A DNA stretch of 32,608 nucleotides from Bryobacterales bacterium. GTDB taxonomy: Bacteria > Acidobacteriota > Terriglobia > Bryobacterales > Bryobacteraceae. Location of the stretch: contig JADYZL010000400.1 of NCBI GenBank assembly GCA_020853155.1, positions 1 through 32,608 on the forward strand, given 5' to 3'. The notes under the pieces are model-generated. The model was not told the DNA's origin. It made no database searches and worked only from the letters and a program-made list of their open reading frames with translations. Both the position numbers and the translations under genes were made by a program. This document shows, one piece after another, positions 1-32,608 of the stretch. Position 1 is the first letter of the stretch. The number at the start of each line of letters is the position of its first letter.

Positions 1-958
1 CCGTGAGCTGCGTAAGTTCCTTGGTCGCGTTCCGCCTTGCCGCGTCGCGCAAAATCGCAAAGAGGCCGAGCAGATTCGCGTCCCCCATGGGACTGGGGCC
101 GCTCGAAGGCCCCGGATTCGGCGCCGCGCCCTGGCCCATCACGACGGCTCCGGTGGCGTGTGGCTCGGGGGGTCCGGGAAACCCATAGGGAGCGTCGGCA
201 GGAGGCGTGCGCATGATGCCGTCCTTGGGTTTCTCCCGGAACTCGCTATCTTCCGTGCGGTCCTTCCAGGCTTCCTTGTCCGTAAGGGCGGATCGGATGC
301 GGGAGAACGTGAGCGAGTAGACCAGGATGTTGTTGCGCTCCAGCAGATTCGCCGCTTGTTCGAACGAGCGCACGCTGCCCCGGTCTACCTTCTCCCCGAT
401 GTGCAGAATCACGCCGCGCCGTCCGCGCAGGCGCGGCGCCAGCAGGCCGACGGCTTCGGCCAGCGCATCGTAAAACGCCGCGCCGTCTCCCGAGGGGCGG
501 ATCGCCGCCATCGCCTCCGTGATTCCCGTGCCGCCCCGCTCAAACCGCTGCACGACACGCACTGAATCCGAATACGTCACCAGTGCCGCCTCGCCCCGCT
601 CTCCCGTAATCAGGGGGAGAAGCATCACGCCCACCTTGCGCATCTTCTTGATCGCCGCGCCGCAATCGCCGCAATTCTCCGCCACCACCACGAGCGAGAT
701 CGGCACGAAGGAATAATCGAGATCGAAGGCAACCGGCTTCCCATCGGCGAAGAGCGCGAAATCCTCGGGTTCCAGTGCGTGCAGATACGCGCCCTTGGCG
801 TCCGTTACCGTAGTGTGCGCCACCACGAGCGGAGAACTCGCACGAAACACAGGTTCCTGCGCGGGCAGCGATACGCCTGCCACCAGAAAGAACAGCGCGA
901 GGGCTATGGCGAAGCTCGCCAACCGGGGCAGGGGCTGGAATCTTGGGGGAGCGAACAC
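1..958 (-). CDS. VWA (von Willebrand factor A) domain protein, acidobacterial VWFA-related type; 3' end runs off the left edge
   Basis: Absent from the ORF track. Hand translation of the minus strand gives an open frame from the window edge up to ~958: ...LASFAIALALFFLVAGVSLPAQEPVFRASSPLVVAHTTVTDAKGAYLHALEPEDFALFADGKPVAFDLDYSFVPISLVVVAENCGD...SGDGAAFYDALAEAV... This reads as a signal/anchor peptide followed by the opening and core typical of this family. No ATG is available; the start is GTG at 958 or TTG at 922. Confidence 0.65.
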   Translation of the reverse strand, partial: MFAPPRFQPLPRLASFAIALALFFLVAGVSLPAQEPVFRASSPLVVAHTTVTDAKGAYLHALEPEDFALFADGKPVAFDLDYSFVPISLVVVAENCGDCGAAIKKMRKVGVMLLPLITGERGEAALVTYSDSVRVVQRFERGGTGITEAMAAIRPSGDGAAFYDALAEAVGLLAPRLRGRRGVILHIGEKVDRGSVRSFEQAANLLERNNILVYSLTFSRIRSALTDKEAWKDRTEDSEFREKPKDGIMRTPPADAPYGFPGPPEPHATGAVVMGQGAAPNPGPSSGPSPMGDANLLGLFAILRDAARRNATKELTQLT

Positions 959-1057
959 AACCGCGAGACGCCTGAGTGCGGGTTCCGGTTGCGCGAACGC
1001 AAGATATCTCGGGCGTAGGAGAATGGAGGATGGCCGCGCCCCGGCACGTTGCCGCCC

Positions 1058-1687
1058 ATGAGCATGATCGCCCGCCTTTCCCACCACTTTCGTGAACGCC
1101 GCATGCGCCGCTTCGCGGAACTGATGGGCGTTACGGAAGAGACGCGTATTCTCGATGTGGGTGGGTCGCCCGATACATGGCGGCTGCTGCCCTTCACGCC
1201 CCGCGTCACGCTGCTCAATATCCCGATGTCCATTGAGGAACGGGACCGCCGTTTCCATTGGGTGGCGGGGGATGGGTGTGCGCTGCCGTTCGCCGGCCAG
1301 AGCTTCGATATCGTGTTCAGTAACTCCGTGATCGAGCATGTGGGCGACGCGGCGAGGCAGCGGGCGTTCGCTCAGGAGACGATGCGCGTCGGCAAGCGCT
1401 TTTTCGTGCAGACGCCGAATGCCGGCTTCCCGGTGGAGCAGCACCTTTTCATGCCGCTGCTGCATTGGCTGCCAAAGGCCTTGCAGCGATCAATCGTCAC
1501 GCGCTTCACCGTCTGGGAGTGGGTGGCCCGCCCGCGGCCGGACCAGCGCGAGTTCTATCTGCACCACTACCTCGATGACGTGCAACTGCTGCGGGGGCAT
1601 GCCCTGCGTGCGTTATTCCCAGGAGCGCGGCTGCGCAAGGAGCGCGTGTTCGGGGTCGCGAAATCCCTGATTGTTTGGAAGCGCTGA
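1058..1687 (+). CDS. class I SAM-dependent methyltransferase (Methyltransf_11-like)
   Basis: ORF 1049..1687. Motif I ILDVGGSPDTW and post-I/II CALPFAGQSFDIVFSNSVIEHV. Codon 1049 is TTG; the first ATGs are at 1058 and 1064, so the start is uncertain. Confidence 0.75.
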   Translation: MSMIARLSHHFRERRMRRFAELMGVTEETRILDVGGSPDTWRLLPFTPRVTLLNIPMSIEERDRRFHWVAGDGCALPFAGQSFDIVFSNSVIEHVGDAARQRAFAQETMRVGKRFFVQTPNAGFPVEQHLFMPLLHWLPKALQRSIVTRFTVWEWVARPRPDQREFYLHHYLDDVQLLRGHALRALFPGARLRKERVFGVAKSLIVWKR

Positions 1688-1694
1688 CGGCGTC

Positions 1695-2483
1695 TTAGCG
1701 TTTGCCTTTCGGGGGCTTGGCCGCCTGTTTCTCCACTGTCACCTCGGTGCTCGTCTTGTCGGCAGCGAAGCACAACGCATCGAGCGGGCATGCGGCACAG
1801 TTAGGCTTGCGGGCGAAGCATAAGGCTCTACCGTGCAGGATCAACTCGTGAGAGAAATCGATCCAGTGGTCTTGCGGCACGATGGCCATCAGGTCCCGCT
1901 CGATCTTGACGGGGTCCACTTCACCGGTGAATGCGAGCCGCCGGGCCACACGTTGCACGTGAGTGTCCACGACGACCCCGGAGGGAATGCCGTAGCCGCT
2001 TCCGAGCACGACGTTCGCCGTCTTGCGCGCCGCACCCGGCACCGTGAGCAACTCTTCCATCGTGCGGGGCACTTCGCCGCCAAATGATTCCACGATGCGC
2101 CGGGCCGCGCCAACGATGTTCTTTGCCTTGTTATTAAAAAAGCCCGTGGAGCGGATCAGCGGGACTACATCCTCGATCTCCGCCGCGGCTAGAGCCTCCA
2201 CCGTAGGGTATTTCGCGAAGAGGGCCGGGGTTACCATGTTCACGCGTTCGTCCGTGCATTGCGCGGAGAGAATCGTGGCCACCAAGAGTTCCCAGGCGTT
2301 GCGATGGTGGAGCGCGCACACAGGATTGGGGTAGGTTTTCGTAAGAATGCGTTGAATTTCGACAAATCGCTCCTCGCGCTCCCGCTTCGTGCGCGGCTGC
2401 TTCCCCACCGGTTTTCGCTCCGCCACCGATTTGCGCTTGGGACGCGGCTTTCCACCCACATTCTTTCCGGAATCTTGTGCCAT
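1695..2483 (-). CDS. nth: endonuclease III (DNA glycosylase/AP lyase) with a Lys/Arg-rich N-terminal extension
   Basis: ORF 1695..2504. ELLVATILSAQCTDERVN, a helix-hairpin-helix region, VVDTHVQRVARRL and a C-terminal 4-Cys cluster CFARKPNCAACPLDALC. The ATG at 2483 is preceded by GGGAGGA; codon 2504 is TTG. Confidence 0.9.
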   Translation of the reverse strand: MAQDSGKNVGGKPRPKRKSVAERKPVGKQPRTKREREERFVEIQRILTKTYPNPVCALHHRNAWELLVATILSAQCTDERVNMVTPALFAKYPTVEALAAAEIEDVVPLIRSTGFFNNKAKNIVGAARRIVESFGGEVPRTMEELLTVPGAARKTANVVLGSGYGIPSGVVVDTHVQRVARRLAFTGEVDPVKIERDLMAIVPQDHWIDFSHELILHGRALCFARKPNCAACPLDALCFAADKTSTEVTVEKQAAKPPKGKR

Positions 2484-2596
2484 GCGATCCTCCCGTGCCC
2501 CCAATTTCTAGCATCGCAAAATGGAGGCCCCGCGATGGGCCAATTCCGAATGGCCGCATGCCAGGCGGGGGCTTGCTGATAGATAATAAGGACGCT

Positions 2597-3235
2597 ATGC
2601 GAATCCTGCGAACTCTTCTGCTTACCCTCACGGTCTCGCTCGCTCTTTCGGGGCAAGGTGGTAACCAATTCATGCAATTGTTCAACGGCCAGAATCTCGA
2701 CGGATGGAAGCAAGTGGGTTGGGACCACTTTGTCGTCGAAGACGGCATGATGAAGACCGAGGGCGGGATGGGTCTGCTCTATTACGATACGGAAAAGCTG
2801 GGCGATGGCACGCTCCGGGTCGTCTTTAAGACTGCCGAGGGCCGCGCCAATTCTGGCGTCGTGATTCGCATGCCGGAGAAGCCGATCGACGCATGGTACG
2901 GCGTGCATAACGGCTATGAAGTGCAGATTGACGCGGGCGGTGACGAATGGCATCGGACGGGAGCGATCTACTCGATCAGCAAGGCTACGAAGGAGAATCA
3001 GAAACCGGCGGGCGAGTGGAACACGCTTGAGATCACGCTGGCTGGCCCCAAGACGACGGTTTCGCTAAACGGAGAAGTGGTGAACATCTACGTGGAAGGG
3101 CAGGAAGTGCCGCCGCGCAAACAATGGTTCGAGCCGGTTCGCGGACCGCGGCCCGATAGCGGCTATATCGGGTTGCAGAACCACGATGCGGGTTCCACCG
3201 TTTGGTTCAAGGAAGTGAGTTTCCGGCGGAATTAG
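2597..3235 (+). CDS. secreted DUF1080 (3-keto-disaccharide hydrolase-like, LamG fold) protein
   Basis: ORF 2477..3235. The internal ATG at 2597 (AAGGA upstream) opens a signal peptide MRILRTLLLTLTVSLALSGQ. It is followed by LFNGQNLDGWKQVG...GYEVQIDAGG...GYIGLQNHDAGSTVWFKEVSF, the typical DUF1080 pattern. Confidence 0.8.
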   Translation: MRILRTLLLTLTVSLALSGQGGNQFMQLFNGQNLDGWKQVGWDHFVVEDGMMKTEGGMGLLYYDTEKLGDGTLRVVFKTAEGRANSGVVIRMPEKPIDAWYGVHNGYEVQIDAGGDEWHRTGAIYSISKATKENQKPAGEWNTLEITLAGPKTTVSLNGEVVNIYVEGQEVPPRKQWFEPVRGPRPDSGYIGLQNHDAGSTVWFKEVSFRRN

Positions 3236-4043
3236 CCTCGCCCAAACTCGCGGGCAACCCGTATATACGCGCGGCGTTCTCGCCCAGGAGCAATTCCCGA
3301 AAGCCCATCGTGCGCGCGCCAATTGCCTGCGTGAAGCGCGCCAGGCACTCCTTCCAGGAATGCGCCGGCAGGCAGAACGGCCAATCGGAACCGAAAAGCA
3401 GCCGCCGTTCCCCGAACTCTTCGAGCAGAAACCCCACCAGGCTCTGGAGCGTGGCGAGGTTCCACTCGTCGAGCGTGGTTGACCAGAACCCGCTGAGCTT
3501 TACGTGGACGTTGGGTTCCCTTGCCAGGGTGCGCATCTCCTCCATCCATTGCGCCAATTCGCCATGCCCGAGCGGTGGCGCGCCGGCGTGGGCAAGCACC
3601 AGAGGCGTGTTCGAGTTTGTGTGCGCAATCTCCGCGAGGGAACGCAGATGGAACCCATCCGCCGCGGGGGCGATATCGAGTGCAACCCCGATCCGTTCGC
3701 AATGGGCAGCCGCCTCCGCGATAGCGGCTGAACCGGCCCGCGCCCAATATCCTCGGAGTAATCCGTCCCTTTCTTCCGGCTCCAGCGCACTTTCCGCTTG
3801 CGCCTCCCATGCGATAACGAGGCCGTGGAGCAATCGGGATTCCTTGCACCATGCGGCCAGTTGGGCAATTTCCACCGCTTCGCCGCCGGTGCTCACGAGC
3901 AAGCCGCCGTCGAAGCGGTTCCGGGCGAGGATGGGCTCAATGTGCTCGGGGAGAAATGCCCGGTCCTCGCCAGGAAAGCGAGGATGCTTACGGGCACTGC
4001 CCGGCGTTTCCTTCCAGAGCGAAATTTGCGTATCAATGCGCAC
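3207..4043 (-). CDS. amidohydrolase-2 family protein (fuconolactonase-like fold)
   Basis: 278-aa ORF with a GTG start preceded by GGGAAGGGGA, 23 nt after the thrC stop. C-terminal FGSDWPFCLP and central LVLAHAGAPP resemble PF04909-type enzymes. The N-terminus reads RIDTQISLW where these enzymes usually have an HxH. Confidence 0.65.
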   Translation of the reverse strand: MRIDTQISLWKETPGSARKHPRFPGEDRAFLPEHIEPILARNRFDGGLLVSTGGEAVEIAQLAAWCKESRLLHGLVIAWEAQAESALEPEERDGLLRGYWARAGSAAIAEAAAHCERIGVALDIAPAADGFHLRSLAEIAHTNSNTPLVLAHAGAPPLGHGELAQWMEEMRTLAREPNVHVKLSGFWSTTLDEWNLATLQSLVGFLLEEFGERRLLFGSDWPFCLPAHSWKECLARFTQAIGARTMGFRELLLGENAARIYGLPASLGEANSAGNSLP

Positions 4044-4066
4044 CGGTTCCCCTTCCCGCAGATGCG

Positions 4067-5368
4067 CTACCCGAGCAGCCCCGCGATCAGATCCGGGTCG
4101 TTGGGCACGACGGTGGGCGCATTGCCGAAGGTGCTCGCAAGGCGTTTGCCGCGGGGGTCGTCAAGCTGACCCGTGTGATAGCGGTAGATGTAATCCGGAT
4201 CCTTCAGCACGTGCCCGGTAAGCACGGCCACCACCCGTTCGCCGGGTGCGATGCGGCCATCGGCCACCATCTTGCGAATGCCGGCCAGCGTTGCGGCCGA
4301 TGCCGGTTCGCAGCCAATCCCACAACGCCCGATTACCGCCTTCGCGTCGGCGATTTCCTGCTCACTGACCTTCTCGACAAGCCCGTTGCTCGCATGAACT
4401 TCCCGCAGTGCCTTGGGCCAGCTTACGGGATCGCCGATCTTGATCGCGGTCGCCAGTGTTTCCGGATGCGGATTCGGCGTAAACTTGCCGCCCTTATCCT
4501 GAAACAGACCGTAGAAGGGAGAGGAACCTTCGGCCTGCACCACCGCCAGGCGTGGCAATCGATCGATAAAGCCCCAGGCATGCAATTCCCGCAGGCCTTT
4601 GCCGAAAGCGGCGGTATTGCCCAGGTTGCCGCCGGGAAGCACTACCCAATCTGGCACTTGCCAATCGAGCTGATCGAGCATTTCCGCCATGATCGTCTTT
4701 TGCCCCTCGATGCGGAAGGGGTTGATCGAATTGAGCAGGTAAATGCCCAGCTTCTCCGCGAGCGTGAGCACGAGGGCCAGAATCTGATCGAAGTTTGCGT
4801 CCACTTGCAGCGTGCGCGCTCCGTATTCGAGCGCCTGGGCCAGCTTGCCGTAGGCGATGTTGCCATTCGGGATGAAGATGATTGGCTGCAAGCCGCCGGC
4901 GCTGGCGTAGGCGGCCATCGAAGCGGAGGTGTTCCCCGTGGAAACGCAGGCCACTTGGGTCATCCCCAGGTGCCGCGCTTGTGCCACTCCGCATGTCATG
5001 CCGTTATCCTTGAAACTACCCGTGGGATTGTATCCCTGGTGCTTGAACGAGAGGGCGGTGAGGCCGGCGAATTTCGCCGCGGCGGGCGCATCGAGGATGG
5101 GTGTGTTGCCTTCCGAGAGGGTTACCACATGATCGAACTCCGGCCAGAACGGCAGCATCTCCCGGTAGCGCCAGACACCGCTGCGATCAAGCGGGTGGTT
5201 ACTCATCCGGCGTTCCCGCCAAAGGCGCTTCAAAGCCTCCGGTCCGGCGGCAGGCGTGGGGAATTCGATCTCGAGTAGCGAACCGGAGGCGGGGCTCGTA
5301 TAGATCACATCGTCGATCGGGAAACGCTCCGTTTCCGGGTGTGCAAGGGCAACAAGTTCAGCAGGCAT
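4067..5368 (-). CDS. thrC: threonine synthase
   Basis: 433 aa. PLP-lysine motif NPTGSFKDNGMT, STGNTSASMAAY and GGNLGN glycine loop. Confidence 0.9.
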   Translation of the reverse strand: MPAELVALAHPETERFPIDDVIYTSPASGSLLEIEFPTPAAGPEALKRLWRERRMSNHPLDRSGVWRYREMLPFWPEFDHVVTLSEGNTPILDAPAAAKFAGLTALSFKHQGYNPTGSFKDNGMTCGVAQARHLGMTQVACVSTGNTSASMAAYASAGGLQPIIFIPNGNIAYGKLAQALEYGARTLQVDANFDQILALVLTLAEKLGIYLLNSINPFRIEGQKTIMAEMLDQLDWQVPDWVVLPGGNLGNTAAFGKGLRELHAWGFIDRLPRLAVVQAEGSSPFYGLFQDKGGKFTPNPHPETLATAIKIGDPVSWPKALREVHASNGLVEKVSEQEIADAKAVIGRCGIGCEPASAATLAGIRKMVADGRIAPGERVVAVLTGHVLKDPDYIYRYHTGQLDDPRGKRLASTFGNAPTVVPNDPDLIAGLLG

Positions 5369-5455
5369 GAACTTTCAGTATACGGAGTCTTCCGGGGGCG
5401 AAGCCCACGTGAGAGGCAGGGCCGGACCGGGGCGCGAGGGGAATAGGAGCAGCGT

Positions 5456-8050
5456 CTAGCCGCCGGAAAGCGGAAGGGAGAGCGGCGCGGAATGCCGGCC
5501 CTTCCATTCCACCTGGATGGAGACGGGCGCGGGTTGCATGGCGCCCTCGGCGGTGGAGGTCAAATTCAGTGGAATGTCGAAGGCCACGGGCAGACGGTCT
5601 TCACTCGGCGCGGAGGGCTCCAGCGCTTCGATCAGTTGGCCGTTCACGCGGATTGCGAGCCCTCCGACGTGCCGCGCCTCGAATTGCACGCCTTCCAGCT
5701 TCAGGAGGAGCCGGGCGCGATATTGCAGATGACTGCTTTTCAGTTCGGCGCGCGCGAAACTTCCCGCTTCGAGGATCGCCGGGGGCGCGCCGGTCAACTC
5801 CACCATCACCGGCAGAGACGTTCGGCCGGGAAGCATTGCTTCCAGGCGGGCCAGCCCTTGCGGAAGCTCTGCGGGGACCGCGAACCGATAGCGGTCAGCC
5901 TCCACGCGGCTGGCCGTCACCAGACGGTCCGCCAGGCGCAGCAGAATTGTTTCGCTCAGGCCCTCGCCTGAAATACGCGCCGTTACCGTCGCGCCGGGAT
6001 AGATAGCTGCATCGCCGGTGGCGTCATCGACCAAGTGGGAATCAATGGAAACAGTTTGCGCATTTGCTGGGGCGATCCCCAGAGCGCGGCCCGTGTTCAC
6101 CGTAGCCAGATCCTTGTGCAGCCAAAGCTCCACCGAGCCCTGCGGAGCGGAGGGCATGGCTTTGACGTTGGCAATCAAGCGGTTTGGAGTCGAGCGCCAG
6201 ATCCGGCGCACAATCACATGGGGCGAGTTAAAGGAAATCTCGAGTTGCCCCTCTTCAAACCAGTTCCCGGCCGTCTCAACTTCGATTGCCGCCTCCGCCC
6301 CGGCGGGCAGGCTCGGGGCGTTCAACTGGAAGTCGGCGCTGCCCACGGCGCGGGTGGCCACCACGGGCGGGTTGGCGTTCAGATATAGCGAACTCTGTCC
6401 GTCGCCGCCCAACGCCACCACGCGGACCGCCCGGCCATCGTTCGTGAAGGGGGCACGCAAAGAGAGTTCCTGGCTTTGCGTGTCCTCAATTGCGGGAAGC
6501 GTGGATGCCTTCAAGCCATCGACCAAATACGTAAAGGACGGCGCCAATTGCCGTCCGCGCAACCGGATCGATTCCGAGCCGTCCGCGCCCGCCTCGATTG
6601 TGGCTTCCTGGACGTCAGGGGGCTGTTGGCCCACCACGCGGAAACCGGACGGCTGCACGAACGTCTCGCCATTCCGGCTCCAAAGCAGCGGCTTTGCTCC
6701 CAAGCTGGCCGTGAACGGGTGAAACGTCAGATTCACCCGCAGAAATTGGGGCGCGGGCTCATAGGCTTGCACATCCTCGTCCAGGATCCCGGCCGCCGTG
6801 GAATTCACCTGCAATCCGTCCGCTTTGTGTCCGTCTTCCACCAGGTTGGCTCCATAAGCAACCAGGAACGGCCGTTCGGAACCGGTGTTCACCACGGCCG
6901 GGTTCACCGCGAAATTAGAGGGGAAACTATAGGTGGTGATATCGGCGAACGCGCGGGAATCGACGCGCGGAACCTCCAGCGACACGCCGCTAATTGTGCC
7001 CCCCCGTTGGGCAACGATCTCATGGGCGGCATCCCAGTTCGGAACGTCAGGGAAGAAGCGGGTGGCGAAGAGCCCGCCGGGCGGAATGGCATTTCCATTC
7101 TCGTCCTTGGGAAGAACAATCTGTCCCGGCCCCAGCCCTTCCTGCGTACCGGACGCAACGGGCTGGGCGTACAAGTAGTAGCCTCCGGCGGGGACGCCGC
7201 GGATCTCATAGCTCCCGTCTGGAAGCGTCAGCGTGCTCACCGCCACGCCCGAAGGCATCAGCGCCGTCACGTTGGCGAAGTGCATCGGCGCGCCGTCGGA
7301 GGTAACGCGTCCCCGGATGACAGCCGTATCCGATGCGAAATGGCTGTCCGGATACAGCGCGCCCAATCCGGCGAAATCGTCCTCCGCCAATGGGGCGGCC
7401 TTGGTCGTGGCCCGCGTGACGCCGGTGGACATGACGCTTCCGGCGAAGGCGTGCTGCAGACCCAGCGCATGGCCCATCTCGTGGACCAGCGTCATGAAGA
7501 AGGCTTCGGAATAGCTTGGGCGCTCCCGCAGGCGATGGCTCAGAATCACCACACTACGCGCGATGGGAACGAACTCGCCATTCGCATCCGATGTTCGTGC
7601 GTCTCGCGCCACAGGCCCACCCATGGCGATTACGCCGGGCGGCAATTCCTCAAAAATAACCTGGACATAGGGCGTTCCCGCCGCCGGTTCCCCGGCGACT
7701 TCTCCCGCATAGCGGAGCCGTAACGCGGATCGCGGAACCGCCGACCATTGCGCCGCGGCCAATCTTAATTCACTGAGCACCGCACTCCAGGTGTCCCCTT
7801 CGGCATATTCCGGCTCCACGGATTTCGAAACCACCAGCGGAACGGATGCATCGGGTAGCGCCCGGAGATCGAACCGCTCGGCAACCGCCCGCGAGACGCC
7901 ACCCTCCTCGCGCACATGCAGAAAGTGATAGTAGCCGGGGAGCGGCGCCAGGACGGCCAGCAGCCCGCCAAGAGTGAGCAGAAGGCGGCGGAGAAGAACA
8001 CCGCGGAGCAGACGCCCACGGAGCGGCGTGGAAAGAGGAAGGCCTTTCAC
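5456..8050 (-). CDS. large secreted/anchored matrixin-like (metzincin) zinc metalloprotease with CarboxypepD_reg-like and Ig-like repeats
   Basis: 864 aa with an N-terminal hydrophobic anchor. HEMGHALGLQH (HExxHxxGxxH) is followed by a Met-turn-like GSVMS. Then GRVTSDGAPMHFANVTAL...DGSYEIRGVPAGGYYLYAQP (carboxypeptidase-regulatory-like fold). The GTG start overlaps the upstream TGA (GTGA). Confidence 0.75.
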   Translation of the reverse strand: MKGLPLSTPLRGRLLRGVLLRRLLLTLGGLLAVLAPLPGYYHFLHVREEGGVSRAVAERFDLRALPDASVPLVVSKSVEPEYAEGDTWSAVLSELRLAAAQWSAVPRSALRLRYAGEVAGEPAAGTPYVQVIFEELPPGVIAMGGPVARDARTSDANGEFVPIARSVVILSHRLRERPSYSEAFFMTLVHEMGHALGLQHAFAGSVMSTGVTRATTKAAPLAEDDFAGLGALYPDSHFASDTAVIRGRVTSDGAPMHFANVTALMPSGVAVSTLTLPDGSYEIRGVPAGGYYLYAQPVASGTQEGLGPGQIVLPKDENGNAIPPGGLFATRFFPDVPNWDAAHEIVAQRGGTISGVSLEVPRVDSRAFADITTYSFPSNFAVNPAVVNTGSERPFLVAYGANLVEDGHKADGLQVNSTAAGILDEDVQAYEPAPQFLRVNLTFHPFTASLGAKPLLWSRNGETFVQPSGFRVVGQQPPDVQEATIEAGADGSESIRLRGRQLAPSFTYLVDGLKASTLPAIEDTQSQELSLRAPFTNDGRAVRVVALGGDGQSSLYLNANPPVVATRAVGSADFQLNAPSLPAGAEAAIEVETAGNWFEEGQLEISFNSPHVIVRRIWRSTPNRLIANVKAMPSAPQGSVELWLHKDLATVNTGRALGIAPANAQTVSIDSHLVDDATGDAAIYPGATVTARISGEGLSETILLRLADRLVTASRVEADRYRFAVPAELPQGLARLEAMLPGRTSLPVMVELTGAPPAILEAGSFARAELKSSHLQYRARLLLKLEGVQFEARHVGGLAIRVNGQLIEALEPSAPSEDRLPVAFDIPLNLTSTAEGAMQPAPVSIQVEWKGRHSAPLSLPLSGG

Positions 8051-8622
8051 TGTCTGCCTCCCTTGGCTGTGGCGGCACGCCGCGTAACCGCCTCCCGCAA
8101 TGCGGCAAGCCGCATGCCTAGCCCGGAATCCCGCACCGCGCGGCCCGTGTTCCGGTCAAGCATGGTTCCATCAATTGCCGGACGAATCGCCGAAGCCCGG
8201 CCGCCCTTCCCCTCAATGCGCAGCAACCCTTGCGACATCCCCACCAGCAGCAGGCGTCCGCTTCGCGCGCGCCACAGGAAGAGCACATACTCCGCGCCGC
8301 GTTCAAGCACCGGGACCCCGGCCAGCGTTTGCTGCATGCCTCCCGCGGCGCCGCCGGGAAGGGAAACCGCAATGCTGCCCGAGCCGGGTCCACCGGCAGA
8401 GGCGCCCGCCTCCTCTTTCAGGACTTCAGAGACTTTCACGCGGTAGTCCGTCTCGATGCGCTGCCCGTTGTTCGAAGACGTGGATTCGCCGATCGTTCCG
8501 CGAACGATCAGCGTGGAGGAATCGATCAGTTCCTCGAGGGAGAGTTTCTCCAGCGTCACCGCGGCGGCGCTTCCAACAAGCAGAAGCAACGGCAGCAGGA
8601 GCGCGGCAAGACGGCGTAACAT
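8047..8622 (-). CDS. hypothetical secreted protein, translationally coupled to the metalloprotease
   Basis: 191 aa, ATG start, signal peptide MLRRLAALLLPLLLLVGSAAA. 4-nt overlap with the downstream protease gene. No family recognised. Confidence 0.6.
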   Translation of the reverse strand: MLRRLAALLLPLLLLVGSAAAVTLEKLSLEELIDSSTLIVRGTIGESTSSNNGQRIETDYRVKVSEVLKEEAGASAGGPGSGSIAVSLPGGAAGGMQQTLAGVPVLERGAEYVLFLWRARSGRLLLVGMSQGLLRIEGKGGRASAIRPAIDGTMLDRNTGRAVRDSGLGMRLAALREAVTRRAATAKGGRQ

Positions 8623-8833
8623 GCGTGAAGTGAACCTGATGCACGTGAGTCTCCATCTTGCATCTTCGTATTATCAATAAGTTAGGTCACGATGGTTCTT
8701 GGGTGTGGGTCGTTTTGGCAACACCCGGGTCACAATGGAACCCATTTTGGCCGCGCGACCCGCCGAGTATGAGCCGTGAGGTGCGGGGCAGGAACCGCAT
8801 CCGAGCAGACGCGTACCGCACACCAGAGTACGG

Positions 8834-8877
8834 GAAACGAAAAGGGGAGGCGCTTCAGACCGTTCGTCCGCCTCCCC
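8834..8877 (-). terminator. rho-independent terminator ending the kinase-to-zinc-ribbon gene string
   Basis: Minus-strand RNA: GGGGAGGCG - 16-nt loop - CGCCUCCCC followed by UUUUCGUUU. Arms lie at 8844-8852 and 8869-8877, 54 nt past the stop of the 8931..9143 gene. Confidence 0.55.
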
Positions 8878-8930
8878 TTCGCTCTTAACTCCGTAGCTTA
8901 ACGGCGATCAAACCGGGTTTCCCGGAGCCA

Positions 8931-9143
8931 TCAACCGTTGCAGTGGTTGGGGCAGCGCCAATACCCCGCAGGGAGCGTGGCGTCGGCATTCAGCGTGGGC
9001 GTCCACACTTCGCCGCAATTCCGGCAGCGAAGCAACAGATTGTGGCGGTTCAGCCGGGTGACGCCGAGCCTTTCCAGATGATAGGCCGAAAGATAACGGG
9101 GATCTTCCGTCTGCGTTTGAGGGGCTTCAAGTACTTGTTCCAT
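8931..9143 (-). CDS. small zinc-ribbon-like protein (CxxC ... CxxxC), hypothetical
   Basis: 70 aa. RCRNCGEVW...WRCPNHCNG. Strong SD (AAAGGAGAG) 4 nt upstream of the ATG. 29-nt gap from the upstream gene. Confidence 0.6.
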   Translation of the reverse strand: MEQVLEAPQTQTEDPRYLSAYHLERLGVTRLNRHNLLLRCRNCGEVWTPTLNADATLPAGYWRCPNHCNG

Positions 9144-9172
9144 GGGTCTCTCCTTTCGATGGGTGCTTCTGG

Positions 9173-9622
9173 TTAGACGGCTTGCGAGGAACGGATCGTT
9201 CCGGCGGCTTCCGGCTCAAGATCCAGCCACCTCTCGATGGCCTGACGCAATACGGGCGGCTGTGAGGTATCGAGGATGGCGCGCGCTTCCGAAAACGCGA
9301 TCCGTTCGAGAATCTCGGACTCGCCGAGGTTTCTCATCCGGCGAAGCAGACATTCCACCGCGTCGCAAGCGAGCAAGCGGGTTCCGATCTCGCGGTGTTC
9401 GTCGGCGGCGATGTCGCAAATCGCCCGCAAAAGTTCTTCCGAAGGGCTTCGAAGCTCCACGACCGCTTCGAGCACCGCATGATGCAACTGCCAGTTCAAC
9501 CGGTATCGCAGGATGCGGACGAGACCCGATTGATGATCTTCCAGCCGCCCGGCGCGCTTCAGCTTATCAATCTGGCTGAGGATGGTTCCCCACTCTCGAA
9601 GGTCGGAAAAGAGATCGGGCAC
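9173..9622 (-). CDS. hypothetical all-helical protein (no family recognised)
   Basis: ORF 9173..9679 (the codon at 9679 is TTG). The GTG at 9622 is preceded by AGGAGG (9632-9637) with a 9-nt spacer, so I prefer 9622. An ATG at 9652 has no SD. Confidence 0.55.
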   Translation of the reverse strand: MPDLFSDLREWGTILSQIDKLKRAGRLEDHQSGLVRILRYRLNWQLHHAVLEAVVELRSPSEELLRAICDIAADEHREIGTRLLACDAVECLLRRMRNLGESEILERIAFSEARAILDTSQPPVLRQAIERWLDLEPEAAGTIRSSQAV

Positions 9623-9662
9623 GGTGGAAAGCCTCCTATTCTGCGCTGACATTGGCAAAGCG

Positions 9663-9678
9663 TGCAATTGCGCTGCCA
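9663..9678 (-). promoter_or_regulatory. candidate sigma-54 (-24/-12) promoter for the 9622 and 9143 genes
   Basis: The minus strand reads TGGCAGCgcaaTTGCA, a 10/12 match to TGGCACG-N4-TTGCW with GG and GC correctly spaced. The predicted TSS near 9652 leaves a ~30-nt leader containing the AGGAGG SD. Confidence 0.45.
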
Positions 9679-9755
9679 ATCGAAACGCCGCCCGCGGAGA
9701 ACGGGAGGCGCGCGAAATCGGCGGAGGATGGTGGCGTGCGTCCGGGTTTCAGTGC

Positions 9756-10340
9756 CTAACTCGCGGGAACCGGTTCCGGCGCATCTGGAACCGCCCCGCT
9801 TCGGGACGCCTTTGCTGCCCGAAAACGGGCAGTGCTGGCAGTTTCCGTCCACTTGGCCGGGGACGAAACGGCCGCTGGAGCGCCCACCGCAACGCGAAAC
9901 CGTTCGAGGGTGGCGATCGGGTCCGGGTGCGCACCGTCGAGTTGCCGCACCGCCTGGTATTCCGCGTGCGCACGTTGAACCAGGGTGGTGAGTTCCGTGT
10001 CGTCGTATGGCTCCAACAGAGCAAAAACTCCCGCCTGGCTGGCCTCGTCCAGGTCGATCGTCAACGGCCGCGGGATAGTGACCACCACGCTGGGCGCGTT
10101 TCGAAGCGTCTCCGCGTGCTTCAGTACGTCCTGCCAGCGAATTTCCGGCAGCGGCTGATGGCAGACCACGACGGAGACAAGGTGCATCAGATCCGCGGCG
10201 TCGCGCAACTGCGCGCACACAAAGGTCCGGAATTTCGCGCCGCGCAGGACGCGATGGAATCGTGCCCTGGCGCTCGATTCCGTTCCAATGAGGAGAACAC
10301 TCGGGAGGGTCGCGAGAAGGGGATGCGTGAACGTTCTCAT
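9756..10340 (-). CDS. receiver (CheY-like) domain protein lacking the phosphoacceptor residues; low-complexity C-terminal tail
   Basis: 194 aa, ATG start. By-eye threading on the CheY fold: beta1 SVLLIGTESS, beta3 LVSVVVCHQPLP, beta4 SVVVTIP, beta5 GVFALLEPY. It lies directly downstream of the NtrC-family gene. Confidence 0.5.
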   Translation of the reverse strand: MRTFTHPLLATLPSVLLIGTESSARARFHRVLRGAKFRTFVCAQLRDAADLMHLVSVVVCHQPLPEIRWQDVLKHAETLRNAPSVVVTIPRPLTIDLDEASQAGVFALLEPYDDTELTTLVQRAHAEYQAVRQLDGAHPDPIATLERFRVAVGAPAAVSSPAKWTETASTARFRAAKASRSGAVPDAPEPVPAS

Positions 10341-10355
10341 TTCACCCGAACTTCG

Positions 10356-10371
10356 TGCACGTCACGGGCCA
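10356..10371 (-). promoter_or_regulatory. weak candidate sigma-54 promoter upstream of the receiver-like gene
   Basis: The minus strand reads TGGCCCGtgacGTGCA (10/12, GG/GC spacing correct). The predicted TSS would leave only ~5 nt before the ATG at 10340, which argues against it or implies a near-leaderless transcript. Confidence 0.25.
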
Positions 10372-10416
10372 GTTCGAGGGAAGCGAGGCTGGCGGCGCGG
10401 CGCGAAGGTGAAGCGC

Positions 10417-11817
10417 TCAGGCGGAAGTGGAGAGATCTCCCTCGTCGTTACTTTTCTTACGAATCTTGTATTTTTCCATCCGGTAAATCAGGGCCTTCCG
10501 GCTGATGTCGAGGTATCGCGCCGCATGGGTCTGATTCCCGTCAAAGCGTTCGAGGGCTTTGACAAGCAGTTCTTTTTCAATCCCCTCCAGGCTTACGCCA
10601 CTCGGTGGCAGTTCCAGTTGCAGCGCGTCCACGGCGGGCCGATCGCGGCGCAGAAACTCGGGCAGATCGTTCAGCGTCACTTCGTCGCCACGAGCCAAGA
10701 CCACGATGCGTTCCACCACGTTCTCGAGCTCACGAACGTTGCCGGGCCAACGGTAATTCTGGAACCGGGGGAGCAGGGCGGGGGAGAGGCTCAACTCCGG
10801 GCGCCCCTGTCGTTCTTTCACTCTCAGGAAAAAATGCTGTACCAGCGCCGGAATGTCGTCGAGCCGGTCGCGCAGCGGAGGAATCTCGAGGGGGATCACG
10901 TTGAGGCGGTAGAAAAGATCTTCCCGGAACGTGCCGTCCTCGATCATCGCATGGAGATTCCGGTGCGTGGCGGCAACAAAGCGGACATCCACTTTTACGG
11001 GGCCGGTGGCGCCCACTTTCTCGAGTTCCCCTTCCTGCAGCAGCCGCAGCACCTTCACTTGCAACTCGCCCGGCATTTCGCCGATCTCGTCCAGGAAGAG
11101 TGTGCCTCCGTTGGCCATTTCCACCTTTCCGGTCTTGTTGGCGACCGCGCCGGTGAACGATCCCTTCACGTGTCCAAACAACTCCGATTCCAGCAGTTCT
11201 CTCGGGATGGCGCCGCAGTTGATCGTGACGAACGGACGCTCCCGCCTACGGCTGTTGAGATGGATTGCACGCGCAAGCAACTCCTTGCCCGTGCCGGTTT
11301 CGGCGTGGATCAGAATCGTCGAATTGCTTAGGGCCGCGCGGGACGCCGTATCAAGCAGGGCTAGCAGCGGTTCCGATTGCCCGATGATGCTCTCGAAACC
11401 GTACTTTCGATCGAGGCTGGCGCGCAGGTTGCGGACTTCTTCCACCAGGCGGAAGTGCTCGAGCACGCGCGTGACGACAATGCCCAGTTCTTCGTAATCG
11501 ATCGGCTTGGTAAGGTAGTCGTACGCTCCCAACCGCATCGCCTCCACAGCGCTTTGGATGGTTCCGTAGGCGGTCATTATCACGACGGGGATCTCGGCGT
11601 GCTCCCGCTGCATGCGCTTCAGCAGTTCCATGCCGGAGAGGTTGGGCATCTTCAAGTCGCTGAGGAGCAGCGCGGGAGCTTCCCGTTCGATTTCCGCGAG
11701 CGCTTCCGCCCCGTCCCGCGCGGCCGATACGGCATACCCCATCTCTTCCAACTGGGTTTGCAGCACCCAGCGAAGGCTATCGTCGTCGTCCGCGACCAGG
11801 ATTCGTTTCGGTGTCAT
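10417..11817 (-). CDS. sigma-54-dependent response regulator (NtrC family bacterial enhancer-binding protein)
   Basis: 466 aa. Receiver ILVADDDDSLRW...LLLSDLKMP. AAA+ domain with Walker A HAETGTGKE, ESELFGHVKGSFTGA (GAFTGA-type loop) and Walker B TLFLDEIGEM. C-terminal Fis-type HTH NQTHAARYLDISRKALIYRM. Confidence 0.92.
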   Translation of the reverse strand: MTPKRILVADDDDSLRWVLQTQLEEMGYAVSAARDGAEALAEIEREAPALLLSDLKMPNLSGMELLKRMQREHAEIPVVIMTAYGTIQSAVEAMRLGAYDYLTKPIDYEELGIVVTRVLEHFRLVEEVRNLRASLDRKYGFESIIGQSEPLLALLDTASRAALSNSTILIHAETGTGKELLARAIHLNSRRRERPFVTINCGAIPRELLESELFGHVKGSFTGAVANKTGKVEMANGGTLFLDEIGEMPGELQVKVLRLLQEGELEKVGATGPVKVDVRFVAATHRNLHAMIEDGTFREDLFYRLNVIPLEIPPLRDRLDDIPALVQHFFLRVKERQGRPELSLSPALLPRFQNYRWPGNVRELENVVERIVVLARGDEVTLNDLPEFLRRDRPAVDALQLELPPSGVSLEGIEKELLVKALERFDGNQTHAARYLDISRKALIYRMEKYKIRKKSNDEGDLSTSA

Positions 11818-12878
11818 GAGTCGGTATGTTTCGATGGAAGCACGACGCAGAAGGTCATCCCCGGTCCCGAATTCTTCCTTGCCAGAAGAGATCCTCCCAT
11901 CTGGCTCATGATCTGGTGGGCCACCGGGAGACCCAGGCCGGTACCGTGTTCCTTGGTCGTGAAAAACGGATCGAACAATCGGTCGACGTGCGCCGCGGCC
12001 ACCCCGTGCCCTCGATCGACGACTTCAATCGTGATCTTGTCGCCGCTGAATGCCGCGCCAAGCTCCACCATATCACCGTCCGGACTCGCCTCAATCGCGT
12101 TAATCATCAGATTCAAGAGCACTTGCTCCAATTGCTCCGGGTCGCACTCCACGGAGGGGAGGCCCACTCTCACGCGATTCGCCAGGCTCACCTGTTTGCC
12201 GCGAATGCCATGTCCGGCCAGCGTGAGTACATTCTCGAGAACCGGTAGCAAGTCCACTTTCTGAAACCGGGGCGCACGCGGCCGGGCGAAATTCAGAAAG
12301 TTCGTGAGCAGCCCATCCAGCCGGCTGCATTCATGGGTGATGATGTCGATGCATTTTTCCTGCTTCGGTTCGAGGCCCTGGCTGCGGCGTAGGATCCCGG
12401 CGGCGCCGCTGATGCTGGCCAGCGGGTTGCGAATCTCATGCGCAAGCCCGGCCGAGAGTTGCCCCAGTGCGGAGAGGCGCTCCGCCCGCTTCATGCCTTC
12501 GAAGTTCGCCTGGACCTTCTCGTACACATTCCCCAGCTTCTCCGCCAGGTTCTTGTAGTGGCGCTTCCGCCGCTGTTCCCGCGCCGTGAGCAACCCCACG
12601 CTTAACCCCACCGCAACCAGCGTCGCGGCATCCACCGCGGCTTCCATTGCCGGTGTCGCCTCGATCAACAGCAGCGCGCCGGAGCAAAGGGCGGAAAGCA
12701 GTCCACCAAGCCAACCGAATCGAATCGCCGCGAGGGTGACGATGAGCGCGTAGAGAGGTGCAAGCAGCCCGCCGCTGAGCCAGTTGAGCCACGCGATCAG
12801 CGCCAGAGCCAGAGCGATCGCCGCGTATCCGCCCCATTTCGGCCATTGGTTGTTTGGGATCCAATCTCGCGAGCTCAT
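11814..12878 (-). CDS. membrane sensor histidine kinase (about four TM helices, no obvious extracytoplasmic domain)
   Basis: 354 aa. H-box LAHEIRNPLASI, N-box LLNLMINAIEA and G-boxes DRGHGV / GTGLGL. ATGA overlap with the response-regulator gene. Confidence 0.9.
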   Translation of the reverse strand: MSSRDWIPNNQWPKWGGYAAIALALALIAWLNWLSGGLLAPLYALIVTLAAIRFGWLGGLLSALCSGALLLIEATPAMEAAVDAATLVAVGLSVGLLTAREQRRKRHYKNLAEKLGNVYEKVQANFEGMKRAERLSALGQLSAGLAHEIRNPLASISGAAGILRRSQGLEPKQEKCIDIITHECSRLDGLLTNFLNFARPRAPRFQKVDLLPVLENVLTLAGHGIRGKQVSLANRVRVGLPSVECDPEQLEQVLLNLMINAIEASPDGDMVELGAAFSGDKITIEVVDRGHGVAAAHVDRLFDPFFTTKEHGTGLGLPVAHQIMSQMGGSLLARKNSGPGMTFCVVLPSKHTDS

Positions 12879-13081
12879 AGCTGATGCCGCACCGGCCGCA
12901 CCCTCCCTCTTAGCCTAACCCCGGACGGATGCCGGGGCGCAAACTTCGCCGGATTCGCGATGAGAGGTCTGAGCGGCCCCTGGGTCCCTGGTATGCGGAA
13001 AGGCGTTGTGGCAGCAACGGTGGATCCGGGGGAGCGGAGGCCGCTCAATGTGTCCGGGTCGAGCGAAATTCGCTCCGGGTG

Positions 13082-13327
13082 CTATTCGAGGAAGAAGATG
13101 GCTGCGTAGATCAACGCAAAGATGAGCGCGCCTGCGCCGATTCCGGCAATCCACATGAAGATGCGTTCTCTGCGAACCGTGGTTGAGCCATGGTAGCTCT
13201 CCTGCATCTGGCCCATGGATTGAAACATCATGTCGCGGTCCGTCTTGGCGTTGCCCGCTGGGGGTGGCTTCGGCAAAGACTCCCGCGGATTGGTTTCCTG
13301 ATGGAGAGGTCGGGTCTGGGTAGTCAT
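13082..13327 (-). CDS. small membrane-anchored hypothetical protein
   Basis: 81 aa with one C-terminal TM helix, IFMWIAGIGAGALIFALIYAAIFFL. SD AAAGGAAA upstream of the ATG. 36 nt downstream of the DUF302-like gene. Confidence 0.5.
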   Translation of the reverse strand: MTTQTRPLHQETNPRESLPKPPPAGNAKTDRDMMFQSMGQMQESYHGSTTVRRERIFMWIAGIGAGALIFALIYAAIFFLE

Positions 13328-13363
13328 CGCAAGTTTCCTTTCTGTTCGTTCATAGGTTGATGG

Positions 13364-13792
13364 TTAGCATTGTGCGATTTGCGGAAGGGCCTCCCGCTCG
13401 CCGATGGAATCCATGGCCCGGACAATCCGGGAATGGAGTTCGAGGACGGAATCCCGGACGACGGGGGGCATTCCCATATCTCGAAGGGCTTCCGCGCTTC
13501 GAAGTACAATCTCCGATGCATGGCCATTCCCCGATATCGACACGGGCTGCGGGATGAGCATCGCGGCATCCCGTTGATAAATCACCGCTTCGAGCAACAG
13601 GGCCGGGTCGTCCACGTACAGCACAAAGCTTGGCGTAAGAGTTGCTCCGAATTCCTCCCGAATGTGAGACGCCACGTTCATCTCCGCCGGAACTCGCAAC
13701 CCGTCCTTCTCCAACGCCCGCTTCACCTGTGCCACCGCGGAGCGGCAGGAAACAGGCAAGTGGAACGTAACGGAGCGTGGATCGGAAATCAT
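13364..13792 (-). CDS. DUF302-like protein
   Basis: ORF 13364..14017. The internal ATG at 13792 has GGGAGA about 10 nt upstream. The 142-aa product (SVTFHLPVSCRSAVAQVKRALEKDGLRVPAEMNVASHIREEFGATLTPSFVLYVDDPALLLEAV...MLIPQPVSI) follows the DUF302 pattern by eye. Confidence 0.55.
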   Translation of the reverse strand: MISDPRSVTFHLPVSCRSAVAQVKRALEKDGLRVPAEMNVASHIREEFGATLTPSFVLYVDDPALLLEAVIYQRDAAMLIPQPVSISGNGHASEIVLRSAEALRDMGMPPVVRDSVLELHSRIVRAMDSIGEREALPQIAQC

Positions 13793-13855
13793 TTCGGTCG
13801 AATCTCCCTTGCAACGATGCAGTCTTTGTTCAATGCGGTATCTGCTCCATACCAT

Positions 13856-13871
13856 TGCAATCCGTGGGCCA
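13856..13871 (-). promoter_or_regulatory. candidate sigma-54 promoter for the DUF302-like and small membrane protein genes
   Basis: The minus strand reads TGGCCCAcggaTTGCA (10/12, perfect -12 element, GG/GC spacing correct). The predicted TSS near 13845 gives a ~53-nt leader. Confidence 0.45.
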
Positions 13872-14045
13872 ATCGGGAGCGGGAAGGCCTCGGCAGGCCC
13901 GGTCCGGCGAAGCGCGCCGGGTGAACGTGACTGGGCATGGCGGGTTTGGCCTCTAATCGGGCACAACTGTGCGTTTACAGGCAGAACGCTCGAGAAAGTC
14001 GCCCACAAATCCGCCAAATCGAATATAGGAGAAGAATTCGGATTG

Positions 14046-14061
14046 TGGCACGCAAATTGCT
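14046..14061 (+). promoter_or_regulatory. sigma-54 (RpoN) -24/-12 promoter upstream of rnk
   Basis: TGGCACGcaaaTTGCT is a 12/12 match to TGGCACG-N4-TTGCW. It is intergenic and correctly oriented, ~98 nt upstream of the rnk start. Confidence 0.75.
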
Positions 14062-14158
14062 ACAGATATTCCGACAGTTCCCGAAACCGGCGGCACGGGT
14101 GTAGCTATGCAGCGGCATTCCGTTTGCCCAAGCTGTGTTTGCGGCCAGGAGGATTATT

Positions 14159-14581
14159 GTGAAAACGGTGCGAGACAACATTGTCATCACGAAAAGTGAC
14201 TATGAAAGACTACGGCCGCTCGTCGATGGCGGAAGAGCGTTCAGCGGGTCTGACGCGCAAAGTGTCGGCAGGCTGGCTCAGGAACTGGACCGGGCGGAGA
14301 TTGTGGAGCAGGATGCGCTTCCGGGCGACGTGATCACGATGAATTCTCGCGCCCGGCTGAAGGATCTGGATAGCGGCGAGATGAAAGAATACCGCCTCAT
14401 CTTTCCGACACAGGAGCGGAAAGGCAACGACGTCTCGATCCTGGCTCCCATTGGAACCGCCATATTGGGCTACCGGGTGGGCGACGTCATTGAGTGGCCG
14501 GTCCCCCGGGGAATCCGGCGCCTGGAGGTCGTGGAAGTGCTCTATCAGCCGGAATCGCAGGGAGTGCCGATTGAGGGGTGA
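14159..14581 (+). CDS. rnk: regulator of nucleoside diphosphate kinase (GreA/GreB C-terminal domain family, RNAP secondary-channel binder)
   Basis: ORF 14135..14581. The GTG at 14159 is preceded by AGGAGG (14148-14153). VITMNSRARLKDLDSGE...VSILAPIGTAILGYRVGDVIEWPVPRGIRRLEVVEVLYQPESQG closely parallels my recollection of E. coli Rnk (VVTMNSRVKFRNLSDGE...[22 protein letters not shown]...LEVLELEYQPEAAG). Confidence 0.85.
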   Translation: MKTVRDNIVITKSDYERLRPLVDGGRAFSGSDAQSVGRLAQELDRAEIVEQDALPGDVITMNSRARLKDLDSGEMKEYRLIFPTQERKGNDVSILAPIGTAILGYRVGDVIEWPVPRGIRRLEVVEVLYQPESQGVPIEG

Positions 14582-14654
14582 GCGCGTGCTTGACCCGCTT
14601 GCGGATGCAGGCGCGGTTCCGTGCTGCGAACCCGGCGCTACGGTACGGAGGGAT

Positions 14655-14670
14655 TGGCAATTCACTTGCT
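14655..14670 (+). promoter_or_regulatory. candidate sigma-54 promoter directly upstream of the dksA-like gene
   Basis: TGGCAATtcacTTGCT (10/12, perfect -12 element, GG/GC spacing correct) in the 110-bp rnk/dksA gap. The predicted TSS near 14681 sits just before GGAGG (14683-14687) and the ATG at 14692. Confidence 0.45.
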
Positions 14671-14691
14671 TATAAGCGAATTGGAGGCTGC

Positions 14692-15078
14692 ATGATGCCA
14701 AGAACAAAGGTACTTGACCCCATCGCCGAGTTTCGGCATGCGTTACTTGACGAAAAATCCCAGATGGAGTGGGAGCGCCGCCAGTCGGAACCGCCACCAA
14801 CCATCGGCACGGGCGATTCCGCGGATCAGGCGGCCGCGTTCCAGGAGCAGTTTGTCACGCTCCAGCGCAAAGACCAGCAGGCGATCAAGATCCGGCTCAT
14901 CGACGCAGCCCTATCGCGGATCGAAACGGGCGAGTTCGGCCTGTGCCTTGAGTGCGACGAACCGATTGCCCCCGCGCGCCTTCGCGCCGTGCCTTGGGCG
15001 TCCTATTGCGTCGCGTGCCAGGAGCGGCAGGATGCGGGGCAAGGCTCCGAAAAGGCGCGATTCGCGTTCTCGCCCTAG
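14692..15078 (+). CDS. DksA/TraR family C4-type zinc-finger protein
   Basis: ORF 14578..15078; the ATG at 14692 follows GGAGG. C4 finger CLECDEPIAPARLRAVPWASYCVACQ. Coiled-coil tip motif DSADQA (DxxDxA) at residues 42-47. Confidence 0.85.
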   Translation: MMPRTKVLDPIAEFRHALLDEKSQMEWERRQSEPPPTIGTGDSADQAAAFQEQFVTLQRKDQQAIKIRLIDAALSRIETGEFGLCLECDEPIAPARLRAVPWASYCVACQERQDAGQGSEKARFAFSP

Positions 15079-15183
15079 ATCGACGTACACCCGCCGGGTT
15101 GCGAGATACCGTATCCGGTATGCCGGGGATTCGAAACAGCGGCGCGGGGGGCGAAGCTTTGATCTCACTTCGGGAGGTTTTCA

Positions 15184-16086
15184 ATGTTTGCACTTGAGCG
15201 GGTGCTCGCACCCATCCAACTGCAAGGGGATTTCGAACAGCGGGCGCAATACGCCATCGATATCGCCGCGGCATTGGAGGCCGAACTCACCCTGCTGCAT
15301 GTCGTGAATTCCCGTCGGCTTGATAAACGCAATTCCGGGCTCAGTTGGCCGGAATGCGCGATGACCCGCACGAATCCTCCCTGCGTGGTCCATCGCGCCG
15401 TGGTCCATGGGGAAGTGCCCGAAGCGGTGGCGCGATATGCGGCGTTTGTCGATGCGAATCTGATTGTGTTGAGCGGCGGCGCGCGATCCTCTTGGCGGCG
15501 GCTTTGGCGCGCATCCATGGTGGAGAAGATCGTGGAAGCCACCGCGAAGCCGGTCCTCGCGGGCAACCTCGGGAGGGTGGAGCGATCCCGCTTCCATTCC
15601 CACCCCCGCATCCTCTGCATGCTCGGTCTTGGGGAAGAAGAAGACCGCCTTCTGGTGGAGTATGCCCAATCTTTGGCGGAACCGTCGGGCGGCGAACTGA
15701 TTCTATACGCTGCGGCGCCCAGGGCGAATGAAGGATTTCTGTTTGACCGGTCCGGGAGCCGTCACAGGCGCCAGCCGGTGGAAGCCTCGCTCGAACAACT
15801 GAACCGCCTGGGGGAATCCCTGCGAGTGCCCAACCAGTCGACGGTGAACACGAGACCCCCTTATCTGGGCCTCCGCCCCGCAATCCGGCAGCATCGGGTG
15901 AACCTCGTCGTGGCGCTTCGAAGGGAGCGTGGCGGCATCCCGGGGGCCGGCTTCGCGTTTGACGCCCTCCTGCGCCATGCTTCCTGTCCCGTGCTTTCGA
16001 TTACGCGAGAGAGTTTGCCAAGCCCTTCGGCGCATCTTGTGCAAGCTGCCTCGGAACCCTTAGAGTTGACTGCGCGGGGCACCTAG
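15184..16086 (+). CDS. tandem universal stress protein (UspA) domain protein
   Basis: 300 aa, SD GGGAGG before the ATG. Two Usp-like halves (LTLLHVVN...LIVLSGGARSSWRRLWRASMVEKIVEATAKPVL and ELILYAAA...LLRHASCPVLSI). The ATP-binding G-x2-G-x9-G(S/T) motif looks degenerate. Confidence 0.7.
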   Translation: MFALERVLAPIQLQGDFEQRAQYAIDIAAALEAELTLLHVVNSRRLDKRNSGLSWPECAMTRTNPPCVVHRAVVHGEVPEAVARYAAFVDANLIVLSGGARSSWRRLWRASMVEKIVEATAKPVLAGNLGRVERSRFHSHPRILCMLGLGEEEDRLLVEYAQSLAEPSGGELILYAAAPRANEGFLFDRSGSRHRRQPVEASLEQLNRLGESLRVPNQSTVNTRPPYLGLRPAIRQHRVNLVVALRRERGGIPGAGFAFDALLRHASCPVLSITRESLPSPSAHLVQAASEPLELTARGT

Positions 16087-16222
16087 CCCCCGCCGCGCGG
16101 CGCTCCTTTCGTGACATAAGCGTGTACAGGAATCCTCCCTTTCGCCTAGAATCGTCTCTGATGCGGCAGTGCCGGTTCCGCCTGGGTCTTCGGACCGCAA
16201 GCTCCATTGCCAAACCCGGAAG

Positions 16223-18100
16223 ATGGTCTACTTCATAGCAGTGGCGGGCGGCGTTCTGGTCGCATTGGCCCTCGATTTCGGGATTCTCGAACTTGCGTTC
16301 CTTGTTGCGCTCACTCTCTTCGCGCGCCGCGGCCTCGCGCGGGAGAGTCGCTTCCCCCTGGTCTGGTTGCGCCTGGTTCGCCGCATCGCGTGGCGGCCGG
16401 TCTGGGCCTATGGCTCGATCCTGCTGCTGGCCATCCTGCCGCGCGCCGTCTATCTCGCGGCTACCGGGCCTCCCGTGCCGTTCGTCACCGACGAGTTCAG
16501 CTACCGGCTCCTCGCGGACACCTTGGAATTAGGCCGCCTCACGAATCCCACGCATCCCCATTGGGAGTTCTTCGAAGCGATCCACGTGATTCCTAAGCCC
16601 ACCTACCAGTCTCAGTACTTGCCCGGTTCGGCGGTGTTCCTTTCCGTGGGGAAGATTCTGTTCGGCCATCATCACTTTGGGGTCTGGCTCTCGGCCGTGC
16701 TGCTCTTCGTCGCCCTGCTTTGGACGCTCCGCCAATGGATCTCTCCCGCCTGGGCGTGGTTAGCCACGGCGCTGGCCACCGTTCGTTTCGGGATTGGAAG
16801 CTACTGGGTGGATAGCTATTGGGGTGGCACGGTTCCGGCACTCGGGGGGACATTGCTGATCGGATCGGTCGCGGCTGCGCTCCTTGACCGTCGCGTTTCG
16901 CTCCGCGACGGCCTGCTGTTCGGGGCGGGCGCGGCGCTGCTGCTTGCGACAAGGCCATGGGAAGGCGTCGCCCTGGGTCTCGGGTGTTCCGGAGCGTTGC
17001 TCTGGGCGTTGTTCACGCAGAGACGGGAGTTGAGACGATTCTTTCTCGTATTCGCGGCGCCCGCAGCGGTGGTTCTGGCCTCCGCCGTCTTCCTGGTTCT
17101 CAGCTACACCACCGCCGTGACCGGAACCTTCGGCAAGATCCCCTATCAGGTGAATCGCGAAACCTACGGGTGGCCCATCACCCTCCCCTGGATGGCGCCT
17201 CGGGAAGTCGAGCTGCGGCAGCCGCAAATGCGGGCCTATCTCCGCTGGGAGGTGAGCGAGCACCAATCCGTCACTTCGCTGAAAGGGTTTCTGCTCGGAA
17301 CCCCTCACAAGCTCAGCATCATGTGGCGTTTCTTCCTTGGCCCCATGCTGATGGTCCTGCTCTGGGCCGCCGTTCGAGGCCGCAGTTCGCTGCGGCTCCG
17401 CAAGCTCTTTATCTGCGCGGCGCCCGCCTTCGTCGCGGTGGCGATAGAACAAACCTGGTATCCGCATTACGTGGCGCCCGCCTTCGCGGCGATCATCGCC
17501 GTCTGGGCGTTGGGCCTGCGCGAACTGGGCCGCCGCCGCTCTTCGAAAGACCGGAGCTTAACCGGCATGAGGCGCGCGGCATTTGCCGGCTGGTTCCTTG
17601 TGCTCGTGTTGCCTGCGCACCTGCTCTTGCTGAGCCTCAGCGGAGCAAGCCGTGCCGCGGAGTGGAGTTTCCAGCCAACGCTAAATGCGATCACCTGGTG
17701 CTGCAAGGTGGGTGGGAAACTGGACCGCTCGAAAGCTGAGCGGGAGATTCTTGACGCGGGGCGGCGCGAAGGTTTGCCCGGCGGAGGACGTCATCTCGTG
17801 TTCCTCAGTACTCCGGCGAGCCATCTCAATCCATCTCAATGGAACTACAACCAGGCCGCTATCGACGCTTCGCAAATCGTCTGGGCCGCCGACCTCGGGC
17901 CGCAAAAGAACGAGGAACTGCTCCACTACTACCCGGATCGAAAGCCGTGGCGCGTATACGGGGACATAAATGGCTATATCCTGCTGCCCTACGAGCAGCC
18001 GTTTCCCGATCTCCGGCCCCGCCTGGAACTGTTGGACGCCCAGTTCGGTAAGGCGGAGGGCGAGGAGGGGGAACGCGCCGGCCGCGCACCCGCTCCCTGA
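16223..18100 (+). CDS. polytopic membrane protein, probable GT-C fold (ArnT/PMT-like) glycosyltransferase
   Basis: ORF 16169..18100; the ATG at 16223 begins the first TM helix. More than 10 predicted TM segments and a DE motif in the first loop (PFVTDEFSYRLL), as in GT-C enzymes. Soluble C-terminal domain. The functional call is tentative. Confidence 0.55.
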   Translation: MVYFIAVAGGVLVALALDFGILELAFLVALTLFARRGLARESRFPLVWLRLVRRIAWRPVWAYGSILLLAILPRAVYLAATGPPVPFVTDEFSYRLLADTLELGRLTNPTHPHWEFFEAIHVIPKPTYQSQYLPGSAVFLSVGKILFGHHHFGVWLSAVLLFVALLWTLRQWISPAWAWLATALATVRFGIGSYWVDSYWGGTVPALGGTLLIGSVAAALLDRRVSLRDGLLFGAGAALLLATRPWEGVALGLGCSGALLWALFTQRRELRRFFLVFAAPAAVVLASAVFLVLSYTTAVTGTFGKIPYQVNRETYGWPITLPWMAPREVELRQPQMRAYLRWEVSEHQSVTSLKGFLLGTPHKLSIMWRFFLGPMLMVLLWAAVRGRSSLRLRKLFICAAPAFVAVAIEQTWYPHYVAPAFAAIIAVWALGLRELGRRRSSKDRSLTGMRRAAFAGWFLVLVLPAHLLLLSLSGASRAAEWSFQPTLNAITWCCKVGGKLDRSKAEREILDAGRREGLPGGGRHLVFLSTPASHLNPSQWNYNQAAIDASQIVWAADLGPQKNEELLHYYPDRKPWRVYGDINGYILLPYEQPFPDLRPRLELLDAQFGKAEGEEGERAGRAPAP

Positions 18101-18224
18101 TCGAACTGTTTCACATGAAGCGGAATTCCGCCTCGCCGCACCTTTTTCTGTCTATCCGCCCGGTTCGCTCAAAATTCAGAGAATCCGATCTTTAATTTCT
18201 ATGCGGATTCCGTTACGCTAGGGT

Positions 18225-18240
18225 TAGCACGCAAAATGCA
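18225..18240 (+). promoter_or_regulatory. weak sigma-54-like element upstream of the PFOR-like gene
   Basis: TAGCACGcaaaATGCA has correct spacing and shares GCACGCAAA with the perfect rnk promoter. However, the normally invariant -24 GG is AG. The predicted TSS near 18250 precedes the SD AAAGGAG and the ATG at 18267. Confidence 0.25.
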
Positions 18241-18266
18241 CCGAACGGTATGAAAAGGAGTGAATC

Positions 18267-21200
18267 ATGATCCGAACCGCCCCCTCCGGACAAGAAGTCA
18301 AGAACACTCAGATTCCGTTCCGCCGGTTTCCGGGCATCGCCTCCGTGGCGGACGGAGCCGGAGCCGCCGTTTGGGTGGAAAGCCACATCGCGCAGGCGGC
18401 TTCGAGCTATCCCGTGCATCCCGCCCGCGCCATGGCGGAAGCGTTTGAAGACCTGGTGGGGCGGGGAGTCCGCAATCTTTGGCAGCAGCCTCTCGAGACG
18501 CTCCGCGCCGAGTCCCCACAGGATGCCGCTTCCATCTGCGAAGGGTATGCGCTCACCGGTGGCCGCGCCGTGAGTTTTGCATCCGGCCAGGCCTTGCCCG
18601 CGATGAACGAAGCGCTCCGCACCATTGCCGGGAAACGGCTGCCGATGGTTTTTCATGCGGGGGCGCGCGCGTTGCAATCCCAGGCCCTCGCCACGCGAAC
18701 CGGACATGACGATATCTTCTCCGTCGACGATTGTGGCTGGGGCATCGTGTTTGCCCGCGACGCGCAGGAAGTTGCGGATCTTGCACTGATCTGCCGCCGG
18801 GCCGCCGAGTACGCAGAAACCCCGTTCTTCGTCGTGCAGGATGCTTACGCCACTACCCACCAGATCCAGGACGTGCTGCTGCCGGAGCCGGATCTGATGC
18901 GCTTGTTCGTGGGGGAGGCTGAAGAGAAGCTCCGCAACTACTTCAACCCCCGTCGCCCGGCCATGCTCAGCCCCGTGCAGGAGGAGGCTGACTATGCCGA
19001 GGCGCGCCTCGCGCAGCGTGGATTCCTCGGCCGTGCCGCCGCCGCCCTCCAGGCGTCGATTGACGAATACGCGCGTCTCACCGGGCGTCTGGTGGCGGGT
19101 GTGGAAGGCTACCTGCTCGACGATGCGGAGCACGTGCTGCTTGGCTGTGGCTCCATGATGGAGGATGCCCGCCGCGCGGTGGATGGCCTGCGCGCGAGAG
19201 GCGTCCTGGCCGGAGCCGTGACGATCCGCGCATTCCGCCCCTTTCCCGCCGAGGCCCTTCGCGGGATGCTGGCGAACGCGCTTACCGTGAGCGTGCTGGA
19301 ACGTACGGACATACCACTATCTCCCGCGAATCCCCTGACTCTCGCGGTATCGGCCGCGCTCGGGGTAAGTCCACTGGTTCCGTCCGCTCGCGGCTCTGGC
19401 CTCCGGCTCTTCACGAGAGCCGTGGGCATCGGCGCCACCCGCGTGCCGGAACGGGAGTTCGTCGATGCCGTCGAACATGCGATCGCCGCCGTCTTCCTTC
19501 CCTCGTCCGTCGTCCGGCCGGATGGGCTACCGCCCGCCTTTGCCGCATCCCCCGGGCATTACGTTACCTCCAAGCCCGGTGCGGCAGCGCCTGCCACCGG
19601 ACTCGCCCTCGTTCGGGCGGGAGGCAGCGGCGCGGCCAACGCAAACCGGTTGATTGCCGCAGTCTCGCGTGCGCTCTTCGGTTTGCGGATCGATGCAGAG
19701 GGCGACGCCGGTACGGAGAAGGTTGGCAAGCCCATCACGCTCCGGCTGGCCGCCGCGTCGAGCGGCCCGCGGCCCAGCGCGCGCGAAACCAAAGCCAAGC
19801 TTGTCGTGGTGGAATCCGCAGGCCTGCTCCATGCGGGGAACCCGGTCTCGCTGGTGATGGATGGGGGCGTGCTCTTCTGCCCCTTCGCCCGTTCGATTGA
19901 GGAACTCTGGCGCATCCTGCCCGCGAGCGGGAAGCGGGAGATTCAGGAACGCGCTATCCGCGTTTCCGGACTAGACCTTGCGCGTGTCTCCAACCCCGCC
20001 GCAGCCACCGATGCCGTGGGGACATGGGGAGACCTGGTCGCACTCGGCGCCTGGCTCCGCATCAGTTCCTTTTTCAAGGAAAGCAAACTCGCCGAGCAGG
20101 AAGTCTATCATCGCATGCTCGAATGTCTCGGGCGCCTCTACCCCCAGGCGAGCGATGCCGCCATTGACGCAAGCTACGATGTCGTGAAGAAGGCATACCT
20201 CTCCATGCTCCGCTTCACGGTTCCGGCGGAGAAAGTGGCGATCCCGGCGAGTACCGGCCTGCCTGTGATCGGCGCGCCGATGGCCACGGGAGCGAATGGT
20301 GTCGTGGCGTCCGCGGGGGCGGTCATCGAACTCGACGCAAACTTCTGCGAGCAGATTATCGGCGCCGGCGCTTGCCCCAACCGGTCCAACGCGGAAACGG
20401 CCGATGCCGCGGCGCGGGCCAGTGCGCTGCCCGCGACGGATCTCATTCGAAGCCTGCGCCACGATGCTCCGGAAATTCCGTTGATCGATATGGAGCGTTG
20501 CGTCGGCTGCATGGAATGCGTCGTCGTGTGCCCGGATGTCGCCATCGTCGGGCGCGTGGTGGAGCCGGAGGAAGTCACGCGCGCTCTTGGCGCGATCGAA
20601 GATACCGAACTGCGCGGCCTCATGGCCGGATCCTTCGGAAAGACACGGCGCTACTGGGAAGCTTTTCTGGAGCGCAAAGAGCGGGGCGGCATGCTGGCGC
20701 TATTCGTCGATCCCGATCGCTGCAAGGGCTGCGCCGAGTGCGTGGACGCTTGCGGGATGCATGACGCGATCGCGATGAAACCGAAATCCAGCCTCGACCT
20801 TGAATTGATTGACCGTGGGATGGAGCTTTTCCGAAGCCTTCCCGACACGCCGGAGCGATTCCTTTCCGAGCGCTCTCTCGGCGATATCCTGCTGAGCGAC
20901 CGCGCGCAGCTTGCCGCCGGCGGCTCTTCCAGTTGCTCCGGCTGCGGACAATCCACCGCGGTTCGTCTGCTGCTTGCCTCCACGGGCTTCCAATACGGGG
21001 CGGATCGCGTCGGCGTGGTTGCGGCTTCCGGCTGCGACAGTGTCTATGGCGCCGTCTTCCCCTACAATCCTTACAAGGTGCCGTGGACCAACACCCTCTC
21101 AAGCAACGCGCCTGCGGATGCCCTGGGCGTCCGCCGGAGTTGGGATCGCGAAGGCAATCAGGGCCGCAAGCTTTGGGTGCTCGGCAGCATGGAGAACTTC

Positions 21201-21854
21201 GGCGGCGCCGGCCTTTCGGCACTCACCGCGCTGCTGAGTTCGGGCGAGGATATCAACGTGCTGGTGCTCGATTCGCAGGTCTTCGCTTGCGAGAGCCGCC
21301 GCATTCACGGCGCGGCTTTCCACTCACTAGGCAACGGCGGCGTGGGCGCGCGCGAGGAACTGAGCCTTCAACCCACCACGGACCTGGCGCAGATCGCGAT
21401 GGCCTTCCCGAATGTGATGGTGGCCCAAACCACCGCCTCTCACCTCAACCATTTCCATCGCGCCATCCGCGCGGCCAACGAGTTCTCCGGCCCGGCCGTA
21501 GTGATCTGCTATGCGACGTGCATGGCGGAGGATGGCGTCTCCGAAGAAAAGGCGATGGCCCAGGCGAAGTTGGCGGTCGAGAGCCGCACCTTCCCGCTCC
21601 TGATGCTCGATCCCAGGGAAGGGAGCTACCTGCGGGAGCAATTGAGTCTTTCCGGCAACCCTGCGCTCCGGCAGGATTGGTATGCGCCGGGGACGGATGC
21701 CACGCCCCTCGATTTTATCGCCTTCGCCAGAACCGAGGAACGCTTCGCTCCCTACTTCGGCACGGGCCGGAATGCAGGCGCGGCGCTCGCGGCGGCGAAC
21801 GAGAATCGCCTCCAGAACTGGCGGCGGTTGCAGGAACTCGCGGGGCTCCGCTAA
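18267..21854 (+). CDS. pyruvate:ferredoxin oxidoreductase-like (single-chain 2-oxoacid:acceptor oxidoreductase family) protein, divergent
   Basis: 1195 aa. Domain I-like N-terminus (SSYPVHPARAM...FASGQALPAM...LPMVFHAGARAL). Two ferredoxin motifs, CVGCMECVVVCPDVAI and CKGCAECVDACG. PP-domain motifs SCSGCGQS, ASGCDS and ICYATC. Confidence 0.88.
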   Translation: MIRTAPSGQEVKNTQIPFRRFPGIASVADGAGAAVWVESHIAQAASSYPVHPARAMAEAFEDLVGRGVRNLWQQPLETLRAESPQDAASICEGYALTGGRAVSFASGQALPAMNEALRTIAGKRLPMVFHAGARALQSQALATRTGHDDIFSVDDCGWGIVFARDAQEVADLALICRRAAEYAETPFFVVQDAYATTHQIQDVLLPEPDLMRLFVGEAEEKLRNYFNPRRPAMLSPVQEEADYAEARLAQRGFLGRAAAALQASIDEYARLTGRLVAGVEGYLLDDAEHVLLGCGSMMEDARRAVDGLRARGVLAGAVTIRAFRPFPAEALRGMLANALTVSVLERTDIPLSPANPLTLAVSAALGVSPLVPSARGSGLRLFTRAVGIGATRVPEREFVDAVEHAIAAVFLPSSVVRPDGLPPAFAASPGHYVTSKPGAAAPATGLALVRAGGSGAANANRLIAAVSRALFGLRIDAEGDAGTEKVGKPITLRLAAASSGPRPSARETKAKLVVVESAGLLHAGNPVSLVMDGGVLFCPFARSIEELWRILPASGKREIQERAIRVSGLDLARVSNPAAATDAVGTWGDLVALGAWLRISSFFKESKLAEQEVYHRMLECLGRLYPQASDAAIDASYDVVKKAYLSMLRFTVPAEKVAIPASTGLPVIGAPMATGANGVVASAGAVIELDANFCEQIIGAGACPNRSNAETADAAARASALPATDLIRSLRHDAPEIPLIDMERCVGCMECVVVCPDVAIVGRVVEPEEVTRALGAIEDTELRGLMAGSFGKTRRYWEAFLERKERGGMLALFVDPDRCKGCAECVDACGMHDAIAMKPKSSLDLELIDRGMELFRSLPDTPERFLSERSLGDILLSDRAQLAAGGSSSCSGCGQSTAVRLLLASTGFQYGADRVGVVAASGCDSVYGAVFPYNPYKVPWTNTLSSNAPADALGVRRSWDREGNQGRKLWVLGSMENFGGAGLSALTALLSSGEDINVLVLDSQVFACESRRIHGAAFHSLGNGGVGAREELSLQPTTDLAQIAMAFPNVMVAQTTASHLNHFHRAIRAANEFSGPAVVICYATCMAEDGVSEEKAMAQAKLAVESRTFPLLMLDPREGSYLREQLSLSGNPALRQDWYAPGTDATPLDFIAFARTEERFAPYFGTGRNAGAALAAANENRLQNWRRLQELAGLR

Positions 21855-21913
21855 TCGGCAAGCGAATCGGCCGTGGTCCGGCCCTCCTGGGCCGGTCTCG
21901 GCAAATCCCAGAC

Positions 21914-21955
21914 GCGGGAAGGGCCTTGCCATCCGGATGGCAAGGCCCTTCCCGC
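21914..21955. terminator. 42-bp perfect palindrome between convergent genes (probable bidirectional terminator hairpin)
   Basis: GCGGGAAGGGCCTTGCCATCC|GGATGGCAAGGCCCTTCCCGC, with 21-nt arms and no mismatch. It sits between the PFOR-like stop (21854) and the USP stop (21972). It is preceded by a second hairpin CCGGCCC-tcct-GGGCCGG at 21878-21895. There is no U-tract on either side. Confidence 0.5.
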
Positions 21956-21971
21956 TCGATCTCGCGGCCGC

Positions 21972-22838
21972 TTAGACGCTCACCACCGGGCAGGGGCTTT
22001 CGCGGATGATCTCGTAGGCGTGCGCGCGCATCCGGCCAAAGATGCCGGAAGCGGTCCCACGCCCGATCACCAGCAGATCGGCCGCCTTGCTCCGCGCCAC
22101 CCCGCAGATCGCGTCCGCCGGGTCGCCGCCCTCTACCAGAACTTCCGGATTCCCCGGCTTCCCGGCGAGGAGCTTCTCGAGATCGGCGGTGACGAGTTGC
22201 TTCACTTCCACTTCCCAATCGCGCTCAAAATACTCGCCCGGGATCCGCTCCAGGTGCGGCACGACGTGAATCACCGTGAGGCGTGCGCCGATTTTCTGCG
22301 CCACATCCGTGGCCCAGACCGCTACCCGCTCGCTGGCGTCGCCAAGATCGATCGCGCAAAGAATGTGCCGGATCTCCCGCTGTTCGAGCGCTTGGGCCAT
22401 GTGCACGCCGGTCCAGACCGGTACGTCGGCGTCGTGCAGCACTTTCGCGGTGGTCGAGCCTAGAATGAATCGCCGGAAGCGCCCGTAGCCGTGCGTCGGC
22501 ATCAGGATGATGCTCGCGTTCATCTCGTGCGCCTTCTCGACGATGCGGGTGGCGGGATCTCCCTCGAGCAGCACGACCTCCAGATTCATGCCATTGAAGT
22601 ACTTGGCCGCGAAATCGCGTAGCTGATTCTCGGCCTGCTTCTTCCGTTCAACCACAAGATCGTGGAGCGCAACGCCGCTGAACTCCATGCTGGCGAATTC
22701 GTAGGGGACGTCTTCAAGCACATGCAGCAGGACGATGCGCGTCCTGGCCTTGTCGGCGAGATAGCGTGCATACTGCGCGCTCGCGCCGCATCGCTCCGAA
22801 AAGTTTACCGGCAAGAGAACCGATTCAAGGGAAAGCAT
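21972..22838 (-). CDS. tandem universal stress protein (UspA) domain protein
   Basis: ORF 21972..22859 (the codon at 22859 is TTG). The ATG at 22838 has GAAGGAGG 5 nt upstream. Usp motifs RIVLLHVLE...SIILMPTHGYGRFRRFILGSTTAKVLHDADVPVW and LTVIHVV...DLLVIGRG...ESPCPVVSV. Confidence 0.85.
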   Translation of the reverse strand: MLSLESVLLPVNFSERCGASAQYARYLADKARTRIVLLHVLEDVPYEFASMEFSGVALHDLVVERKKQAENQLRDFAAKYFNGMNLEVVLLEGDPATRIVEKAHEMNASIILMPTHGYGRFRRFILGSTTAKVLHDADVPVWTGVHMAQALEQREIRHILCAIDLGDASERVAVWATDVAQKIGARLTVIHVVPHLERIPGEYFERDWEVEVKQLVTADLEKLLAGKPGNPEVLVEGGDPADAICGVARSKAADLLVIGRGTASGIFGRMRAHAYEIIRESPCPVVSV

Positions 22839-22937
22839 GACGGCCTCCTTCGTCTGCAAGCTCTTTATATCTTTATCTTACGATAAAAAAAGCCTATGGA
22901 ACACATAAATAGGACTTAACGGCCCCGGATTCTCAAT

Positions 22938-22966
22938 AAAAAACCCGGCACGGCGAAGGGTGCCGG
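22938..22966 (-). terminator. rho-independent terminator after the EF-G paralog
   Basis: Minus-strand RNA: CCGGCAC-CCUUCGCC-GUGCCGG followed by G-UUUUUU-AUU. Arms lie at 22945-22951 and 22960-22966 and the A-run at 22938-22943 on the plus strand, ~35 nt past the stop at 23001. Confidence 0.7.
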
Positions 22967-23000
22967 CCGGGTTCTGAATTGCGCTCCGGGAGTCTTCCTG

Positions 23001-25097
23001 CTACTCCTCTTCCTCCTCCGCTCCTGTGCGGGCGGCCTTCGCCTTGGCGATGACCTTTTCGGCCTCGATTTGCGGCATGAAGTCGTAGTGGTCGAACTCC
23101 ATCGTGAAGGTCGCGCGGCCCTGCGTGATGGAGGTGAGCGCGTTCTGGTAGCTCAGCATCTCCGACATCGGCACGGACGCGTTGATCGTCTGCGTGTTGC
23201 CCTTGATGTCCATCCCCGCCACACGGCCCCGGCGGCTGTTCAGGTCGCCCATGATGTCGCCTGCGTACTCTTGCGGCGCATCGATCCGCACGGCCATGAT
23301 CGGTTCAAGGAGAGCCGGTTTCGCGGTGGCCATCGCCGCCTTGAACGCCTTCCTCCCCGCCAGCTTGAACGCCATTTCCGACGAATCGACGTCGTGGTAG
23401 CTGCCGTCGTAGAGGGTCACCTTGAAGTCCACCATCGGGAAGCCGGCCAGGTACCCCTGAGAAGCCGCTTCCAGCACGCCCTTTTCCACGGCCGGGATGT
23501 ACGTCTTGGGAATGGATCCGCCGAAAATCGCATTCACGAACTCGAATTCCTTGCCCCGTTCGAGCGGCTCCATCTTGATCTTGCAATCGCCGAACTGGCC
23601 GTGCCCACCGGTCTGCTTCTTGTGCCGCCCCTGTACGTCGGCGAAGCCTCGGATGGTTTCCCGGTACGGCACTTGCGGTTCCTTCAAGTTGAGGTTCACG
23701 CCGTAGCGGCGCGCGAGTTTGCTCACCACGATCTCCACGTGCTGCTGGCCGGAGCCCGCCAGCAGAAACTGCTGCGTGTGTGGATCGCGGTAAAAGCGCA
23801 GGCAGGGGTCTTCTTCGAGAATGCGCGCGATGGCGTTGCCCATCCGGTCTTCATCCTGCCGCGATACGGCTTCGATTGCGAAGGCGATCTGTGGCTCCGG
23901 CAGCTTCACCGCGGGATAAATCACCCCTGCGTTCTTTTCGCTCAACGTGTGGCCGGTAAGTGTATCTTTCAACTTCGAAACCGCGCCGATATCTCCGGCG
24001 TGCAACTCGGGCACTTCGCTGAGCGTCTTGCCGGTGAGCGAGCTCAAGTGGCTGAAGCGCTCGTCGGCGGAAGTTTCCTGGTTGAACAGATGTTGGTCGT
24101 TCTTGATGACCCCGCTCATCACCTTGAAGCAGGAAATACGCCCCGCGAACACGTCGGCCAGGGTCTTGAAGACAAACACAGCGGGCGGCTGCGCATCGCT
24201 CATGGCGCGCTCGCCCTCCACGCACTGAACGGTCATCTTGAGCGCCGGCCGCTGCGCCGGCGACGGCATGTATTCCCCCAGGATGCTCAAAACTTCGCTC
24301 GTGCCGATGTTCTGGTAGGCGGAGCCGCACAGCACGGGGAATAGCTTGCGCGCGTGGACTGCTTCCCGCAGCCCCGTCGTCAGGTTCTCCGCGCATACCG
24401 TGCCCGCCGCGAAGAACTCTTCCATCAGCTCTTCGTCGCCTTCGGCCACCATCTCTACGATGCCTTCGTGCAACTCCTCCGCGCGCGCCAGCAACTCCGC
24501 CGGAATCTCGCCCATCTTCCCGATGCCCTTGCCGTTGGGCTCGAAAAGATACGCTCTCATGCAGATGAGATCGATCACGCCGCGAAAATCCTTCTCGCTC
24601 CCGATCGGCATCTGCACCGCGACGGCTTCGCGTCCGAACACTTCGTGAAGCTGCTCCAGACGCTCGTCGAAGTTCGCGCGCTCCTTATCGAGCTTGTTCA
24701 CCAGGATGGCCGTGGGCAGGTCGAACTCCCCGGCGTATCCCATGAACTTCTCCGTCTGGGATTGCACCCCGTCCACGCCGTCCACAACCAGCAGAGCGCA
24801 ATCCGCCGCCGCCATCGCACTCTTGGCGTCGGCGTTGAACAGCGGAAAGCCCGGTGTATCGAGCAGATTGAACTTGTGGTTGTTGTACTCGACGGCGGCA
24901 AGGCCGGTTGAGATTGAGATCTTCCTCTGGATCTCCTCCTCATCGTAATCGGTGAGGGTGTTCCCTTCTTCTACCCGCGTGAGCCGGTTCGTGACGCCCG
25001 TCCCATAGAGAATTCCCGCCGTGAGGGTCGTCTTTCCACTGTTCGAGTGGCCGAGTAAGGCTACATTGCGGATGTGCTGGCTGTCGTAGACTTTCAC
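23001..25097 (-). CDS. elongation factor G paralog (EF-G-2 type)
   Basis: ORF 23001..25106 (the codon at 25106 is TTG, 1 nt from the SD). The GTG at 25097 lies 10 nt after AAGGGAG. G1 GHSNSGKT, G3 DTPG, G4 NKLD, plus domains II-V (KKQTGGHGQFGD, SYHDVDSSEMAF). The N-terminus resembles my recollection of Thermus EF-G-2 (VALVGHAGSGKTTLTEALLY...RVEEGTTTTDY) rather than canonical AHIDAGKT. It is not in an rpsL-rpsG-fusA-tuf context. Confidence 0.88.
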   Translation of the reverse strand: MKVYDSQHIRNVALLGHSNSGKTTLTAGILYGTGVTNRLTRVEEGNTLTDYDEEEIQRKISISTGLAAVEYNNHKFNLLDTPGFPLFNADAKSAMAAADCALLVVDGVDGVQSQTEKFMGYAGEFDLPTAILVNKLDKERANFDERLEQLHEVFGREAVAVQMPIGSEKDFRGVIDLICMRAYLFEPNGKGIGKMGEIPAELLARAEELHEGIVEMVAEGDEELMEEFFAAGTVCAENLTTGLREAVHARKLFPVLCGSAYQNIGTSEVLSILGEYMPSPAQRPALKMTVQCVEGERAMSDAQPPAVFVFKTLADVFAGRISCFKVMSGVIKNDQHLFNQETSADERFSHLSSLTGKTLSEVPELHAGDIGAVSKLKDTLTGHTLSEKNAGVIYPAVKLPEPQIAFAIEAVSRQDEDRMGNAIARILEEDPCLRFYRDPHTQQFLLAGSGQQHVEIVVSKLARRYGVNLNLKEPQVPYRETIRGFADVQGRHKKQTGGHGQFGDCKIKMEPLERGKEFEFVNAIFGGSIPKTYIPAVEKGVLEAASQGYLAGFPMVDFKVTLYDGSYHDVDSSEMAFKLAGRKAFKAAMATAKPALLEPIMAVRIDAPQEYAGDIMGDLNSRRGRVAGMDIKGNTQTINASVPMSEMLSYQNALTSITQGRATFTMEFDHYDFMPQIEAEKVIAKAKAARTGAEEEEE

Positions 25098-25347
25098 AGA
25101 TTGCAAACTCCCTTATGCGTATTCGGATGATTGTGTCAGATTTCCAAGTTGCGATCCTAACATAGTCGTAACGCACTTGCGGCTCAGGGCACAAGTGTGT
25201 TCCACTTCCTTCGCGCAGCACGCTTCCGGCATACCTTTCCGCCGCTTTCGACCGCGGTCTTGCGAGGACGTAGCGGCGGCGGGAACTTCCATTCCCAGTC
25301 ACGGATGGCCACTCTCCGGCCATAGTATCCTAAGGTAGTTCGAGCTT

Positions 25348-26535
25348 ATGCTCATGGAGCCCTCCAGCGCAATTCCCATGCCCCAAGATCCGGCAAGAAA
25401 TCCCCTGCGCGTCCTCCAAGTGGCTTCCATGCTTCGTTCCGGGGGGGTGGAGCGCTGGTTGACGGACCTGTGTCCCGCCGGCAAGGCGGAGAACGTTTCG
25501 ATGGATATCGCCGTCGTCCATTCCGGCGATGGGCTCTTCGACCGCCGCGCGCGCGAACTGGGGATTCAGGTGCACCATTGCGCCGGATCTGACAACCCAT
25601 TGCGCTTCCTGATCAATCTCAGAAGGATTCTGCGCGACTTCGGGCCGTTTGACGCGATTCACAGCCACCTTCATGCCTATAGTGGATTTGTCGTGCTGGG
25701 CGCGTGGCTCGCGGGAGTGCCCGTGCGAGTGGTCCATTCCCACAACGTCGTCGCCAATGATTCCAAACCGCTGCCGCGGCGCCTCTATATCGGATTGGCG
25801 AGAACGTTGATCCGCCTCTTCGCAACCGCGGGCATGGGTCCCTCGATTGCATCCACGGAGGATCTGCTTGGCAAGTCCTGGCGCAAGGATCCCCGTTGGC
25901 GCGTGATGCGGTGCGGCATTAACCTCGAACCTTTCAAGAAGCCGGTCCCCGCCAACGTGGATAAGGCCGCGTTCGGAATCCCAGAAAATTCGCTGGTCTT
26001 AGGCAGCATCGGACGATTATGCGCGGAGAAGAATTCGGAGTTCCTCATCGATGTGCTCGGGGAGGCGCTGGCCGTCAATCCGCGGACGTACTTGGTGATG
26101 ATCGGCGAGGGGCCGCTGCGAACGGCACTCGAAGAGAAGGCGCGCGCGATGGGAATCGGTGATCATTTGAAACTGGCCGGAACCCGGTCTGACATCGCGG
26201 ATTTGCTGAGGGGGGTATTCGATGTGTTCGTCTTCCCCTCGCCGCCTCCGCCGAGGGGGAACGAAGCACTGCCCATCGCGGTGGTCGAGGCGCAAGCCGC
26301 CGGCGTCCCCGCAGTGATCGGCGACGGCGTCACCACGGAGGCGATTGTGACGCCCCGGCTGGTGGCGCAGGTCTCCGCCGATGCGGGGCCGCGGATGTGG
26401 GCGGATGCCGCCATCGCTCAATCGAAACTGGTTAGCGCGGAGAATCGGCGGCTGGCGCTCGCGGAGTTGGAGAATTCGGAGTTCAATTGCGTCCAGAATG
26501 TGAAGCTTCTGGCCCAGATCTACCGGAATCGCTGA
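25348..26535 (+). CDS. glycosyltransferase family 4 (GT-B fold)
   Basis: 395 aa. LRVLQVASMLRSGGVERW N-terminus and C-terminal EALPIAVVEAQAAGVPAV (E-x7-E region). Start uncertain (25348, 25354 or 25378). Confidence 0.85.
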   Translation: MLMEPSSAIPMPQDPARNPLRVLQVASMLRSGGVERWLTDLCPAGKAENVSMDIAVVHSGDGLFDRRARELGIQVHHCAGSDNPLRFLINLRRILRDFGPFDAIHSHLHAYSGFVVLGAWLAGVPVRVVHSHNVVANDSKPLPRRLYIGLARTLIRLFATAGMGPSIASTEDLLGKSWRKDPRWRVMRCGINLEPFKKPVPANVDKAAFGIPENSLVLGSIGRLCAEKNSEFLIDVLGEALAVNPRTYLVMIGEGPLRTALEEKARAMGIGDHLKLAGTRSDIADLLRGVFDVFVFPSPPPPRGNEALPIAVVEAQAAGVPAVIGDGVTTEAIVTPRLVAQVSADAGPRMWADAAIAQSKLVSAENRRLALAELENSEFNCVQNVKLLAQIYRNR

Positions 26536-26542
26536 TCCTTTC

Positions 26543-26558
26543 GAGGAGCCGGCTCCTC
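26543..26558 (+). terminator. weak terminator-like palindrome after the GT4 gene
   Basis: GAGGAGCC|GGCTCCTC is a perfect 16-bp palindrome 8 nt after the stop, followed only by TT. Confidence 0.3.
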
Positions 26559-26677
26559 TTCCCAACCGAGGCATCGGGCAATTCCCTTTACCGCCGTGCG
26601 CGTCCAAATCCCGCGAATCCTCCACATGCGCGAAACTGAAGGAGGGTAGCCCGCTCGACGGCGGCCCCGTACTCTCC

Positions 26678-27445
26678 ATGACAACTGCTGAACTCCAAGA
26701 AAAAATCGCGGAAATTGGGCCGTGGTTTTATTCCTTTTCCTTGCCCGGCGGCGTTTCCACGGAATCGAAAATCCCGCTCGAAGTCCAGGCCATTTTTGAG
26801 ACGCGCCGGCGGATGATGGAATCCGCGCTGCGGGAGCACTTTGGGCCAAGGCTCTCCACCGCGCGGGCGGTGGACGTCGGATGCCACGAAGGGTACTACG
26901 CCCTTGCGCTGCGAAACATGGGGGTCGCCGAGGTGCTCGGCATCGATTACCGCGAAGAGAACCTGCGCCGCGCGCGCTTCGTCGCCGAGCAGCAGCAGGT
27001 TTCCGCGCTTCGCTATTTGCAGGCCGATGTGGAGGAGTTGAATCCGGCTTCGCTTGGCACGTTCGATCTCACGCTCTGTTTCGGTCTGCTTTACCATCTG
27101 GAGAATCCCATGCGCGTCCTGCGCCGCCTCCACGCGCTCACCGGGGAAATGCTGCTCCTCGAAACGCAGGTGGTGGCGGAAGTGGAAGGCGCGGCCGAGT
27201 GGGGTAGCCGCGAATGGACCCGGCCGTTCCAAGGCATCCTGGCCGTGATCGATGAGACGGGCGAGTACGCGCAGGGCAATCAGGAAACGGGCTCCACCCC
27301 GGTGGTCACTTGCCCATCTCCCAAGGCGCTGCGTTTTCTGTTGCACGCGGCGGGCTTCCGCGATGTGACGTTTCTTGATCCGCCCCTCGGTGCGTATGAG
27401 CAGTTGGAGCGCCGCCAGCGCGTGATCGTGAAAGCGCTGCGCTAG
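26678..27445 (+). CDS. class I SAM-dependent methyltransferase (DUF1698/CmoB-like architecture)
   Basis: 255 aa. N-terminal GPWFYSFSLPGGVST module, then motif I AVDVGCHEGYYAL and FDLTLCFGLLYHLENPMRVLRRL. Confidence 0.8.
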   Translation: MTTAELQEKIAEIGPWFYSFSLPGGVSTESKIPLEVQAIFETRRRMMESALREHFGPRLSTARAVDVGCHEGYYALALRNMGVAEVLGIDYREENLRRARFVAEQQQVSALRYLQADVEELNPASLGTFDLTLCFGLLYHLENPMRVLRRLHALTGEMLLLETQVVAEVEGAAEWGSREWTRPFQGILAVIDETGEYAQGNQETGSTPVVTCPSPKALRFLLHAAGFRDVTFLDPPLGAYEQLERRQRVIVKALR

Positions 27446-27544
27446 ACGCCGGAATCTCTCCGGGGCCGCCGGGAGCCGCGAACGCGAGTCGAATCCATGC
27501 ACCTCCGTATGCATCGCAAGGCAGCCTTTCCCAAAGGAATCCGC

Positions 27545-29197
27545 ATGCCCTGGCTGCTTCTTCGTCTTCCCGCGGCATCGATCCTGCTTCTGTGGATGCT
27601 CTGGCCCGCGGCAACCGCCGCGCAAAGCGTCTGCCCCCCAGCCGCGGAAGCGTCGGCCTGCATCCAGGCCGCGCTGGACCGTTTATCGCCGGGCGAGGCG
27701 CTGCGCCTTGAAGCCGGGGATTACGGCATCGACAAACCCTTGCAGTTCACCCGCGCAGGCATCTCCCTCGAAGGCGTGGGCGACGCCACGCGGCTCTATC
27801 GCGTAGCCGAGGTGGCAGGCGGCGAAGGCAGCCTCAACCTCCGTGGAACCCGCCAGGCGCTTCGGCATTTCCGCTTCGATGGCGGCATCACCGAACCACG
27901 CCGCATTCCCTACGTTGATCCTCGGGGCGGTCCCTCCGTTTTCGGCGCGCCCATTTACGGAGACCCGATGCACGCCGATCTTCTGGCCAACACCTCCATC
28001 ACCATCCACCGCGAGGCAAGCGGCGTGCTCATGGAGGGCGTCACGATCGAACACACCGGCGGGTACGCCATTCTCGTGGACGCCCGCTACGGAGACATCC
28101 GCGACGTCACCATCCGCAAATGCACGCTCCGCAACAACCGTCCGCATCTCTTCGGCGCGCCGGCTGGCGCGGCGCATCCGGCCGATATCCGCTACGGTGC
28201 ATGGACGGGCGGCATCCACTACCAGAACGACGGCCGGGACCTCGATTTCGCCCGCTTCGCCTTGCGTGGCCTGCTAATCGAAGACTGCGACTTCGAACGC
28301 ATCGACGGACATGCGATCTGGGGCCACGGCTACGGTTTTCAAACGCTCAACGAAGACATCACCGTGCGGGGGAATCGCTTTGAAGACATCGGTCTCGATG
28401 CGGTGCAAATCGGCAATACGCGACGCGCGCTCGTGGCCGCGAACCGGATGCACCGGATCGGCTACATCACAGAGACAGACCGGGATTCGCCCCGCCCCGC
28501 CTGGTATCCGGGAATCCGTGAAGGCATGGCGGACAACATCTCGCCCGTCGGTATCGATTCCACCGGGCTCGTGATCGATTCGGTCTACCGGGATAACACC
28601 CTCGTCAGCGTGAATGGCACGGCCATCGACCTCGACGGTTTCACCGAAGGGGCAGTGCTCCGCAATGCGATCCGCATTCCCGGCCGGGCGGACGCCTACC
28701 ACATGGTGCTGGACCGCGTGGCGGAGTTCGGCCCTTACACTGGCGGCGATGGCGCCCACGCGCCGGGCAATCTCACCAAGGGCATCAATCTCAGCAACAG
28801 CTCCGCGAATGTCCCCACGCGCCACGTCCGCATTGCGGAGAACCGCCTCTTCAATCTGGGCGGTTACGCGATGCTCCTCATGGATAGCCGGGAGTCCATC
28901 GTCGAGCGTAACGAGATCCGCCATTCGAGCATCGTGAACGGGCCCATCGTGCTCGCGAACACCTTGCGTGAGCCCAGAGCGCAGCATAGTTCCTCGAACA
29001 ACATCGTCCGCGACAATCGCATCTACTTCCCCTGGGACGCCAGTTGCATCACGGAAGGGGACAATATCGGCGCGGGCGATCGTCCGGTAGCGGGTCCGAA
29101 TTACGTCTACGGCAACACCTGCAACGGAAAGTTCGGCGAACTGGCGGTGGGCCGCGAGAGCCACACCTTGAACGGGCCACCCCCCGCGAAGCCGTAG
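27545..29197 (+). CDS. secreted right-handed parallel beta-helix repeat protein (pectate-lyase fold)
   Basis: ORF 27497..29197. The ATG at 27545 opens the signal peptide MPWLLLRLPAASILLLWMLWPAATAAQS. There are repeated ~22-aa turns of the type V.I..C.F.....HAIWG / ITVRGNRFEDIG / VRIAENRLFNLGG / IVERNEIRH. Confidence 0.75.
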   Translation: MPWLLLRLPAASILLLWMLWPAATAAQSVCPPAAEASACIQAALDRLSPGEALRLEAGDYGIDKPLQFTRAGISLEGVGDATRLYRVAEVAGGEGSLNLRGTRQALRHFRFDGGITEPRRIPYVDPRGGPSVFGAPIYGDPMHADLLANTSITIHREASGVLMEGVTIEHTGGYAILVDARYGDIRDVTIRKCTLRNNRPHLFGAPAGAAHPADIRYGAWTGGIHYQNDGRDLDFARFALRGLLIEDCDFERIDGHAIWGHGYGFQTLNEDITVRGNRFEDIGLDAVQIGNTRRALVAANRMHRIGYITETDRDSPRPAWYPGIREGMADNISPVGIDSTGLVIDSVYRDNTLVSVNGTAIDLDGFTEGAVLRNAIRIPGRADAYHMVLDRVAEFGPYTGGDGAHAPGNLTKGINLSNSSANVPTRHVRIAENRLFNLGGYAMLLMDSRESIVERNEIRHSSIVNGPIVLANTLREPRAQHSSSNNIVRDNRIYFPWDASCITEGDNIGAGDRPVAGPNYVYGNTCNGKFGELAVGRESHTLNGPPPAKP

Positions 29198-29300
29198 CAA
29201 CCAGCATCCGCAATCCGCACTCTCCGCGTGCGTGCATGTTCCATGGTTAGACTAACTATGTGCTCTCGCGCTTCAACCGCGGCAGCGCTCCTGTCTTGCC

Positions 29301-30248
29301 ATGTCTATTTCGAAAGAAGCTCTACGCGTCCTTGACTACTTCTCCAAGCGCAGAACCGTGCCGCTTGACGATCTGACGGTGGAGGAGGCGCGCGCGCAAT
29401 CGAGCGAGACCGCGAAGCTGAATGGAGAGCCGCAACCGGTAGCCCGCTGGGAAGATCGTACCGTGCCCGGCCCGGCGGGCGAGATCCTCGTCCGGATCTA
29501 TTGGCCGCGCCCGCTTCGCGAGGAGGAGCGGATCCCGGTCACCCTGTTCCTCCACGGTGGAGGGTGGGTGCTGGGCAACGTCTCCACGTACGACACTCAT
29601 TGCCGCCGCCTCACGAACGCCGCCCAGTGCATTGTGGTCTTCGTCGAGTATCGCCTCGCGCCGGAGCACCCGTTTCCCGCCGCCGTGGATGATGCCTACG
29701 CTGTGCTCCGTTGGCTCAAGGAGAATGCGCCCCATCTTGGCGGAGACCGGCGCAAGATCGCGGTGGCGGGCGATAGCGCGGGCGGTAACTTAGGCGCGGT
29801 GCTCTGCCTCAAATCCCGCGACCTCAACGGACCGCCTATCTGCGCCCAAGCCCTCATTTACCCGGTAACGGACCATTGGGATGCCGGCTTCCTCAGCTAC
29901 AGTGAGAACGCGGAAAACTACGGCCTCACCCGCGACATGATGAAGTGGTTCTGGGCGCGCTACCTGGGCACAGAGGGAGACCGCCGTCATCCGTATGCGG
30001 CGCCGCTCCGTGCCGGCTTCGTCGCGAACCTGCCACCCACCCTGGTGATCACCGCCGGCTACGATCCCCTGCGCGATGAGGCCCTCGCCTATGCGGACCG
30101 CCTCGAAGAAGCGGGCAACATCGTCCAGCGTAAGCACTACGAAGGCCAGATCCACGGCTTTTTCGGCTATTCCACCATGACGCCGGATGCCGATGACGCC
30201 ATGCAAACCGTGGCGGCGTTTCTTAACCGGGTATGGAAGGTGCTCTAG
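29301..30248 (+). CDS. alpha/beta hydrolase fold-3 esterase/lipase (hormone-sensitive lipase family)
   Basis: 315 aa. Oxyanion-hole motif LHGGGW, nucleophile elbow GDSAGGN and C-terminal DPLRDE...HGF catalytic Asp/His context. Confidence 0.85.
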   Translation: MSISKEALRVLDYFSKRRTVPLDDLTVEEARAQSSETAKLNGEPQPVARWEDRTVPGPAGEILVRIYWPRPLREEERIPVTLFLHGGGWVLGNVSTYDTHCRRLTNAAQCIVVFVEYRLAPEHPFPAAVDDAYAVLRWLKENAPHLGGDRRKIAVAGDSAGGNLGAVLCLKSRDLNGPPICAQALIYPVTDHWDAGFLSYSENAENYGLTRDMMKWFWARYLGTEGDRRHPYAAPLRAGFVANLPPTLVITAGYDPLRDEALAYADRLEEAGNIVQRKHYEGQIHGFFGYSTMTPDADDAMQTVAAFLNRVWKVL

Positions 30249-30311
30249 AGGATTCTGCCGCGCCGCGGCCATGGGCGCGCCGGCTTGAAAGGGAAGGGAG
30301 TTGAGGAGCAA

Positions 30312-31424
30312 ATGCTGTTGCTGGAAGGCCGCGTGCAGCACTACGAATGGGGTGGCTATGCGTTCATCCCCGCGCTCTTGGGGCGTAGGGGCAAGGCGCG
30401 CAAACCGCATGCGGAATACTGGCTGGGTTCCCATCCGAACGGCTCCGCCATCGCGCGCGGCGAGGGCGGGCGCGTGCCCCTCATTGAAATCGCTCCGGAC
30501 CTGCCCTATCTGCTCAAGGTGCTCGATGCCCGCCAGATGCTGAGCATTCAGACGCATCCGAACCGGGCGCAGGCCCGGCGCGGCTTCGCGGCGGAGAACG
30601 CAGCCGGCATTCCGCTCAATGCCCCCACCCGCAATTACAAGGACGCGAATCATAAGCCGGAGGTCCACGTCGCGCTCACGCCCTTCTGGATGCTAAACGG
30701 CTTTCGGCCATGGCCGCAAATCGTGGAGATTCTCGACGCGGTTCCGGAATTCCGCCCGCTGCGGAGTGCGAAGTCGTTGCGGGCGCTCGTGCGCCGGATT
30801 CTCACCCTTCCGGAACCCACCCGCATTCTGGAGCCCCTGCTCGCGCGGCTGCGGAGCGAAGGCGCCGTCTCCCGGCAAGACCCCGGCTATTGGGTGCTCC
30901 GCGCCGCGGAAACCTTCCCAAGCGCCGCCCAGGACCGGGGAATATTCTTTCTCTATCTGCTCAATCTGGTTGCGCTTCAGCCCGGCCAGGGGACCTACCA
31001 GCCGGCGGGCGTGCTGCATGCCTATCTCGAAGGCAGCACCGTTGAGCTGATGGCCAACTCCGACAACGTCCTCCGCGCCGGGCTCACCTCGAAGCACGTG
31101 GATACCCGCGAATTGCTCCGCACCATTTCCTACGCCGGTGAAGCGCCCCCTATCCTCAAGGGCGAACCCGCCGGCCGCGGCATTCGTGTCTACCGCACGC
31201 CGTCCACGGAGTTCGAGCTCACCCGCATCCACCTCTCCGTCGCGTCCACACGCCGCCGCGTGGCTCTGGGGCCGGTAATCCTGCTGCTCACGGAGGGCGA
31301 AGCACGCATCGGCGGCATCCCCCTGCATCGCGGCCAGGCGGTCTTCGCGCGCGATGAGGCGTACGCCATTGAGGCCGGGCCGTCGAAGGTGGAGATCTTT
31401 CAGGCGAGCGTCCCCGCGCGTTGA
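30312..31424 (+). CDS. manA: mannose-6-phosphate isomerase, class I
   Basis: ORF 30285..31424 (the codon at 30285 is TTG); the ATG at 30312 follows GAGGAG. YEWGG, LSIQTHPN, NYKDANHKPE, GVLHAYLEG and SDNVLRAGLT motifs. Confidence 0.85.
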   Translation: MLLLEGRVQHYEWGGYAFIPALLGRRGKARKPHAEYWLGSHPNGSAIARGEGGRVPLIEIAPDLPYLLKVLDARQMLSIQTHPNRAQARRGFAAENAAGIPLNAPTRNYKDANHKPEVHVALTPFWMLNGFRPWPQIVEILDAVPEFRPLRSAKSLRALVRRILTLPEPTRILEPLLARLRSEGAVSRQDPGYWVLRAAETFPSAAQDRGIFFLYLLNLVALQPGQGTYQPAGVLHAYLEGSTVELMANSDNVLRAGLTSKHVDTRELLRTISYAGEAPPILKGEPAGRGIRVYRTPSTEFELTRIHLSVASTRRRVALGPVILLLTEGEARIGGIPLHRGQAVFARDEAYAIEAGPSKVEIFQASVPAR

Positions 31425-31454
31425 TCGCGGGCAGACCCCCTCCCGCCAGGCCTG

Positions 31455-32387
31455 CTACCCCAGCGGCTCACCCTGCACGGCCTTCTTCAGCGAATCCGCC
31501 TCAATGTAGATTTGCTTGATGTCGGGGTGCGCGCCGCGGATGCCCAATTCGATCCGGTCGATCGTCGCTTCCGCCTGCTGGGGCGTCAGGCCCGCCTTGA
31601 ACTCCACGTTTAGCACAAGCAACGCATGATGCGGGCCGAAATACATCGTCAGCGGGCGATCCATCGCCACGATATTTTCATCGGCCGCGATCAGCGCGCG
31701 AATGCTTGTCAGCATCTTCGGGTTGGCGCCCTCCCCCACCAACAGGCCCTTGGTTTCCACCACCAGAAATCCTGCCACCACGGTGAGAATCACCCCGATC
31801 AGGATGGAAGCGAAGCCATCCGCCCAGGTCCAGCCGAACGTGGAGCCAAGGTAAACCCCGATGAACGCCACCACGATCCCGGCCAGTGCGGCGCTATCTT
31901 CGAATAGTACGGTGATTACGGTTGGGTCTTTACTCTCCCGCACTGCTTGCCAGATACTCATATCACCGCGAATTTGATTGAGCTCCTTGAGCGCCAGCAC
32001 CAGAGCGACGCACTCGAACACGGTGGCTACCCCCAGCACCAGGTAGTTCACCAGCGGGTTGCTGATCGGCTCCGGGTGTTGGAGATGTTTTACGCCCTCG
32101 TAGATGGAGATTCCGCCCCCGAGGGCGAAAATCAGGATGGCGACGACCAGGCTCCAGAAATAGAGTTCCTTGCCGTAGCCAAACGGATGGTGGTCGTCCG
32201 CCGGACGGTTGCTCCGGTTGACGCCGTAGAGCAATAGGATGCCGTTGCCGGAATCGACGGCGGAATGGATTCCTTCGGAAAGCATCGCCGAACTTCCCGT
32301 GAAGGCGGCGGCGACGAATTTCGCGGCGGCAATGCCGAGGTTTGCCGCAATCGCGGCGTAGATGACAGTCTTGGATCCGCTGGCCAT
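31455..32387 (-). CDS. cation diffusion facilitator (CDF) family divalent-metal efflux transporter
   Basis: ORF 31455..32453. The ATG at 32387 gives MASGSKTVIYAAIAANLGIAAAKFVAAAFTGSSAMLSEGIHSAVDSGN (CDF signature with the H/D site). Six TM helices and a C-terminal cytoplasmic domain. The start is uncertain. Confidence 0.88.
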   Translation of the reverse strand: MASGSKTVIYAAIAANLGIAAAKFVAAAFTGSSAMLSEGIHSAVDSGNGILLLYGVNRSNRPADDHHPFGYGKELYFWSLVVAILIFALGGGISIYEGVKHLQHPEPISNPLVNYLVLGVATVFECVALVLALKELNQIRGDMSIWQAVRESKDPTVITVLFEDSAALAGIVVAFIGVYLGSTFGWTWADGFASILIGVILTVVAGFLVVETKGLLVGEGANPKMLTSIRALIAADENIVAMDRPLTMYFGPHHALLVLNVEFKAGLTPQQAEATIDRIELGIRGAHPDIKQIYIEADSLKKAVQGEPLG

Positions 32388-32543
32388 ACTGGGAAAGACG
32401 ATGACTTGCGGAAAAGGTATTTTTCCGGCAAGGCCGAGTTTGCAGCGTAACACAGCCAGGGCGGCGGAGAAACCGCCGAAGCGATTGGACCGCCCCGAGC
32501 GGGAAACGCTCCGGATGGCGCTTTAGTAGCTAGGAGAATTGCG

Positions 32544-32608
32544 ATGGTGACGGCGAAGCTTCGCGATGCTTCCATCCGGCGCCTTCCCCAACTGGGAACG
32601 CTCGGCCG
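32544..32608 (+). CDS. possible 5' end of a gene running off the right edge (unknown product)
   Basis: The ATG at 32544 lies 6 nt after AGGAGA (32532-32537). The open frame MVTAKLRDASIRRLPQLGTLG... continues to the edge. Only 21 codons are visible. Confidence 0.25.
   Translation, partial: MVTAKLRDASIRRLPQLGTLG

Follow-up and report, generated by a model that had tools for sequence, protein, structure and literature searches.

The window analysed here, a 32,608-nt stretch of DNA from a soil acidobacterium of the order Bryobacterales, likely carries a self-contained sigma-54 regulon island, in which a membrane histidine kinase and an NtrC-type enhancer-binding protein (bEBP) would drive their own operon, rnk, a dksA-like gene and probably usp. 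The original prediction was of two sigma-54 promoters, one in front of rnk and one in front of the dksA-like gene. As read from the sequence, the island is larger than that: we count five putative sigma-54-type promoters, two candidate activator sites (UAS1 and UAS2) and a kinase/bEBP operon that would be autoregulated (Table 1).

Table 1. Features of the predicted island, by position in the window
Feature	Position	Strand	Remarks
Terminator-like hairpin	8835..8877	-	GGGGAGGCG...CGCCTCCCC then TTTTCGTTT; read by eye; ends 149-aa/zinc-ribbon unit
70-aa protein	8931..9143	-	CxxC...CxxxC zinc-ribbon-like motif; only weak zinc-ribbon matches
149-aa protein	9173..9622	-	GTG 9622; AGGAGG 9637-9632
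Predicted sigma-54 promoter for the 149-aa/zinc-ribbon genes	9663..9678	-	TGGCAGCGCAATTGCA; 17.7 bits
rec194, 194 aa	9756..10340	-	conserved; receiver-like by eye
UAS2, second candidate activator site	9816..9831	.	perfect palindrome TGCCCGTTTTCGGGCA; 21.6 bits
Predicted sigma-54-type promoter directly 5' of rec194	10356..10371	-	TGGCCCGTGACGTGCA; 14.8 bits
NtrC-type bEBP	10417..11817	-	receiver, Sigma54_activat, Fis-type HTH_8
Histidine kinase	11814..12878	-	Pfam HisKA and HATPase_c
tm81, small protein	13082..13327	-	one C-terminal membrane helix; hydrophobic segment 55-81
orf142, first sensor-operon gene	13364..13792	-	DUF302 by database labels
Predicted sigma-54 promoter of the orf142-tm81-kinase-bEBP operon, divergent	13856..13871	-	TGGCCCACGGATTGCA; 19.3 bits
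UAS1, candidate activator site	13968..13983	.	TGTGCGTTTACAGGCA; between divergent promoters; 26.9 bits
Predicted rnk sigma-54 (-24/-12) promoter	14046..14061	+	TGGCACGcaaaTTGCT; 19.5 bits, top weight-matrix site
rnk, Rnk-family, 140 aa	14159..14581	+	Pfam Rnk_N and GreA_GreB
Predicted internal sigma-54 promoter ahead of dksA-like gene	14655..14670	+	TGGCAATtcacTTGCT; 10/12, 17.3 bits
dksA-like gene, DksA/TraR-family, 128 aa	14692..15078	+	Pfam zf-dskA_traR
usp, tandem universal stress protein	15184..16086	+	Pfam Usp x2

Both motifs of the original prediction were found in place when their positions were re-read in the sequence. The motif that faces rnk is intergenic and matches the sigma-54 consensus TGGCACG-N4-TTGCW at 12/12 positions; the second, with its GG and GC intact, lies inside the 110-nt gap between the rnk stop and the dksA-like start. 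The exact consensus occurred once in the window versus 0.01 occurrences expected from 100 dinucleotide-preserving shuffles, which agrees with an earlier hand estimate of about 0.01 perfect matches per window. With up to two mismatches to the consensus there were 12 matches versus 5.4 ± 2.3 expected, a number reached by none of the shuffles, and by chance 0.006 matches that score 10/12 or better and keep both GG and GC are expected per 110-nt gap on one strand. The window was also scanned, as had been proposed, with a sigma-54 weight matrix trained solely on promoters of relatives and compared with 200 random sequences. The best five sites were all intergenic and each faced a start codon; the rnk motif ranked first and the motif ahead of the dksA-like gene fourth. 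The scores at ranks 4 and 5 were 17.3 and 14.8 bits, the random maxima at those ranks being 14.5 and 14.0 (n=200), and matches below the top five were within random expectation. The three leftward motifs, at 13871, 10371 and 9678, each match at 10/12 with GG and GC intact. As the mark of a sigma-54 promoter we took a GG and a GC at a spacing of exactly 10 nt within the consensus, and all five motifs show it. Within the window, no sigma-54 motif was found ahead of usp, the gene for a 643-aa membrane protein, a second usp or an EF-G paralogue. A string ahead of the PFOR gene (TAGCACGcaaaATGCA, 18225-18240) was considered as a sixth promoter and rejected, since it is without GG and is not kept as a -24/-12 element in either of two comparison loci, L001 and L002.

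The synteny comparison proposed with the original prediction showed that the order bEBP-kinase-orf142 followed by opposite-strand rnk is kept across Bryobacterales MAGs. Among 19 Bryobacterales loci with the same kinase and bEBP adjoining, 18 have a -24/-12 element ahead of rnk, versus 5 of the remaining 61 rnk loci (Fisher p=1.7e-12 for 80 rnk loci, counts that are not independent events because the conserved loci all fall in one order). Pyrinomonadaceae, Nitrospira and other rnk loci have neither bEBP nor motif. Three of the five promoter-positive unlinked loci (L003, L009 and L011) are of the same clade, and all three keep the exact UAS sequence 5' of rnk; no bEBP was seen in their sequence, which for L003 and L011 stops at the contig end. 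In L009 the promoter, the 16-bp candidate activator-site element and orf142 are kept, but neither a kinase nor a bEBP lies within 6 kb. The rnk and dksA-like motifs are kept at orthologous positions while the intergenic DNA around them diverges. Besides the linked rnk loci, the motif is conserved ahead of orf142 in 14 of the 16 divergent loci (window included), ahead of the dksA-like gene in 9/13, ahead of the 149-aa gene in five loci and ahead of rec194 in three, and the complete five-promoter arrangement was found again in L162. By these comparisons the motifs are conserved and not chance matches. The proposal that two factors are under sigma-54 control is supported, with a correction: the predicted promoters are conserved, the conserved target is rnk alone, and the dksA-like gene, whose orthologues are confined to one narrow clade, the closest, is an add-on. 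In other lineages an MreB paralogue or a Usp gene takes its place.

The rnk gene was correctly named, its product having Rnk_N and GreA/B C-terminal domains (Pfam), a score of 118.5 bits with NCBIfam NF004396 (cut-off 109) and full-length similarity to E. coli Rnk (3bmb, E=1.4e-24). By family membership, this Rnk would bind the RNA polymerase secondary channel. Translation starts, as proposed, at GTG 14159 with AGGAGG (14147-14152) upstream, and the start site predicted from the promoter, at about 14072, gives a leader of 87 nt. The leader had no Rfam match and its fold was not better than that of shuffles (z=+0.83). A second -24/-12-like string in the leader (14091-14106) was set aside, as it is not conserved as such.

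Divergent from rnk lies the predicted sensor operon. Its first gene, orf142, is syntenic in 18 of 80 genome loci and divergent to rnk in 16 of those; the DUF302 label is second-hand, from precomputed PF03625 and NCBI names on homologues, and hmmscan gave no DUF302 match in orf142 even at E<=1. tm81 is kept in L001-L003 and L008. The hydrophobic N-terminus of the kinase (residues 16-99) is followed directly by HisKA and HATPase, hydropathy showing no large external domain; the kinase has a weak DUF4118-like match, and its best NCBIfam matches, AtoS and ZraS, are both below cut-off. The bEBP, claimed from the start to lie 2.2 kb from the first motif, does have NtrC-type domains in Pfam, i.e., a receiver (E=4.5e-30), an AAA+ sigma-54 interaction domain (E=3.8e-69) and HTH_8 (E=2.4e-15). 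Its sigma-54-contact loop, GSFTGA at residues 219-224, is a one-residue variant of the canonical GAFTGA. The bEBP is 71-93% identical in all loci where it is divergent to rnk; the identity is 64% in L040, which has kinase and bEBP on the same strand as rnk and upstream of it. No RpoN-box ORF was found in the window or in 168 loci, and a bEBP is only indirect evidence of sigma-54.

The assignment of the dksA-like gene rests on a DksA/TraR zinc finger (Pfam zf-dskA_traR, E=1.1e-13) and the DSADQA tip, both as first described. The cysteines of the C4 finger (CxxC-N17-CxxC; C85, C88, C106, C109) are invariant in the alignment, and the tip, D42-S-A-D45-Q-A47, aligns with D71/D74/A76 of E. coli DksA. 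In an AF2 model (pLDDT 82.6) helices span residues 10-31 and 43-79, and the best Foldseek folds were DksA2 (4ijj) and RNAP-bound DksA (7khi_M), with TMq 0.71. The NCBIfam scores are below the DksA and DksA_like cut-offs (63 vs 115.5 for TIGR02420, 62 vs 105 for NF033459), and the product is therefore filed as a DksA/TraR-family protein, not DksA. A metagenome scan with the protein gave a single true orthologue; the other 79 proteins were distant paralogues and of little use for the promoter question. The start predicted from the internal motif falls just upstream of the Shine-Dalgarno sequence, as had been expected, at about 14681 and 2 nt before the GGAGG (14683-14687) that precedes ATG 14692/14695. 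In nine of 13 rnk/dksA-like loci the motif is kept as TGGCAnTnCAATTGCT, with GG and GC intact and 28-53 nt from the start, in a spacer of 41-110 nt that is otherwise unalignable; in L003 only about 15 nt remain between motif and ATG. It is missing in four of the 13 with the same gene order (L002, L081/L166, L167), where transcripts from the rnk promoter would run on into the dksA-like gene. No terminator-like site was found between rnk, the dksA-like gene and usp, and the 105-nt dksA-like/usp gap holds no promoter-like site. The same order is seen in L161-L163 with gaps of 56-61 nt, and usp is probably co-transcribed with the two genes.

Two further predicted promoters serve small genes downstream of the bEBP. 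The one ahead of rec194, with a predicted leader of only about 5 nt, is kept in L001, and L017 has TGGCACGCAAATTGCA at the same place. rec194 had no Pfam match; its identity is 66% in L001 and 33% in L017 and L009, and the L009 relative has a weak Response_reg match (E=1.3e-4). A 118-aa protein of L009 was for a time guessed to be a ribosome-hibernation factor, a guess dropped with nothing found in Pfam. The other promoter, at 9678, is kept in L001, L017, L018, L014 and L162. The 149-aa protein, which also had no Pfam match, has 72% identity to its L001 counterpart; for L017 and L018 the figure is 39-47%.

A 16-bp near-palindrome, TGTGCGTTTWCRGGCA, occurs twice in the window. The centre of UAS1 lies at 72 bp from the GG of the rnk promoter and at 106 bp from that of the orf142 promoter, and UAS1 is the only invariant block of an otherwise diverged rnk/orf142 spacer; by weight matrix the next unrelated site scored 7.6 bits. 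The exact pattern was present in 12 of the first 80 loci, with 12 of 13 matches in the spacer just upstream of rnk and the thirteenth, in L009, ahead of another sigma-54 motif. Across loci the distance to the rnk -24 element is 50, 60-63 or 72-73 bp, i.e., steps of about 10 bp, and because of this helical-turn spacing we read the element as a candidate activator binding site. UAS2 ends 137 nt upstream of the 9678 motif; an equivalent lies ahead of the same gene in L001, L017, L018 and L014, and the pair of UAS2 and promoter is kept in five loci. Within the island the element stands ahead of two promoters besides that of rnk. There is one copy per promoter region, and at rnk the palindrome is weak (half-sites TGTGCG vs TGCCTG). 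Many bEBPs use two or more sites. Searches with up to three mismatches and with the weight matrix found no copy within 0.6 kb of the internal dksA-like promoter, the nearest being 0.7 kb upstream, and there is no copy near the rec194 promoter.

We propose that the membrane-embedded kinase, with tm81 and the DUF302-like orf142 as possible accessories, would respond to a signal by phosphorylating the bEBP. The bEBP would then bind TGTGCGTTTWCRGGCA at UAS1, and at its second copy UAS2, and from there remodel sigma-54 holoenzyme at the -24/-12 promoters. To the left it would activate its own operon, a positive autoregulation; to the right its targets would be rnk followed by the dksA-like gene, and probably usp. 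The internal promoter may give the dksA-like gene an extra boost in this clade, and the two remaining promoters would drive the small conserved proteins downstream of the bEBP. The net output would be signal-dependent secondary-channel occupants that would compete with the housekeeping Gre factors and DksA or take their place; the competing factors and the reprogramming of RNA polymerase put forward in the original prediction are an inference from family membership.

Several other explanations were weighed. It is highly improbable that the motifs arose by chance in GC-rich intergenic sequence, with sigma-70 or ECF sigma factors driving transcription. A sigma-70-like match does overlap the rnk motif on the opposite strand (14051-14022), but it is weak (9/12) and itself within chance expectation, while the rarity of an exact match, the intergenic and gene-facing positions of the five best weight-matrix sites, the persistence of the motifs in diverged spacers and their tight association with the bEBP gene all speak against chance. 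The promoters might instead be real and the neighbouring bEBP not their activator, the 16-bp element being bound by some other protein (for example a repressor, another bEBP or an IHF-like bender), with shared function and not direct control behind the synteny. Acidobacteria have many bEBP genes, at rnk the element is poorly palindromic, each promoter region has a single copy, and L009 keeps promoter, element and orf142 with no kinase or bEBP nearby. We nevertheless consider this unlikely, for the bEBP and the element are found together in almost all loci, two other promoters of the island also have the element ahead of them, the promoter that the element serves on the bEBP operon is the usual mark of autoregulation, and a helical-turn spacing of 50-73 bp suits contact between activator and holoenzyme.

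Somewhat less improbable, though still not favoured, is that the motif ahead of the dksA-like gene is not an independent promoter but a relic or an element of other purpose, the gene being transcribed by read-through from rnk or from an unrecognised promoter. The four loci that lack the motif, the distance to the nearest 16-bp element, the missing terminator after rnk and the short interval to the ATG in L003 fit such a reading. Against it stand the nine loci that keep TGGCAnTnCAATTGCT in an unalignable spacer and the low chance expectation per gap, and bEBPs can act from sites about 1 kb away, as at the NtrC enhancer. The bEBP-driven island remains our preferred reading. A broader interpretation is offered tentatively, as a possibility that we do not favour: across Bryobacterales, a conserved membrane-sensing two-component/sigma-54 pathway would have Rnk as its main, dedicated product; the pathway, bundled by lineage with universal stress proteins, a DksA-like factor or an MreB paralogue, would be a stress or resting-state programme that works via secondary-channel occupancy. 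If true, Rnk would gain its first role in physiology and a defined route of induction.

The supposition that the arrangement had not been described is in line with the literature: term searches of full-text literature and of sigma-54 regulon papers, with subscription journals outside their scope, gave no report of a sigma-54-driven rnk or dksA. The regulatory architecture is classical; the cargo is new as far as the full-text searches went. Since the mechanism is textbook, the value lies in the cargo and in the lead, not in a new principle. A dedicated, conserved sensor/activator circuit ahead of rnk suggests that Rnk is made in response to a specific signal in at least one order of bacteria, which is a rare clue to when Rnk is used. 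The circuit also points to the regulator that could be manipulated: with a constitutive bEBP, rnk should be switched on, and the Rnk question thereby becomes open to experiment. Secondary-channel factors would join the short list of global polymerase modulators under enhancer-dependent control, beside NtrC/relA.

Among known systems, the island resembles E. coli zraP/zraSR (hydHG), in the island's case at the level of sequence, with predicted promoters and a candidate activator site: an operon for a kinase and an NtrC-type bEBP, a divergent target, sigma-54 promoters on both sides and an activator site in the shared spacer. The regulator of that system reportedly autoregulates positively. The top NCBIfam matches of the kinase and bEBP include ZraS and ZraR, at scores far below the cut-offs (193 vs 479 and 395 vs 760). 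Unlike ZraS, the island kinase has no periplasmic sensor domain, its N-terminus being hydrophobic helices only; the divergent cargo belongs to a family of RNA-polymerase-binding factors, not to the periplasmic chaperones as zraP does; and the island has extra promoters and genes. By sequence, then, the island appears to work like ZraSR without being a member of it. The dksA-like product shares with DksA, DksA2 and TraR the C4 zinc finger, the DxxDxA tip and a predicted coiled-coil fold, and differs from DksA in that, in the model, its first helix is short (10-31) and a proline-rich loop lies between helix and tip. For Geobacter dksA an RpoD-type promoter was mapped (PMC2725144). E. coli relA has an NtrC-dependent sigma-54 promoter (PMC4066584), and there as here an enhancer-binding protein and a sigma-54 promoter would raise a global RNA polymerase modulator, coupling a signal to genome-wide transcription; unlike relA, which specifies a ppGpp synthetase within the nitrogen regulon, the island would have a dedicated circuit with products that bind the secondary channel themselves. 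E. coli Rnk binds that channel, and Gfh1 and Rv3788 inhibit catalysis (PMC4598747). The same 2015 review gives the function of Rnk as unknown, with no E. coli deletion phenotype and no mention of signal-specific regulation, and suggests that Rnk may be an anti-Gre or anti-DksA factor in unidentified conditions (PMC4598747). In contrast to E. coli Rnk, Bryobacterales rnk appears to be under a dedicated sensory circuit.

Both sigma-54-type motifs of the original prediction, before rnk (14046-14061) and before the dksA-like gene (14655-14670), were found where they had been placed. The exact TGGCACG-N4-TTGCW pattern occurs once in the window, before rnk, against 0.01 expected, in agreement with the earlier hand estimate; with up to two mismatches there were 12 matches against 5.4 expected, and 12 was reached by no shuffle. 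The identities proposed for the gene products also held. The Rnk assignment is backed by a match to E. coli Rnk (3bmb, E=1.4e-24), and its nearest homologues are labelled Bryobacterales, phylum Acidobacteriota. The DSADQA of the dksA-like protein aligns to the D71/D74/A76 tip of E. coli DksA, and its predicted fold (pLDDT 82.6) best matched DksA2 and RNAP-bound DksA; curated DksA cut-offs were not reached by this protein. The enhancer-binding protein (bEBP) noted nearby is of the NtrC type and forms a single minus-strand array with orf142, an 81-aa membrane protein and a histidine kinase (table).

Scanning genomes with an Rnk alignment as query gave 80 loci. The proposed synteny comparison placed this kinase-bEBP pair (71-93% identical) divergent to rnk in about 20 Bryobacterales loci, usually with orf142 between the pair and rnk; the pair was not found at the set's rnk loci from Pyrinomonadaceae, Nitrospira, Chloroflexota and others. 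A -24/-12 element (at least 9/12 matches, GG and GC intact, no more than 200 nt upstream of rnk; background 0.05 per 185 nt) preceded rnk in 18/19 bEBP-linked loci versus 5/61 others (Fisher p=1.7e-12), counts that are not independent because the linked loci share ancestry. The comparative support is drawn entirely from a single order, through metagenome-assembled genomes. Of the five exceptions, three (loci L003, L009 and L011) belong to the same clade and keep the 16-bp element described below, with no bEBP in the available sequence, which for L003 and L011 stops at a contig end and limits the search there. The rnk motif persists while the spacer around it is mostly unalignable outside the closest relatives. 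The rnk leader (14072-14158) is about 45 nt longer in the window's clade than in other Bryobacterales, is more conserved than the promoter-distal spacer and includes another, degenerate -24/-12-like string (14091-14106); the leader gave neither an Rfam match nor a significant fold.

Judged from sequence, the putative sigma-54 unit is larger than the two promoters first predicted. With a weight matrix built from relatives' sites only, those two were among the window's top five sites, which are the five predicted promoters, and ranks 4 and 5 scored above any same-rank value in 200 random sequences. The element at the position of TGGCCCACGGATTGCA before orf142 was conserved in 14/16 loci. The only invariant block between the divergent rnk and orf142 promoters was TGTGCGTTTWCRGGCA (13968-13983), a near-palindromic candidate activator site whose exact 16-bp pattern was present in 12 of the initial 80 loci, one copy upstream of rnk in each; L009 has an additional exact copy, also ahead of a -24/-12 element. 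The distance between its centre and the rnk GG is 50, 60-63 or 72-73 bp, in steps of one helical turn. The window's two 16-bp sites scored 26.9 and 21.6 bits, and the next match 7.6. The second, together with the 9678 promoter, is conserved in four relatives (L001, L014, L017, L018), and the complete five-promoter layout recurs in another, L162. The rec194 promoter is kept in L001, and its L017 version is TGGCACGCAAATTGCA. In the window and L001 the predicted rec194 leader (window 10345-10340, minus strand) would be only about 5 nt, with no clear RBS, and the L017 counterpart has about 12 nt with AGGAAG. This points to an almost leaderless mRNA or, alternatively, to a wrongly assigned start codon.

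Orthologues of the dksA-like gene are confined to the closest clade, every time directly after rnk. The motif predicted before this gene stood for most of them: TGGCAnTnCAATTGCT lies 28-53 nt before the start codon in 9/13 loci, despite a spacer varying in sequence and length (41-110 nt), and is missing from four (L002, L081/L166, L167). Most members of the clade have probably acquired a dedicated sigma-54 promoter for the gene. No terminator was found after rnk in the window, and we conclude that, with or without such a promoter, the dksA-like gene lies downstream of the predicted rnk promoter. How its own promoter would be activated is the weakest link: no 16-bp site was found near it in the window, and activation might come from the copy 0.7 kb upstream or from a different activator. 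DksA-like genes outside this clade may also be under sigma-54 control. In soil and groundwater metagenomes, three unrelated DksA/TraR-family genes carry -24/-12-like elements 30-70 nt before the ATG; those of L116 and L117 are homologous and have the motif in common.

Between lineages rnk is constant and its accompanying cargo variable. In the window's clade rnk is followed by the dksA-like gene and usp, a tandem universal stress protein (Usp) gene; L007 and L016 have a tandem Usp gene 0.3-0.7 kb beyond rnk. In five loci of other Bryobacterales, rnk is followed within about 20-50 nt by an MreB paralogue, identified by Pfam in four, with L017 outside that check; this placement suggests that the circuit is linked to cell shape. 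The paralogue occupies the position that the dksA-like gene has in the window.

Features of the window and of related loci (L numbers)
Feature	Position	Strand	Remarks
rnk	14159-14581		Rnk-family; Rnk_N and GreA/B C-terminal domains; above NCBIfam equivalog cut-off
dksA-like gene	14692-15078		DksA/TraR zinc-finger protein
bEBP	10417-11817	-	NtrC-type; loop GSFTGA
Histidine kinase	11814-12878		Precedes bEBP
tm81	13327..13082		81-aa membrane protein, single helix; minus-strand array member
Predicted orf142 promoter	13871..13856	-	TGGCCCACGGATTGCA; upstream of orf142 ATG 13792
Second 16-bp copy	9831..9816		Perfect palindrome TGCCCGTTTTCGGGCA; end 137 nt upstream of 9678..9663 promoter
Third predicted promoter	9678..9663	-	Before 149-aa gene and 70-aa zinc-ribbon gene
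Fifth predicted promoter	10371..10356	-	Before rec194 (194 aa), just after bEBP
643-aa membrane protein	16169-18100	+	About 9-10 hydrophobic segments; 60-72% identical in L001 and L002
Fused pyruvate:ferredoxin oxidoreductase (PFOR)	18267-21854	+	Just downstream of island
Second tandem Usp gene and EF-G paralogue	21972-25106	-	Just downstream of island; EF-G: NCBIfam EF-G subfamily, 899 bits
Additional promoter regions	L009:7711-7854, L017:7649-8228, L018:7623-8246	-	In relatives
MreB/Mbl paralogue	L005:6455-7471, L018:6457-7476, L020:6448-7470, L024:4990-6066		Pfam E ~1e-107 to 1e-115
Unrelated DksA/TraR-family genes	L116:150-640, L117:3700-4170, L118:3560-3940		Elements TGGCACCTGGCGTGCA, TGGCATGGCGCGTGCT, CGGCATGGCCGTTGCA

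The 643-aa protein and PFOR were left out of the sigma-54 unit because the former apparently has its own sigma-70-type signal and the latter its own conserved upstream region. The sigma-70-like TGTACA-N18-TAGAAT lies at 16123-16152, with TAGAAT retained in L001; the protein had no match in Pfam or NCBIfam. No sigma-54 motif was found in the window before the second Usp gene, the EF-G paralogue or PFOR, and the two Usp genes, EF-G paralogue and PFOR look like a stress or low-oxygen neighbourhood. Among relatives, additional promoters occur near rnk in L009, L017 and L018, with a 16-bp copy upstream in L009 and L018. That of L009 is predicted to drive a 118-aa protein without a Pfam match, and those of L017 and L018 receiver-like proteins of 168-184 aa related to rec194. 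Several orphan receiver-like proteins seem to belong to the predicted regulon. The close relative L161 carries an insertion at 1070-1701, just after the bEBP gene and before the downstream small genes: a pair of Gp49-like (PF05973) genes that is probably a toxin-antitoxin module. No rec194 homologue was called there, and additional -24/-12-like matches in the vicinity point to local rearrangement of the island.

The predicted divergent sigma-54 layout resembles the classical arrangement of zraP/zraSR. The kinase N-terminus has about 85 hydrophobic residues and lacks an external domain, so that sensing is probably intramembrane or mediated by partner proteins. The physiological output of the circuit is one that we infer from family knowledge. 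According to a review (PMC4598747), E. coli Rnk binds the RNA polymerase secondary channel, has no known function beyond that, and gives no phenotype when deleted. The arrangement had been put forward as one not known to be described, and a literature search likewise gave nothing relevant on sigma-54-driven rnk or dksA. In the Geobacter RpoN-regulon paper dksA maps to an RpoD-type promoter (PMC2725144), and term searches turned up no mention of rnk, dksA or GreA in a Desulfovibrio regulome paper, a comparative analysis from 2011 and a cross-phylum matrix survey from 2025. The island would be classed as an NtrC-family circuit, so far uncharacterised, whose cargo is unusual and for which the closest conceptual precedent is the activation of relA by NtrC from a sigma-54 promoter (PMC4066584).

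Follow-up and report, generated by a model that had tools for sequence, protein, structure and literature searches.

A PFOR-like protein of Bryobacterales with all twelve cluster cysteines and a degenerate ThDP/Mg motif

The locus of the PFOR-like gene

The stretch of Bryobacterales DNA that we analysed (32,608 nucleotides, "the window") contains an open reading frame on the forward strand (18267-21854) whose translation is a PFOR-like protein of 1195 amino acids. The gene has a Shine-Dalgarno sequence (AAAAGGAG) with the ATG 6 nt downstream, and its product belongs to a group of 18 sequences with identities of 53-98%, here called clade A. The features discussed below are the following:

18212..18252, + strand: conserved non-coding element 5' of the PFOR-like gene (comparison of loci)
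18267..21854, + strand: PFOR-like gene, clade A (ORF, translation, PDB and Foldseek matches)
18324..19046, + strand: domain I, Pyr-type ThDP domain, POR_N (Pfam POR_N, aa 44-250, E 1e-36)
19104..19391, + strand: domain II, PFOR_II, transketolase-C-like (Pfam PF17147, aa 287-370, E 1e-13)
19587..20246, + strand: domain III-like region (alignment, per-domain identities, AF2 model)
20472..20786, + strand: domain V, ferredoxin-like (Pfam Fer4 families)
20787..21641, + strand: domain VI, PP-type ThDP domain (NCBIfam PorB-type match, aa 880-1113)
21183..21302, + strand: degenerate ThDP/Mg motif (gap-free HMMER alignment to 1b0p)
21972..22859, - strand: convergent neighbour, a universal stress protein (Usp) with two tandem domains (Pfam Usp x2, E 7e-48)
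23001..25106, - strand: EF-G homologue outside the str operon, syntenic neighbour (Pfam and NCBIfam EF-G models)

The upstream element, G[TC]TACGCTA-N14-15-[AG]TGCACC-N4-GGTATG followed by the Shine-Dalgarno sequence, is unique in the window, and all nine clade-A loci compared carry one copy of it, always just 5' of the gene. The locus of the most divergent clade-A member (L091) has a looser form just 5' of its gene, and the element is absent from the canonical PFOR loci compared, about 80 in number. An RNA structure was unsupported when looked for; the element is probably a promoter or operator. The gene itself is tiled by contigs of four RNA libraries, these being low-depth assembled contigs in which DNA carry-over is possible, and the habitat is oxic/anoxic wastewater with activated sludge.

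The Usp gene adjoins the PFOR-like gene at 80-93% identity in L001, L003, L004/5, L007 and L011. The EF-G homologue, a probable second EF-G, adjoins the Usp/PFOR-like pair in L001, L003, L004/5 and L007 and lies 2.4-9 kb away in L006 and L002. This synteny is strongest among close relatives and absent from L091, and the Usp context is unspecific to clade A because a Usp gene also lies next to the PFOR gene at some canonical loci. The window further contains an Rnk/DksA/Usp operon behind a perfect sigma-54 promoter. At the clade-A loci compared, the neighbouring genes gave no hint of a substrate.

The first-pass annotation had described the protein as collinear with single-chain PFORs, which is borne out by both sequence (phmmer against PDB, Pfam) and fold (Foldseek). 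Domains I (Pyr), II, III, V (a ferredoxin domain with two [4Fe-4S] clusters) and VI (PP) follow each other as in single-chain PFOR, and four collinear stretches of the protein were aligned by phmmer to 1b0p, 7plm and 6cin, the best PDB sequence matches being the PFORs of D. africanus and M. thermoacetica (E 2e-63). The AF2 model (pLDDT 79) matches 6cin_A (Foldseek, E 1e-61). Pfam detected POR_N, PFOR_II and Fer4 domains, while TPP_enzyme_C (PF02775) and POR (PF01558) stayed undetected even at E <= 0.1. Against TIGR02176, the equivalog model of pyruvate:ferredoxin (flavodoxin) oxidoreductase, the protein scores 290 bits, below the curated cut-off of 911, and NCBI labels a 98% sibling only as "4Fe-4S binding protein".

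Domain I is modelled with a pLDDT of about 90, and the fold of domains I-II matches the OOR alpha subunit 5c4i_A (TMt 0.87, rmsd 2.2 Å). Domain VI matches OFOR beta subunits (9bt4_C, TMt 0.72; 5exe_C, TMt 0.70), its low-confidence parts being loops 924-936 and 1011-1030, the ThDP cover. Domain III, which binds CoA in canonical PFOR, has diverged strongly (it is 25% identical to that of canonical clade B, see below); it is modelled confidently as an alpha/beta domain, and the alignment reveals remnants of the G-x-G-x-x-G...N-[KR] and E-K-x-G motifs, with PF01558 undetected.

Cluster ligands and the former ThDP/Mg site

None of the twelve cysteines that ligate the three [4Fe-4S] clusters (distal, medial and proximal) has been lost (C745/748/751/755, C819/822/825/829 and C890/893/923/1085, aligned to C689...C1071 of DaPFOR), and all are invariant in 18/18 clade-A sequences. 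The eight in domain V are invariant in canonical PFORs as well; the remaining four (C890, C893, C923 and C1085), ligands of the proximal cluster, lie in domain VI. Both ferredoxin-type motifs quoted in the first-pass annotation were located (CVGCMECVVVCP at aa 745-756 and CKGCAECVDAC at 819-829), as were its proximal-cluster strings (CSGCGQS at 890-896, SGCDS at 921-925 and YATC at 1082-1085). An electron wire that stops at a buried cluster, here the proximal one, has no obvious second port, which speaks for some ligand or partner where the active site used to be.

To number residues by DaPFOR, its sequence was rebuilt from HMMER alignments, the numbering was checked against literature-known residues, and the proteins were aligned with MAFFT L-INS-i. 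In addition, phmmer against the PDB aligned residues 967-1122 of the query with 954-1108 of 1b0p without a gap across the motif and confirmed the D. africanus motif sequence that the first-pass annotation had given. In our protein the corresponding stretch reads LWVLGSMENFGGAGLSALTALLSSGEDINVLVLDSQVFACESRR (aa 969-1012, nt 21171-21302; the previously given nt 21183-21302 are aa 973-1012). Here G-S-M-E-N (aa 973-977) stands in place of G-G-D-G-W, and L-D-S-Q-V-F-A-C-E-S-R-R forms aa 1001-1012. The MAFFT alignment upholds the replacements proposed before, namely the loss of the GDG Asp to S/M/E (G962-D963-G964 of DaPFOR are S974-M975-E976, with Met975 at the Mg-ligand Asp963), of SNTGGQ to ACESRR (N996 is C1008 and G998-G999-Q1000 are S1010-R1011-R1012) and of GCGET to GCGQS (E817 is Q895); T991 has become S1003. 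YPITPSS of domain I was likewise correctly reported as YPVHPAR (aa 48-54), YPITP reading YPVHP (18408-18422) with H51 at the position of T31.

Three losses had been overlooked. In a gap-free local alignment the ThDP-activating Glu64, which in DaPFOR hydrogen-bonds N1' of ThDP, is Pro84 (18516-18518); Phe869 is Ser945 and Asp968 is Gly980. A GDG is absent from the whole 1195-aa protein (regex), GD[GSA] matches only at aa 479 in domain III, and neither phmmer against the PDB nor MAFFT nor hmmalign placed a GDG/Asn site elsewhere. We know of no ThDP enzyme without the GDG Asp. The invariant ThDP-binding residues of OFORs comprise the GDG motif, an Asn and a conserved Glu (PMC5020499). Of the GDG-X-N signature invoked by the first-pass annotation, the loss of GDG stands, whereas the Asn as second Mg ligand does not apply since PFOR has Thr991 there, 28 residues past the Asp, where the Sulfolobus enzyme has its Asn118b (PMC5020499).

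Other parts of the site are retained: Arg114, the binder of the substrate carboxylate, is R134 (18666-18668) in 17/17 clade members, the Ca-site residues D983/N985 are D995/N997, and D1002 and S1003 are retained alongside them. Published single mutants altered at this Arg or in the YPITP motif are inactive or much less active (PMC5020499). With R134 invariant and two new Arg at the old diphosphate site, a diphosphate or carboxylate ligand, even Mg-free ThDP, could still bind.

Compared with single-chain PFOR (D. africanus 1B0P/7PLM, M. thermoacetica 6CIN; NifJ/YdbK type), the protein has the same I-II-III-linker-V-VI layout in one chain of roughly 1200 aa and shares the cluster cysteines and Arg114. 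It differs in the absence of the GDG/Mg site, Glu64, Thr31, Glu817, Phe869 and Asn996, of the EKR domain IV (PF10371) and of domain VII, in an overall identity of 20-23%, and in domains III and VI being missed by Pfam.

Conservation in clade A and relation to canonical PFORs

Within clade A, M975, S1003, S1010 and R1011 are identical in 18/18 sequences and in a 16-sequence subset, while E976, N977 and R1012 have a single exception each. Expressed as replacements, D963 is M (18/18), G962 is S and G964 is E (17/18 each), E64 is P (16/17), E817 is Q (18/18) and F869 is S (17/18); GGQ has become S-R-R, the S and first R in 18/18 and the second R in 17/18. T31 is variably H, Q or R. The gene is under purifying selection with an overall dN/dS of 0.09-0.11, and the two domains that once held ThDP have the lowest values (0.03-0.07 in domain I, 0.065-0.09 in domain VI). 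Because of this ratio and the fixed replacement residues, the gene is not decaying; the residues that replaced the ThDP site are themselves fixed by selection.

The 35 former cofactor and substrate positions have a mean pairwise identity of 0.82 vs 0.67 for the whole protein, a value reached by 19 of 10,000 random sets. Among these positions the equivalents of the pyruvate contacts drift (T31 0.30, S995 0.22, N996 0.43), whereas those of the cofactor pocket are fixed. Set against the rest of domains I and VI (0.77), the 0.82 is reached by 12% of random sets, the former site being in this respect no more conserved than its surroundings. Domain III (dN/dS 0.08-0.14) is under purifying selection too, and such a domain is not obviously needed by a pure electron carrier.

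It had been suggested that a phylogeny might unite the forms with degenerate motifs, and they do form a clade: in the NJ tree the ThDP-less sequences with 12 Cys (clades A, C, D and P0088-P0091) are monophyletic in 100/100 bootstraps and sister to the canonical fused acidobacterial PFORs. The latter, clade B (P0018-P0034; e.g. Bryobacteraceae L013), are 42-44% identical to our protein over the full length and share its architecture, down to the linker FCE..IG.GAC and the tail W..LQELAGLR at the C-terminus; relatives of clade B include two-gene alpha-gamma/delta-beta forms. In contrast to clade A, clade B has T31, E64, R114, E817, F869, GDG, T991, N996 and GGQ, with PF02775 and PF01558 detected, and at one locus it adjoins an ADP-forming acetyl-CoA synthetase/acetyltransferase-type gene. 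The canonical PFORs of the Bryobacteraceae/Bryobacterales loci L013, L031, L086 and L087 have all canonical residues, and at every clade-A locus the surrounding 10 kb are free of canonical PFOR genes. As judged from these sequences, the PFOR-like gene arose via duplication of a fused canonical PFOR.

The other members of the ThDP-less group, clades C (P0035-42/L035/L064) and D (P0043-44) and P0088-P0091, likewise keep the 12 Cys but have neither E64 nor an intact GDG, in which the Asp or the Gly residues beside it are missing. Unlike clade A, they still have a detectable PF01558 and different gene contexts that are not conserved; clade C reads AED/SED, has Lys at T991 and has lost R114, and in clades C and D the 999-1023 loop is deleted. 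Proteins of about 1500 aa (e.g. P0083, P0107 and P0122) resemble clade A in lacking E64 and GDG and in keeping the 8 ferredoxin-domain Cys, but have lost the four proximal-cluster Cys (ES.S instead) and are 300-400 aa longer. At about 25% identity they represent a separate family that is much larger, with 41 of the 150 best representatives. The OOR of M. thermoacetica (5C4I) shares with clade A the replaced Thr of YPITP, reading YPIRP (PMC5020499) where clade A has YPV[H/Q/R]P, but is a three-subunit enzyme that retains ThDP, Mg and the activating Glu. We found no description of ThDP-less PFOR forms with 12 Cys in the searchable literature.

Possible functions of the protein

Lacking canonical ThDP binding and activation, the protein would therefore not decarboxylate 2-oxoacids with acylation of CoA, and is probably a redox protein without the classic PFOR reaction. 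This agrees with the first-pass annotation, which had proposed a catalytically altered or inactive paralogue retaining an electron wire, or else an enzyme that uses a different cofactor or substrate; as a set, these options are supported by the lost ThDP residues, the clade, the canonical PFORs of the lineage and the dN/dS. The best explanation, to which we give about an even chance on sequence grounds, is a neofunctionalised ThDP-independent PFOR paralogue that would use its Fe-S clusters for electron transfer, redox buffering or sensing, or would be a partner of the active enzyme.

That the gene is instead a decaying pseudogene or annotation artefact without function is scarcely credible. 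The lost catalytic motifs and the bare NCBI name would fit, but the 1195-codon frame with its Shine-Dalgarno sequence is intact, 18 homologues down to 53% identity have the same replacements, RNA-derived contigs and a conserved upstream element accompany the gene, and a dN/dS of about 0.1 contradicts decay. Quite improbable, too, is an enzyme that still uses ThDP, independently of Mg and with Arg1011/Arg1012 in place of Mg2+, to oxidise an unusual 2-oxoacid. Glyoxylate carboligase is active without the activating Glu, the YPV[H/Q/R]P motif resembles that of OOR (P0009 has FPIRP at this position), and R134, D995/N997, D1002 and S1003 are retained; yet the Mg Asp, both flanking Gly, the activating Glu (now Pro), Glu817, Phe869 and the GGQ turn were lost jointly and the losses fixed, PF02775 is undetected even at E 0.1, and the loops that would cover ThDP are of low confidence in the AF2 model.

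A new enzyme on the PFOR scaffold is rather unlikely but has more in its favour. In this case the pocket that adjoins the proximal [4Fe-4S] cluster, with its remodelled lining (R134, Q895, D924, E976, N977, R1011, R1012 and H1014), would bind another anionic substrate or another diphosphate-type cofactor, and ferredoxin electrons passing the three clusters would drive a ThDP-independent redox reaction. The replacement residues are not random but invariant, and R134 has been preserved; with the Mg ligand lost and two Arg gained in one pocket, a positive site for phosphate or carboxylate stays; domains I, III and VI are under strong purifying selection; and a wire to a buried cluster is most sensible if redox partner chemistry happens there. 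Against this, the positions that line the PFOR substrate site vary within clade A, the four Cys ligands of the proximal cluster leave no open iron site, the neighbouring genes of clade A hint at no substrate, and there is no common new active-site signature because clades C and D differ (C without R114, both without the 999-1023 loop). A special case of the best explanation, improbable in itself, is a non-catalytic subunit that heterodimerises with the organism's canonical PFOR and modulates its activity, stability or oxygen tolerance. The origin by duplication of a fused canonical PFOR, the presence of canonical PFORs in Bryobacterales MAGs and the closeness of the dimer-interface domains I, II and VI to clade B (identities of 0.55, 0.44 and 0.52 vs 0.25 for domain III) speak for it, whereas the lack of a canonical PFOR gene within 10 kb at every clade-A locus and the gene's own promoter element speak against it.

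A plugged pocket in a ThDP-independent paralogue is favoured over a new substrate site because the cofactor-pocket positions are fixed while the pyruvate-contact positions drift. Met975, Glu976, Asn977, Glu/Asp1009, Arg1011 and Arg1012 would fill or re-line the old pocket between domains I and VI, and this charge-balanced set could join the two domains without ThDP-Mg. The protein would then work through its three-cluster chain, possibly as a low-potential electron-transfer or electron-buffering protein, as a redox or O2 sensor, or as a non-catalytic partner of the lineage's canonical PFOR. Given its own promoter or operator element and its stress-gene neighbours (the tandem Usp, the second EF-G and the Rnk/DksA/Usp operon), it probably helps the bacterium to respond when oxygen or energy becomes limiting in activated sludge.

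A PFOR paralogue with a replaced ThDP/Mg site

The ORF at 18267-21854 (+) encodes a paralogue of PFOR whose three-cluster chain is intact and whose ThDP/Mg machinery has given way to fixed replacements. Its frame is intact over 1195 aa, a ribosome-binding site (AAAAGGAG) lies 6 nt 5' of the ATG, and each peptide string quoted in the first-pass annotation was found in the translation at the residues assigned to it.

Pfam matches in the PFOR-like protein
aa 44-250: POR_N
aa 287-370: PFOR_II
aa 737-837: two Fer4 motifs

TPP_enzyme_C (PF02775), POR (PF01558) and EKR gave no Pfam match in the protein even at E <= 0.1, and the protein's score against TIGR02176, the PFOR equivalog of NCBIfam, is 290 bits (cut-off 911). 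The closest solved structures are the PFORs of D. africanus (DaPFOR, 1b0p) and M. thermoacetica (MtPFOR), with E-values of 2e-63 to 2e-59 over four collinear aligned stretches; the ThDP-motif stretch aligns with 1b0p without gaps and reads GSMENFGGAG...LDSQVFACESRR. Residues were compared in an L-INS-i alignment of the query and 45 relatives, using a DaPFOR sequence reassembled from HMMER alignments whose numbering matches that of published residues (T31, E64, R114, C812/815/840/1071, D963, T991 and N996). All twelve cluster cysteines are retained in the query, as are R114 (R134 here) and the Ca-site residues D983/N985.

Replacements in the L-INS-i alignment (DaPFOR residue first)
E64 (activating Glu column): Pro84
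T31: His51
E817: Gln895
F869: Ser945
G962-D963-G964-W965: S-M-E-N
D968: Gly
T991: Ser
N996-T997-G998-G999-Q1000: C-E-S-R-R

A GDG motif was not found anywhere in the protein, nor was an alternative site elsewhere in it, and non-canonical binding of ThDP is unlikely. The invariant ThDP-binding residues of OFORs are the GDG motif, an Asn 28 residues further on and a conserved Glu, and OFOR mutants in YPITP and in the Arg lose their activity or have it strongly lowered (PMC5020499). Taken together with these invariant residues, the replacements and the absence of GDG confirm the loss of the ThDP/Mg motif claimed in the first-pass annotation, and the case is stronger than first stated.

AF2 run on 16 clade-A sequences only (the gene's close relatives, see below) gave an unusable model (pLDDT 51), and a 73-sequence alignment was used instead (mean pLDDT 79, pTM 0.78). 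This model is confident for domains I (Pyr-type ThDP domain), II, III (the CoA domain in PFOR), V (ferredoxin-like) and VI (PP-type ThDP domain). Its low-confidence segments are the linkers 412-439 and 658-713 and, inside domain VI, 924-936 and 1011-1030, the latter two corresponding to the ThDP-covering loops of real PFORs. The top Foldseek matches are MtPFOR and DaPFOR (E 1e-61), with an overall TM-score of 0.47 because the domain packing of the monomer model differs from that of the crystal structures; at the domain level, the fold resembles OOR alpha (5c4i_A; TMt 0.87, rmsd 2.2 A) and OFOR beta subunits (TMt 0.70-0.72).

Conservation and phylogeny of the ThDP-less forms

A search of 5.8 billion proteins retrieved 17 close relatives (clade A, 53-98% identity). 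They come exclusively from Bryobacterales/Solibacteraceae-type MAGs and metagenomes, and all 17 likewise miss PF02775 and PF01558. Clade A collapses to one 50% cluster in a library of 1.84 billion representatives and is therefore a narrow lineage. The same replacement residues occur throughout, with M975, Q895, S896, D924, S1003, S1010 and R1011 identical in every sequence. Purifying selection on the gene is strong: in pairwise comparisons with three homologous loci, dN/dS over the whole gene is 0.09-0.11, and the two former ThDP domains have the lowest values (domain I 0.03-0.07, domain VI 0.065-0.09); all are approximate, since dS is near 1 or above. The intact frame, these ratios and the replacement residues common to the clade rule out a dead gene. 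Within-clade conservation averages 0.82 at the 35 former cofactor/substrate positions and 0.67 over the whole protein, and only 19 of 10,000 random sets attain 0.82. The site does not stand out from the remainder of domains I and VI (0.77; 0.82 attained by 12% of random sets). Within it, cofactor-pocket positions are fixed and those that contact pyruvate in PFOR, equivalents of T31, S995, N996 and T997, drift (0.22-0.46). DNA of the gene comes from activated-sludge and wastewater metagenomes, and contigs assembled from four RNA libraries (sludge, wastewater) tile it at low depth. Two clade-A gene models are irregular. The called start of P0010 (locus L003, 10001) lies too far downstream, the DNA 5' of it still encoding FPGI...YPVRP, and the gene of locus L011 (8474-12060, P0011) is split or truncated, leaving an ORF of 1049 codons without domain I, the break being a frameshift or an assembly error.

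The canonical fused acidobacterial PFORs (clade B, 42-44% identity) carry every canonical residue, with PF02775 and PF01558 detected. Among the matches listed in GTDB representative genomes, the PFOR subfamily is widespread (Acidobacteriota, Verrucomicrobiota, Planctomycetota, Caldilineaceae and other groups) and is mostly encoded by two genes, alpha-gamma of ~680 aa and delta-beta of ~550 aa; the loci examined among these matches were all canonical except one of clade A (L011, on a 14-kb contig) and two of clade C (L035, L064). Canonical forms are present in Bryobacteraceae and Bryobacterales MAGs (L013, L031, L086, L087). One of the canonical fused clade B genes, from Bryobacteraceae, is divergently paired with a gene (L010 7050-9821, minus strand) for a 923-aa protein. 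This protein combines CoA-binding, succinyl-CoA-ligase-like, ATP-grasp and GNAT domains and belongs to the ADP-forming acetyl-CoA synthetase / protein acetyltransferase type, a classic fermentative context, which clade A does not have.

ThDP-less proteins with all twelve cysteines extend beyond clade A. Clade C has AED or SED for GDG, Lys at T991, no R114 and a deletion of loop 999-1023; clade D and four further 50%-cluster representatives (P0088-P0091) are also of this kind. In a neighbour-joining tree (56 sequences, 1104 columns, 100 bootstraps), the ThDP-less 12-Cys forms are monophyletic with bootstrap 100, so that the degenerate-motif forms do form a clade, and their sister is clade B (bootstrap 78). 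The ThDP-less forms sit on longer branches. The tree fits one duplication, then loss of ThDP binding, then diversification, though long-branch attraction may contribute to it. At 79 of 155 canonical-invariant columns, 90% or more of the ThDP-less sequences retain the residue; the clade-A consensus departs from it at 53. A malic-enzyme neighbour of clade C (L008) was rejected as a functional clue, not being conserved in L035 or L064.

More distant PFOR-like proteins were also seen, with residue calls that are provisional because they come from hmmalign of distant sequences. A ~1500-aa family (P0083, P0107, P0122 and ~40 other representatives) is without E64, GDG and the four proximal-cluster cysteines, reading ES.S at their place, and keeps the eight ferredoxin-domain cysteines; a ~1400-aa group (P0082, P0137 and others) keeps just four. 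In both, Pfam detects POR_N, PFOR_II and Fer4 only.

Possible functions and significance

The first-pass annotation had proposed an altered or inactive paralogue that keeps its electron wire, or else an enzyme with another cofactor or substrate. Alteration and retention are upheld by the replaced motif, the twelve cysteines and the selection on the gene; inactivity itself we only infer, in that a protein with these residues should be unable to form the ThDP ylide and hence would not be a 2-oxoacid:ferredoxin oxidoreductase. We favour a pocket that would be plugged or re-lined, holding domains I and VI together, because a fixed, charge-balanced set of residues (Met, Glu, Glu/Asp, Arg, Arg) occupies it and the pyruvate-contact positions drift. 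Such a protein would work via its clusters, perhaps as a low-potential electron carrier or buffer, a redox-state or O2 sensor, or a non-catalytic partner of the canonical enzyme, and might do so when oxygen or energy is limiting. In the main rival, which is less probable, the arginine-lined pocket beside the proximal cluster would have taken on a new catalytic or ligand-binding role. It is sustained by four observations: the invariance of R134, the gain of two arginines, the constraint still acting on domain III, and an electron wire that would otherwise be a dead end. A broader version, which we consider rather improbable, would have the PFOR scaffold repurposed at least once and diversified into ThDP-independent Fe-S enzymes, with ferredoxin electrons passing through the three-cluster wire to the arginine-lined pocket and a different diphosphate or carboxylate ligand, in a chemistry new to the superfamily; its members would be clade A, the sister clades and perhaps the ~1500-aa family.

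Pseudoenzymes are common in large families, and a ThDP-less form is therefore not revolutionary. The proteins are a real, undescribed branch of the OFOR superfamily, since they keep the whole Fe-S wire and have radiated into several clades, and since a large ~1500-aa family exists separately. Full-text literature searches found no description of ThDP-less or pseudoenzyme OFORs, and a 2025 paper (PMC12337175) states that every OFOR carries TPP. A 130-kDa scaffold and its electron wire have remained under strong selection after loss of the cofactor site, and therefore represent either a new pseudoenzyme/redox-protein class or a new kind of catalysis on this fold. As the site table also exposed the further ThDP-less clades and the ~1500-aa family, the non-ThDP branch appears sizeable and unexplored. 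Relatives of the protein carry the JGI label 'pyruvate-ferredoxin/flavodoxin oxidoreductase', through which reconstructions of soil and wastewater Acidobacteriota would wrongly gain pyruvate fermentation or pyruvate synthase capacity.

Upstream element and gene neighbourhood

A conserved non-coding element (window 18140-18266, core 18212-18252) lies just 5' of the PFOR-like gene and reads TTCAGAG...TCTTTTATTTC...G[TC]TACGCTA-N14-15-[AG]TGCACC-N4-GGTATG, or TGCACC-N8-TGCAC in deeper clade-A members.

Positions of the element at other clade-A loci
L001 9948, L002 9891, L003 9784, L004 9947
L006 9918, L007 2810, L011 8421, L091 about 9876

The element precedes every clade-A gene regardless of the identity of the upstream gene and is absent at ~80 canonical PFOR loci; transcription of the PFOR-like gene is therefore under conserved control of its own. 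The element is probably a promoter plus an operator for a putative regulator. A riboswitch or 5'-UTR structure was rejected, as no Rfam match exceeded the threshold and RNAalifold gave -2.3 kcal/mol with no compensatory pairs, a DNA-level promoter/operator being preferred. A sigma-54 promoter directly before the gene (18225-18239) was also discarded, with AG for the invariant GG and no conservation in homologous loci.

Genes around the PFOR-like gene in the window
10417-11817 and 11814-12878, minus strand: sigma-54 response regulator and histidine kinase pair, divergent from the Rnk/DksA/Usp operon
14135-14581, 14578-15078 and 15184-16086, plus strand: Rnk/GreA-like, DksA-like and Usp genes
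16169-18100, plus strand: polytopic membrane protein, directly upstream
21972-22859, minus strand: tandem Usp, adjoining the PFOR-like gene
23001-25106, minus strand: EF-G homologue outside any str operon (TIGR00484 673.7 bits, just above the 659.4 cut-off)

Usp and EF-G are adjacent in the window, L001, L003, L004/5 and L007, with Usp also adjacent in L011 and EF-G 2.4-9 kb away in the more distant L006 and L002; neither lies beside the gene in the most divergent member, L091, whose neighbours are Hsp15 and an Mrp antiporter. The EF-G is 81-94% identical in six clade-A loci and is probably a second, stress-linked EF-G. A Usp neighbour also occurs at some canonical PFOR loci, and the Usp link is therefore older than the ThDP loss. 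The upstream membrane protein, without a Pfam or NCBIfam match, is 612-643 aa long and 58-72% identical across four loci (the window, L004 7897-9777, L007 856-2694 and L011 about 6474-8276). In L001 (6444-9893) and L003 (6208-9729), its gene is replaced by hypF, accompanied by divergent hypB-hypA; neither locus has structural genes for a hydrogenase within 10 kb, and the element 5' of the PFOR-like gene is retained, which makes a hydrogenase-maturation link weak. The arrangement probably arose once, by rearrangement within one sub-lineage.

A perfect sigma-54 -24/-12 promoter (TGGCACGCAAATTGC, 14046-14060, plus strand) lies farther upstream in the window, 75 nt 5' of the Rnk/GreA-like–DksA-like–Usp operon, whose genes are covered by a single 2-kb contig (depth 29) in one RNA library. 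The region's highest depth (116), in metatranscriptome X26, falls at 13308-13709 (minus strand), in a gene 87% identical to that of a DUF302 protein of L004.
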